Assembly: GCA_041663145.1 (NCBI GenBank) | Contig: JBAZRG010000005.1 | Location: 1-41,310 of the forward strand | Length of the DNA: 41,310 nucleotides | Source: Minisyncoccota bacterium | GTDB taxonomy: Bacteria; Patescibacteriota; Minisyncoccia; Phycocordibacterales; PALSA-1337 | Direction of reading: 5' to 3' | Part shown: positions 1 to 41,310 of the stretch, one piece after another | Layout of the letters: every line of letters begins with the position of its first letter | Numbering within the stretch: position 1 is the stretch's first letter | The notes under the pieces: generated by a model | Databases searched by the model: none | The model's input: only the letters and a program-made list of their open reading frames with translations | Told to the model about the DNA's origin: nothing | Made by a program: the position numbers and the translations under genes

Positions 1-51
1 ATTAACTGTACCACCAACCTTTCATGGCATCAGAAAAGTACTGAGGACAGA

Positions 52-77
52 GTGAATTGCTCTGCAGAGCAATTCAC
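52..77. repeat. 26-bp perfect palindrome GTGAATTGCTC-TGCA-GAGCAATTCAC
   Basis: Read directly: 11-bp arms around a self-complementary TGCA centre. It lies upstream of rpsO. Function is unknown (RNA hairpin or dimeric-protein site). Confidence 0.6.
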
Positions 78-215
78 GTGCTTATTAGGGACAGGTGTGA
101 GTTATTCGGGATTCTTGAACTTATTGGAAGCAGAGTCCGAGGAAGAACAGTAAGTGTGTGTGCGGTTACTTAAATTTCCTTGCGTCTTGAACCTATTCAT
201 GCTACTATGATCGCC

Positions 216-482
216 ATGTTAACGGCGCGTCAAAAGACAAAAATCATCAAAGAAACAGGCGTTCATGATAAGGACAGCGGTTCTCCTGAGGTGCAAGTTG
301 CACTATTGACCAAGAGAATCGATGAACTTACGGGACATCTTCGTAAACATCGCAAGGACAATCACTCCAGACGCGGACTTCTCGGCATGGTTGCTAACCG
401 CCAAACTCATTTGACTTATTTGAAGAAAAACTATCCAAAGAGATATTCTGCTATAATAAAGAAGTTGGATTTGAAGAAATAA
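216..482 (+). CDS. rpsO: 30S ribosomal protein S15
   Basis: ORF 180..482. The ATG at 216 gives an 88-aa product (MLTARQKTKIIKE..GSPEVQVALLTKRIDELTGHLRKHRKDNHSRRGLL), which matches S15 length and motifs. The TTG at 180 is unlikely to be the start. It sits in the conserved rpsO...pnp neighbourhood. Confidence 0.95.
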   Translation: MLTARQKTKIIKETGVHDKDSGSPEVQVALLTKRIDELTGHLRKHRKDNHSRRGLLGMVANRQTHLTYLKKNYPKRYSAIIKKLDLKK

Positions 483-560
483 GAGTTCAATAACAAACAG
501 TGTACTTGTCTAGAAGTAACTCATAAGAGCTTTTTAATACTAGATTAACTATAAATTTTA

Positions 561-1079
561 ATGATCATAAAACACAAAGAACAGCGTGTCGGTATATATA
601 TCGATGCTCAGAACCTATATCATAGCGGTAAAAATCTTTATCATTCCAAAGTAAATTTTGGTCAAATAGTCAAAGACGCCCTCGATGGACGCAAACTCGT
701 CCGAGCTGTAGCCTATGTAATTGCTACTGAAGCGGGTGAAGAAAATGCTTTCTTTGATGCTCTAACAAAGATGGGTATAGAAACAAAAGTCAAAGACCTA
801 CAAATCTTCAGTTCTGGCGCCAAAAAAGCTGATTGGGATGTTGGCATGGCCATAGATGCCGTCAAACTCGCTCCGAAACTGGATTCGGTCATTCTACTTA
901 CCGGTGATGGTGACTTTGTACCGCTAGTCGAATATTTGCAAATGAATCAAGGTTGTCAGGTGGAAGTTGCTTCCTTCGGTAAATCTACATCAGCCAAACT
1001 CATCGAAGCGGCAGACGACTTTATGGATCTGGATCAAAATTCAAATAAATATCTATTGCGAAGCGGAACAAAAAAATAA
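561..1079 (+). CDS. NYN-domain (LabA/DUF88-like) predicted ribonuclease
   Basis: 172 aa. RVGIYIDAQNLYHS at the N-terminus and ILLTGDGDFVPLVEYLQ..G..V match the acidic-residue pattern of NYN/LabA proteins. Confidence 0.85.
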   Translation: MIIKHKEQRVGIYIDAQNLYHSGKNLYHSKVNFGQIVKDALDGRKLVRAVAYVIATEAGEENAFFDALTKMGIETKVKDLQIFSSGAKKADWDVGMAIDAVKLAPKLDSVILLTGDGDFVPLVEYLQMNQGCQVEVASFGKSTSAKLIEAADDFMDLDQNSNKYLLRSGTKK

Positions 1080-1199
1080 ATCGCAAACAAAAAATTGCTC
1101 GAGAAGTGGACCTATTCACTCATTTGTAAATTGGCACCTACGGTGCTACATTAAGTGTGAAAACTATTTATCCATATCAGGTTCACACCTCATAATTTA

Positions 1200-3347
1200 A
1201 TGACAAAAAAAGAATTTTCAATCGAAGTCGGCGGTAAGATGCTAGTCGCTGAATTTAATGATCTAGCAGATCAAACGAACGGTGCAGTAATGCTGCGTTA
1301 TGGCGATACAGTCGTATTAGCGACTGCAGTCATGAGTCACGAACCTAAAGATGGAGATTTTTTTCCTCTCACAGTAGATTATGAAGAAAGATTTTATGCC
1401 ACGGGCCGAATACTTGGCTCACGTTTCATGCGCAGGGAAGGCAGACCTTCTACCGAGGCTATTCTGTCTGGTCGCATCGTCGATCGAACTATCCGACCTC
1501 TATTCAATCAAAAAATTCGAAATGAAGTCCAAGTAGTTTTGACAACTCTCTCAATCGCGGAAGAAGATCCTGATATAGTTTCAGTTATAGCCGCCTCACT
1601 AGCTCTAGGTACATCGGATATACCTTGGAATGGACCAGTATCTGCTGTGCGCATGATAAAAAAGACAGATTGGCAGGTAAATCCTACATTTATCGATCGT
1701 GAAGATGCTACTACAGTCGCCGATATGATCGCTTGTGGTAAGGATGGAATGATCAACATGATCGAAGTTGGAAGTAAAGAAATCGATGAAGTCACGGTAA
1801 ATGCTGGACTCGTTGCCGCATCAAATGAAATAGAGAAGATTCAAAAATGGCAAAAAGAAGTCATAGAAAAAATTGGTAAAGAGAAAGTTGTAGTCACACT
1901 GCCAGAGGCCACAGCCGGGACAAAAGAACTTTTTGATAAAGAAATCAGTCCAAAACTATCGAAATACGTTATGAGTGGAACGCCGGGTAAAGAAAGTATG
2001 GAAGAAATAAGCGGTATGTGGATGAAAATATTTAAAGAAAATATCCCTGAAGGCAATATCGCCATGGCAATGGAAATATTCGAAGAAGCAGTCAATGAAC
2101 TCATCCACAATAAAGCTATAGATAGCAATGAGCGTCCAGACGGCAGATCTATGGATCAGATTCGCCCATTATTTGCTAGAGCTGGTGGTATTTCGCCGAT
2201 TTTACATGGTTCAGGTATATTTTACCGAGGAGGCACACACGTCATGTCAGTTTTGACTCTCGGATCACCAGGCGATGCTCAAGTGATCGAAGGTGTGACT
2301 GTTGCGGAAAATAAGCGTTTTATGCATCACTACAATTTTCCACCGTTTTCTACTGGTGAAACCGGTCGAATGGGCGGGACAAATCGTCGCATGATCGGTC
2401 ATGGTGCTTTGGCGGAAAAAGCTTTACTTCCTGTTATTCCCGAAAAAGAAAGATTTCCTTATACTATACGCCTAGTATCCGAGGCATTTGCTTCGAACGG
2501 ATCAACATCGATGGGATCTGTCTGCGGATCGACTCTCGCCCTCATGGATGGTGGGGTACCGATAAAAAGTCCAGTTGCAGGCATCGCTTCTGGTCTCATG
2601 ATGCGCACACCTAAGGAATACAAGATACTGACCGATATTCAAGGTCCTGAAGATCATCACGGTGATATGGATTTTAAAGTAGCCGGAACAAGACAAGGTA
2701 TAACAGCAGTCCAAATGGACGTTAAAGTTGGTGGCATACCGCTTAAGATCTTGTCTGAGGCTTTTGATAAAGCAAAAATAGCCCGTTTTAAGATTTTGGA
2801 TGTTATTGAAAAAGAAATTCCAGCCGTACGGGCCAAAATATCACCTAGTGCTCCTGAAATAATAGTAATGAAGATAAAGCCTGATCAAATAGGTCTAGTT
2901 ATCGGTTCTGGAGGCAAAACTATAAATGAAATCCGAGACGTTACACATGTTGAAGATATAACTATCGAAGATGACGGCTCCATATTCATAACTGGAAAAG
3001 ATGGAACTGCACAAAAGGCAAAAGAAATCATATACAATATGACACGCGAGTATTTGCCTGGTGAAAAATTCGAAGGTGAAGTTGTAAGACTCATGGATTT
3101 TGGAGCATTCGTAAAGATCGGACCAAATGCTGAAGGACTCGTCCATGTCTCCGAAATCGCACCTTTTAGAGTTGAACGCGTCGAAACATATATAAAGGAA
3201 GGAGACAAAGTACCAGTAGCAGTCAAGGAAGTCGATGAGAAGGGAAGACTAAATCTATCTATCAAAGCTGCCAATCCTACATTCTTTACAAAGAAAGAAG
3301 AATCTCCAAGACCACCAGCTAATAGAGAATTCAAAAAAAGATATTAG
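1200..3347 (+). CDS. pnp: Polyribonucleotide nucleotidyltransferase (PNPase)
   Basis: 715 aa with two RNase PH-like cores (GRILGSRFMRREGRPS; FPPFSTGETGRMGGTNRRMIGHGALAEKAL; DHHGDMDFKVAGT), then KH (IGLVIGSGGKTINEI) and S1 (GEVVRLMDFGAFVKI..EGLVHVSEI) domains. Confidence 0.98.
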   Translation: MTKKEFSIEVGGKMLVAEFNDLADQTNGAVMLRYGDTVVLATAVMSHEPKDGDFFPLTVDYEERFYATGRILGSRFMRREGRPSTEAILSGRIVDRTIRPLFNQKIRNEVQVVLTTLSIAEEDPDIVSVIAASLALGTSDIPWNGPVSAVRMIKKTDWQVNPTFIDREDATTVADMIACGKDGMINMIEVGSKEIDEVTVNAGLVAASNEIEKIQKWQKEVIEKIGKEKVVVTLPEATAGTKELFDKEISPKLSKYVMSGTPGKESMEEISGMWMKIFKENIPEGNIAMAMEIFEEAVNELIHNKAIDSNERPDGRSMDQIRPLFARAGGISPILHGSGIFYRGGTHVMSVLTLGSPGDAQVIEGVTVAENKRFMHHYNFPPFSTGETGRMGGTNRRMIGHGALAEKALLPVIPEKERFPYTIRLVSEAFASNGSTSMGSVCGSTLALMDGGVPIKSPVAGIASGLMMRTPKEYKILTDIQGPEDHHGDMDFKVAGTRQGITAVQMDVKVGGIPLKILSEAFDKAKIARFKILDVIEKEIPAVRAKISPSAPEIIVMKIKPDQIGLVIGSGGKTINEIRDVTHVEDITIEDDGSIFITGKDGTAQKAKEIIYNMTREYLPGEKFEGEVVRLMDFGAFVKIGPNAEGLVHVSEIAPFRVERVETYIKEGDKVPVAVKEVDEKGRLNLSIKAANPTFFTKKEESPRPPANREFKKRY

Positions 3348-3383
3348 GTTACTATTTTCTCATCTCTTGCTATAATCTAGACA

Positions 3384-4823
3384 ATGGACGATGAAATAAT
3401 CTCAAAGCCAGTTCCACCGAAAAACGAAGTAGACTCTTCGACTGATCCAGATATGGATCCACCTTCAGAAAAAGTTTTTGATATCACGCCTGATTTCAAT
3501 ATTTCACAGATCGATGATTCTGCAAACATCGATGCGCCAACTCAAATTCCAGAGATTAAGGTGGTTCAAAGCAATATTACTTCTTCAATTCCAAATTCGA
3601 CAATCACTCCTCCCCAAAATACCATTACCACAAATATTCCACCAGCTCCAATAAGTCCTCCAACACCAGTTAAGCTGGACGCTCACTTCATAAAACCACC
3701 CATCAATGTATTGGAAACAGTTCCAACACCACCAACAGTTCCAATCAATCAAGCGACACCTCCAAGTGTCCCTGTAAGTCCCGTGGGAAATAAACCGAGT
3801 ACCGAGCCAGCAAATCCTCCAACAAAAACACTAGGTGCCACGCCAAACATGACTAATAAAACTCCTTATCCTTTACCAACTGAATCTCAAAACTCAGATA
3901 TAAAATCCATTCGAACATTTGAGAGTGATGTCGCGGAAATCATGTCGCGTAGAAAACCTTCAGTAACCTCTATCGCTATAGCCGAATCCGAAAAGAAAAC
4001 TGGCGAACAAAATATTGCCACAAAGAAAATCGATCCTCCCCAAAAACATTTTAATAGTAAATTTTTATTATTGATCGTGAGTGTAATAATGGTTGGGGGT
4101 GGTGTGATCGGAGCATATTATCTATATTCCATAAGTCCGCTCGCTCCAGTTCCTGTAACTTCAATTATGCCAGTATCAGAACTTGGTCAATCACTCATAT
4201 CGAGTGACTTTACATCAAAAATATCTATTGATGGTCTAAATCCTTCAACACTAACATCACGAATACGAAATGAGATAGAACAATCTCAAGCACCAGAAAC
4301 AATAAAAGAGATCATTATCACTACAACGGCAGATGAAAAGACAATGAGACTCAACGGCCCAGACATGCTCGAGTTCATGAATATCGACGTACCTGACAAT
4401 ATCAAACGGTCCTTGGATAAAGATTGGATGCTTGGTATATACACATCCCGTTCTGGAGACAAAAAAACTTTTGTTGTGGTCACTAATAACTTTTTCCAAA
4501 ATACATTTGCCGGCATGTTGGCATGGGAACAGTATATGCCTGATTCATTGAAACAATATCTTTTCTCATCAGCAATTAGCAATCAAAATCAAGATAATAA
4601 TTCATCGACTACCACAAACGAAACCGAGGTAACGGAAAATTCTCCAAATTTCTCAATGCGAGGCAAGTTTATCGATCGGATCTTCTCCAATCGAGATATT
4701 CGAGAATATATTACGGAAGATGATCGAATCCTTTTCCTTTACTCATTTCTCGATAGCACAAGACTCTTAATAACCTCTGACGAGGAAACATTGGCCGAGG
4801 TATTGAAGCGCCTTGAAAAATAA
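3384..4823 (+). CDS. Hypothetical single-pass membrane protein with Pro/Thr-rich N-terminal half
   Basis: 479-aa ORF. About 225 low-complexity P/T/S-rich residues, then one hydrophobic helix (FLLLIVSVIMVGGGVIGAYYLY), then a roughly 230-aa C-terminal domain. I recognise no family. Confidence 0.7.
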   Translation: MDDEIISKPVPPKNEVDSSTDPDMDPPSEKVFDITPDFNISQIDDSANIDAPTQIPEIKVVQSNITSSIPNSTITPPQNTITTNIPPAPISPPTPVKLDAHFIKPPINVLETVPTPPTVPINQATPPSVPVSPVGNKPSTEPANPPTKTLGATPNMTNKTPYPLPTESQNSDIKSIRTFESDVAEIMSRRKPSVTSIAIAESEKKTGEQNIATKKIDPPQKHFNSKFLLLIVSVIMVGGGVIGAYYLYSISPLAPVPVTSIMPVSELGQSLISSDFTSKISIDGLNPSTLTSRIRNEIEQSQAPETIKEIIITTTADEKTMRLNGPDMLEFMNIDVPDNIKRSLDKDWMLGIYTSRSGDKKTFVVVTNNFFQNTFAGMLAWEQYMPDSLKQYLFSSAISNQNQDNNSSTTTNETEVTENSPNFSMRGKFIDRIFSNRDIREYITEDDRILFLYSFLDSTRLLITSDEETLAEVLKRLEK

Positions 4824-4847
4824 TCATTTTAGCGATAAAATACTCCC

Positions 4848-5210
4848 ATGAATCCACAAGAAATCCAAAATTTTAAAGACAAATTACTGGCCGAGAAAGC
4901 TCGCCTAGAATCTGCCCTAGAAGAAGTAGGTCAAAAAAATCCTCAAAATCCTAGTGATTGGCAAGCTACTACCAATGATATCCAAGTCGACTCGGCTGAC
5001 GACAATGAAGTTGCGGACAAATTCGAAGAATTCGAAGGTAATACAGGAATAGTCAATAAACTTGAAAAACAACTCGTAGAAGTCGATGCCGCTTTGGACC
5101 GCATTGAAAAAAAGACTTATGGTATATGCGAAACCTGTGGCAAACCAATAGAAAAAGACAGACTCGAAGCCAACCCGTCTGCTCGCACGTCTATAAAGCA
5201 CAGTCACTGA
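4848..5210 (+). CDS. DksA/TraR-family protein with degenerate zinc finger
   Basis: 120 aa. Acidic coiled-coil N-terminal part, then YGICETCGKPIEKDRLEANPSARTS, the DksA/TraR C-terminal signature. The second CxxC pair is absent (TSIKHSH instead). Confidence 0.8.
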   Translation: MNPQEIQNFKDKLLAEKARLESALEEVGQKNPQNPSDWQATTNDIQVDSADDNEVADKFEEFEGNTGIVNKLEKQLVEVDAALDRIEKKTYGICETCGKPIEKDRLEANPSARTSIKHSH

Positions 5211-5265
5211 AGACACTTCAGCACAATTTTATTAGGATTTTATCGTGGGCGACTATAATTGCCCG

Positions 5266-6798
5266 ATGAGTCTCGCCAAAACATACAGCGCTCAACTCAT
5301 TGGACTAGTGTCTGAAATAATTACTCTAGAAGTCGATATTTCAAATGGACTACATTCATTTTCTATTGTCGGTCTTGGTGATCGGTCAGTCGAAGAAGCC
5401 AAGGATAGAGTCTCCGCGGCAATCAAAAACAGCGGTTATATATCTCCCAAACAAAAAAATCAAAAAGTCGTCGTTTCCATGGCTCCGGCAGATATTCACA
5501 AGGAAGGTCCATCATTTGATCTAGCAATCGCCATTGCCTATTTGTCAGCCGCCGAAGATATTGTTTTTACACCAGAAAACACACTGCTATTAGGAGAATT
5601 ATCACTTGAAGGCAGGATACGCAAAGTCAGCGGACTACTTCCAATACTTTGCCAAGCTCCTATTCACAAATTCAAGCAGGCATTTATCCCAAAAGACAAT
5701 GTCGACGAAGCGTCACTTGCTCAAGGATTGACGATATTCCCCGTATCGACACTGACAGAAGTCATTGATCACATCACAGGATTGAGACTCGTAGAACCAT
5801 TGAAACTCCGTGAGGAAAATGAATTTAGTTCTATAAACACCGATGATCAAACACTAGATATGAGTATCATTCGTGGCAACGAATCAGCCAAACGTGGTCT
5901 GGAGATAGCCGCGGCCGGTGCTCACAATATCATAATGTGCGGATTGCCAGGTACAGGCAAAACAATGCTGGCAAAAAGTTTTTGCTCGATATTACCAAAC
6001 CTTTCATACGAAGAATCAGTCGAGGTAACCGGCATACATTCAGCGGCACGTATCCTCGGCACAAAACTCATCATTCGACCACCTTTCCGATCACCTCATC
6101 ACACAGCATCATATCCATCTATTGTAGGTGGCGGATCGTTCCCGCGACCTGGTGAGATAACATTGGCACATAGGGGAGTATTGTTTCTCGATGAATTCCC
6201 AGAATTTAGCCGTGAAGTGATCGAGGCTTTACGTCAACCTCTCGAAGATAGACTCATCACTATTTCGCGGGCACGTGGCATAATCACATTTCCAGCCCAA
6301 TGCATCCTCATAGCATCTATGAATCCTTGCCCTTGCGGACTCGGTCGAGAAAATAACTGCACGTGTACGACCCGAACTTTAGAAATGTACAAAAGGAAAA
6401 TCTCAGGTCCTATAATTGACCGTCTTGATGTTTGGCTCAATATCAACATGATCGACTATGGCAAACTAGCTGCTCCTGTATCTACATCTGAGACATCAGA
6501 AACTATTCGCAACCGTGTCCAAAAAGCCCGAATGAGACAAAAATCCCGTTTTCAAAAAAATAACATAAGAAAATCATACAATTCCGAAATGGACGCACGT
6601 GATATAGAAAGATTCGCCAACATTTCTGATGAAGCGCGCAAAATCCTTACAGCATCATCGGAAAAACTGAAAATGTCGGGCCGAGCATTTCACCGTATCA
6701 TCAAAGTCGCCCGAACCATTAGTGATCTGTCTGACTCTGACACAATAATGCCAGAACATATATTTGAGGCCATCCAATACAGACAGAGAAACCTTTAG
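5266..6798 (+). CDS. comM: YifB/ComM-family Mg-chelatase-like AAA+ ATPase
   Basis: ORF 5245..6798; the ATG at 5266 (MSLAKTYS..) fits family N-termini. It has a Lon-like N-domain (VEVDISNGLHSFSIVGLGDRSVEEAKDRV), Walker A GLPGTGKTMLAK, Walker B GVLFLDEFPEF and a Cys cluster NPCPCGLGRENNCTC. Confidence 0.9.
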   Translation: MSLAKTYSAQLIGLVSEIITLEVDISNGLHSFSIVGLGDRSVEEAKDRVSAAIKNSGYISPKQKNQKVVVSMAPADIHKEGPSFDLAIAIAYLSAAEDIVFTPENTLLLGELSLEGRIRKVSGLLPILCQAPIHKFKQAFIPKDNVDEASLAQGLTIFPVSTLTEVIDHITGLRLVEPLKLREENEFSSINTDDQTLDMSIIRGNESAKRGLEIAAAGAHNIIMCGLPGTGKTMLAKSFCSILPNLSYEESVEVTGIHSAARILGTKLIIRPPFRSPHHTASYPSIVGGGSFPRPGEITLAHRGVLFLDEFPEFSREVIEALRQPLEDRLITISRARGIITFPAQCILIASMNPCPCGLGRENNCTCTTRTLEMYKRKISGPIIDRLDVWLNINMIDYGKLAAPVSTSETSETIRNRVQKARMRQKSRFQKNNIRKSYNSEMDARDIERFANISDEARKILTASSEKLKMSGRAFHRIIKVARTISDLSDSDTIMPEHIFEAIQYRQRNL

Positions 6799-7880
6799 AA
6801 AGGATTGCGCGCGCCTCGAATCTCAAAGTGTACATGGGGACCTGTAGATAGCCCTGTCGATCCCATAGAACCGATAACTTCACCTTGAAGGACTTTTTCA
6901 CCAACAACCACGGAGCTTTTTTGCATATGCCCATAAAGAGTCTGTGTGCCATTTGAATGTGAAATAACGATGTAATTACCATAACCACCATTCCATGCTC
7001 CATTCATACGATTGATGATAATAGTACCGGAAGCAGAAGCTCGAATCGGAGTACCGACCGGACCAGCTATATCTATGCCATTGTGTCCATGTAGACCCTG
7101 AGTCCTGGTACCACCGACGACTGGCCGTATGAAATATCCTGAAATAGTAGGCCAATTTTGACCATCTAGTAAAGGCTGAGTCAGGGAATTTTTTGAAGCT
7201 GACGTAGAACGGATTTGTGGAGCGGCAAGTTCAGCATTAGGAATGATGAGATGTTGACCTACAAATATCTTTGAAGACACCAATAAATCATTGTAAGCAA
7301 GTATCTCATTTGTATCAGCATTGTATTTCTTGGCTATGGATTGGAGATTTTCACCTTTAATCACAGTGTGATCTAGACCTGAAATCGGCAAAATGACCAA
7401 AGTCTGGCCAGTTTTAAGGACTGATTTACTTCCAATATTGTTTGCCCATAGAATCGTATTGACTGATACGTTGAACATCTTAGCGACACTAGAAACAGTA
7501 TCACCTTCACGTACTACATAAGTGCTGATTTTTGTATTATCTATATCCTTATCGACAGAATTTGAAAGCGCCAAGTCTGGTACCAGAGATTCATCATCGA
7601 TAGGTACGATATCGGTCAATCCATCAGGGTTTGGATCGCGATTCGCGGCGGCTGCTAACAAAGTAATATTCTGAGAAGTAATTATCTTGCCGGGACGATT
7701 GATTTTGGCTGAAGCGGACTCACCAGCCACAAGGGAAGACATAAATGAAATAAGACCGGCCTTGGCAATCTTATCACAAGAAAATACTATTGAGACGGCG
7801 AGAACTATAACAACTACAAACAAAGTGATGCGTCTTTTAATCAATCTATTTTCAGTTGTTTTTTTTGAATGTAATTGCAT
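6795..7880 (-). CDS. LysM-repeat M23-family peptidoglycan endopeptidase
   Basis: ORF 6795..7943 (GTG). The ATG at 7880 (MQLHSKKTT..) precedes the TM anchor. There are two LysM repeats (YVVREGDTVSSVAKMF..; HTVIKGENLQSIAKKY..) and M23 motifs (HNGIDIAGPVGTPI, GSTGLSTGPHVHFEI). The start codon is uncertain. Confidence 0.9.
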   Translation of the reverse strand: MQLHSKKTTENRLIKRRITLFVVVIVLAVSIVFSCDKIAKAGLISFMSSLVAGESASAKINRPGKIITSQNITLLAAAANRDPNPDGLTDIVPIDDESLVPDLALSNSVDKDIDNTKISTYVVREGDTVSSVAKMFNVSVNTILWANNIGSKSVLKTGQTLVILPISGLDHTVIKGENLQSIAKKYNADTNEILAYNDLLVSSKIFVGQHLIIPNAELAAPQIRSTSASKNSLTQPLLDGQNWPTISGYFIRPVVGGTRTQGLHGHNGIDIAGPVGTPIRASASGTIIINRMNGAWNGGYGNYIVISHSNGTQTLYGHMQKSSVVVGEKVLQGEVIGSMGSTGLSTGPHVHFEIRGARNPF

Positions 7881-8175
7881 AACATAAATATTCTTTCCGC
7901 AAGTCATCCATAACTGAGATTGGGCGCTCTGAACTAGTTTCACTTATATTTATATGGCTCAACTTAGCCACTTTGCTAAAATAAGATATAAGGTGACTTA
8001 CCTAGGTTATCAAGTGCCGGATTATTGTCAACCGAAGATGTGCACAGCTATTTTTATTGCTATTTTGTCAACTAATATGATGTGGTTTTGATAAAAACAT
8101 TTGACTCGCACTTCTAATTAGGATGAAGCGTACGGAGGGACATATTGTAGGGGGTTATTATGATAAACTACCCCC

Positions 8176-10110
8176 ATGTCTACATTAAATGAAGCACAAG
8201 AAAGGGCAGTTACAACTACGGATGGTCCTGTCCTAATAGTCGCCGGTGCTGGCGCAGGAAAGACGCGTGTAATAACACATAGAATATTAAATCTGATAAA
8301 AAACGGTGTCAGTCCACAATCCATATTAGCCATCACATTTACGAACAAAGCTGCTAAAGAAATGAGGGAAAAGGTGTATGATCTTTTGAACAACGAAAAA
8401 ACCCTAAATCTGCCAGTCTCAATGAAAGAACGTCCGTTTGTGAGTACTTTTCATGCATTAGGTGTCCATATTATTCGAGAAAATGCTCATCTATTGGGAT
8501 TAACGAGACATTTTACGATATTTGATAGGTCCGATTCACGTCGAGTTATAAAACAAAGCATGGAACAATGCTCTATAGATCCAAAGAAATTCGACCCAGG
8601 GACCGTTCTCAATATGATATCCAGATCCAAAGGGGATGGAGTCAATTGTGCGGAATATACGGAACACGAAAAAGGTTATACGGAAGACGTGGTAGCTCAA
8701 GTTTGGGAGAAATATGAAGCAATTCTCAATAAAGAGAAAGCTTTGGATTTTGACGATCTACTATTGAAAACTGTAAACCTGTTAGCTAATAATGAAAAAG
8801 TCAGAAACCATTATAGTTCAATATGGAAATACATCCATGTCGATGAGTACCAGGATACAAATAAGGTCCAATATAAAATAGTAAAACATTTAACATCCGC
8901 AAATCACAATATTTGCGTGGTAGGCGATGCTGATCAAAATATATACAGTTGGCGAGGTGCGACAATAGAAAACATTCTTAATTTCGAAAAAGACTATCCG
9001 GAAGCCACCATAATAACTCTGGAGAAAAATTACCGTTCAACCAAAAATATCCTGGCCGCGGCGAACAATGTGATCGAGAAAAATAGAATGCGTAAGAAAA
9101 AAACTCTGTATACCGACAATGAGTCCGGAGACAAAATACCACTCATAGCATCTTATACAGAAAATGACGAAGCGAGGACTATAGCAGACACAGCCAGATC
9201 ACTCATAGATAGTGGTACTCCAGCCAGGAATATAGCCGTACTATATCGAACAAATTTCCAATCACGTGTTATCGAAGAGTCATTTATAAAGAAAAATATA
9301 CCTTATCAGCTTGTAGGAGTGCGGTTTTTCGAACGCAAAGAGATAAAAGATGTATTATCGTATATCAAAGCTTCCCTCAACAAAGATAGTTGGAGTGACA
9401 TCGGCAGAATAATAAACATTCCTCCAAGAGGCATCGGAAAGGCCACGGTAGCAAAAATAATGTCGGAACAAGAAAATCTATTGCCTCCAGCCATGAAAAT
9501 AAAGATTGCGCAATTTTGGAAACTGCTAGAGGACATCCGTAAAGAAATTATGGAGAAGAAACCTTCCGAATCAGTCCGTTTTGTTATACAAGAGACTGGA
9601 ATGGAGAGGTTACTGCGTGAAGGAGATAGCGAAGATGAAGAACGCTTGTTAAACATCCGAGAATTGGTCTCTGTCGCAACACAATACGACCACATGACAC
9701 CCGAAGAAGGCATGGAGGCACTACTTTCCAACGCCGCTCTAGCAACTGACCAAGATGAGCTCACAAAAGACGAGGATGCCGTAAAACTTATGACAGTCCA
9801 TGCTTCTAAAGGTCTGGAGTTTGAGCATGTATTCATAGCGGGTATGGAACAAGATCTATTTCCATTCAAACATGTTGATGAAGAAAATGTGAGTCAGGCG
9901 GAAGAAGAGGAAGAAAGACGCCTCTTTTACGTTGCACTCACACGTGCTAAAAAGAAAGTCTATTTGAGTTATTGTTTGATTCGTACAGTATACGGAGCAC
10001 AAAGAGTAAATACACCTTCGGAATTTATAGAAGATATAGCCAAAGATCTCATAGAGGATGCACCTTCCGAGAAACCAACTGGGGTCAAAGCAATTTTCAT
10101 TGATTTCTGA
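8176..10110 (+). CDS. pcrA: UvrD/PcrA-family ATP-dependent DNA helicase
   Basis: 644 aa. LNEAQERAV, Walker A AGAGAGKTRVITHR, DEYQDTN, YSWRGA, NYRST, VHASKGLEFEHVFI and RRLFYVALTRAKKKV are SF1 UvrD/PcrA motifs. Confidence 0.95.
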   Translation: MSTLNEAQERAVTTTDGPVLIVAGAGAGKTRVITHRILNLIKNGVSPQSILAITFTNKAAKEMREKVYDLLNNEKTLNLPVSMKERPFVSTFHALGVHIIRENAHLLGLTRHFTIFDRSDSRRVIKQSMEQCSIDPKKFDPGTVLNMISRSKGDGVNCAEYTEHEKGYTEDVVAQVWEKYEAILNKEKALDFDDLLLKTVNLLANNEKVRNHYSSIWKYIHVDEYQDTNKVQYKIVKHLTSANHNICVVGDADQNIYSWRGATIENILNFEKDYPEATIITLEKNYRSTKNILAAANNVIEKNRMRKKKTLYTDNESGDKIPLIASYTENDEARTIADTARSLIDSGTPARNIAVLYRTNFQSRVIEESFIKKNIPYQLVGVRFFERKEIKDVLSYIKASLNKDSWSDIGRIINIPPRGIGKATVAKIMSEQENLLPPAMKIKIAQFWKLLEDIRKEIMEKKPSESVRFVIQETGMERLLREGDSEDEERLLNIRELVSVATQYDHMTPEEGMEALLSNAALATDQDELTKDEDAVKLMTVHASKGLEFEHVFIAGMEQDLFPFKHVDEENVSQAEEEEERRLFYVALTRAKKKVYLSYCLIRTVYGAQRVNTPSEFIEDIAKDLIEDAPSEKPTGVKAIFIDF

Positions 10111-10119
10111 TAATGTGAT

Positions 10120-10300
10120 GAGGGGGATGATGAGTACGTTTTAAGAATCTGCGAAACTCGTTCATGAAATTTGCATGACAAAATGCTCTGGAATCACACA
10201 ATGTTGCACATTGGTGATTCCCTATACAGTCGCATTTTGTCGGCAATTTCTATTCACTCAGACAGTTCTCGATTCTTAAAACGTACTCATCATCCCCCTC
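10120..10300. repeat. 181-nt extended hairpin element with 30-bp perfect terminal arms (element C)
   Basis: Arms 10120..10149 (GAGGGGGATGATGAGTACGTTTTAAGAATC) and 10271..10300 are exact reverse complements. Inner helices are 10177-10186/10232-10241 (10 bp), 10190-10197/10214-10221 (8 bp) and CAATGT/ACATTG around the apex near 10206. It fills the pcrA-rsmA spacer. Confidence 0.9.
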
Positions 10301-10315
10301 CCACAAAGTTCTAAA

Positions 10316-11152
10316 ATGCAACTCATACCAAAAAAATCATTAGGTCAACATTTTTTGAATTCAAGACATGTTCTTGAACAGATAATTCAAGCTGCCGATA
10401 TAAAAGTGGGGGAGATAATCCTAGAAATAGGGCCTGGTACAGGCTTTTTGACTGATGCTTTGCTACATGCCAAAGCAAATGTCGTGGCTATTGAAAAAGA
10501 CGATCGAGCGTTCGAATTATTACAAGAAAAATATAGCGATCAAATATCTAATAAAAAACTCAAACTAATCAAAGGAGATATATTGGATCTCAAAATCGCG
10601 GATTTATTAAAATCCAGTGATTTTCCCGCACCTACGACCGAAAATGAATCGAAGATAGCTGATTATTCTATTGTCGCTAATATCCCTTATTATATTACTG
10701 GCGCAATACTTCAAAAATTCCTTGAAGAAGACTACAGACCAAAAAGAATGGTTCTATTGGTCCAAAAAGAAGTGGCTGATCGCATAGTCGCTCATGACAA
10801 TAAAGAAAGCATACTATCTGTATCAGTAAAGGCTTTTGGTTCTCCGAAAATCGCCCAAAGAGTGCCTCGTGGAGCATTTACACCACCACCTTCTGTAGAA
10901 TCAGCAATTCTCTGTATAGAAAACATCAACAATGAACGATTCACTTCAAATAATGTTGAAATATCGACTTTCTTTAAAATTGTGAAGAGTGGTTTTGCTC
11001 ACAAAAGAAAATTCCTAATGAGAAATCTGGAACAGGCTATGGAGGCTTCGAAAATCAAAGATATCTGGCAAAGATTGAATCTCAATGAAAAAATCCGTGC
11101 AGAAGACTTGAAATTAGAGGATTGGTTCCGAATTTCTGTTTTAATTAAGTAA
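10316..11152 (+). CDS. rsmA: 16S rRNA (adenine1518/1519-N6)-dimethyltransferase
   Basis: 278 aa. KSLGQHFL, the SAM motif ILEIGPGTGFLT and VANIPYYITGAIL are diagnostic of KsgA/RsmA. Confidence 0.95.
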   Translation: MQLIPKKSLGQHFLNSRHVLEQIIQAADIKVGEIILEIGPGTGFLTDALLHAKANVVAIEKDDRAFELLQEKYSDQISNKKLKLIKGDILDLKIADLLKSSDFPAPTTENESKIADYSIVANIPYYITGAILQKFLEEDYRPKRMVLLVQKEVADRIVAHDNKESILSVSVKAFGSPKIAQRVPRGAFTPPPSVESAILCIENINNERFTSNNVEISTFFKIVKSGFAHKRKFLMRNLEQAMEASKIKDIWQRLNLNEKIRAEDLKLEDWFRISVLIK

Positions 11153-11250
11153 CCTTCAGGAAATAACTTCCCTCCCGTCTCCTGCGGGCGCTAATCGCTA
11201 GCTACCCGTCCTCGGAGCACGGGAGGGAAGTTATTTCCTGAAGGTTACTT
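11147..11250. repeat. 104-nt hairpin element with 31-bp perfect arms and conserved apical core (element A)
   Basis: Arms 11147..11177 (AAGTAACCTTCAGGAAATAACTTCCCTCCCG) and 11220..11250 are exact reverse complements. The left arm includes the rsmA stop codon. The 42-nt loop carries CCTGCGGGCGCTAATCGCTAG...TCCTCGG, also present in element B. Confidence 0.9.
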
Positions 11251-11281
11251 AGAAAAATTATGTGAAAATAAAAGGTATCTC

Positions 11282-12301
11282 TTAAAGAGAGGACCCAACC
11301 ATCGGTGTTATGGCACCTTCGGAGGATATGCTTACGCAACCGGTACCGGCAAAAACACTACATTGACCGGCTCCAGGCATATATTCGCCGAGCAACCAAA
11401 CTGTAAATGGAATATTGTATGACAAAAAGGCCTGAGTTCCGGTCATATATGTGAGAAGTGCCGGATAAGTTGGTGGCAAAGGAGTGAGGGTAATCAACCA
11501 ATTTTGACTGCAAGAACAATAGAATGAAAAGAGTATGGCTCCACCAAAAGGCGAACCGGTAGTTTGCGCGTTGGCGATCTTTGGTTCGACAGTCCAGTTC
11601 AATTTTGCCAATATACGGCTCAACAACGGGCGAACTGGCGATTCTTTCGGAATATAATAAGAAATATTATTTTCAACCAAATCAATAAAAGTCTCTTGCA
11701 AGTTTGTCGATGTTGCTACATCTCTATATATAAGAGACTTTATTTTTTCTATTTCACTCTTTGCAATGCCTTTTTTCAAAGAAACAGTTTCGACTGCAGA
11801 TATAAATTTGTCTATATTTTTTAGGTTTGGATTCTCTGGATTTGAAGTTGAAGCTATATCTGTATCGTTATTTGTATTGTCCAAATTTTCATTCGACACA
11901 ACAGGAGCAACGACAACAGGGAAGGGTTTAGTGACTGAAATCGTCCCATTTAAGACTTTTCTAGTAGAATTTCCTACAATACCAGTCCCTCTGCTCAAAT
12001 CATTGGGTTTCAAAATATCATTCGGATACAATTCCTGAAAACGAATAACCGCCAAATGCGTTAAATTACCAAAATAAGTAGTTTCTTGACCTAAAGAACC
12101 ATAGCTCACACTACTAACCGTGGTTCTTGGGTCTTTATTTAGTATTTTTTGCAATTCACGCACATCTTCACCAGTCATACCCATCTTCAATGTTCTTTCG
12201 AAAGAAAAGGCATCAGCTTTATGTGAATCTGCAACGAATGTGAATAAGAAAATTAATCCAAAGAGCGTAATTTTCAGAATATTTAAGACCAATCTATTCA
12301 T
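11282..12301 (-). CDS. Secreted peptidoglycan-binding-domain protein with Cys-containing C-terminal domain
   Basis: ORF 11282..12310 (TTG). The ATG at 12301 gives MNRLVLNILKITLFGLIFLFTFVADSHKADA, which looks like a signal peptide. A PG_binding_1-like motif is present (LKMGMTGEDVRELQKIL...FGNLTHLAVIRFQ). The C-terminal ~100 aa contain four Cys (FYCSCSQNW ... GQCSVFAGTGCVS) in no family I recognise. Confidence 0.8.
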   Translation of the reverse strand: MNRLVLNILKITLFGLIFLFTFVADSHKADAFSFERTLKMGMTGEDVRELQKILNKDPRTTVSSVSYGSLGQETTYFGNLTHLAVIRFQELYPNDILKPNDLSRGTGIVGNSTRKVLNGTISVTKPFPVVVAPVVSNENLDNTNNDTDIASTSNPENPNLKNIDKFISAVETVSLKKGIAKSEIEKIKSLIYRDVATSTNLQETFIDLVENNISYYIPKESPVRPLLSRILAKLNWTVEPKIANAQTTGSPFGGAILFSFYCSCSQNWLITLTPLPPTYPALLTYMTGTQAFLSYNIPFTVWLLGEYMPGAGQCSVFAGTGCVSISSEGAITPMVGSSL

Positions 12302-12394
12302 CGCTTTCAATTATAGCATTCAAGCATTTACTTTATCGAATACTATCCCCATATTTTATATGAGCTTAGGCACTCTCTAAGCTATAATTATAGT

Positions 12395-13291
12395 ATGGCG
12401 ATTTTCTACCCGCGAAAACAAACGGCTATAATATTTATTGTATGTTTAGTGGTCATAATTGCTGCCATGTATTTCTCTGATACTAGTCTAGTAGCAAAAA
12501 AAGCCAAGCAACTGAACGACAGTTCGCCTGTGATCGCCGTAAAAACTGATGATACAAAGACAATAAAAACTCTTGATGGAAAAGACTGGAAAGAACAATT
12601 CTTTGATGTAACAAAAAACTCATCTGCTTATAAAGCAGAACCTCAGACAGAAGTAACGTCTATCGAAGAACCTGTCACGGTTACGGATCAGTTTGGTCGC
12701 GACTTTTTTGCCCGTTATATGTTACTGAAACAAAACAATCTAACTGAAGATGATGAATCAATAAAAGCCGTAATAGATCAAAGCATGGATGAGATAGCAA
12801 CGCAGGTATCTCAACCGAAACTCTATTTCAGAAAAGATATTCTGGTATCTGAAAATAGCGGACCTGTTGCCATAAAAACCTATGCCAATGCTGTAGGGTC
12901 TCTATTTTATGCAAAAGCTCCTCGCGAGAATGCCGCTCTCATAGCCAGTCAAGCTCTAGATGCCAATGATCCTGCGGAACTAGTCAGTATCCCCCCAATA
13001 ATCAATAGTTACACTGCACTTCTTGCTGATCTCAAACGTTTACCAGTACCAAAAGAGTTGGCTGATCATCATATCGATCTTATAAACGGTATAAGCGCCA
13101 TGCTTTTCGTCTCAGATGGGATGAACAAAGTCTTTACTGATCCGATCCAATCCCTCGTGGCACTCAATCTGTACGGAACAGCCCAAGATGCTTTGCGTGG
13201 ATCACTGCTTCAATTCAAAATATACTTCGCAGACAATAAAATATCTTTTACGCCTGCCGAGTATGGAAGTTTTTTTGCTACAATAAAATAA
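12395..13291 (+). CDS. Hypothetical N-terminally anchored protein (first gene of T4SS-like operon)
   Basis: 298 aa. One N-terminal TM (AIIFIVCLVVIIAAMYF) followed by a mostly helical-looking ectodomain. The next ORF starts 4 nt after its stop. The position would suit a VirB8-type bitopic component, but I see no sequence evidence for that. Confidence 0.7.
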   Translation: MAIFYPRKQTAIIFIVCLVVIIAAMYFSDTSLVAKKAKQLNDSSPVIAVKTDDTKTIKTLDGKDWKEQFFDVTKNSSAYKAEPQTEVTSIEEPVTVTDQFGRDFFARYMLLKQNNLTEDDESIKAVIDQSMDEIATQVSQPKLYFRKDILVSENSGPVAIKTYANAVGSLFYAKAPRENAALIASQALDANDPAELVSIPPIINSYTALLADLKRLPVPKELADHHIDLINGISAMLFVSDGMNKVFTDPIQSLVALNLYGTAQDALRGSLLQFKIYFADNKISFTPAEYGSFFATIK

Positions 13292-13295
13292 ATCC

Positions 13296-14993
13296 ATGCC
13301 TAAACTATTTACACATTTCAAAAAAACTTTCATAGGCTTAGGTATATTCGCTATTATTTTTACGTCTCTCGCTATCGCTCCTTCGAAGGCAGAAGCTCAA
13401 GCTGGTACCGTACCGATAGGCACGCACTTGGACTTCAATAGCATCATGGACCATCTCAAAGAGTTCGTTCTCGATAAAGCGGCAGTCGCAATCGCCAATC
13501 AAGTCCTCCAGAGAATGACCGCGAGCGTCGTCGGCTGGATCAATAGCGGTTTTGAGGGCAGTCCGGCATTCTTACAAAATCCAGAAGGATTCTTTCTCGA
13601 TGTAGCGGACCAAGTGACGGGTGAATTCTTGCTGGGTAGTCCTTTATCTGCGTTGTGTTCACCGATCAGTATCGATATTAGGTTATCTTTGGCTTTGAGT
13701 CAGACTGAAATGTTGCAAAATCGGTATACATGTACTCTAAACAAAATCATCCAAGCACAAAAAAACGGACCTGACATCACAATTAACGGTGAAGTCGTAA
13801 ATTCTTCTGGAGCAACGGACGATTTTACGAATGGTAATTTTTACGCAGGAGGTTGGGATGCATTCATGGCTCTAACGACTGAACCACAAAACAATCCTTC
13901 AGGTGCTTTCTTGATGGCGGAAAGCGATCTTAATGTCGCAATATCAGAAAAAAAGATAGCGATAAAAGCCGACCTACAAATGGGTAACGGATTTATGTCA
14001 TGGGAAAAATGTAAAGACGTCACAGCTCAAGCCAATGCTGGCGCATACGACAAGGAAGATCAACTATTCAAGAGTGGAAATCAAACTGTGAATACGGGCA
14101 AGACCGATCTCAATAAAAATACATCATTAAAATCCAAAGTTGATAAAAATGGCAATGTTACATATCAGGATTGTCAGGTTCAAACACCTGGCTCCGTGAT
14201 CGGCGGCACGTTACAAAGACAGCTAAATGTACCTGCTGATAAACTAGTCCTGGTAAAGACAATCAGTGACAGTATCGATGCCATAATGGGTGCATTGGTA
14301 AATCAGATGCTGACACAAGGTCTAGCATCACTCAGTAAAGGTGGATCATCGGTGAGTGGTGACGGTAGGGCATACCTCACGGAATTACAGGATGAAGCAA
14401 ACCGCAAAGACAACACTACTACACAAAGTCAGATCGCAGATGCATTGACGGTCCAAAACTCCAATCTCGAAAATTACAAATCGATATACGACGAAGCCGT
14501 GGCACTCATAACCTCAGTCCAAACTGCGTTAAATTCGGCTCGAGCATGTTTTGACACAAAATCGAAAAACCTAAGCTTGGGACAAGATAAGGAGATGAAC
14601 TATGCTCAGAACAAAATCGCAGGCATCGATACTATCATCGCCAACCGCATATATCCGATCTTACTCTCTGCACTCACAAAACAAAAAGAGGCGACAGATA
14701 TGCTTGCAGAACAAGAGCAACAGACGAATGATGCGGCATCAGGTATCGCTGGTGATTTCGTCCTCGATTCATCGAATGATCCGACTGTAAATCCATTTGA
14801 TGATTTCCAGGACTCAGTCGCAGACTCAGAAGTCGCACTAAAAGACAATCTTCAAGCCAGCACAATCGCTACCACCGATATAACAAAAGCAAGAAAAGAA
14901 TTGGAGGCAATCAGAAAAGAGACCGATTCACTCATGAAGCAATCTCAGGAATTCCAAGCTTCCTGCACAGCGTTTCCAAACAATATGGATTGA
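13296..14993 (+). CDS. Hypothetical secreted protein, 565 aa
   Basis: Signal-peptide-like N-terminus (FIGLGIFAIIFTSLAIAPSKAEA/QA), several Cys, and a Q/E/K/D-rich helical C-terminal third. Its stop TGA (14991-14993) overlaps the TTG at 14990 of the next ORF. Confidence 0.75.
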   Translation: MPKLFTHFKKTFIGLGIFAIIFTSLAIAPSKAEAQAGTVPIGTHLDFNSIMDHLKEFVLDKAAVAIANQVLQRMTASVVGWINSGFEGSPAFLQNPEGFFLDVADQVTGEFLLGSPLSALCSPISIDIRLSLALSQTEMLQNRYTCTLNKIIQAQKNGPDITINGEVVNSSGATDDFTNGNFYAGGWDAFMALTTEPQNNPSGAFLMAESDLNVAISEKKIAIKADLQMGNGFMSWEKCKDVTAQANAGAYDKEDQLFKSGNQTVNTGKTDLNKNTSLKSKVDKNGNVTYQDCQVQTPGSVIGGTLQRQLNVPADKLVLVKTISDSIDAIMGALVNQMLTQGLASLSKGGSSVSGDGRAYLTELQDEANRKDNTTTQSQIADALTVQNSNLENYKSIYDEAVALITSVQTALNSARACFDTKSKNLSLGQDKEMNYAQNKIAGIDTIIANRIYPILLSALTKQKEATDMLAEQEQQTNDAASGIAGDFVLDSSNDPTVNPFDDFQDSVADSEVALKDNLQASTIATTDITKARKELEAIRKETDSLMKQSQEFQASCTAFPNNMD

Positions 14994-14998
14994 TAAAA

Positions 14999-16906
14999 AT
15001 GAAGAAATATTTACCACAAATTATAATTTTAACCCTGATCGCAACGGTGTGTGCGGTATTTCCAACACACGTTGTTGATGCTGAAACAGGTGGTGCGGTA
15101 AATGCAATTCTCGGAACATTTTTCAATGTAACTTTTGGCACAGCCCTCCAACTCATTGGTTATATTCTATACACTGTCCTTACGATAGTAAGCTTTGGTC
15201 TGACCATGTCAGCCATGGTCCTCAATGCATCCATTTACCTAACGACTCACCTCGGTATATTTATAGACAATACTCCGGCAATATATACGGTTTGGCGTAT
15301 TCTTCGTGATATTTCTGGGATGTTTCTGATCTTCCTGCTTCTCATAGCCGCAATCCAAACGATCCTAGGCATACAAAAAGCAAACTATAAGCAAACTCTG
15401 ATCAGTATAGTTATTGTCGGTATATTGATAAATTTCAGCTTCTTCTTTACTACCGTCCTCATAGATGCTTCCAATGTCGTCTCGCTTCAATTATACAATT
15501 CTATAGCTCCTGATATTTCCGCTGTAGAATGTGATAGTGCGGCCGCAACATCTAAAAACGCCAATTCATATTTCAATTGCATATCTAGTTCAGTAATAGG
15601 TGCCAGAGCTGGCGGACTTGCTACAGTCATTACAAATTCACTAAACATTGTTCAGTGGCGAAGTAGTAAATCAACTCTACTTCAAACAGATGATAGGGTA
15701 CTAGGGTCGACAGATATAGGAGCTCGTATGATATTGGTAAATACGGCTGCTATATTCGTAACCATATTGGCCGCGCTCAGTATGTTAGCGGCTGCGGCTG
15801 CGGCGATATGGCGCATCTGTGTACTTATCATGCTATTGGCATTCTCTCCACTATGGATTGCCGGTTATGTTCTACCTCAAACCAAAGCCGAAGTATCCAA
15901 CAAATGGGTAAAACATCTGAAAGCAAATTTGATATTCCTACCTGTATATCTACTACTCATGTACGTTGTCTTAACTATCATTACCGCTCTAGATCTTGGC
16001 GCGCTCGGAAATATAGGGTCAACGAACGTCTCTGATGTTGCGAATATGACATGGTATGCACCATATCTGCAACTTTTCGTTGGTTTTTCGATCATTATAT
16101 TTATGATCAATCTTCCACTAGTAACTGCATTCAATATAGCCGGATCAACAGGCAACATCATCGAAAAAATCGCCAAGCAAGCTACTGGGACTATCAGTGG
16201 TTGGGCGAAGAAAGGTGCATTGGGTGGTGTCGGTATGGCATGGAACAATACTGGCGGACGGTTGGCTAGTAATGTCGGCAACAGTTCAACGCTCAGAAAT
16301 TTTGCTGCGCGAAGTGTAGTTGGTGGATTGGCCTTAAGAGGAGTCAAAGGAGTAGCCACAAATTATGATCGAAATATCGAAGAACAGGTAAAAACAAGAA
16401 CTAAATTTGCAGAATCACTTGGTCACGATCCACATGAATTGATTCCGTATCAAGCCCGATTAAAATCGTTAAATCTAGATCTGGTTTCAGCCAAATCTCG
16501 AAATGATAAAGTCGAAGTTGATAAGTTAGAGAAAACGATTGGCATAACTAAAGGTAAAATCGCAGAAATTGAAAACCGAAGGGCACGGACTTATGCAAAC
16601 AGACTCGAAACTTCAATCCTTTCTCGCATGAGTGTAAGTAATGGTATCGCCGCTGCAAAGATCCAAATCCCGATTCTTGAAAAAGAGATAACAAGAAAGA
16701 AAGAAGGTTTGAAGGAAATAAGAGACGATATCAAGCAACTAAACAAAGCAATTAGAAGCAATCCAGCTGCTGGAGGCATAGCGGCTGGAACAGCAAATGC
16801 CGCACAGCTAGCCGATCTCACAGATCTTTACAATCAAGAACTCGCTAAAGTTGGCTCTATTAACGCTGATGAATCAACCTTAGAAAATCTAAAATTATCA
16901 ACATGA
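14999..16906 (+). CDS. VirB6/TrbL-like polytopic membrane protein
   Basis: ORF 14990..16906 (TTG); the ATG at 14999 gives MKKYLPQ... About 8 hydrophobic helices lie in the first ~400 aa, including an Ala-rich segment (LAALSMLAAAAAAIWRICVLIMLLAFSPLWIAG). A ~230-aa hydrophilic coiled-coil-like tail follows. Topology and operon position match VirB6/TrbL/PrgH-type channel proteins. The call is by architecture, not by a recognised motif. Confidence 0.65.
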   Translation: MKKYLPQIIILTLIATVCAVFPTHVVDAETGGAVNAILGTFFNVTFGTALQLIGYILYTVLTIVSFGLTMSAMVLNASIYLTTHLGIFIDNTPAIYTVWRILRDISGMFLIFLLLIAAIQTILGIQKANYKQTLISIVIVGILINFSFFFTTVLIDASNVVSLQLYNSIAPDISAVECDSAAATSKNANSYFNCISSSVIGARAGGLATVITNSLNIVQWRSSKSTLLQTDDRVLGSTDIGARMILVNTAAIFVTILAALSMLAAAAAAIWRICVLIMLLAFSPLWIAGYVLPQTKAEVSNKWVKHLKANLIFLPVYLLLMYVVLTIITALDLGALGNIGSTNVSDVANMTWYAPYLQLFVGFSIIIFMINLPLVTAFNIAGSTGNIIEKIAKQATGTISGWAKKGALGGVGMAWNNTGGRLASNVGNSSTLRNFAARSVVGGLALRGVKGVATNYDRNIEEQVKTRTKFAESLGHDPHELIPYQARLKSLNLDLVSAKSRNDKVEVDKLEKTIGITKGKIAEIENRRARTYANRLETSILSRMSVSNGIAAAKIQIPILEKEITRKKEGLKEIRDDIKQLNKAIRSNPAAGGIAAGTANAAQLADLTDLYNQELAKVGSINADESTLENLKLST

Positions 16907-17982
16907 TATCATACGACGAAAATACAATATCAGAAAAGTTTTTGAAGTTGCCAGAGGAGATCCAAGTGGCTTTATCTTCTGTAGAAATCGGACGAACAAT
17001 AAAATCAATCGGTGACAAATACGAACTCAAGCTGGATCAAGAACAAATCTTATACGATCAAATAGGTCTTGTTATGCTTGGTTTATTGCCATCAAAAGAT
17101 TTTGTAAAAACATTTTCGAAAGAAGCCAATATTGAAAATGAAGTCTCACATCAAATAGCTTCGGATGTAAACAAAGAAGTCTTTGATAAATTGAAACTTT
17201 CGATGCGCGAAACAGAAGATGAACAAGAACTTCCTGAAACAAAAGTCCCCTCAATTGCTGACGCGTATAAAGAACGACCAACGATTGCGCCATTACCACC
17301 AACACCACCTGCTCCGGTAGTACCGAGAGTAGAAGTTCAAGAAGAAATGGGACCAGCGCCGAGATTTGAACCAAAACCTGAACCAGCACCGACACCACGA
17401 TTGGAGTCGAGATCTGAACCAGCGCCGACGTCAACACTTAGATCAACACCAGAACCGATTCCAGCTCCACAACCAAGACCTCAGTATACTCCACCAAAAA
17501 ATTTGGATGCTCTAACCTTCCAAAGGGAACCAGTCAAGCCACTATTTGACAGTGCAACTACAGAAAGAGATAGGGAAAAATATCTCTCACATCTTGAAAA
17601 TCCGCCTTGGAAAAAACAGCCTGAGATCAAAATTGAGAAAGAACAAAATGAACCAGAACAAGAACCAATACAACCAATTAACATAAACATCAAAAAAGAA
17701 TCAGACGTTGTAATACCCACTAATATAAACATTAAGAAAGAAACGAACACTGTACCACCAACACACACAGAACCACTTGTAGATCTATTACTCTCAAATT
17801 CGACTGGTCGACCGACTGAGATCACAAGAAACAAAGTCGAAGCGGCCGTACCAGAAAATTTACCAGTAGTTCCAAATGCGGAAAACCAAAGTCCACCAAC
17901 AGGAACTACCAAACCAACATCGCCGACGAACATTCCATCGCGACGAATCGGTCCTGATCCTTACAAAGAGCCGGTAGAGTAG
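16903..17982 (+). CDS. Hypothetical Pro-rich protein
   Basis: 359 aa with an ATGA start/stop overlap to the upstream gene. A ~110-aa helical N-domain is followed by P/E/T-rich repeats (PAPRFEPKPEPAPTPRLESRSEPAPT..; duplicated NINIKKE). No obvious TM or signal peptide. Confidence 0.65.
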   Translation: MISYDENTISEKFLKLPEEIQVALSSVEIGRTIKSIGDKYELKLDQEQILYDQIGLVMLGLLPSKDFVKTFSKEANIENEVSHQIASDVNKEVFDKLKLSMRETEDEQELPETKVPSIADAYKERPTIAPLPPTPPAPVVPRVEVQEEMGPAPRFEPKPEPAPTPRLESRSEPAPTSTLRSTPEPIPAPQPRPQYTPPKNLDALTFQREPVKPLFDSATTERDREKYLSHLENPPWKKQPEIKIEKEQNEPEQEPIQPININIKKESDVVIPTNINIKKETNTVPPTHTEPLVDLLLSNSTGRPTEITRNKVEAAVPENLPVVPNAENQSPPTGTTKPTSPTNIPSRRIGPDPYKEPVE

Positions 17983-18010
17983 GGTATACTATATAGTGAA
18001 ATAAACAAAA

Positions 18011-18445
18011 ATGCGTTTCCAAGTTCCCCAATTCATCGAAGTTGAAGATAAGATATTTGGTCCGCTGACCTTGAAGCAATTCATATATCTGGTCGGTGGA
18101 GGAGGTTTATCGTTTCTTATTTATACGATACTAGACAGTTTGATACTCTCTATCATTCCTATAGCCATCGTTATGGCCATATCGGCGACTTTTACCTTTT
18201 ATAGAGTCAACAATAAACCTTTTGTGGTTGTAGCCGAAAATGCATTCAAATATTTCTTTGGAAATAAGCTCTATATTTGGAAAAAACAGGACAATATAAA
18301 GCCAAAAGAGGATGAATCTGTAGATAAAGAAGTAAAAAATTATGCTTCCATCATGGTGCCGAAAATATCAGACAGTAAGCTAAAAGATCTGACGTGGAGT
18401 CTGGATATCAAAGAAAGCGTCTATTCAAACAAAAATCAAAGGTAA
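18011..18445 (+). CDS. PrgI-family (VirB3-like) small membrane protein
   Basis: 144 aa. The N-terminus MRFQVPQFIEVEDKIFGPLTLKQFIYLVGGGGLSFLIY plus a second TM matches the PrgI-family pattern of Gram-positive-type T4SS. It lies just upstream of the VirB4-like genes. Confidence 0.7.
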   Translation: MRFQVPQFIEVEDKIFGPLTLKQFIYLVGGGGLSFLIYTILDSLILSIIPIAIVMAISATFTFYRVNNKPFVVVAENAFKYFFGNKLYIWKKQDNIKPKEDESVDKEVKNYASIMVPKISDSKLKDLTWSLDIKESVYSNKNQR

Positions 18446-18447
18446 AT

Positions 18448-19095
18448 ATGGCAAAATCAAAACCACAAAAAACTACTCAGGATTTTGTTCCCATTCAGGA
18501 GATTCGTGATGGAGTAATAATCCTCAAAAATGGCGGTATGCGCTCGATAATATTGGCATCATCGCTCAATTTTGCCTTGAAATCACAAGATGAACAGAGC
18601 TCGATCCTTATGCAATTTCAAAATTTTGTCAATTCTCTCGATTTTTCGATTCAGATTTTCATTCAATCGAAAAAACTCGATATCAGACCATATATAGCGC
18701 TCCTTGAGAACCGCTACAAGGATCAGCTCACTGAATTGATGAAAATACAGGTCAGGGAATACATAGACTTCATCAAAACATTCGTCGAAAATACAAATAT
18801 AATGTCAAAAAGCTTCTTCGTCGTCATTCCTTATGATCCAGCAATGATGAGTGCCAGCAAAAATCCACTCACAAACTTTCTACCACGAAAAGGCGATGCA
18901 GAGAGTCCAGCTGAAACAGCTGATGTTCGATTCCAAGAATATCGTAGTCAATTAGAGCAGAGGGTAGCCGTTGTCGAACAAGGACTGGTGCGTTGTGGTA
19001 TCAGGGTAGCTGAGCTCGGCACCGAAGAAGTCGTCGAGCTATATTACAAACTCTTCAATCCCGGCGAAACCGAGAAACCGATCCAAATAACATGA
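18448..19095 (+). CDS. Stand-alone VirB4 N-terminal-domain-like protein (no ATPase motifs)
   Basis: ORF 18394..19095. The ATG at 18448 follows the upstream TAA by 2 nt. TQDFVPIQEIRDGVIILKNGGMRSIILASSLNFALKSQDEQSSILMQFQNFVNSL resembles the N-terminal region of Gram-positive VirB4/TcpF/PrgJ-type proteins. No Walker motifs. ATGA overlap with the downstream VirB4-like gene. Confidence 0.6.
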   Translation: MAKSKPQKTTQDFVPIQEIRDGVIILKNGGMRSIILASSLNFALKSQDEQSSILMQFQNFVNSLDFSIQIFIQSKKLDIRPYIALLENRYKDQLTELMKIQVREYIDFIKTFVENTNIMSKSFFVVIPYDPAMMSASKNPLTNFLPRKGDAESPAETADVRFQEYRSQLEQRVAVVEQGLVRCGIRVAELGTEEVVELYYKLFNPGETEKPIQIT

Positions 19096-20915
19096 GTATA
19101 TTTTCAAAACTATTCCATAAAAAAGAGGAATCACCGATCGTTTCCATATTACCTGAAGAGATCTATCAGGCCGGCGTTTTGGAACTGAAAGACATCATCG
19201 CTCCTTCTGCTCTAAAGATCAACCCAAAAGAACTAAATCTAGGTGAAAAAGTTGGCAGAACACTATTCGTCATTTCATACCCACGATTTCTCGATGAAAG
19301 TTGGTTCGCTCCGATCATCAATCTAGACAAAGTATTCAACGTTTCTATATTCATCCATCCGGTAGACACCGCCAAGATTCTCCGACATTTCCAAAAGAAA
19401 GTTGCCGAAGTCCAAAGCCAGATATCTAGAAGGGAAGACAAGGGTTTGGTACGCGATCCAGCTCTGGATACAGCGTACCAAGATCTTGAAGCACTTCGCG
19501 ATCAACTCATGCAAGCTCAGGAACATCTTTTTGATGTTGGAGTTTACATCACTATATTCGCAGACAATGACAATGAGCTAGACAAACTAGAATCTGAAAT
19601 CAAATCGATCCTTGAATCAAAACTTGTTTATGTAAAACCAGCATTATTCCAACAAGAACAAGGCTTCAAAAGTGTTATTCCAATAGGAGATGATCAGCTC
19701 GCTGTACATTCCAAACTCAATTCTTCACCTCTTTCTAGTTTATTTCCATTTGTCTCATTCGATCTAACGTCAGACAAAGGCATCCTCTACGGTATCAATA
19801 GACACAATTCTTCTTTGGTATTGTTTGATAGATATTCTCTGGAAAACTACAATTCTGTAACATTTGCCGTAGCTGGAGCCGGAAAATCGTATTGCACAAA
19901 ACTTGAGATACTTCGCACACTCATGTTCGATACAGATGTTATCGTCATCGATCCGGAAAAAGAATATGAATACATGTCAGAAGCGACTGGTGGTAAATAT
20001 TTTAATATTTCTCTAAATTCCGAACATCATATCAATCCATTCGATTTGCCTATACCAACCGAAGATGAATCGGCCTCGGATGTTTTGCGTTCAAATATCA
20101 TCAATCTGGTAGGACTGTTCCGAATCATGCTTGGCGGTCTCACACAGGAAGAAGACGCCATCATCGATAGGGCAATATCAGAGACATATGCACTCAAAGA
20201 CATAACTCCAGAATCAGATTTTCGAACTGTCGAACCACCATTGTTATCAGATTTTGAACTAGTCTTGGCTGGCATGGAGGGTGGAGAATCGCTAGTACAG
20301 AGACTGACTAAATACACAAAAGGTACTTGGGCCGGTTTCATAAATCGTCCATCCAATGTCGACATAAATAAAAAATTCGTCGTATTTTCTCTGCGCGATA
20401 TGGAAGATGAACTCAAACCGGTAGCCATGTACATCGTAACTCACTATATCTGGAATGCCATTCGCAAAGTAAAAAAGAAAAGATTATTGGTGATCGACGA
20501 GGCCTGGTGGATGATGAAATCAGAAGATACGGCTTCATTCCTATTCGGTCTTGCCAAAAGAGGTCGCAAATATTTCCTAGGATTGGCGACGATCACGCAG
20601 GACGTAGATGACTTTCTAAAATCACCATACGGAATGCCGATTTTGACAAACTCATCCATCCAAGTACTTTTGAAACAGTCTCCGACGGTCATAGACCACA
20701 TCCAGCAGACATTTAACCTGACAAACGAAGAAAAGTACCTGTTACTCGAGTCTGATGTCGGTGAAGGCATGTTTTTCGTCGGTCTCAAACACGTAGCCAT
20801 CAAAATAGTGGCTTCTTACACCGAAGATCAGATAATTACCACAAATCCCGCTCAAGTCTTACAAATAGAAAAAGCCAAAAAAGATCTCGAGGCAGCCGAA
20901 CAGCTGAATAAATAA
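19092..20915 (+). CDS. VirB4/TrbE-like type IV secretion ATPase
   Basis: 607 aa. Walker A FAVAGAGKSYCTK, Walker B RLLVIDEAWWMM, GLATITQDVDDF, and an N-domain (GRTLFVISYPRFLDESWFAPII..VSIFIHP) typical of VirB4-family proteins. Confidence 0.9.
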   Translation: MSIFSKLFHKKEESPIVSILPEEIYQAGVLELKDIIAPSALKINPKELNLGEKVGRTLFVISYPRFLDESWFAPIINLDKVFNVSIFIHPVDTAKILRHFQKKVAEVQSQISRREDKGLVRDPALDTAYQDLEALRDQLMQAQEHLFDVGVYITIFADNDNELDKLESEIKSILESKLVYVKPALFQQEQGFKSVIPIGDDQLAVHSKLNSSPLSSLFPFVSFDLTSDKGILYGINRHNSSLVLFDRYSLENYNSVTFAVAGAGKSYCTKLEILRTLMFDTDVIVIDPEKEYEYMSEATGGKYFNISLNSEHHINPFDLPIPTEDESASDVLRSNIINLVGLFRIMLGGLTQEEDAIIDRAISETYALKDITPESDFRTVEPPLLSDFELVLAGMEGGESLVQRLTKYTKGTWAGFINRPSNVDINKKFVVFSLRDMEDELKPVAMYIVTHYIWNAIRKVKKKRLLVIDEAWWMMKSEDTASFLFGLAKRGRKYFLGLATITQDVDDFLKSPYGMPILTNSSIQVLLKQSPTVIDHIQQTFNLTNEEKYLLLESDVGEGMFFVGLKHVAIKIVASYTEDQIITTNPAQVLQIEKAKKDLEAAEQLNK

Positions 20916-20959
20916 TAAAAAAGACGCATAGATAAGTCACCAATGCTATAATCATCTAT

Positions 20960-21451
20960 ATGGCATCAATTGGGAATAAAGCAAAAGGTGGTGGCTGGTT
21001 GATCCTGTATATCATCACCGGCGTCGTCGATATTTTCCAGATCTTTGCAACCGCTACCGGAGTCGGAATCGTTGCAAGTGAAGCTCTAGAAGCTATCATG
21101 CCTTTTGTTTTGGCTGGCACACTCCAATTTTTGCTCAAAGTTTCACTGATTTCGCACCCATCTCGACTCTTATCTATTATCGGAGCAACAGGTTTTGATG
21201 CTTTAACTGGCGGTGTGGCTCCTTTTTGGATATTAGATGTCTGGTATGTACAAAGAACTGTCAAAAGTGAGGATACTGAAGTTTTGTCAGAGATGAATAA
21301 AGAGGCATTTATGAAACAAAACATCGCACAACCACTTTATAGCAATGGACGTCGTAATGTCACAACTTCCAATATCGAAAATACTGAAAATCAATCCAGA
21401 CCGGTTGTCATGGATGGAGTTCGGGCCCCTGGTGGGGGATTAAATAGATAA
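20960..21451 (+). CDS. Hypothetical small integral membrane protein
   Basis: 163 aa. Three hydrophobic segments in the first ~95 aa, then a polar tail. No family recognised. Confidence 0.6.
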   Translation: MASIGNKAKGGGWLILYIITGVVDIFQIFATATGVGIVASEALEAIMPFVLAGTLQFLLKVSLISHPSRLLSIIGATGFDALTGGVAPFWILDVWYVQRTVKSEDTEVLSEMNKEAFMKQNIAQPLYSNGRRNVTTSNIENTENQSRPVVMDGVRAPGGGLNR

Positions 21452-21501
21452 ATGGTGATAACTATATATTTGAATTCGTAATTCATGGTAAAATAATACC
21501 G

Positions 21502-22545
21502 ATGATTTCTCACTTCAAATTGACATTTGTATTGATCGGCATACTAATCGTTCCAATTTTGCTTACAAATACGGTAAATGCTCAAGGTATTCCATTTTCA
21601 GCCGGAGTGGAGCTTACAACTTCGACCGATAGTCCTGTACCCGGACAAGATCTCACCATAACAGCCAATAGTTATAGTGCGAATATAAACTCAGCCAAAA
21701 TAACTTGGACTGTAGACGGTAAGGTTGTGAGCAGAGAAGTTGGTAAAACCACACTAAACATAAAAGCTCCTGCCATAGGAAAGCGTATGATAGTCAAATT
21801 TAGTGCGGTAACGACTGATAATATAGCTCTATCGACTTCTATCACCATCACTTCCGGATCTATTGATCTAATAATCGAATCCGATGGGTATGTACACCCA
21901 TTCTTCAAGGGAAAAATACCGACAGTTTACCAAAATACCGTAAAAGTAATTGCCGTACCACACATCGCCAATTCTGCAGGCGTTGAATATGATCCGAAAT
22001 CTCTTGTGTATCAATGGAAAAAGAATGGACGAGCCATCGAAGACCAGTCTGGCTACGGAAAACAGTCTGTCACTTTGGAAGGGGATATCGTACCTCGCCC
22101 ATACGATCTCTCTGTTACAGCGACCCTCCGTGATGGGACTGCTCAAGCAATGGGTATCATCAGTATTTCAGCATCTTCTCCTAGTCTTAATTTCTACGTT
22201 AATGATCCTCTATACGGATCGATGTTCAACTCTGCCATAAAAAATCAGCTACGTATTGGCTCACAAAAAGAAATGGGTGTGATCGCTGTGCCATATGGAT
22301 TCAATGTCCAACAAAATAATTACAACAATCTCTCCCTAACTTGGTCTATTAACAATTCCACACGTTCCGAGCTGGCTGGAAATAAATCTATAATTCTCCG
22401 ATCTCCGAGTGGTCAGGCTGGTTCATCGAATATTAAGCTGGATATTAAAAATAACAAAAACATTTTACAAGGTGCAAATGGCGGTTTTTCAGCCGTATAT
22501 ACAGCCAACAATGACGATACAACAAACACAACTGTTACATTTTAA
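21502..22545 (+). CDS. Hypothetical secreted protein with three tandem beta-rich repeats
   Basis: 347 aa with a signal-like N-terminus (LIGILIVPILLTNTVNA/QG). Three ~100-aa units share the pattern V/I-x-A-x-P/N ... (I/L/V)-x-(W/Y)-x-(V/W/I) ... G ... x-(L/I)-x: ITANSYS..ITWTVDGK; VIAVPHI..LVYQWKKNGR; VIAVPYG..LSLTWSINNS. This suggests Ig-like or beta-sandwich domains. Confidence 0.7.
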   Translation: MISHFKLTFVLIGILIVPILLTNTVNAQGIPFSAGVELTTSTDSPVPGQDLTITANSYSANINSAKITWTVDGKVVSREVGKTTLNIKAPAIGKRMIVKFSAVTTDNIALSTSITITSGSIDLIIESDGYVHPFFKGKIPTVYQNTVKVIAVPHIANSAGVEYDPKSLVYQWKKNGRAIEDQSGYGKQSVTLEGDIVPRPYDLSVTATLRDGTAQAMGIISISASSPSLNFYVNDPLYGSMFNSAIKNQLRIGSQKEMGVIAVPYGFNVQQNNYNNLSLTWSINNSTRSELAGNKSIILRSPSGQAGSSNIKLDIKNNKNILQGANGGFSAVYTANNDDTTNTTVTF

Positions 22546-22554
22546 TACATAAAC

Positions 22555-23727
22555 ATGAATTCCAAATCAATCAATAAAACAATAAGCTTTCTACTCATAA
22601 TATTCGTATTTGGAGTACTTCCAACTTTTTCTGCAAAAGCCGAAGATACTTATACGCTTCTGGCACCTTTGCCTTGCATAGCGACTCCAGATACGACAGG
22701 CGTGGATGCACAGGGTAATGAGATAACTGTCCCTGGACAAAAATGCACAACAAGTGACCCAATCAAAAATATGAATCTGAAAGATTATCTGCAATATGCC
22801 GTAAATCTATTTATCGCTCTAGCATCTGTAGCGGCGGTATTTATGATCGTTCGAGGAGGTTTCCTGTACATGACCAGTACCATCCCTGGAATGAAAAATG
22901 ATGGATTGGCAATGGTTAAAAACGCTATTATCGGTCTTCTAATGGTCTTGTGTTCATATATCATCTTGCGCACAATCGATCCGAGATTGGTAAACTTGCC
23001 GTCAACGATCGTGCCACCGCTTGAGCTCTCCAGTAAATTGACAGACAAAACTGATGATTTCTTTGATTCGCTGATATCTGATGCACAAAAATACGATGCA
23101 TATGCCAAACAATTTGTAGAGGATGCTAGAGCAGCAAAAGTCGCATCCGCTGGACTGGAAGCACAAAAAGTAGATCTCCAGGAACAACTAAAGACTGCAA
23201 TGCAAAACAGCGATGAGACTGCGATAACAAACATTCAAAACCAAATATCTAATATTGACAATGAGATAGCCGAGAAAAAAAATTTGATTGATATAGACCT
23301 AGCAAAGTCAATAATGGATGGTGGGGTTTCCGCAACTTCACAAAAGATAAATATATTAGCCATGGATCAAAAACTCACTCTCGACGAAGTTGATAAAATT
23401 GTGGCTTCCAGTCTTGATTTTATCTCCGAGACTGCAAGAGAAAGAAATGCTAGTCTAGCAAGTCGTGGCGCCTATGATCAGATTCAAAAAATTGATGCTA
23501 AGGTGGTTGAAAGTGAAGTAGCTGTCCAATTAATAGGCGTTGAAGCTAAAGCAAGTGCATCTTGGACAGCTTGGTTTGGTTTGATTGGTAATTTAGACAA
23601 AGCAAAACTTAATTCAGAATTAGATAAAATTGCACCTCAAATAGGTGATATTCGTGATCCAGTTGTAAAAAAAGCTATGCAGGACAAATTCACTGCAATC
23701 AAAACAAAAATTTCAAAACTAAAATAA
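22555..23727 (+). CDS. T4SS-pilin-like (TrbC/VirB2-type) protein with long coiled-coil C-terminal extension
   Basis: 390 aa. Signal-like N-terminus (FLLIIFVFGVLPTFSAKA), then two hydrophobic helices joined by a short polar loop (YAVNLFIALASVAAVFMIVRGGFLYMTS..KNAIIGLLMVLCSYIILRTI), as in T4SS pilins. The remaining ~240 aa are a heptad-like Q/E/K/A/D-rich sequence. Confidence 0.65.
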   Translation: MNSKSINKTISFLLIIFVFGVLPTFSAKAEDTYTLLAPLPCIATPDTTGVDAQGNEITVPGQKCTTSDPIKNMNLKDYLQYAVNLFIALASVAAVFMIVRGGFLYMTSTIPGMKNDGLAMVKNAIIGLLMVLCSYIILRTIDPRLVNLPSTIVPPLELSSKLTDKTDDFFDSLISDAQKYDAYAKQFVEDARAAKVASAGLEAQKVDLQEQLKTAMQNSDETAITNIQNQISNIDNEIAEKKNLIDIDLAKSIMDGGVSATSQKINILAMDQKLTLDEVDKIVASSLDFISETARERNASLASRGAYDQIQKIDAKVVESEVAVQLIGVEAKASASWTAWFGLIGNLDKAKLNSELDKIAPQIGDIRDPVVKKAMQDKFTAIKTKISKLK

Positions 23728-23728
23728 G

Positions 23729-25006
23729 ATGAAAAACCGCTCAAACATCATCAGTATCGCTCTACTACTCATCGTCATTATGGCAGGTCTGGCATATTGG
23801 TACTTCGTATTCAACAAATCCGACAATGCAGATCCAGTCACAATCGATACTGGTGACGATACAGCCAACGGTTTTATGCCATTGAACGGTGATCCGAGCA
23901 TAACACCGGATTTTGGTACCGGTAATGATGACATCCGGGCAACGCCTGAGACAAATTCAGCCACACCAACATCAGCCACTATCCCGACACTCAGACTGCT
24001 CAGTAACACACCAGTGGGAGGATATGGCGCTTTAACAACAGCAACAACTACGATCATTCGTTGGGTAGATCGTGGAAGAGGTAATATTTTTGAAGTTAAT
24101 ACCTTGAAAAATGATGTTGTAACTTTATCAAATACAGTTCTGCCACGAGTATATGACAGTATTTGGAATACCAACCTTACTGCTTTCATTGGTACACTCA
24201 TATCGAGCGATTCATCAAAAACAACAACACTGTATGCTGAACTACAAAAACAAACCATACCAACATCAACAACTCCATTTTCGCTTAAAGGCAAAAACAT
24301 ATCCGACTCGCTGATCGGCTATGCAGTTTCTCCGAACGGCAATCAAATATTTCTAATGATCAATGAGAATGAGAAGGGCATAGGCTACACAGCCAATTTT
24401 GACGGCAGTCGTATGACTCGCATATTCGATACGCCGATGACCGAAGTCAACGTTGAATGGCCTGAAACAAACACAATAGCAATAACCACAAAGGGTATAT
24501 CTAGCCAGCCGGGTTTCCTTTATTTCGTAAATCCAAAAACCGGTGTATGGAAAAAAATTCTCGGTCCAGTATATGGTCTTTCTACTCGAACAAGCCATGA
24601 TGCAAAATATGTCATAGTTTCTGCTTCCGGCTCAAACAATGACGTCCTAACTGGTATTTACAATGTTACAAAATCGGCAAATACAGATGCAGTTGTTCGA
24701 ACATTGGCAGACAAATGTTCATGGGGAAACTTTTATAAAAAACTTGTTTACTGTGCAGTCCCATCAAAACCAACAAGTGGTGTATATCCCGATGCTTGGT
24801 ATAGAGGAACTCTCTCACTAGTGGACAAAATATGGCAAATCGACGCAGAAACCAACGAAGTTAACCTGATATCTTCGATAGTTGACGAATCCGACAGAGT
24901 CATCGACGCTTTCAATCTCGGTACAGACAATAAAGATCAATTCTTATTCTTTGTGAATAAGAACGACCTATCACTCTGGTCTCTAGACTTGGTCGCAAGC
25001 CAATAA
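23729..25006 (+). CDS. Hypothetical N-terminally anchored protein with beta-propeller-like (PD40/TolB-like) ectodomain
   Basis: 425 aa. TM IISIALLLIVIMAGLAYWYFVF, a disordered linker, then repeated strand-like blocks including YAVSPNGNQIFLM and SHDAKYVIVSAS, which resemble PD40-type blades. It starts 1 nt after the upstream stop. Confidence 0.65.
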   Translation: MKNRSNIISIALLLIVIMAGLAYWYFVFNKSDNADPVTIDTGDDTANGFMPLNGDPSITPDFGTGNDDIRATPETNSATPTSATIPTLRLLSNTPVGGYGALTTATTTIIRWVDRGRGNIFEVNTLKNDVVTLSNTVLPRVYDSIWNTNLTAFIGTLISSDSSKTTTLYAELQKQTIPTSTTPFSLKGKNISDSLIGYAVSPNGNQIFLMINENEKGIGYTANFDGSRMTRIFDTPMTEVNVEWPETNTIAITTKGISSQPGFLYFVNPKTGVWKKILGPVYGLSTRTSHDAKYVIVSASGSNNDVLTGIYNVTKSANTDAVVRTLADKCSWGNFYKKLVYCAVPSKPTSGVYPDAWYRGTLSLVDKIWQIDAETNEVNLISSIVDESDRVIDAFNLGTDNKDQFLFFVNKNDLSLWSLDLVASQ

Positions 25007-25015
25007 TCTGTTTAC

Positions 25016-25167
25016 GAGCTTGGTGAACATTGTTCCGAAACGATTCGCAATGTGATTTGAACCCCGAACAAATTGCCCATATTTGAGTAGTTCCATCTAC
25101 TCAAATATGGTTGCAATTTGGAGTGGGTGACCTTGCGAATCGTTTCGGAACAATGTTCACCAAGCTC
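25016..25167. repeat. 152-nt extended hairpin element with 35-bp perfect terminal arms (element D)
   Basis: Arms 25016..25050 (GAGCTTGGTGAACATTGTTCCGAAACGATTCGCAA) and 25133..25167 are exact reverse complements. The inner 14-bp helix CCATATTTGAGTAG/CTACTCAAATATGG surrounds loop TTCCAT, and CAAATTGC/GCAATTTG also pair. It fills the convergent spacer between the last T4SS-like gene and yidC. Confidence 0.9.
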
Positions 25168-25169
25168 AT

Positions 25170-25946
25170 TTAGACATTATTGCCTATATGCTTCACTGAT
25201 TGGAGATATTTTTTCCTAATATATAGCTCTTGGAGTAGGGTAGCGAAAGCACTAACTGACCAATATATAGCTATTATCGATGCCGCTTGGGGAAACTGGG
25301 CCGGAATCAACCAATATGTTGAGGCAAACGCTACTACCGGCAACATAAACTTCATCTGCTTATTCATCGAATGAGACAATTGTGAAGCCTTGTCGAGAGT
25401 TCCGCCATTGCGAAGAGTTTCTTCGGCCATGGATTTTTGTTGGCGCATTGCCACGGAGAAGTGCATCTGTAGATATTGGGCTAGAGCCGTGATCAGAGAC
25501 AAAATAATGCTCTTTTGTGTAAGATCTAGACCAAGCAATGTTGGTAGAACTACCGGTGGAGAAATAAAACTGTATAGAAGCGTAGGATCGATCGTTGGAA
25601 TGATCTTATAAAAAACCGAAATCAAGGCCAGCAATATCGGTAACTGGATGATGAGAAGTAAAATTCCTGAAAACGGCTTGATCTTCTTTTGTTTATACAA
25701 TTCCATGATCTTCAATGCCTGCTGTTGTTTGTCAGTAGAATATTGCGCTCTGATCTTGGCAGCTTCCGGCTCAACTTCTTTCATACGAACTTGGGTCAAT
25801 AGGGAGCTCTTGGAGAGGGGAAACAGTATGATACGGATGATAATGGTAAAGATAATAACAGCTACACCAACATCAATACCTGGCAATAGATCCATAATAC
25901 CGACGAGACCATTATAAAGAGGTAAAAATATAAATTTTGTATACAT
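25170..25946 (-). CDS. yidC: Membrane protein insertase YidC (short form)
   Basis: 258 aa. GVAVIIFTIIIRIILFPLS, MKEVEPEAAKIRAQY and MELYKQKKIKPFSGILLLIIQLPILLAL are typical of YidC/Oxa1. It is downstream of rnpA, as in the conserved rpmH-rnpA-yidC order. Confidence 0.9.
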   Translation of the reverse strand: MYTKFIFLPLYNGLVGIMDLLPGIDVGVAVIIFTIIIRIILFPLSKSSLLTQVRMKEVEPEAAKIRAQYSTDKQQQALKIMELYKQKKIKPFSGILLLIIQLPILLALISVFYKIIPTIDPTLLYSFISPPVVLPTLLGLDLTQKSIILSLITALAQYLQMHFSVAMRQQKSMAEETLRNGGTLDKASQLSHSMNKQMKFMLPVVAFASTYWLIPAQFPQAASIIAIYWSVSAFATLLQELYIRKKYLQSVKHIGNNV

Positions 25947-25970
25947 TGTGTTTGATATATAAATAGTATA

Positions 25971-26312
25971 CTACTTCAAAAGCCCACCTTTTACAAAGAG
26001 ATCCCTAATATCTTTTTCCAGATCGACTGTCTTGGCTTTCAATAAATCACTTTTTGCAAATACAATACCGTGAATATTGGTCAGTAAAGCAGGGTAAAGT
26101 GGACCGATTGCTTCATATATTTTGCGACGAAACCTATTGCGTAATACGGCTGTTTTAGCCACCTTGACCGGAACTACGGCCGCGATACGAGAACCTTCTA
26201 TCCCGTTGTCTCGATAGGCTCTCAAAATGAAAAAAGAAGAGTGCGTGACTCTCCCCGTTTTCATAACAACATTGAATTGTGGAACGGAAAGGCGTTGTGA
26301 ACGAGGAAGCAT
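25971..26312 (-). CDS. rnpA: Ribonuclease P protein component
   Basis: 113 aa, basic. FILRAY, VPVKVAKTAVLRNRFRRKIYEA (RNR-like motif). It starts 2 nt after the rpmH stop. Confidence 0.85.
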   Translation of the reverse strand: MLPRSQRLSVPQFNVVMKTGRVTHSSFFILRAYRDNGIEGSRIAAVVPVKVAKTAVLRNRFRRKIYEAIGPLYPALLTNIHGIVFAKSDLLKAKTVDLEKDIRDLFVKGGLLK

Positions 26313-26314
26313 AT

Positions 26315-26449
26315 TTATACAGCTACTTTTTGGCGTCCTTTTGCACGACGACGTGCCAAAACTTTTCGGCCTGAAGTGGTTTTCATGCGAACACGAAAAC
26401 CGTGAGATTTGGCTCGCTTACGTTTGTTTGGGTTGTACGTAAATGACAT
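26315..26449 (-). CDS. rpmH: 50S ribosomal protein L34
   Basis: Not in the supplied ORF track (44 aa). My translation of the minus strand from the ATG at 26449 is [44 protein letters not shown], with stop at 26315-26317. This is the classic L34 sequence. Confidence 0.9.
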
Positions 26450-26600
26450 AAGACAAATATTACATTATTTTAGAAAAATAACAAGTAAAAATTATATTTT
26501 TCATGGTCGAAGAGATATTCACACCTTATCAACATATTTTATCACTCTCCACAAGTTTGCATAATTATAAACAGGTATATACTTAAAGCCACTAATTCCT

Positions 26601-27947
26601 ATGAATGACTACTCAAAAATGTGGCAAACTGCTCTTGTGGAAATCGAATCCGCAGTATCACAAGCCAACTTCTCTACATGGTTCAAAGAAACTAGCATAC
26701 TGCGAGAGGAAGAGGGGGTGGTATATCTAGGTGTTCCAAATTCTTTTACCCAAGAATGGCTCTTTAAGAAGTTTCATAACTCTATTTTGAGGATTTTACG
26801 TCAGATGAACGACGGCGTTAGGGCATTGGAGTATGTTGTCATGAAAGAGCACGATGGAAAGAAGGAGGATTCCAAGAAAAAGTTGGCGACACCGCCTACG
26901 ATGTCCATGCCTTTGCAAGATTTCTATATCAACAAGGACGACAACCTCAATCCTCGCTATACATTTGAAAATTTCGTAGTCGGACCATTCAATGAAGTCG
27001 CTCACGCCGCCTCCCAAACAGTCATTAAGAGCCCTGGTCAGCTATATAACCCACTATTCGTCTACGGTAGTACAGGTAGAGGTAAAACGCACCTGATCCA
27101 AGCTGTAGGGAATCAGATAAAAGTCTTTCACCCAAACAAAAAAGTCTACTATCTCACCTCGGAAAGATTCGGTTCAGAATTCTTCATGGCCATACAAGAA
27201 GGTAAGGTTCAACAATTCAAAGACAAATACAGAAAGTACGATGTTGTGATCATGGACGATATACAGTTTTTCTCGAATAAGGACAAATTTCAAGAGGAAC
27301 TCTTTCATTTCTTCAATACATTTCATGATACAGGCAGACAACTGGTGTTTTCGTCAGATCGACACCCAAATGTCATTCCAGGTATCGAGGATCGCCTCAG
27401 GGGGCGGTTCAGTGTCGGAATGATCGTCGACATCCCAGAACCAGACCACGAATCAAGGATGGCTATAGTGCGCACAAAATGCGCCGTACACAACATCACA
27501 CTTTCAACTGAGATAGTAGAGTTTATCTCCGCTGCAGTCGAGGATAATATAAGAGAGATAGAGGGAATAGTGAACGTCATAGCCTGTCAGACTCAACTGC
27601 GAAACAGAGAATTGAACCTAAATGAGATAAAAAACATCTTAAAAAATAGCGCTAAACCAAAGAAAACAGTATCAATAAAAGATATAGTCAAAGTTATTTC
27701 GGAATTTTACAATATAGACGAAGAAAGTATATTCAATAAAACCCGACGCAAAGAAGTAGTACGCCCAAGACAAGTTCTCATGTATATATTACGTGAAGAC
27801 TATAGCATTTCTTTTCCTTCAATCGGGGAAAAGCTTGGTGGTCGAGATCATACAACAGTCATTCACTCTTATGAAAAGGTAAAAGAAGAGATAAAGAATG
27901 ATGTAGTTTTGTCCCAAGAGATAAATCAGCTCAGATCGATGATATAG
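26601..27947 (+). CDS. dnaA: Chromosomal replication initiator DnaA
   Basis: 448 aa. LNPRYTFENFVVG, Walker A GSTGRGKTHL, VVIMDDIQF, and the C-terminal DNA-binding helix (RPRQVLMYILRE..S.PSIGEKLGGRDHTTVIHSYEKV). Confidence 0.97.
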   Translation: MNDYSKMWQTALVEIESAVSQANFSTWFKETSILREEEGVVYLGVPNSFTQEWLFKKFHNSILRILRQMNDGVRALEYVVMKEHDGKKEDSKKKLATPPTMSMPLQDFYINKDDNLNPRYTFENFVVGPFNEVAHAASQTVIKSPGQLYNPLFVYGSTGRGKTHLIQAVGNQIKVFHPNKKVYYLTSERFGSEFFMAIQEGKVQQFKDKYRKYDVVIMDDIQFFSNKDKFQEELFHFFNTFHDTGRQLVFSSDRHPNVIPGIEDRLRGRFSVGMIVDIPEPDHESRMAIVRTKCAVHNITLSTEIVEFISAAVEDNIREIEGIVNVIACQTQLRNRELNLNEIKNILKNSAKPKKTVSIKDIVKVISEFYNIDEESIFNKTRRKEVVRPRQVLMYILREDYSISFPSIGEKLGGRDHTTVIHSYEKVKEEIKNDVVLSQEINQLRSMI

Positions 27948-28180
27948 CTGTGGAAATGATGTGGAAAACCATCTAATCCAATACGTTTATCTTGAGGATA
28001 CGTGGAAGATAATTTATAAGACAAATAGAAATCAGATTATAAGCAAACAATATCCACAATATTAGATAACCGTTAAAATGAAAATGTGTTGAACAATAAG
28101 GTTTAAAAAAGATATTAACTTTTCCACAGTCCTAATATAAATAATAAACTTTTATAAAGAAATACTAAAAGAATACTATT
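27948..28180. promoter_or_regulatory. Candidate oriC (DnaA-box cluster plus AT-rich unwinding region) in the dnaA-dnaN spacer
   Basis: Boxes read directly: TGTGGAAAT 27949-27957 and TGTGGAAAA 27960-27968 (reverse complement of wTTTCCACA), ATATCCACA 28050-28058, TTTTCCACA 28120-28128. An AT-rich run follows at about 28133-28180. Weaker boxes lie upstream of dnaA (ATATTCACA 26515-26523, TTATCAACA 26526-26534). Confidence 0.6.
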
Positions 28181-29287
28181 ATGAAACTAGAGATTAATTT
28201 TCAAAAATTAAAGAACGCGATTCAACTAATCGAAAGAATTTCTGGAAAGCATATGACCCTTCAAGTACTTTCATGTATTTTGCTAGATGTTTCGAAAAAC
28301 ACAGCAACTTTCAAAGCAACAAACCTGGATATAGGAATAGAAATAAAAGTTCCAGTAAAATCAAGTGAAGATGCTGTACTTGCTATTCCTGCACATATTA
28401 TTTCTTCTTTCGTTTCTCAAGTTTTTGATCAAAATCAGACAGTTACTCTTGAAACTGTGGCTGGTAATCTCCACATTATCACTTCAAAATCAAAAGGTGT
28501 TATCAAGACTGTTCCACCAGAAGACTTTCCAACAATTCCAGTAGTTACTGATGGTCTAGAAACCACAATTTCTGCCAATCTATTAGTAAGTGGTCTCAAA
28601 TCTGTAGCATACAGCTCTTCAGTTTCCAGTGTAAAACCAGAGTTATCGAGTGTATACATATACAAAGAGAGTGAACATATGGTTTTTGTTGCCACAGATT
28701 CATTTCGTCTAGCTGAGAAGAAGGTCAAAATACCCACAAGCTCAAAAATGAACGATGTACTCATACCTTTCAAAAATATATCTGAGATTATTCGTATATT
28801 GGAAAGTATGGGCGACATGGTAAAGATAAAGATGAATAAAAATCTTATTTCATTTGAAGTCGACGGTGTTTATGCAGTATCACGAATCATCGATGGGGTT
28901 TTTCCAGACTATCGTCAGATCGTGCCGAAGAACTACTCAACCGAAGTTGTAGTTTTGAAGCAAGATTTATTAAACGCCCTAAAGATTTCAAATATTTTTT
29001 CAGATAAATTCAACCAAATACACGTTACGGTCGATCCGAAAGCAAAATTATTTGAAATACAAACAAAGAATAATGATGTTGGGGAGAATATCACTGCTAT
29101 AGATGCCGCTTTGTCGGGGGAGAGAGTCGAAATCAACTTCAATTACAAATATATAGTCGACTGTTTTCAGTCTATCGATGCTGATAGTGTGGCATTGCAA
29201 CTAGGTGGTATCAACCGTCCCATGGTCATTCGTCCGGTATCTGGAGACCAAACATTCATGTATTTGGCGATGCCGATGAATAGATAA
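28181..29287 (+). CDS. dnaN: DNA polymerase III beta sliding clamp
   Basis: 368 aa, directly after dnaA/oriC. The length, three-domain beta-rich pattern and C-terminal MVIRPV......YLAMPM are typical of DnaN. Confidence 0.95.
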   Translation: MKLEINFQKLKNAIQLIERISGKHMTLQVLSCILLDVSKNTATFKATNLDIGIEIKVPVKSSEDAVLAIPAHIISSFVSQVFDQNQTVTLETVAGNLHIITSKSKGVIKTVPPEDFPTIPVVTDGLETTISANLLVSGLKSVAYSSSVSSVKPELSSVYIYKESEHMVFVATDSFRLAEKKVKIPTSSKMNDVLIPFKNISEIIRILESMGDMVKIKMNKNLISFEVDGVYAVSRIIDGVFPDYRQIVPKNYSTEVVVLKQDLLNALKISNIFSDKFNQIHVTVDPKAKLFEIQTKNNDVGENITAIDAALSGERVEINFNYKYIVDCFQSIDADSVALQLGGINRPMVIRPVSGDQTFMYLAMPMNR

Positions 29288-29288
29288 T

Positions 29289-29549
29289 ATGTTTGGAATC
29301 AGTCATTTATTGTCTCGGATTCAAAATGTCTTTTTAAAAGAGACTCTGGCGAGATCGTGTATTGCTAAGATCATTTCCAATACTATAGGTGTAGATGTGC
29401 CTGTCGAATCTGTCAGTATAAAGGGCTCAACTATTTTACTTCTCAATACGAGTCAGTCGATGCGGACGGCGATTTTCATAAAAAAACAAGCCATACTGAA
29501 AGAGTTTGCGGCGAACGAAGAAACTAAAAATTTTTTAGATATTAGATAG
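29289..29549 (+). CDS. Small DUF721/DciA-like protein (tentative)
   Basis: 86 aa, starting 1 nt after the dnaN stop. Position and sequence pattern (..V.SVSIKGSTILLLNTSQSMRTAIFIKKQAILKEF) resemble DUF721-type proteins found next to dnaN. The assignment is weak. Confidence 0.5.
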   Translation: MFGISHLLSRIQNVFLKETLARSCIAKIISNTIGVDVPVESVSIKGSTILLLNTSQSMRTAIFIKKQAILKEFAANEETKNFLDIR

Positions 29550-32070
29550 AAGCTTTGAAAACTACTGAGGCTTCGCTTTTATTGTAGACCTGGTCATAAA
29601 CAATAACTGTAAGAGTATTGTTTTCAATCAATTCCGCCACATCTTCAGGTACGAATGATATCGAAAGAGGAGTTTCTTCATTGGTTAGGACATACTTGCC
29701 ATTCAGATAGACTTCGGTTTTTCGTGCCGGAAACTTTCCGCTTATGCCGATTTGAATATTTAGAGTAGTTCGACGATTTATCAATTCTTCAGGTTTTGGA
29801 GACAAAATGGTTATTTTAGGAGCATTATTAGGTGTGTGTACGTCATCAGTCTCGGTTGGAACGACCATTGTTGTTGTTTCCTTGAACTCAGGATGACTTT
29901 TTTGCCAAACATCAAACCATTTGCGTACACCATATTCCCATGATTCATACTGGGAATCGTCGTTAGGTTGAGTCGGTATAGGTCCTCTAGGATCGTCTTT
30001 GTTGACCCAATGAAGAATAGTGTGAACATTATTGAAGATAATTTCCTTTGTTGTTTCGGGTGGAGTGTATTCAGATGCAAGTTTTCCAGATACTGTGTCC
30101 ACTTTGTATGATTGGCCACCAGACCAGATCCCTCGTAGTATAGTTTTACCATCAGTGAGAGGGGTGGGGGGTTCAGTGAAACTTGATGGTGGATAATTTG
30201 GAGCGACTTGTGACATAAATGATCCCCAAAGCGGAGATATGATGAGGCCCGCTACATTTTGTTCCATCGGTACATTGTCATTGTTTCCAGCCCAAGCACC
30301 GACGACCAGATCTGATGTATATCCCAAGGTCCAAACGTCTCTGTAGTCATTTGTTGTACCAGTTTTGATGGCTACCGGTCGTCCTACGCTTTCACCGATC
30401 GGTTTTAAACTGTTCATTCGAACACTTGTGTCTGAAAGGATACTAGTGATCTGTCGAGCGATAGTGGGGTCTAGAGCTTCGACTGGGTTTGTATTACTTT
30501 TTTCTAGTAGATTGCCTTTATTATCATATACTTCCAATATGGATCGATACGGATTTCTTTGTCCATCGTTGGCAAATACACCGTATGCACTAGTAAGATC
30601 CAAAAGACTGACTTCACCGCCTCCAAGTACGAGAGTCAATCCATAACGATTTGGATCGTTTAGACTAGTGATTCCCATGTTATGGGCTGTCTTTATCGAT
30701 TCAGGCATGCCAGCAAGATATAGAGCTTTTACGGCCGGTATGTTTCTAGATTGAGCCAGTGCTCGACGTGCTTGCATAGGACCTTCAAAGATATGGTCGT
30801 ACTCATCGGGACTGTAACAGACTTTTTCTGGATCATCTGAAGGATTTCTCGTTTTTCCTTCTGGAGTACAAAGTGTGGAAAATTCAGTTTCAGTATCAAA
30901 GAGTATAGTTTCTGGGGTGTATCCTTTTTTAAACAAGCTGGCGTAAACAAACGGTTTGAATGTTGATCCTGGCTGACGCAATGCCAGAGTAACATTGAAA
31001 TTACCATCTATGGTTTCGTCAAAATAATCTCTAGATCCAACCATTGTGAGGATGTCTCCAGTCTTAGGATCGAGGGCTACCATGGCGGTGTTGCTGGCAT
31101 TAAAGTTTGTTGCCAGAGATTCACTGAATTTCAATATAACTTCTTCGGCTTTTTGTTGCATGGTGTAATCAAGCGTTGTTATGACTTTCATGCCGCCTTG
31201 CATCACTGCCTCTTCGCCGTATTTTTCCAAGAGATAGTCTCGAACGAACATTACGAAATGTGGAGCACGTATACCTCCAGATTCTTTTGAAAGAAACTGG
31301 ACTTTTTCGTTGAGAGCGACATCATATTCTTCTTTACTTATTGATCCCAACTCCAACATTCGTTTCAAAACCAACCTTTGTCTGGATTCCAAAGCTTCTC
31401 GATGGGTTCCATATGGTGAATAATAAGTCGGCGCCTGTGGTATGGCGGATAAATAGGCTGATTGTGCCAAACTCAAATCCTTGGCTGGTCGTCCGAAGAA
31501 TGCTTGACTAGCTTCCTCGACTCCATATAAGGTGCCTCCATACGGACTTTCATTAAGATATGTCTCCAGTATTTTTTCTTTACTGACGGCACGCGTGAGT
31601 TTGATGGCCAAGACCCATTCTTTTATCTTTCTAGTAATCGTCTTGTCTTGAGTCAAAAGGGAATTTTTGACGACCTGTTGAGTGATAGTTGAGGCGCCTT
31701 GGCTGTATCCTCCGGTTGTGAAGTTTGCGATTATGGCGCGTACTATAGATGTCGGCTCTATGCCGATATTATTGTAAAAATTTGAGTCTTCGATTGCTAT
31801 GGTGCCTTTTTGGATGAATGGGGAAATGTCTGAAAGGGGAACCATGGTCATCTTTGCATTTGTTCCAGTGTCGAACAAAAGAATCGTTCCCGTTCGATCG
31901 TAGATTTTAGTTGATTCTATGATCTTGCGTGTTTCAAAAGAGTTGAGATCGGGCATCTTGAGCATTGCAACCCAAAGAGCTGCTGCACCGATGAAAACAA
32001 GTAATGCTGATAATCCGAGTAATATCAGCTTTTTTACATGACGAAAAGCTCGTTTTTTTTGCCTAGACAT
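29542..32070 (-). CDS. Class A penicillin-binding protein (glycosyltransferase plus transpeptidase) with long C-terminal extension
   Basis: 842 aa. N-terminal TM; GT51 motifs (IAIEDSNFYNNIGIE, GASTITQQVVKN, RKIKEWVLAIKL); transpeptidase SxxK (PGSTFKPF) and KTG (IKTGTTNDYRDVW); about 260 further residues after KTG. Confidence 0.93.
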   Translation of the reverse strand: MSRQKKRAFRHVKKLILLGLSALLVFIGAAALWVAMLKMPDLNSFETRKIIESTKIYDRTGTILLFDTGTNAKMTMVPLSDISPFIQKGTIAIEDSNFYNNIGIEPTSIVRAIIANFTTGGYSQGASTITQQVVKNSLLTQDKTITRKIKEWVLAIKLTRAVSKEKILETYLNESPYGGTLYGVEEASQAFFGRPAKDLSLAQSAYLSAIPQAPTYYSPYGTHREALESRQRLVLKRMLELGSISKEEYDVALNEKVQFLSKESGGIRAPHFVMFVRDYLLEKYGEEAVMQGGMKVITTLDYTMQQKAEEVILKFSESLATNFNASNTAMVALDPKTGDILTMVGSRDYFDETIDGNFNVTLALRQPGSTFKPFVYASLFKKGYTPETILFDTETEFSTLCTPEGKTRNPSDDPEKVCYSPDEYDHIFEGPMQARRALAQSRNIPAVKALYLAGMPESIKTAHNMGITSLNDPNRYGLTLVLGGGEVSLLDLTSAYGVFANDGQRNPYRSILEVYDNKGNLLEKSNTNPVEALDPTIARQITSILSDTSVRMNSLKPIGESVGRPVAIKTGTTNDYRDVWTLGYTSDLVVGAWAGNNDNVPMEQNVAGLIISPLWGSFMSQVAPNYPPSSFTEPPTPLTDGKTILRGIWSGGQSYKVDTVSGKLASEYTPPETTKEIIFNNVHTILHWVNKDDPRGPIPTQPNDDSQYESWEYGVRKWFDVWQKSHPEFKETTTMVVPTETDDVHTPNNAPKITILSPKPEELINRRTTLNIQIGISGKFPARKTEVYLNGKYVLTNEETPLSISFVPEDVAELIENNTLTVIVYDQVYNKSEASVVFKASI

Positions 32071-32100
32071 GTAGGAATTATTATAGCAGAAAATATCCTT

Positions 32101-32364
32101 CTAAGCCTCCCACTTGTCACCAAATGGATCTATTTCATCTTCAATCCCAGCTTCTTCAGCTGATTCATCCGCCTCATCTTCTGTTGCTAAAGGATCGGTT
32201 TCAGGTTTTTCATCCAAGATTGATAGGCTTTCAGGTTCATCTAACTCTATTGGTGCCTTTGATTTGCTTAAAGTAGGTGAAATGATTTCTTCTTCGGCAA
32301 CCAACTCCTTGGTTACCGGCTTTTTTGATCGCATTGTTTTTGTTTGCGTGCTTTTTAGAGGCAT
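32101..32364 (-). CDS. Hypothetical small, highly acidic protein
   Basis: 87 aa. Basic first ~20 aa (KSTQTKTMRSKKPVTK), then a D/E-rich disordered sequence ending DPFGDKWEA. It lies 30 nt upstream of the PBP gene on the same strand. Coding status rests on ORF length and position only. Confidence 0.5.
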   Translation of the reverse strand: MPLKSTQTKTMRSKKPVTKELVAEEEIISPTLSKSKAPIELDEPESLSILDEKPETDPLATEDEADESAEEAGIEDEIDPFGDKWEA

Positions 32365-32464
32365 ACGCTATGTTTTAATTTTTGTAAAATCTCTACTTGC
32401 ATACGTTGTAACAAAGATGATTATCTTTTGCAAGAAATGTCGACTGTGGATAATTGGGAATTAA

Positions 32465-32559
32465 ACTTGCCCCCAGCAACATGTCCCTCTGTACGCCTGC
32501 GGGCGCTATCGCTGGTCACAATCCTCGGCGTACAGAGGGACATGTTGCTGGGGGCAAGT
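32465..32559. repeat. 95-nt hairpin element with 33-bp perfect arms and conserved apical core (element B)
   Basis: Arms 32465..32497 (ACTTGCCCCCAGCAACATGTCCCTCTGTACGCC) and 32527..32559 are exact reverse complements. With the CC/GG at the inner ends of the arms, the apex reads CCTGCGGGCGCTATCGCTGG...TCCTCGG, matching the core of element A. It lies 16 nt downstream of the ruvC stop. Confidence 0.9.
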
Positions 32560-32575
32560 CACAAAACCAATCGTA

Positions 32576-33058
32576 TCAACTTCTCCTACAGGCGGAATGG
32601 GTGAGAGCCACGGCAATCGCATCAAATTCATCGTCGAGCATTTTTTTCTTCGGTATTTTCACGAGCAGGCCTATCATCTTTATGATTCTTTCTTTATCGC
32701 TCGTTCCGTCACCGGTCACAGCTGATTTTATTTGCATTGGCGTGTATTCGAAAATAGGAATATCGTTTTTTGCGGCCTCATATAAGATAATGCCTCTAGC
32801 TTCCGAGACACGCATCGCGGTCTTTTGGTTTTTTGTTATAAAAAGATTTTCTATGGCTAGAGCCCCGGGTTTGTATTCTTTAAAAATCCGCTCGATTTCT
32901 TGGCCGATTTGTTTGAATCGAAAATATATAGTATCTTTGTTTGAAGTTTGGAAACAAGCCGAATACAAGACATTTTCTTTTCTGGAATCATCTGGATCTT
33001 TTTCGATCACTGCGATGCCGAGACGATCGTATCCAGGATCAATTCCGATGATTTTCAT
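32576..33058 (-). CDS. ruvC: Crossover junction endodeoxyribonuclease RuvC
   Basis: ORF 32576..33118. The ATG at 33058 gives MKIIGIDPGYDRLGIAVIE.. (canonical RuvC N-terminus), and DEFDAIAVALTH lies near the C-terminus. It starts 4 nt after the yebC stop. Confidence 0.9.
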   Translation of the reverse strand: MKIIGIDPGYDRLGIAVIEKDPDDSRKENVLYSACFQTSNKDTIYFRFKQIGQEIERIFKEYKPGALAIENLFITKNQKTAMRVSEARGIILYEAAKNDIPIFEYTPMQIKSAVTGDGTSDKERIIKMIGLLVKIPKKKMLDDEFDAIAVALTHSACRRS

Positions 33059-33062
33059 GAGT

Positions 33063-33593
33063 TTATTCCGCGTTTGTAAACACTTCCTGAACATCATCAA
33101 TATTTTCCAAGTCCTCAACTAGTTTGGAAAGAGTTGTTATATCAGCATCTTCAAGAGGCATTGTCGAAGTTGGCTCCCAGCCACCATGGGTTTTTTGGAA
33201 AGCCCATGAAGCACTGCCTGGCGAAGCTAGTTCGAAACCGTTAAGTGAAAGTATGTGCTTTATTTCTTGAGCCGTCTTGTTGCGGTTGTCGGTCAACGTA
33301 GAAATGAGAATCGCTATGCCACCGGGTCCATAAGTTTCATATATGATGTTTTCCATTGTCGCACTGTTGTCTGTCAAAGCTTTCTTTACTGCTCGATCTA
33401 TAGTGTCATTTGGCATGTTTTCTTTGCGGGCTTTTTCGATTGCAGCGGCCAGACCAGGGGAAGTCATATTTCCTTTGGCAATTTTGGCTTCGACGGTGAT
33501 GAGACGGACGTATTTGCCGAACTGCTTGCTTTTAGCAGCATCATTTTTTGCTTTGATATGTTTTATTTTCGAAAATTTGTTGTGTCCGGACAT
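33063..33593 (-). CDS. yebC: YebC/PmpR-family protein (short, 176 aa)
   Basis: MSGHNKFSKIKHIKAKNDAAKSKQFGKY, IEKARKENMPNDTIDRAVKKA, YETYGPGGIAILISTLTDNRNKTAQEI and LENIDDVQEVFTN are YebC signatures. It is about 60-70 aa shorter than typical family members. Confidence 0.85.
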   Translation of the reverse strand: MSGHNKFSKIKHIKAKNDAAKSKQFGKYVRLITVEAKIAKGNMTSPGLAAAIEKARKENMPNDTIDRAVKKALTDNSATMENIIYETYGPGGIAILISTLTDNRNKTAQEIKHILSLNGFELASPGSASWAFQKTHGGWEPTSTMPLEDADITTLSKLVEDLENIDDVQEVFTNAE

Positions 33594-33627
33594 GGTGGTG
33601 TGGATTATTTTTTGTAAATGAAAATAA

Positions 33628-34638
33628 TTATAATAATTTTGCTGATCCTTTGACCCCTATATGCAAATACGCTTTGTCGGTTGCGATACGACCACGTGGA
33701 GTTCGTTCGAGCAAGCCGAGCTGGATCAGGTACGGCTCGTAGACTTCTTCGATGGTTGCTTGTTCCTCGGAAAGGGCAGCCGCAATGGTGTTCAAACCCA
33801 CGGGACCACCGCCAAATTTGTTGATGATGGTTTTTAGGATGTCTCGATCTGCTCCAGTGAGGCCGATGGTATCTACACCAAGCATGAGAAGCGCTTTTTC
33901 TACGACTTCTCGAGATAGCGAAGTCTTGTTAATTTGAGCGTAATCACGGCATCTTTTCAGGTGATAATTGGCTGTACGTGGCGTAAATCTGGAACGAGTG
34001 GCGATTTCTTTGACTGCATCGGCATGAATATCGATATTCAATATCTTTGAAGATCGTTCTATGATCTGTCCGATTTCCTCGTTAGAATAAAATTCCAGTT
34101 TGAAGACTCCACCGGAAAAACGCGATCGTAAAGGAGCGGAAATCATGGCTATTCGTGTTGTGGCGGCTATGAGTGTGAATCTTGGTAGATCGAGTTGTAT
34201 AGTTCGAGCTGATGGACCTTTGCCAATGATGATATCGAGTGTCCCAGTTTCCATAGCAGGGTAGAGTACTTCCTCGATAGATTTATTTAGTCGGTGTATC
34301 TCGTCTATAAATAGAATGTCGCCTGTCGATAGGTTGGTAAGTACTGAAGCCAGATCACCAACTTTTAGAATTGCTGGTCCGGAGGTGATCTTCATCTGTG
34401 CGCCGGTCTCTTTGGCGATCAAATGAGCCAAGGTAGTCTTGCCGAGTCCGGGTGGTCCATAGAAAAGGACGTGCTCTGGAGGGTGTTTACGTTCTTTGGC
34501 CGCCGTGAGAAGTATGTGGAGGTTGTCCTTGATGTTCTTTTGACCGATGTATTCGTTCCAACGCGAAGGTCGTAGGGTCTGGTCCAAAAAACCAGTCTCC
34601 TTCTCGTCCGGCGGGGTATTGTGAGAAATGCTTGACAT
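33628..34638 (-). CDS. ruvB: Holliday junction branch migration ATPase RuvB
   Basis: 336 aa. LRPSRWNEYIGQ, Walker A GPPGLGKTTLA, ILFIDEIHRL, TLIAATTR and RGTPR-like TPRTANYHLKRCRDYA. Confidence 0.97.
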   Translation of the reverse strand: MSSISHNTPPDEKETGFLDQTLRPSRWNEYIGQKNIKDNLHILLTAAKERKHPPEHVLFYGPPGLGKTTLAHLIAKETGAQMKITSGPAILKVGDLASVLTNLSTGDILFIDEIHRLNKSIEEVLYPAMETGTLDIIIGKGPSARTIQLDLPRFTLIAATTRIAMISAPLRSRFSGGVFKLEFYSNEEIGQIIERSSKILNIDIHADAVKEIATRSRFTPRTANYHLKRCRDYAQINKTSLSREVVEKALLMLGVDTIGLTGADRDILKTIINKFGGGPVGLNTIAAALSEEQATIEEVYEPYLIQLGLLERTPRGRIATDKAYLHIGVKGSAKLL

Positions 34639-34689
34639 TTGGATTAGTATATGCTAGTATAGCAGACGTAGCAATGGTCTCGAGTTCGT

Positions 34690-34833
34690 GAACCTCTAAG
34701 CAATGGCCTTCCCAGGTTTGGGCATAGTCCTAAGGACATTCTGGTTGTAACACTTCGGTGTTGCGTACTGGAATTATCCTCGGGACTCTGCCTCGCATGG
34801 CGCATCATGCGCCGTGATATTGCTTAGAGATTC
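34690..34833 (+). ncRNA. Candidate structured ncRNA (three-way junction core), class unknown
   Basis: Closing stem 34690-34704/34819-34833 (15 bp, 1 mismatch). A long hairpin 34721-34792 is capped by C(UUCG)G (loop 34754-34757). A second hairpin is 34796-34816 (9 bp). Further hairpins follow at 34850-34868 and 34877-34903. Five G.U pairs on the plus strand would be A.C mismatches on the minus strand, so I tentatively call the plus strand. No ORF of 60 aa or more lies in 34639-34949. Confidence 0.4.
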
Positions 34834-34949
34834 TCGACCTTGAATCGGTGTTCATCTCTAGGATGAACGAACAATTTTCGGAAGCGAGATGCTTCTAACC
34901 GAATCCTACCCCTGTCCACAGGAAAAAAGCAATTGACAGAATATGTCCA

Positions 34950-36623
34950 CTAGTCTTGTAATGCTATAACCCTCTCCACTTCTTCTAGGGATGTAAGTCC
35001 CTGTAAAATTTTGAGTACTCCATCTTGTCGCATAGTCAATATTCCTTGACCGCGAGCAGCTGCCCAGACTTCACGTTCGCTAGGATTCAGTTCTACGGCA
35101 TTTTCTATCTTTTCATCAGTCAAAATAGCTTCGTATATGCCAATACGACCCTTGAAACCGGTCTTATTACACTTATCACAACCGACTGCCGCCCAGATCT
35201 TTGCGCGATCTTTTGGTATGAGTGTTTTGTCTTCAATATCATTGATGATAGTTTCTATTTCTTGTTGAGCATTGCCCTCAAGAGGTATTTCTTTTTTGCA
35301 GGCCGAACAGAGTCGACGCGCCAGTCGTTGGGCCATGGCAACACGGATAGCTGAGGTGATGACTTTTGAATTTACTCCAAGATCGATGAGGCGAGGGAAG
35401 GTGCCAGCCGCATCATTGGTGTGTAGAGTCGAAAATACCAAGTGTCCGGTTAGAGCGGAGTTGATGGCAATGTCAGCAGTCTCATTGTCGCGAATTTCAC
35501 CGACCATGATAATGTCGGGATCTTGTCTCACGGCGGCTCTTAGTCCTTCCAGGAAGTTGTATCCTTTATCGTTGACCTGAGTTTGGACTATTCCAGGTAG
35601 ATGATATTCGATCGGGTCCTCAATAGTGATGATTTTGACCTCGGGAGTGTGGATTTTCTTCAAGAAAGCATATAGAGTAGTCGTTTTTCCTGAACCAGTC
35701 GGACCAGTCGTGAGGATCATACCATCTGGTCTGTCCATTTCTTTTAGTAAAATATCCAGCAATTTTGGATTGATACCGAGTTGTTCCAGAGGCACGTCTA
35801 TTGTTTTCGGATTGAGTATGCGCATGACAACTGATTCGTTGTAAGCACCCGGCAAGATAGAGACGCGGATCTCGATCTGTCCTATAGGTAGATGAATACT
35901 AAATCTGCCGTCTTGTGAATCGTGTTTGATATTGAGTTTCATTCCGGAAATGAGCTTTATCCTAGATAGGAGTAGGGCATAAGTTTCTAGATCAAATCGA
36001 GTTACTTCTTGCAAAACTCCGTCCAGACGATAGCGAAGACGAATATATTTTTCTTCTGGTTCAAAATGAATATCAGAAGCCTCGATCGCTAGAGCCCCAG
36101 CCAAAGATGTTTCGAGTATGCGCGATACGCGATAGCTTTTTTTGGCATTTACTGTTTGCTCGAGGATGGTGATGATGCTAGGTAAAGTTTGAGCTTGATC
36201 GATGATAGAAGCGATCTCCTCACTGGATATTTCTAGAGATCCAGCTTTACTTTCATAGGCGAAAGACAGATCTTTGTATATTGCCCAAGCTTTTTCTAGA
36301 CTATGACTGGAAGTGATGAATAGGATGGGATTGTAACCTTTGGTTTTTAGGGTCTCCAATACGGCTAAGACTTTCTCATTTTGAGGATTGCGCGCAGCAA
36401 CCTTAACTTTTTTGTCGACCAGTGCAAAACTGGTCAATTCAGCATCTCTAGCAATTTTTTCATCAACCAATCTTATAGCATCGGCATTTACCGGTGTTAC
36501 TGTAAGATTTACATATTCCAGGTTGTATTTGCCCGATAATATCTGAACCAGCTCTTCCTCTTCTCTTTGAAGAAGTTCGGATATCTTACGATTTTGTTTG
36601 TCTTCGTCAAAAGTGAGTGTCAT
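34950..36623 (-). CDS. pilB: GspE/PilB-family type II/IV secretion (type IV pilus assembly) ATPase
   Basis: 557 aa. T2SSE N-domain, Walker A TGPTGSGKTTTL, IMVGEIRD, the His box LVFSTLHTND, and the tetracysteine motif CSACKK...CDKCNKTGFKGRIGIYE. Confidence 0.92.
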   Translation of the reverse strand: MTLTFDEDKQNRKISELLQREEEELVQILSGKYNLEYVNLTVTPVNADAIRLVDEKIARDAELTSFALVDKKVKVAARNPQNEKVLAVLETLKTKGYNPILFITSSHSLEKAWAIYKDLSFAYESKAGSLEISSEEIASIIDQAQTLPSIITILEQTVNAKKSYRVSRILETSLAGALAIEASDIHFEPEEKYIRLRYRLDGVLQEVTRFDLETYALLLSRIKLISGMKLNIKHDSQDGRFSIHLPIGQIEIRVSILPGAYNESVVMRILNPKTIDVPLEQLGINPKLLDILLKEMDRPDGMILTTGPTGSGKTTTLYAFLKKIHTPEVKIITIEDPIEYHLPGIVQTQVNDKGYNFLEGLRAAVRQDPDIIMVGEIRDNETADIAINSALTGHLVFSTLHTNDAAGTFPRLIDLGVNSKVITSAIRVAMAQRLARRLCSACKKEIPLEGNAQQEIETIINDIEDKTLIPKDRAKIWAAVGCDKCNKTGFKGRIGIYEAILTDEKIENAVELNPSEREVWAAARGQGILTMRQDGVLKILQGLTSLEEVERVIALQD

Positions 36624-36751
36624 TAGGCATAATTATAGCGTCAAATGAGGACTTGTGAAAGTTACACTTGCACATAGTCCGAATGCAGACGATATATGAG
36701 CGAAGCGAATATAACTCAAAATGAATCAAGAAGCATGATAATATTAGCTCT

Positions 36752-37240
36752 ATGAAGAATCTGATATCAAATTCGTTGGAAGAAACGGAGAAAATCGCTT
36801 TCGAGTGGCTAAACGATATTGCCCACCAATACTCAGAGATGGATGAAGCATTGTTCGTTGGTCTATCCGGTCATCTCGGGGCAGGAAAGACTGCTTTCGT
36901 CAAAGCTGTGGCCAAAAAACTGGGAATAGTAGAGGATGTTACGAGTCCAACATTTGTAATTATGAAGTCATATAAGATCAATCATAAGATAGTTGAAGAA
37001 AATAATTCGGATCTAGTTTTAAAACAAACCATTCCTTGGCAATATTTGGTACACATAGATGCGTATCGTCTAGAAAAACGGCAAGAACTGGAAGCAATAC
37101 AGTGGGAAAAGATTGTGGCTGATAAGAATAATCTGATAATTATGGAGTGGCCGGAAAATGTTGAATTGTCTGAATTTGCCCCCTTAGCCGATCTTCGATT
37201 TCAAATTTTGGATGATAAGCACAGTATATCCATATCATAG
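36752..37240 (+). CDS. tsaE: tRNA t6A37 biosynthesis protein TsaE
   Basis: 162 aa. P-loop GLSGHLGAGKTAFVK, then VTSPTFVIMKSY and HIDAYRL, typical of TsaE/YjeE. Confidence 0.88.
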   Translation: MKNLISNSLEETEKIAFEWLNDIAHQYSEMDEALFVGLSGHLGAGKTAFVKAVAKKLGIVEDVTSPTFVIMKSYKINHKIVEENNSDLVLKQTIPWQYLVHIDAYRLEKRQELEAIQWEKIVADKNNLIIMEWPENVELSEFAPLADLRFQILDDKHSISIS

Positions 37241-39699
37241 TGTACAATACCGACATGAATACTAATTCTATTTCAAAAAAAGATGAGACTAAGGTTTCCG
37301 TAAAAAAGCGGCTTGTTCTGCTCGATGCACACGCCATATTGCATCGTGCGTACCATGCATTGCCGGATTTTGCGACAGCTAGCGGTCAACCGACAGGGGC
37401 GTTATACGGTTTGTCGGCTATGGTTCTAAAGATCATTGAAGATTTGAAGCCGGACTATATGGCGGCTTGTTATGACGTCAAAGGTCCGACATACAGACAT
37501 GAGGCATATAAAGAATACAAAGCTGGCAGAAAAGCGGCCGAAGATGATCTTGTCGTTCAGATGAACAGATCTCGTGATATATTCACCGCTCTCAATATTC
37601 CTATTTATGATAAACAAGGCTTTGAAGCAGACGATATTTTGGGAACTATTGTAGAACAGTTGAGCGGTACAGATACTGAAATCATCATTGCATCTGGTGA
37701 TATGGATACTTTACAGCTCGTTTCTGGGGATAGAGTCAAAGCTTATACTCTAAAGAAGGGTATCAACGATACTATTATGTACAATGAAAAAGCTGTACGT
37801 GACAGATATGGTTTTGGTCCGGAACTCGTTCCTGATTACAAAGGATTACGCGGTGATCCTTCCGATAATATCGTCGGAGTAAAAGGTATAGGTGAAAAGA
37901 CAGCGACAATACTATTGACTACTTTTGGATCTATAGAAAATATTTACAAAGAACTGGAAAGTGAACCAATATCAAAAGGTGAAGAGAAATTTAAAAAAGC
38001 CGGTATAACGCCGAGAATAATTCAACTTTTGAGAGACAATAAGGAAGAAGCCGAGTTTAGCAAGATGTTGGCCACTATTCGTCGTGATGTACCCATAAAG
38101 TTTTCATTTCCAGAAAATATTATCAAAGATAGTATTGATTCAAAAAAGATCAATGCTTTATGGACGGAGCTCGAATTTCGAACTTTGCCACAAAGATTCG
38201 CTCAACAACTTTCAAAATGGCGCAATCCTGAAGCGAAAAATCCAGACGAGACAAGTGATAAACCGGCTGTTAATGGACAACTAGGCTTGGAGATCAGTCC
38301 AGATCCGGTAGAACTCGAAAAAGTTTCGGTTGCCTTGTGGCTCATCCAATCAAATCTGACCAACCCAAAATTGGAAGACGTTTTGCAATATTCTAATACT
38401 GACGATTTTGGTAAAGCTAGAGAAGCCATCATGTCTGAACTGAAAAAAAGGAATCTGACCAATGTTTATGAAAATATAGAATTACCGTTGATACCGATCA
38501 CACATCGCATGGAAGAGCGGGGAGTCCGGATAGATCGAAAGATCTTATCAGATTTGTCCAAGGAATATCACACTGAATTGGATCTTTTGCAAAAAAATAT
38601 TTGGCAGGCGGCCGGTGTCGAATTTAATATCAATTCGCCAAAACAGCTCGGTGAAATATTGTTCGACAAGTTGGGTTTGACGGCCAAAAATATGAAGAAA
38701 ACTGGTGGCGGAGCTAGATCGACAAAGGAGTCAGAGTTGGAAAAACTTCGAGATTTGCACCCGATCGTGCCGTTTATTTTCGAATATCGAGAATTGGCAA
38801 AACTCCTTTCTACTTATATCGATGCTATCCCGCCACAATTGGATGGAAAAGATCGATTGCATACGGATTTTGTTCCGGCTGGTACGACGACTGGAAGGAT
38901 GGCTTCCATCAATCCGAATTTACAAAATATCCCTATCAAATCCGAATTGGGCAAAGCCATACGCACAGCATTCATTGCTGAAGATGGTTTTGTCTTGGCT
39001 GGCTTCGATTATTCCCAAATGGAACTTCGAATCGCCGCTTTTATGTCGGGTGATCAAAAATTGATAGAGATATTTCGAAAGGGAGATGATGTACATACTT
39101 CTGTGGCCTCAGAAGTTTTCAAAGTACCACGAGAGGCAGTTACATCTAATATGCGAAGACAGGCCAAGGTCATCAATTTCGGCATCATATATGGCATGGG
39201 AGTTATGGCTTTGAAACAAAATCTGGGAACGACCAGGGAAGAAGCGCAAAAGTTTATGAATGAATATTTTGCTACTTTTTCAACTTTGGCTACATTTCTG
39301 GAGAAAGTTCGAGAGGAAACATCGAAACGCGGATTTACGGAAACATTCTTCGGTCGACGCCGATATTTCGAGGGTATCAATTCCAAAATTCCTTTTGTTC
39401 GAGCCCAAGCCGAACGTATGGCAATCAACGCTCCTATTCAAGGTACTGGAGCGGATGTTATAAAACTAGCCATCATAAAGATAGATGAATATATCCGAAA
39501 TGAAAAGCTTGAGAATGATGTATTTCCGATCTTACAGGTTCATGATGAATTGGTATTCGAGATTAGACAGGGGAAAGAGCAAGTGGTTGTACCGAAGATC
39601 GAGGAGATCATGGAATCGATAATAGATCCAAAGGAAATCGAGGGAATAGTGATGAAAGCGACTGCCGCAACAGGTAACAATTGGGGCGAATTAAAATAA
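37240..39699 (+). CDS. polA: DNA polymerase I (5'-3' exonuclease plus family A polymerase)
   Basis: 819 aa. The start is GTG 37240 or ATG 37255. 5' nuclease motifs (LLDAHAILHRAYHA, EADDILGT, GDMDTLQL, GVKGIGEKTA). Pol A motifs (RLHTDF..TTGRMASINPNLQNIP, DYSQMELRIAAF, RRQAKVINFGIIYGM, QVHDELVFE). I saw no clear 3'-5' exonuclease motifs. Confidence 0.95.
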   Translation: MYNTDMNTNSISKKDETKVSVKKRLVLLDAHAILHRAYHALPDFATASGQPTGALYGLSAMVLKIIEDLKPDYMAACYDVKGPTYRHEAYKEYKAGRKAAEDDLVVQMNRSRDIFTALNIPIYDKQGFEADDILGTIVEQLSGTDTEIIIASGDMDTLQLVSGDRVKAYTLKKGINDTIMYNEKAVRDRYGFGPELVPDYKGLRGDPSDNIVGVKGIGEKTATILLTTFGSIENIYKELESEPISKGEEKFKKAGITPRIIQLLRDNKEEAEFSKMLATIRRDVPIKFSFPENIIKDSIDSKKINALWTELEFRTLPQRFAQQLSKWRNPEAKNPDETSDKPAVNGQLGLEISPDPVELEKVSVALWLIQSNLTNPKLEDVLQYSNTDDFGKAREAIMSELKKRNLTNVYENIELPLIPITHRMEERGVRIDRKILSDLSKEYHTELDLLQKNIWQAAGVEFNINSPKQLGEILFDKLGLTAKNMKKTGGGARSTKESELEKLRDLHPIVPFIFEYRELAKLLSTYIDAIPPQLDGKDRLHTDFVPAGTTTGRMASINPNLQNIPIKSELGKAIRTAFIAEDGFVLAGFDYSQMELRIAAFMSGDQKLIEIFRKGDDVHTSVASEVFKVPREAVTSNMRRQAKVINFGIIYGMGVMALKQNLGTTREEAQKFMNEYFATFSTLATFLEKVREETSKRGFTETFFGRRRYFEGINSKIPFVRAQAERMAINAPIQGTGADVIKLAIIKIDEYIRNEKLENDVFPILQVHDELVFEIRQGKEQVVVPKIEEIMESIIDPKEIEGIVMKATAATGNNWGELK

Positions 39700-39700
39700 T

Positions 39701-40450
39701 ATGTTATATGTTTTTCATGGTGAAAATGTGAGTGAGTCTTCAAAAAAGGCCAGAACCCTGATCGATTCTTTGCGAAAGAAAAGGCCCGAAGCTCTCTTTG
39801 TCAAAATCGATGATCGTGATTGGGATAAATCTCTACTGGAAAGTCATCTTGGAGGACAGGGTTTGTTCTCGAGTAAATACATCGTCTTTCTCGACAAGGT
39901 TACCTTGAATGAAGACGCGGATGGATCTTTGTCTCAATTTATCGAACCGATGCATGAATCGTCTAATATATTCATTGTCTTTGAAAGCAAACTCAGAGCT
40001 GAATATGTAAAATTGTTTGCTAAATATGCCGAGAAAGTGGTGGTTTCGGAGGTGAATAATTCAGTCAAATTTGCCAAAAATAAAGAATTTAATATTTTTG
40101 GTTTGGGTGATGCTATAGGGACTAGGGAAGTGTACAAAGCCTGGATGCTCTATAGAGAGGCCTTGGACCACGGTCTTCAACCGGAAAACATCATCGGTAC
40201 GGTATTTTGGCAGGTCAAATCGATCATTTTGGCGTCAAAGAGTAAAAGTGCCGCAGAAAGCGGACTAAGCCCTTTTGTTTTTAACAATTGCAAACGGTTT
40301 GCTTCGAATTACTCCATGAACGAGCTCTCCGACATGTCACGCAATCTTGTTTCTTTGTACCATGATGGACACCGCGGTCTAGTCGACCTTGAATTGGCTA
40401 TGGAAAAGTTTATTTTGAAAATGGGGACTAAGTTAGTAGCAAGTCACTAA
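39701..40450 (+). CDS. holA: DNA polymerase III delta subunit-like protein (short)
   Basis: 249 aa, starting 1 nt after the polA stop. The N-terminal pattern (YVFHGEN......A..LI..L.........KID......SLLESHLGGQGLFSSKYIVFL) resembles HolA domain I. It is shorter than typical HolA, so the assignment is moderate. Confidence 0.55.
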   Translation: MLYVFHGENVSESSKKARTLIDSLRKKRPEALFVKIDDRDWDKSLLESHLGGQGLFSSKYIVFLDKVTLNEDADGSLSQFIEPMHESSNIFIVFESKLRAEYVKLFAKYAEKVVVSEVNNSVKFAKNKEFNIFGLGDAIGTREVYKAWMLYREALDHGLQPENIIGTVFWQVKSIILASKSKSAAESGLSPFVFNNCKRFASNYSMNELSDMSRNLVSLYHDGHRGLVDLELAMEKFILKMGTKLVASH

Positions 40451-40728
40451 CCAAATAACTCTGAATGAGAACCGATTTCTGCCAAAGTCATCAATTTGAG
40501 ATCATCATCTATTTCATAGATCAATAATAAGTCAGCCATGATGTGGCATTCTCTGCATCCGGCATAATTACCTCTGAGAGCGTGATCTCGAAATTTAGCA
40601 GGAAGATTGCCGTCCGATGTTAAAAAATCAATCACTTTCTGAATAGTCGATAATTCAATAGACCCGGAGCGAGCTAGCTTTTTTAGAGACCTTTTGAATG
40701 ATTTGGTGTATACAATTTCGTATGACAT
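40447..40728 (-). CDS. Type II toxin, YafQ/RelE-family mRNA interferase
   Basis: 93 aa. YTKSFKRSLKKL, FRDHALRGNYAGCRECHIMADLLLIYEI matches the YafQ-type signature. Its start codon shares 1 nt with the antitoxin stop codon (both at 40728). Confidence 0.8.
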   Translation of the reverse strand: MSYEIVYTKSFKRSLKKLARSGSIELSTIQKVIDFLTSDGNLPAKFRDHALRGNYAGCRECHIMADLLLIYEIDDDLKLMTLAEIGSHSELFG

Positions 40729-41009
40729 CAGCCAAGTATATCACTTAGCATATGAGTAGAAGAAGAATATTTTTTACCGTGTTTTTTTGCAGATGCGATC
40801 TCCTTTATCAGTTGAGCGACATATTTAGGATCGTTCAAACGCCCTTTCTGGTCAAAAGAAAAAGGAATTGATCCTGTCTGTATGATCTTTCGAAAGAAGG
40901 CCGTTACCGCAGTAGATATGTCTAACCCGAAATCTTCAATGATTTTCTGCGCAGTAGATTTCGTCTCTTTGTCCATGCGAACGTTTATTGTAGTCGTTTT
41001 GATAGCCAT
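40728..41009 (-). CDS. Type II antitoxin, DinJ/RelB family
   Basis: 93 aa. TINVRMDKETKSTAQKIIEDFGLDISTAVTAFFRKIIQTGSIPF is the ribbon-helix-helix DinJ/RelB N-domain. It is upstream of and overlaps the toxin gene. Confidence 0.8.
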   Translation of the reverse strand: MAIKTTTINVRMDKETKSTAQKIIEDFGLDISTAVTAFFRKIIQTGSIPFSFDQKGRLNDPKYVAQLIKEIASAKKHGKKYSSSTHMLSDILG

Positions 41010-41015
41010 AATACC

Positions 41016-41043
41016 AGTATATACAATGTATACTCAATGTCAA
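41016..41043 (-). promoter_or_regulatory. Candidate sigma70-type promoter with overlapping palindromic operator for the TA operon
   Basis: The minus strand reads TTGACA (41043-41038), a 16-nt spacer, then TATACT (41021-41016), which ends 6 nt upstream of the antitoxin ATG. The imperfect palindrome AGTATATACAATGTATACT (41016-41034) overlaps the -10 and spacer, as expected for antitoxin autoregulation. Confidence 0.45.
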
Positions 41044-41188
41044 TACGTATGTGCCCATTTATAATCGTGTTCTGATAACGTTCTATTGTACGCCCTATTG
41101 AACGAAGTCAGAACCGCAGTTCTCGGCATTTCTGGCTATCCGCCTTTTGAAATCGTGAGGTCGTGGTAACGGATCATTTAATGGAACA

Positions 41189-41310
41189 CTACTCTCTAAG
41201 AATAAATTTTTTATTAACAGCTAATTGGGCGACGCGAACTTCTTCATGATCCATATATCCGTCCTTTTTTCCAAGTAACTTTTCGCAATCTACATTTGTC
41301 TGTCCTCTCA
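41189..41310 (-). CDS. Possible 3' end of a minus-strand CDS running off the window (unknown product)
   Basis: My translation of the minus strand from 41308 is RGQTNVDCEKLLGKKDGYMDHEEVRVAQLAVNKKFILRE, with stop (CTA on plus) at 41189-41191. Only 39 codons are visible and I recognise no family. Confidence 0.3.
   Translation of the reverse strand, partial: RGQTNVDCEKLLGKKDGYMDHEEVRVAQLAVNKKFILRE

Follow-up and report, generated by a model that had tools for sequence, protein, structure and literature searches.

The window analysed here, a 41,310-nt stretch of Patescibacteria chromosome around oriC, holds two long, perfect hairpins (Table 1). Hairpin A takes up the stop codon of rsmA (Pfam RrnaAD) within its left arm, as had been predicted, and the ruvC stop codon lies 16 nt beyond the right arm of hairpin B. 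The 33-nt arms of each hairpin are 100% complementary, with 29 nt between them in B. The original prediction described A as arms of 31 bp around 42 nt, which is the same object with two pairs fewer than in our delimitation. It had also proposed a core common to both hairpins; the window contains exactly two instances of this core, CCTGCGGGCGCTA, each on the plus strand, against a chance expectation of 0.12; two matches were found in none of 100 shuffles. On either strand, the predicted fold of each hairpin has a free energy of about -78 kcal/mol (z about -13.5 to -13.9 relative to shuffles). As anticipated, neither hairpin is followed by a T/U tract on any strand, and both are absent from the output of a terminator scan, which leads us to reject an intrinsic (Rho-independent) terminator.

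Table 1. Coordinates of hairpins A and B and of neighbouring features in the window
Feature	Position	Strand	Description
rsmA ORF	10316-11152		stop codon TAA 11150-11152
Hairpin A left arm	11146..11178	+	33 nt; rsmA stop codon 11150-11152 inside
Hairpin A left arm, proximal part			AACTTCCC; subfamily-specific
Hairpin A TCC	11172-11174	+	ancestral 5' side of internal loop
Hairpin A centre	11179..11218	+	40 nt between arms
Hairpin A P2	11179-11182, 11214-11217		CTCC pairs with GGAG
Hairpin A apex	11181-11215		conserved, 35 nt, CCTGCGGGCGCTAATCGCTAGCTACCCGTCCTCGG
Hairpin A bulge	11218		C
Hairpin A right arm	11219..11251	+	33 nt; perfectly complements left arm
Hairpin A GGA	11223-11225		closes loop that is TCC/TCC-type in nearly all other copies
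DnaA box TTATCCACA	32445..32453	-	sole perfect DnaA-box consensus in window
Hairpin B left arm	32465..32497	+	33 nt; arm subfamily CCCC..GCAACATGTCCC
Hairpin B internal loop and P2			loop likewise closed (TCT/AGA); P2 = GTACGCC
Hairpin B apex	32496..32528	+	degenerate core CCTGCGGGCGCT-ATCGCTGGTCA-CAATCCTCGG
Hairpin B right arm	32527..32559	+	33 nt; perfectly complements left arm
ruvC	32576-33118	-

Both hairpins are copies of a family of ~100-base palindromic repeats in ultrasmall (Patescibacteria/CPR) bacteria that is apparently undescribed. CPR genomes and metagenomes contain the core motif at about 40 loci, and core plus complementary arms were found at 7 reference (GTDB) genome loci, 23 metagenome loci and 9 further loci, in metagenome-assembled genomes (MAGs) that carry the submitter labels Saccharibacteria, Paceibacterota and Taylorbacteria. 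A covariance model (CM), a check suggested at the outset, recovers 35 full copies and scores hairpin A at 115.9 bits (E 2.6e-27) and hairpin B at 77.5 bits (E 1.9e-17); an unfiltered CM search of the window yields no copies besides these two. Copy number is seemingly low, with at least five copies in an 839-kb genome. That the core recurs elsewhere, and that the further copies keep complementary arms, is the reverse of what the original prediction had named as speaking against it. Recurrence across datasets also effectively refutes coincidence or an assembly artefact such as a chimeric or adapter-derived palindrome: the same core and complementary arms appear in independent studies and assemblers within intact, syntenic gene contexts, and shuffles never reproduce the motif pair or the fold. 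Two copies of one MAG do lie at contig ends (L040 and L044), which would suit an artefact and which shows that such hairpins disturb assembly.

Family members are 83-113 nt long, with arms of ~28-35 bp, and share one layout. Outermost is a distal stem particular to each copy, followed inwards by a proximal stem particular to the subfamily, an internal loop of 3x3 pyrimidines, helix P2, which covaries, and a 35-nt apex. We found no conserved tetranucleotide at the hairpin base, where the outermost arm sequence varies between copies. The arms of A and B, originally thought to be unrelated apart from a short stretch next to the core, are not simply unrelated, as they belong to subfamilies (..AACTTCCC for A and ..CCCC-N-GCAACATGTCCC for B) that both recur in other genomes. 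In KTt_bin-0975 the arms of the five copies are mutually unrelated, and a scan of GTDB reference genomes for an arm common to window hairpin D and L066 gave chance matches only. Most copies carry CGTC (CCGTCTCC) within the paired helix P2 adjoining the apex, where it is replaced in variants such as GCAACC, AATCC and ATGTCC; these P2 variants are genome-specific, indicating bursts or concerted evolution. The apex shows A/G changes compatible with wobble pairing and a conserved G.U pair, which had been predicted as part of a mini-hairpin and is present in 34 of 35 family members. At four of five same-site pairs of loci the apex is identical at 34-35 of 35 positions and the distal arms are 25-50% identical, an invariance of the apex that is partly built in because copies were retrieved by exact apex patterns. 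The exception is hairpin B, whose decayed apex is identical to that of the same-site copy L101 at 28 of 35 positions.

The arms vary yet remain complementary throughout the family, as the original prediction had surmised from two copies. Compensatory changes are found in each of the 23 arm pairs, and pairing extends to 94.6% of cells across 35 copies. These copies contain 358 double-sided changes versus about 5 single-sided G.U-type cells, and the distal-arm cells comprise 618 Watson-Crick pairs, 3 G.T, 10 A.C and 9 other combinations. Thus, the arms are Watson-Crick only, which places the constraint at the level of DNA. In A and B the 3x3 internal loop has become three complementary pairs, and relatives retain the loop. 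Two explanations had been offered for the perfect arms, selection on the duplex or a mechanism that regenerates it; Watson-Crick-only compensation together with closure of the loop suggests that regeneration is plausible.

The copies occur in either orientation, are gained and lost between related genomes, duplicate within a genome together with their arms, and are tolerated in frame within genes. Core orientation relative to the flanking genes is mixed, with 11 copies at (-,-), 8 at (+,+) and 6 at convergent positions, and it is opposite in three of the five same-site pairs (window B/L101, L054/L081 and L098/L100); as regards an inverton, duplicate contigs from different samples have the same core orientation, and no invertase gene was seen. 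Among relatives of 65-85% amino-acid identity, synteny is unbroken across hairpin sites and occupancy differs. The ruvC site carries a hairpin in the window and L101 and is empty in L039; the PBP1/orf86 junction carries one in L039 and L082, whereas the genes of the window overlap there by 8 nt instead; and the rpmH-dnaA spacer contains a hairpin in L072 only. These filled and empty sites are too diverged to reveal whether an arm arose by copying of an inverted local flank. We considered window A and L059 as orthologous copies following rsmA, a match that BLAST of the flanking ORFs did not support. At different loci of one MAG, L062 and L101 have arms identical at 36 of 39 positions, and L081, L084 and L074 are likewise paralogues with near-identical arms. 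Within tsaD, a 105-nt copy lies in frame and lengthens the protein by ~35 aa at a point that corresponds to the interval between residues 145 and 150 of E. coli TsaD, and in orthologous GT1 genes copies supply the final 30-40 codons. The hairpin flanks show no direct repeat and no base preference, and hence neither a target-site duplication nor an insertion consensus.

Tabulation against gene ends, another of the proposed checks, showed that nearly all intergenic copies lie 0-30 nt past a stop codon, in the part of the spacer next to the upstream gene, and that the orientation of the core is random with respect to the genes. The position fits a host RNA element that terminates transcription units or insulates them, whether by U-tract-independent termination, by RNase III cleavage or by blocking 3' exonucleases, its apex perhaps serving as the binding site of an RNA-binding factor. 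Consistent with this notion, -10-like TATAAT boxes are found transcriptionally downstream of many copies. Canonical hairpin and T-tract terminators are not enriched in the window relative to shuffles (13 vs 15.8 and 15 vs 14.9), and a long hairpin occupies each of its five sizeable 3' spacers, so that a host role in ending transcription units can still be entertained. The strong RNA fold, the G.U pair of the apex and its wobble-compatible changes would also suit such an element. However, about half of the copies present the core in antisense to the transcript that runs through them, core orientation is reversed between same-site loci, G.U pairs are avoided in the arms, and no U tract is present. 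Furthermore, tsaD carries a complete copy midway along its reading frame and other copies occupy gene 3' ends, locations at which termination or RNase III cleavage would do damage. We consider a host RNA element unlikely, and the RNase III, insulator or terminator role is not supported as a general function of the family.

A small RNA precursor, also among the functions originally suggested, fares worse as a general role. Each hairpin would then be an independent gene for an sRNA or precursor of ~100 nt with its own promoter. Structured RNAs typically combine a conserved core with a closing stem that varies, stand-alone RNA genes are typically oriented without regard to their neighbours, and TGTGGATAAT, upstream of B, bears a superficial likeness to an extended -10 element. 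Its last T is unconserved, however, and its TG spacing is wrong; what is conserved in this region, TGTG and ATAA, fits a DnaA box rather than a -10 hexamer. Many copies adjoin coding sequence on their 5' side and leave no room for a promoter, some lie within genes, and their stems are Watson-Crick only. With Rfam 15 at gathering thresholds the window has no match, and a permissive scan around copy A (E up to 10) returned only generic miRNA-precursor hairpins of at most 48 bits, far under thresholds of 66-150. We therefore exclude a known RNA family and regard independent sRNA genes as very unlikely.

The DnaA box raises a different possibility. The perfect consensus TTATCCACA is separated by 11 nt from the base of hairpin B, towards which its TTAT end points, and by 11 nt from a conserved TTGCAA-17-TACAAC promoter-like site of the 87-aa and PBP1 genes, which lies downstream of it. 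In the family, 13-14 of 36 copies have a DnaA-box-like 9-mer no more than 30 nt away, and in every case its TTAT end points to the hairpin; the opposite orientation is seen in no copy, with a chance expectation of about 0.7. The spacing is constant, with 46-51 nt from the start of the box to the core downstream of it, and the L072 copy lies 2 nt from the first box of a conserved box cluster upstream of dnaA. In the window and in its relatives, the copies are at most about 15 kb away from oriC, a clustering that is biased because the relatives were recognised through homology to this oriC window. The hairpin may accordingly be a host DNA element tied to DnaA and chromosome biology, in which a replication or nucleoid protein would bind the extruded hairpin or its apex alongside the adjacent box, with helicase or primosome loading, DnaA titration, a roadblock or an insulator as possible roles. 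Function independent of orientation suits a cruciform, and the apex sequence is constrained at same-site positions. On the other hand, about 60% of copies have no box, and sense-oriented boxes are ~2-fold enriched upstream of genes in general, although this enrichment is too small for the boxes beside hairpins to be a mere promoter feature. At two loci the box is older than the hairpin: it is kept at the position orthologous to that of B not only in L101 but also in L039, which has no hairpin there, and because boxes are present at empty orthologous sites we reject the box as part of a mobile unit at these loci. Copies within genes and variable occupancy among relatives also speak against a host DNA element, and a GC-rich centre of 35-40 nt is unfavourable to cruciform extrusion. 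We judge this explanation improbable.

The best reading of the family is that it behaves like selfish mobile DNA and not like an RNA gene, given its Watson-Crick-only arms, random and flipping orientation, variable occupancy, arm-sharing paralogues and in-frame tsaD copy. We lean, with slightly more belief than doubt, towards A and B being copies of a non-autonomous, mobile ~100-bp DNA palindrome specific to Patescibacteria (CPR). The mobile unit is best taken to be the whole hairpin, comprising arms free in sequence and an asymmetric recognition module made up of the 3x3 loop, P2 with its bulged C and the 35-nt GC-rich apex. During replication, repair or cruciform extrusion, the arms of single-stranded DNA may extrude the apex, which a hairpin-specific enzyme acting in trans, possibly an HUH/Y1-type nuclease or a tyrosine recombinase, would read in order to move or copy the element. 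Intrastrand template switching or hairpin-templated repair, of the kind known from quasipalindrome mutagenesis, may recurrently rewrite one arm from the other; the arms would remain perfectly complementary because of this rewriting, and their sequence would be free to drift. Persistence of copies right after stop codons would reflect tolerance and, for ~40% of copies, a preference for the TTAT side of DnaA-box-like sites; if the transcribed hairpin acts as a terminator or 3' stabiliser at all, that would be a by-product. A bolder proposal, which we find possible but doubtful, is a new class of mobile palindrome borne on single strands or cruciforms, with an enzyme that reads only the asymmetric apex module, arms regenerated by self-templating whenever the element moves or is repaired, homing to the TTAT side of DnaA-bound boxes, those of oriC included, and flipping in place, or else a domesticated, DnaA-coupled boundary or replication element.

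As counterpoints to mobility, a near-invariant apex at same-site positions over deep divergence is also expected from host function, and the family combines low copy number with the lack of an adjoining mobilising gene and of target-site duplications. A co-occurring nuclease or transposase-like gene had been sought as a further check: all-against-all comparison of flanking ORFs revealed no transposase, HUH or recombinase gene beside any copy, nor is one present in the window. Viral contigs, phages and plasmids contain no family copies, and there is thus no obvious vehicle for spread between lineages. A paper on the CPR type IV secretion system (T4SS) describes relaxases as rare and makes no mention of oriT. 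We also considered the arms as spacer-like anti-phage guides and rejected this idea, as arm A has no viral match and arm B has 18-nt matches in just two unrelated phage coding regions, which is chance level.

In comparison with known systems, the family is best read as working like REP elements or Rickettsia palindromic elements (RPEs) with the pattern of conservation inverted. RPEs were reportedly described by Ogata et al. in 2000. They too are dispersed palindromic repeats of ~100-150 bp in reduced genomes that lie both between genes and in frame inside conserved protein genes (here tsaD and the C-terminal codons of GT1), with no encoded transposase and no known mechanism. The likeness is one of description: an RPE consensus spans the whole element, whereas here only the apex module is conserved, the arms are copy-specific and the hosts are CPR. 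RPE-4 and RPE-6 are cited in PMC3733652. Of the readings originally put forward, DNA-level logic of the REP/RAYT kind fits best. Like our hairpins, REP, BIME and REPIN sequences are presented in PMC3733652 and PMC3337134 as extragenic palindromes between co-directional or convergent genes, 3' of coding regions, with recognition thought to be on the folded single strand and with long vertical persistence and family-wide homogeneity. In these sources REPs are units of 20-40 bp, present in hundreds of copies, whose stems are conserved, whose loops vary and which bear an unpaired GTAG/CGTC tag. Here, by contrast, the unit is ~100 bp, the stems are free, the apex is conserved and the copy number is low. 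Membership is rejected on stems that are not conserved within a genome (the five copies of KTt_bin-0975), on the length of 83-113 nt and on the tag, as no unpaired GTAG/CGTC occurs at the palindrome end and CGTC lies inside paired P2. A dedicated neighbour gene on the RAYT model was not found: no recurrent flanking protein, and no RAYT-like gene (Y1 transposase), lies beside the copies, and none is encoded in the window.

Integron attC sites share with this family a location at gene 3' ends, extrahelical bases and internal loops as recognition features, and arms that differ from site to site with kept complementarity, which attC arms owe to working as folded single-stranded DNA. They have conserved outer R''/R' boxes (RYYYAAC/GTTRRRY), a variable apex and a fixed orientation relative to the cassette. 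In our family the apex is conserved, the base is not and orientation is free, which excludes attC membership; there is also no intI gene or cassette array, and synteny is unbroken. Correia/NEMIS elements are similarly short, non-autonomous, hairpin-forming and found near genes in either orientation, with presence that varies between relatives. MITEs have conserved terminal inverted repeats and target-site duplications, and we reject this class as well, as the termini here are unconserved and no such duplication is found. Correction of quasipalindromes by intramolecular template switching, reportedly the work of Ripley and of the Lovett laboratory, would explain both the Watson-Crick-only compensation and the conversion of a 3x3 mismatch loop into three perfect pairs in A and B. 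It is a mutational process rather than an element family, however, and leaves the conserved apex and the dispersal unexplained. Our search of the literature found no paper linking palindromic elements or intrinsic terminators with Patescibacteria.

CPR bacteria have tiny, streamlined genomes that are thought to be poor in repetitive and selfish DNA, and their non-coding repertoire is almost uncharted. Against this background the family is unusual in that its conservation is the inverse of that in REP, MITE and attC sequences, with an invariant tip and free arms, and in that it is absent from Rfam, can reside in an essential gene, disturbs assembly and is non-randomly coupled to DnaA boxes. In practice, it can serve as a marker in CPR MAGs, both in annotation and for locating contig breaks. 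Beyond this use, it provides a handle for finding a hairpin-specific enzyme in CPR bacteria, for learning how perfect palindromes are maintained and whether template switching is responsible, and for testing whether DnaA-bound sites attract insertions.

Both hairpins of the original prediction are present as described. The left arm of hairpin A does contain the rsmA stop codon (11150-11152), and no T tract follows A or B. The core that they were said to share is the 13-mer CCTGCGGGCGCTA, which within the window occurs only in A and B, on the + strand both times, against a chance expectation of 0.12. The folding energy is about -78 kcal/mol for both hairpins, whichever strand is folded (z about -13.5 to -13.9). 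A lies between convergent rsmA and a peptidoglycan-binding-domain ORF; B has ruvC on one side and an 87-aa ORF followed by PBP1 on the other, all on the - strand.

Positions of hairpins, other palindromes and origin-region features (window positions unless a locus, L plus number, in another CPR/Patescibacteria genome or metagenome is named)
Feature	Position	Strand	Details
Hairpin A	arms 11146-11178, 11219-11251		33 nt each, 100% complementary; 40 nt between
Hairpin B	arms 32465-32497, 32527-32559		33 nt each; 29 nt between
181-nt near-complete palindrome	10120-10300		fills spacer from uvrD/pcrA stop (10110) to rsmA start (10316)
T4SS-like cluster	12395-25006
PrgI-like	18011-18445		T4SS-like cluster
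VirB4/TraG-type ATPase	19092-20915		T4SS-like cluster
T4SS pilin-like ORF	22555-23727		T4SS-like cluster
TTATTCACA box	24952-24960	-	near 188-nt palindrome
188-nt imperfect palindrome	24998-25185		fills convergent junction ORF 23729-25006/yidC
Three DnaA-box-like sites, cluster 1	26517-26552		upstream of dnaA
Three DnaA-box-like sites, cluster 2	27960-28128		between dnaA and dnaN
PBP1 (-)/conserved 86-aa ORF (+)	29542-29549		8-nt tail-to-tail overlap
TTGACA-17-TAGTAT promoter-like site	34632-34660	+	by non-coding stretch
Non-coding stretch	34660-34870		T2SSE stop to ruvB start
Imperfect inverted repeat	34680-34843
YafQ/RelB type II toxin-antitoxin pair	40447-41009	-	tail-to-tail overlap with holA end
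L072 tandem hairpins	2451-2641		ORF425/yidC junction
L101 imperfect hairpin	7185-7280		95 nt
L094 variant copy	20-160	-
L095 truncated remnant	2990-3060	-
L040, L044 contig ends	1-80, 1-63

The two hairpins belong to a family. An exact-pattern scan of reference genomes (GTDB) returned mostly chance matches in high-GC genomes, together with seven loci in low-GC CPR MAGs where the core lies between unrelated complementary arms. A stricter pattern gave 23 loci in metagenomes, and one targeting the 3' core half added nine genome loci, some in unclassified CPR bins and the others in MAGs labelled Saccharibacteria, Paceibacterota and Taylorbacteria. Built from 27 copies, a covariance model (CM) detected no copies besides A and B in the window, and two further variant copies elsewhere. 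We aligned 35 full copies; some incomplete or altered ones are additional. L094 has 29-bp perfect arms and a 23-nt insertion inside its apex, L095 retains only the core 3' half plus a local fold-back (GTCCTCGG...CCGAGGAC), and the structure of both suggests template switching; L096 is a degenerate copy in an SMC-like ORF. In one MAG, contigs L040 and L044 each terminate within a family hairpin, so these palindromes interrupt the assembly of CPR genomes from short reads. Viral contigs, phages and plasmids yielded no copies, Rfam no match, and the literature collection that was searched no description. We regard an artefact as next to inconceivable.

Conservation in these hairpins, which are 83-113 nt long and mostly about 100, declines from tip to base. 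The tip is a 35-nt apex, CCTGCGGGCGCT(A/G/C)ATCGCT(G/A)GCTACC(C/T)(G/A)TCCTCGG, whose invariance is partly built in because exact apex patterns were used to find copies, although two scans fixed opposite apex halves and CM-only matches differ little. Beneath it, helix P2 (GTCTCC/GGAG-C-AC, with a bulged C) has many compensated variants (GTCGCC/GGCGCAC, GCAACC/GGTTGC, AATCC/GGATT, ATGTCC/GGACCAT) and is genome-specific, being GTCGCC/GGCGCAC in 5/5 KTt_bin-0975 copies and GTCTCC/GGAGCAC in 3/3 GL140_4 copies. A 3x3 pyrimidine internal loop (TCC opposite TCC or TAC) separates P2 from a subfamily-specific proximal stem of about 8 bp (..AACTTCCC or ..ACATGTCCC), and the outermost, distal stem of about 16-20 bp is copy-specific. 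Loci sharing flanking genes retain 34-35 of 35 apex positions and only 25-50% of the distal arms; the decayed apex of B is 28/35 identical to that of L101, and A matches L056 at 35/35 apex positions.

The arms are divergent yet complementary, as had been claimed: compensatory changes occur in all 23 arm pairs of the 35-copy alignment, with 94.6% of cells paired. Arm changes are double-sided in 358 cases versus about 5 single-sided, and G.U pairs are nearly absent; aligned copy by copy, the distal arms comprise 618 Watson-Crick pairs, 3 G.T, 10 A.C, 9 other mismatches and 14 bulges. Structured RNAs usually pass through and keep G.U pairs. Their near-absence, combined with double-sided change, is the pattern expected when an inverted repeat is maintained as DNA, and we consider it very unlikely that the hairpins are stand-alone sRNAs. 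In A and B, the internal loop has been replaced by three Watson-Crick pairs (TCC/GGA and TCT/AGA); it stays open in L056, L039, L082, L072 and L101, and only L067 is closed likewise. That three positions turned exactly complementary on two independent occasions favours a process in which one arm serves as template for rewriting the other.

Some copies reside in frame within genes. L070 is a 105-nt hairpin inside tsaD, and L073, from another sample, is identical. The Pfam TsaD match in L070 is broken into two stretches, and query residues 31-190 and 226-396 align with residues 2-145 and 150-312 of E. coli TsaD, so about 35 residues are inserted exactly at the hairpin. In both L098 and L100, a glycosyltransferase gene ends in 30-40 codons that the hairpin provides. 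Neither an efficient terminator nor an RNase III site would be tolerable within tsaD, the glycosyltransferase or the SMC-like ORF, which speaks against the RNase III-type processing element originally suggested; an RNA terminator, insulator or processing element is, in our estimate, improbable.

Core orientation relative to flanking genes is free: (-,-) in 11 cases, (+,+) in 8, convergent in 6 and divergent in 4. It is opposite in 3 of 5 locus pairs sharing flanking genes, namely B and L101, with homologous arms; L054 and L081; and L098 and L100, whose glycosyltransferases are 65% identical up to the hairpin start, whose P2 5' strands are identical and whose arms both start TGCG. Nor is orientation consistent relative to oriC: B reads on one strand and the L039 and L082 copies, which lie on the same side of oriC, on the other. 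Hairpins are also gained and lost. Among the syntenic relatives of the window (L039, L082, L072 and L101; proteins 65-85% identical), the ruvC site is filled in the window and L101 and empty in L039, the convergent junction of PBP1 and the 86-aa ORF is filled in L039 and L082 and empty in the window, and the rpmH-dnaA spacer is filled in L072 and empty in the window and L082. At the PBP1 junction, L101 has a different, imperfect hairpin. Whole hairpins have been duplicated with their arms at different loci, as in L062 and L101 of one MAG (arms 14/16 and 22/23 identical), and likewise in L081, L084 and L074.

The window contains yidC, rnpA, dnaA and dnaN, its cumulative GC skew is lowest at about 24-27 kb, and it is thus the oriC region of a CPR chromosome; the two box clusters near the minimum are the probable oriC, perhaps bipartite. 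The closest RsmA homologues reach only 62-64% identity, and those with a name are annotated Patescibacteria, Pacebacteria or Parcubacteria. Other genes are housekeeping genes and a type IV secretion system (T4SS), with no transposase among the window genes. The T4SS-like cluster adjoins oriC, in agreement with T4SS genes reported near dnaA in CPR bacteria (bioRxiv 10.1101/2025.01.22.634366).

DnaA boxes accompany a subset of copies. The window has a single perfect TTATCCACA, 11 nt away from B, and a 9-mer matching TTATNCACA (≤1 mismatch) occurs within 30 nt of the hairpin base in 13/36 copies, L094 being a fourteenth by eye. The TTAT end of the box faces the hairpin in every case (opposite orientation 0; chance about 0.7), and sense-oriented boxes upstream of other genes are only about 2-fold enriched. 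At the ruvC site, L039 lacks the hairpin but has both the box and a TTGCAA-17-TACAAA promoter. Upstream of dnaA, the window retains the cluster of three boxes; in L072 a hairpin precedes this cluster by 2 nt, and the cluster and the dnaA promoter match at almost every base between the window and L072. The DnaA-like box is older than the hairpin at these two loci. The association suggests that hairpins are preferentially inserted or retained beside boxes, or that the two are functionally coupled. The most interesting rival, a DNA element of the host with a link to DnaA or replication, draws on this strong association and on long-term sequence constraint on the apex; we think it unlikely.

The window also contains long palindromes that lack the core, among them the imperfect inverted repeat at 34680-34843. 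The one upstream of rsmA has perfect outer 30 bp and an imperfect palindromic interior. The 188-nt palindrome contains both stop codons of its junction in its arms, and L082 lacks it at the orthologous position. Its outer arm, TTTACGAGCTTGGTGAACA, matches the arm of the core-bearing copy L066 at 18/19 positions, a hint that arms and interiors are modular. In each of the L072 tandem hairpins, 23-bp arms enclose an 18-nt GC-rich loop (CCGCTGGCCAACAGCGCT in the first, AGCACTGTCGCCCAGTGG in the second); the first loop shares CGCTGGC-A-C with the family core, and these may be related apex types. The non-coding stretch before ruvB, which encloses a GGCGCATCATGCGCC hairpin, is conserved with L039 (tblastx), has no Rfam match even at E≤1 and may be an unannotated ncRNA.

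The family resembles Rickettsia palindromic elements (RPEs), as in-frame palindromes in reduced genomes, and REP/REPIN, extragenic palindromes presumably read in folded single strand. It is nevertheless outside the definitions of REPs (conserved stems, an unpaired GTAG/CGTC tag and high copy number), of MITEs (conserved terminal repeats and target-site duplication), of attC sites and of intrinsic terminators. We lean toward the view that these hairpins are a non-autonomous mobile DNA palindrome. The only task of the arms would be to extrude the apex, a conserved and asymmetric module, when the DNA is single-stranded or forms a cruciform, perhaps through a single-stranded intermediate; a trans-acting hairpin-specific enzyme, of which we found no candidate beside any copy or in the window, would then read the module. 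Self-templated correction, possibly by template switching, would keep the arms perfect and leave their sequence free to drift. Copies would survive at sites where their cost is low, directly behind stop codons or in the surface loops and tails of proteins, and a subset may be targeted to land beside DnaA boxes.

Follow-up and report, generated by a model that had tools for sequence, protein, structure and literature searches.

Patescibacteria are known to carry a chromosomal type IV secretion system (T4SS). Quiñonero-Coronel et al. (2025; PMC12102498) described it as an origin-proximal, MPF_FATA-derived system with TrsD, PrgI, VirB6 and a VirB2-like pilin, without a relaxase, with the coupling protein (T4CP) rarely adjacent, and lying in a dnaA/rnpA/ksgA context in Paceibacteria. 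Their Paceibacteria set includes relatives of the genome analyzed here (Zambryskibacteria, and Parcubacteria C7867-005 and C7867-006). In Saccharibacteria, Wang et al. (2023; PMC10633639) found the homologous system and its pilins to be essential to epibiotic growth, a result obtained in Saccharimonadia only. The operon described here is a good example of this known system and not a discovery: the novelty implied by the initial annotation did not stand, since both papers had already reached the same conclusions. What our analysis adds to them is the conservation of VirB4 beyond that of DnaA, a pilin tail, Ig-like repeats in one protein and a weak TolB likeness in another.

The window analyzed is an entire contig (41,310 nt) from a Minisyncoccota bacterium. 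As initially annotated, it contains eleven tightly packed ORFs (hereafter O1 to O11), all on the + strand, between positions 12395 and 25006; on re-reading the sequence, all junctions agreed with that annotation, among them the ATGA overlaps at 16903 and 19092. The core order (VirB6-like, one or two unknown genes, PrgI, TrsD-like, VirB4) is shared with the Southlakia epibionticum cluster SEML1_0006-0019, where it runs from SEML1_0013 to SEML1_0008 (PMC10633639). As in other systems of the Patescibacteria clade, the cluster contains a PF18895 pilin gene and no adjacent relaxase or coupling protein, and is chromosomal, adjoining dnaA/dnaN/rnpA/ksgA/rpmH. The differences lie in the parts. The pilin here is single and long (390 aa, with a tail of ~250 aa), whereas S. 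epibionticum has an array of about six short ones; the VirB6 and PrgI proteins have 638 and 144 aa here, compared to 1088 and 300 aa; and no NTF2/VirB8-like protein was recognised here. For four proteins (O1, O2, O9 and O11), no counterpart is stated in S. epibionticum or the surveyed systems.

The motor module is formed by three consecutive genes. O7 (19092-20915, +, 607 aa) was correctly called as VirB4: it matches the NCBIfam profile conju_CD1110 at 1.8e-111, above the curated cut-off (373.7 bits against 325, covering profile positions 162-733), and Pfam P-loop_TraG at 4e-26. It comprises the middle and C-terminal P-loop domains of VirB4, with the Walker A (GAGKS) and Walker B (LLVIDEAW) motifs both intact. 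The N-terminal part corresponds to O6 (18448-19095, +, 215 aa), which matches positions 98-233 of the VirB4_plasma profile (1.8e-12) and positions 1-118 of CD1110. O6 had been described as a protein with only the VirB4 N-domain, which is right, and as matching nothing recognisable, which is not, as it belongs to the TrsD/TraD family (NCBIfam TrsD, 1.2e-6). Placed end to end, O6 and O7 follow full-length VirB4 profiles collinearly, and all 80 loci compared share this split: O6 is a separate ORF in every one of them (median length 213 aa, median identity 64%). O5 (18011-18445, +, 144 aa) is the PrgI/VirB3-family membrane partner of VirB4, as proposed initially; it scores 42.6 bits against Pfam PrgI (9.1e-11; gathering score 27), forms a hydrophobic hairpin with transmembrane (TM) segments at residues 27-66, and has orthologues at 78 loci (median identity 54%).

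This module links the operon to the MPF_FATA systems (pGO1/pSK41 Trs, pIP501 Tra, pCF10 Prg and the C. difficile CTn-type). Common to both are a VirB4 above the CD1110 cut-off, a separate TrsD/TraD as in pGO1, a PrgI-type VirB3, and a monoderm layout without VirB7, VirB9 and VirB10. Unlike those systems, the operon lacks a relaxase, a coupling protein of the VirD4/PcfC type and a VirB1-type hydrolase, and none of its products is recognisably VirB8-like; it does encode a VirB2-like pilin, a component missing from Gram-positive systems, and it is located in the core chromosome rather than in a mobile element.

The VirB6/TrbL call for O3 (14990-16906, +, 638 aa) received moderate structural support, though the protein itself has no VirB6 match in Pfam or NCBIfam. 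It has a signal peptide, about seven TM helices by prediction (eight had been counted initially) and a C-terminal coiled-coil domain of ~200 aa. Its AF2 model (pLDDT 78.6) was searched with Foldseek, and the only non-coiled-coil matches were to TrwI/VirB6 of the R388 stalk (8rt9_F: probability 1.00, E 0.054, TM(target) 0.45; also 7o3v and 8rtd). Among family members, 2 of 48 matched Pfam TrbL (1.7e-5), and precomputed PF19590 or PF04610 annotations were present on 8 of 120 relatives. We thus regard the modelled O3 as a moderately supported candidate for an extended VirB6/TrbL-like channel subunit. Its start may be the ATG at 14999 rather than the TTG at 14990, as in the database gene call (635 aa), in which case the overlap with O2 becomes a 5-nt gap.

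O10 (22555-23727, +, 390 aa) falls just under the gathering score of Pfam T4SS_pilin (26.1 against 26.6 bits, 9.3e-6); nevertheless, 42 of its 43 positional orthologues match that family (best 3.8e-12), which bears out the pilin call. O10 combines a signal peptide, the conserved motif YTxLxPLP and a VirB2-like two-helix pilin core at residues 78-140 with a fast-evolving C-terminal coiled-coil extension of ~250 aa. The protein is three times the usual size of a pilin. The operon thereby shares VirB2-like, VirB3-like, VirB4 and VirB6-like subunits with the MPF_T systems (R388 Trw and Agrobacterium VirB), which differ in having a VirB7/VirB9/VirB10 outer-membrane core, VirB11 and VirD4. VirB5 is not recognisable here; O2 occupies the virB5 position and has no fold match.

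The six further conserved proteins include four that are secreted or membrane-anchored. O1 (12395-13291, +, 298 aa) has an N-terminal membrane anchor, with one TM-like segment at residues 2-35, followed by an extracytoplasmic domain; Y163, P219 and H226 are invariant among its orthologues (44 loci, median identity 28%), and no match was found in Pfam, NCBIfam or PDB. O2 (13296-14993, +, 565 aa) has a Sec-type signal peptide, a conserved Cys-rich N-terminal domain and a C-terminal three-helix bundle, modelled with pLDDT of about 50 and above 90, respectively. Its conserved residues are W81, G85, G88, P90, C121, C146, C239 and C293. Foldseek and PDB searches gave no informative match for O2, and in 5 of 40 orthologues F5/8 type C (discoidin, sugar-binding) domains are inserted; O2 is a candidate surface or tip component. 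O9 (21502-22545, +, 347 aa) is secreted or wall-associated. Its triple beta-repeat, noted initially, was recovered by hhalign among the three blocks (probabilities 89-95%, E 5e-8 to 2e-6): the signal peptide is followed by three homologous Ig-like domains of ~100 aa each, with weak matches to Ig_3, MG4 and Hoc and orthologues at 75 loci. O11 (23729-25006, +, 425 aa; orthologues at 59 loci) had been described as an anchored, propeller-like protein. It has an N-terminal membrane anchor, and the propeller is weakly supported: the orthologue profile matched 12 TolB sequences in PDB at E 0.01-0.18, and PD40 and DPPIV_N each matched one orthologue weakly. From these profile matches, O11 is probably a TolB/PD40-like beta-propeller behind a membrane anchor.

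The other two proteins were found as positional orthologues at most loci. O4 (16903-17982, +, 359 aa; 180-600 aa in relatives) has no TM segment; a conserved N-terminal domain of ~100 aa precedes a Pro-rich middle of variable length, and the motif DPYREP is conserved in the C-terminal part. It has no family or PDB match and is probably a cytoplasmic adaptor. O8 (20960-21451, +, 163 aa), a small polytopic membrane protein with 2-3 TM segments, is missing from some loci and has no match in Pfam, NCBIfam or PDB.

Across Paceibacteria, cluster order and orientation between rsmA and yidC/rnpA/dnaA are kept in ~40 full-length loci, each from a different species. The conserved order is rsmA-O1..O11-yidC-rnpA-dnaA-dnaN-PBP1, with rpmH after rnpA, and positional orthologues of O4, O8 and O10 accompany it. 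Median identities were 81% for VirB4, 64% for TrsD and 54% for PrgI, compared to 59% for DnaA and 51% for DnaN, and about 28-32% for O1, O2, O3, O9 and O11; by these comparisons, constraint on the motor is very strong, whereas the surface parts evolve quickly. HMM searches found no VirD4, relaxase, VirB11 or integrase anywhere in the window, in agreement with the initial annotation, and no coupling protein, relaxase, VirB11 or integrase within ±10 kb of virB4 at ~55 related loci. The window contains no tRNA and no flanking direct (att-like) repeats, and its GC content is flat. An integrative conjugative element was considered and rejected, as the gene order is conserved across dozens of Paceibacteria species and no element boundaries were found; the conserved order indicates a vertically inherited core-chromosome locus.

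The synteny and the absent mobility genes support the initial view of a chromosomal, non-conjugative, envelope-spanning T4SS-like apparatus belonging to a lineage of episymbionts. The operon is probably the Paceibacteria form of the vertically inherited Patescibacteria T4SS, working as a VirB4-driven pilus and host-contact machine rather than in conjugation. It would descend from monoderm (MPF_FATA-type) conjugation machinery and no longer be part of a mobile element. Assembly of the Agrobacterium T-pilus requires VirB4, which dislocates VirB2 from the membrane, and not VirD4; it also requires VirB11 and VirB5. By analogy, VirB4, anchored at the membrane by VirB3 and TrsD, may pull the Sec-inserted O10 out of the membrane and, with O3 as the platform, polymerise it into a filament at the surface or a short conduit. 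The fast-evolving parts outside the cytoplasm (the tail of O10, O2, the Ig repeats of O9, the O11 propeller and O1) might decorate or brace this structure in the wall and touch the host, so that the system would serve host contact and possibly the exchange of material with the host. Host contact is preferred to conjugation because neither a coupling protein nor a relaxase or VirB11 is linked to the operon, and the discoidin inserts in some O2 orthologues also count for it. Against this reading count the absence of VirB11 and of a recognised VirB5 in the window, the lack of an identified VirB8-like or VirB1-like part in the operon, the length of O10, the weak O3 scores, the distant T4CP-like genes of related genomes and the restriction of the essentiality data to Saccharimonadia; also, we know of no filament seen for any Patescibacteria T4SS.

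A machine based on VirB4 can function outside conjugation with neither T4CP nor relaxase, as Bordetella Ptl (toxin export) and Helicobacter pylori ComB illustrate. H. pylori ComB is a DNA-uptake T4SS of this kind, with VirB2, VirB3, VirB4 and VirB6 as minimal parts and no T4CP, relaxase or VirB11. Both are diderm systems with VirB7-10 cores, unlike the operon here, and are compared through the VirB4 and VirB2 families only. Following Ptl, the operon could be an export machine, with or without a distant coupling protein, in which the pilin acts as a short piston and Sec-exported or cytoplasmic substrates are driven through the wall and into or onto the host cell. Ptl and the Brucella VirB system function without T4CP (PMC12857230), protein export was suggested for the Saccharibacteria system (PMC10633639), and Sec-type signals are present on four proteins of the cluster (O2, O3, O9 and O10). 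We consider export unlikely nonetheless: HMM searches recognised no toxin-like or enzyme-like cargo gene in or beside the operon, and the secreted proteins keep their positions in every relative, which resembles structural parts more than variable effectors.

In an uptake machine, the T4SS would run in the import direction, as ComB and archaeal Ced do, and supply an organism unable to make nucleotides with DNA or other molecules from its host. The parts list is that of ComB, and O7 partially matches the CedB DNA-import ATPase (7.7e-9); the match is confined to the P-loop core, however, and Pfam and NCBIfam searches found no DNA-binding or nuclease component in the operon. Uptake from the host has been speculated on in a FEMS review (PMC12857230). 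The same source reports that in S. epibionticum comEC loss abolishes transformation but leaves viability intact, whereas the T4SS is essential, so that its essentiality is not explained by DNA uptake through ComEC; overall, uptake seems quite improbable.

Far less likely is conjugative DNA transfer with a coupling protein and relaxase encoded elsewhere in the genome. The initial statement that the system has no coupling protein holds for this contig, while related Paceibacteria genomes carry T4CP-profile matches distant from virB4; such matches occur in 2,918 Patescibacteria genomes, and many conjugative elements place the T4CP with the relaxase and not with virB4 (PMC12102498). Relaxases, in contrast, were found in only 103 Patescibacteria genomes, unassociated with the Patescibacteria-clade T4SS, and the T4CP homologue is non-essential in S. 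epibionticum, unlike the T4SS genes (PMC12102498); the locus, moreover, is fixed in the core chromosome without element boundaries. Finally, a decaying, functionless remnant of an integrated conjugative element would fit the lack of VirB8, VirB1, T4CP and relaxase, but is effectively refuted by conservation, as all eleven ORFs are intact, dozens of species retain their order and orientation, and VirB4, more conserved than DnaA, is 78-94% identical in the best 80 of at least 587 matching species genomes.

The operon itself yielded neither a VirB8-like nor a VirB1-like part. The only nearby candidate for a VirB1-type wall-opening enzyme is a DipM/MepM-like (NCBIfam) LysM and M23 peptidoglycan endopeptidase at 6795..7943 on the - strand (Pfam Peptidase_M23 5.7e-31, LysM 2.4e-23). 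Its relative position matches that of a LysM protein labelled "VirB1" eight genes upstream of VirB3 in one Paceibacteria genome of the 2025 survey (PMC12102498); its membership of the system is doubtful, since it lies on the opposite strand with uvrD and rsmA between it and the operon.

The divergent intergenic region upstream of O1 (12311..12394, +) is a candidate operon promoter. Two -10-like hexamers, TATAAT (12383-12388) and TATAGT (12389-12394), abut the O1 ATG as consensus matches only, and the region has no Shine-Dalgarno motif before O1; the transcript is possibly leaderless. Promoter-like sites showed no enrichment over shuffled sequence. Another TATAAT hexamer (20947-20952) lies upstream of O8. 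At the other end, a long inverted repeat (24998..25185) lies between the convergent O11 and yidC; its 56-nt arms are 88% complementary, with a perfect 35-nt core, and it probably acts as a bidirectional terminator where the operon ends. In relatives, the equivalent site directly after the O11 stop is occupied by hairpins whose arms measure 17-38 nt.

The eleven co-directional ORFs that the initial annotation had described as a tightly packed T4SS-like operon were all present on the + strand between 12395 and 25006, and are here numbered O1 to O11. The junctions were as described, with ATGA overlaps at 16903 and 19092 and other gaps of 2-9 nt; only O5, O8 and O9 are preceded by wider spacers, of 28-50 nt, which may harbour internal promoters. 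Those of O5 and O8 contain -10-like hexamers, and that of O9 contains a weaker hexamer (TAAAAT). No Shine-Dalgarno motifs were evident at the cluster junctions. Since the database gene call for O3 is 635 aa long, its start may be the ATG at 14999 rather than the TTG at 14990.

The motor module consists of O5 (18011-18445), O6 (18448-19095) and O7 (19092-20915). O7 is a VirB4 ATPase: it matched the NCBIfam profile conju_CD1110 above the curated cut-off (1.8e-111, profile positions 162-733), and also TraC, VirB4_CagE and Pfam P-loop_TraG (4e-26). Intact Walker A (GAGKS) and Walker B (LLVIDEAW) motifs are readable in its sequence. Two genes upstream, O5 is a PrgI/VirB3 protein (Pfam PrgI, 9.1e-11, above the gathering score). 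Both assignments had already been proposed from the sequence alone. O6 had been described as a protein with only the VirB4 N-domain, matching nothing recognisable. The first part was borne out, as O6 aligns with the N-terminal part of full-length VirB4 profiles (118-230 positions); the second was not, as it also matches the TrsD/TraD family. O6 and O7 together therefore constitute a VirB4 split at the domain boundary. O6 and O7 are separate ORFs in all 80 related loci (the best 80 of at least 587 species genomes), so the split is genuine and ancient.

O3 (14990-16906) combines a signal peptide and about seven TM helices with a coiled-coil domain at the C-terminus, a topology that fits a VirB6/TrbL-type polytopic channel subunit. 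O3 itself had no match in Pfam, NCBIfam or PDB sequence searches, and the profile of its orthologue alignment gave only coiled-coil noise against PDB sequences. Among its relatives, 2 of 48 matched Pfam TrbL (1.7e-5), and precomputed Pfam matches of TrbL type were found in 8 of 120. In a Foldseek search with the AF2 model of O3 (pLDDT 78.6), the only matches other than coiled coils were TrwI/VirB6 chains of the R388 T4SS (probability 0.97-1.00, but E values of 0.05-0.19 and TM scores of 0.43-0.46). We regard O3 as a probable rather than a proven VirB6.

The pilin call for O10 (22555-23727) was confirmed through its relatives. O10 scored 26.1 bits against T4SS_pilin (PF18895), just under the gathering threshold of 26.6, but 42 of 43 positional orthologues matched the family, the best with 3.8e-12. 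Its signal peptide and two-helix pilin core are followed by a C-terminal extension of about 250 aa that is poorly conserved.

For the other six cluster proteins we obtained mainly domain descriptions. O1 (12395-13291) is anchored, and O8 (20960-21451) is small and polytopic. O2 (13296-14993) has a conserved Cys-rich N-terminal domain and a three-helix bundle modelled with confidence; its AF2 model as a whole is poor (pLDDT 64, about 50 in the conserved N-domain) and its Foldseek matches are generic helical bundles. A VirB5-like tip protein was considered as a candidate identity for O2. Discoidin (F5/8 type C) domains are inserted in 5 of 40 O2 orthologues, as expected of a sugar-binding surface protein. 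Matches to DUF4141 in O2 relatives, a possible tie to Bacteroidetes TraI, were discounted because they cover the signal-peptide region (residues 21-60). O4 (16903-17982) is cytoplasmic, with a conserved N-terminal domain, a variable Pro-rich linker and a conserved C-terminal DPYREP motif at which some other component may dock. Relatives of O4 range from 180 to 600 aa, their length set by the Pro-rich middle, and end in a nearly invariant DPYREP. In O9 (21502-22545) a signal peptide precedes three domains, each of about 100 aa, that are homologous to one another (hhalign 89-95%) and have weak Ig-like matches, in agreement with the triple beta-repeat noted before. O11 (23729-25006) had been called an anchored propeller-like protein; its orthologue profile repeatedly hit TolB beta-propellers, though weakly (E 0.01-0.18). 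Orthologue-alignment profiles of O1, O2, O4 and O8 gave no match to PDB sequences, and no cluster protein matched VirB8, PrgL or TcpC in Pfam, NCBIfam or PDB profile searches.

The cluster lies among housekeeping genes. Upstream we identified S15, PNPase, a YifB/ComM-like ATPase, an M23/LysM peptidase, UvrD and RsmA, and downstream YidC, RnpA, L34, DnaA, DnaN, PBP1, RuvC, YebC, RuvB, PilB, TsaE, PolA and HolA, so that rsmA (ksgA) on one side and yidC, rnpA, rpmH, dnaA and dnaN on the other form the flanks that had been claimed. As also claimed, profile searches of the 41-kb window found no T4CP (VirD4/TcpA), relaxase, VirB11 or integrase; there is no tRNA in the window either. The sole PF00437 protein (34950-36623, - strand) is of PilB type (type_IV_pilB 1.5e-137 vs VirB11 5.2e-13) and is encoded 10 kb from the cluster among housekeeping genes. 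This lone type IV pilus ATPase gene occupies the ruvB-tsaE interval, with no other pilus genes near it in the window. GC content stays at 0.37-0.43 throughout, with no compositional step, and flanking direct repeats are short and at chance level. An ordinary ICE would carry a coupling protein, relaxase and integrase just outside the window and be bounded by att repeats. In about 55 related loci, ±10 kb of flanking sequence held 46 additional ORFs of at least 250 aa, and ten representatives searched against Pfam included no coupling protein, relaxase or integrase. The cluster is not an ICE but has a fixed place in the core genome.

Our VirB4 search matched at least 587 species-level genomes. 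The best 80 are all Patescibacteria MAGs, with 78-94% identity, labelled Paceibacterota, Parcubacteria, Zambryskibacteria or Taylorbacteria. The cluster order is conserved: about 40 loci with full 10-kb flanks share (uvrD)-rsmA-O1-O2-O3-O5-O6-O7-O9-O11-yidC-rnpA-dnaA-dnaN-PBP1 in the same orientations, and the positions of O4, O8 and O10 are occupied by size-matched ORFs. The genes differ widely in conservation. Median identity to the window is 81% for VirB4 (O7), a value slightly inflated because the loci were picked by VirB4 similarity, 64% for TrsD (O6) and 54% for PrgI (O5); it is 59% for both DnaA and UvrD, 51% for DnaN, 46% for RsmA and 40% for YidC, and about 28-32% for O1, O2, O3, O9 and O11. 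VirB4 (19092-20915) exceeds DnaA (26601-27947) in every listed full-length locus with dnaA, and is also more conserved than UvrD, DnaN, PBP1, RsmA and YidC in the related loci. In the closest genome, VirB4 and DnaA are 94% and 85% identical, vs 30-41% for O1, O2, O3 and O10. Purifying selection acts very strongly on the cytoplasmic motor, whereas the parts exposed at the surface evolve fast, a pattern that fits a host-interaction organelle. This contrast is not stated in those sections of PMC10633639 and PMC12102498 that were available to us.

Patescibacteria account for much of bacterial diversity and apparently live attached to host cells, and theirs is the first T4SS shown to be essential to its owner's growth, by Tn-seq in Saccharibacteria. 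According to Wang et al. 2023 (PMC10633639), the essential T4SS of S. epibionticum comprises SEML1_0006-0019, most closely resembles Gram-positive conjugative systems, has essential pilins and lacks a recognisable coupling protein or relaxase; the tables show the same core order as the window (VirB6-like, PrgI, TrsD-like, VirB4). Quiñonero-Coronel et al. 2025 (PMC12102498) survey 2,474 virB4 genes, including relatives of the window and several of our best 80 VirB4 genomes. They describe a Patescibacteria VirB4 clade related to MPF_FATA, with TrsD, VirB3/PrgI, VirB6 and VirB2-like pilins near virB4, T4CP homologues mostly distant and relaxases in 103 genomes only; in Paceibacteria the virB4 neighbours are dnaA, dnaN, rnpA, ksgA and rpmH. 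The window has these traits: separate TrsD and PrgI/VirB3 genes adjoining a VirB4 of MPF_FATA affinity, a VirB2-like pilin gene three genes downstream of O7, dnaA, dnaN, rnpA, ksgA and rpmH nearby, and no relaxase found. One Paceibacteria entry in the survey lists a LysM-"VirB1" as gene 251, VirB3 as 259, TrsD as 260, VirB4 as 261, VirB2 as 265 and a T4CP match as 171; the window mirrors it, down to the M23/LysM peptidase (6795-7943, - strand) eight genes upstream of O5. These points recur in a 2025 review, which also speculates that a pilus conduit serves uptake (PMC12857230). Systems of the kind seen in the window are thus already known, including their genomic context. The initial interpretation, a chromosomal non-conjugative apparatus, is supported, but its novelty is not, and the window opens no new question, since it is already published that such systems exist, what they consist of, that they lack a relaxase and that they lie near the origin. 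What it adds is modest: the motor/surface contrast in conservation, support for VirB6 at the level of structure, the single pilin with its long tail, domain descriptions for O9, O11, O2 and O4, and a positionally conserved terminator hairpin. It also offers a clean, compact Paceibacteria example usable for structure modelling, in which VirB4 is split, one long pilin is encoded and the conserved, uncharacterised partners form a defined set of six.

In canonical systems such as that of Agrobacterium, the ATPase VirB4 extracts pilin and powers the assembly of the pilus independently of VirD4. The VirB3-TrsD-VirB4 module, the VirB6-like protein, the VirB2-like pilin and the set of secreted or anchored partners are inherited together. 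Since VirB4 can drive pilus assembly without VirD4, and the cluster has VirB4 and a pilin but no linked T4CP, relaxase or VirB11, we infer by analogy that it most simply encodes a pilus or host-contact assembly machine, whose host-facing surface would be formed by the long variable O10 tail and the fast-evolving O2, O9 and O11. Such a machine may also export proteins, in the manner of Ptl, or import host material, as ComB/Ced systems do; that its essentiality stems from ComEC-dependent DNA uptake is argued against by Saccharibacteria data (PMC12857230). Conjugation by means of distantly encoded genes is improbable, and the conservation rules out a dead remnant. A further proposal is one that we regard as doubtful: the unassigned but position-conserved O1, O2, O4, O8, O9 and O11, with the long-tailed pilin, would form a Paceibacteria-specific extracellular apparatus without counterpart in described T4SSs, replacing VirB8, VirB1, VirB5 and adhesins, and, driven by a VirB4 motor more tightly constrained than DnaA, would serve as an essential feeding or attachment conduit to the host, possibly an importing one.

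The cluster had also been placed next to the origin. GC skew gave no reliable origin placement in the window because it followed no simple pattern with gene strand or position, and DnaA-box 9-mers showed no overall enrichment (16 found vs 12 expected); the placement therefore rests mainly on the rpmH-rnpA-yidC and dnaA-dnaN arrangement. The AT-rich dnaA-dnaN spacer (27948-28180) contains three DnaA-box-like 9-mers (27960, 28050 and 28120), each with one mismatch, and is the likeliest candidate for oriC. If so, the whole T4SS operon would run towards the origin, head-on to replication, an orientation kept in relatives.

Five long intergenic inverted repeats of mutually unrelated sequence, with arms of 25-56 nt, lie at 10120-10300, 11146-11251, 24998-25185, 32465-32559 and 34680-34843. 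Three are perfect over 30-33 nt, while the shuffled window yielded 0.3 perfect inverted repeats of 16 nt or longer. Neither these repeats nor the rest of the window matched an RNA family in Rfam. Since relatives carry hairpins with 17-38-nt arms at the same spot, directly after the O11 stop, the five look like lineage-typical long-stem terminators without a U-tract.

Divergent from O1, a gene at 11282-12310 (- strand) encodes a secreted protein in which a PG_binding_1 domain is joined by a Cys-rich domain of unknown family at the C-terminus. By tblastn only about 6 of 80 relatives have it beside the cluster; more divergent PG_binding_1 proteins occupy similar positions in some others (e.g., locus L064). 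Between pnp and a DksA/TraR-type zinc-finger gene, 3384-4823 (+ strand) encodes a 479-aa protein whose N-terminal half is rich in Pro and Thr; a single TM segment lies near residue 230, and the C-terminal domain has no Pfam or NCBIfam match. Finally, the YebC/TACO1-family ORF (33063-33593, - strand) has only 176 aa, enough for the N-domain and a portion of the second one, and about 55 nt of it overlap with the start of ruvC (32576-33118, - strand); a truncation or frameshift may have affected the ORF.
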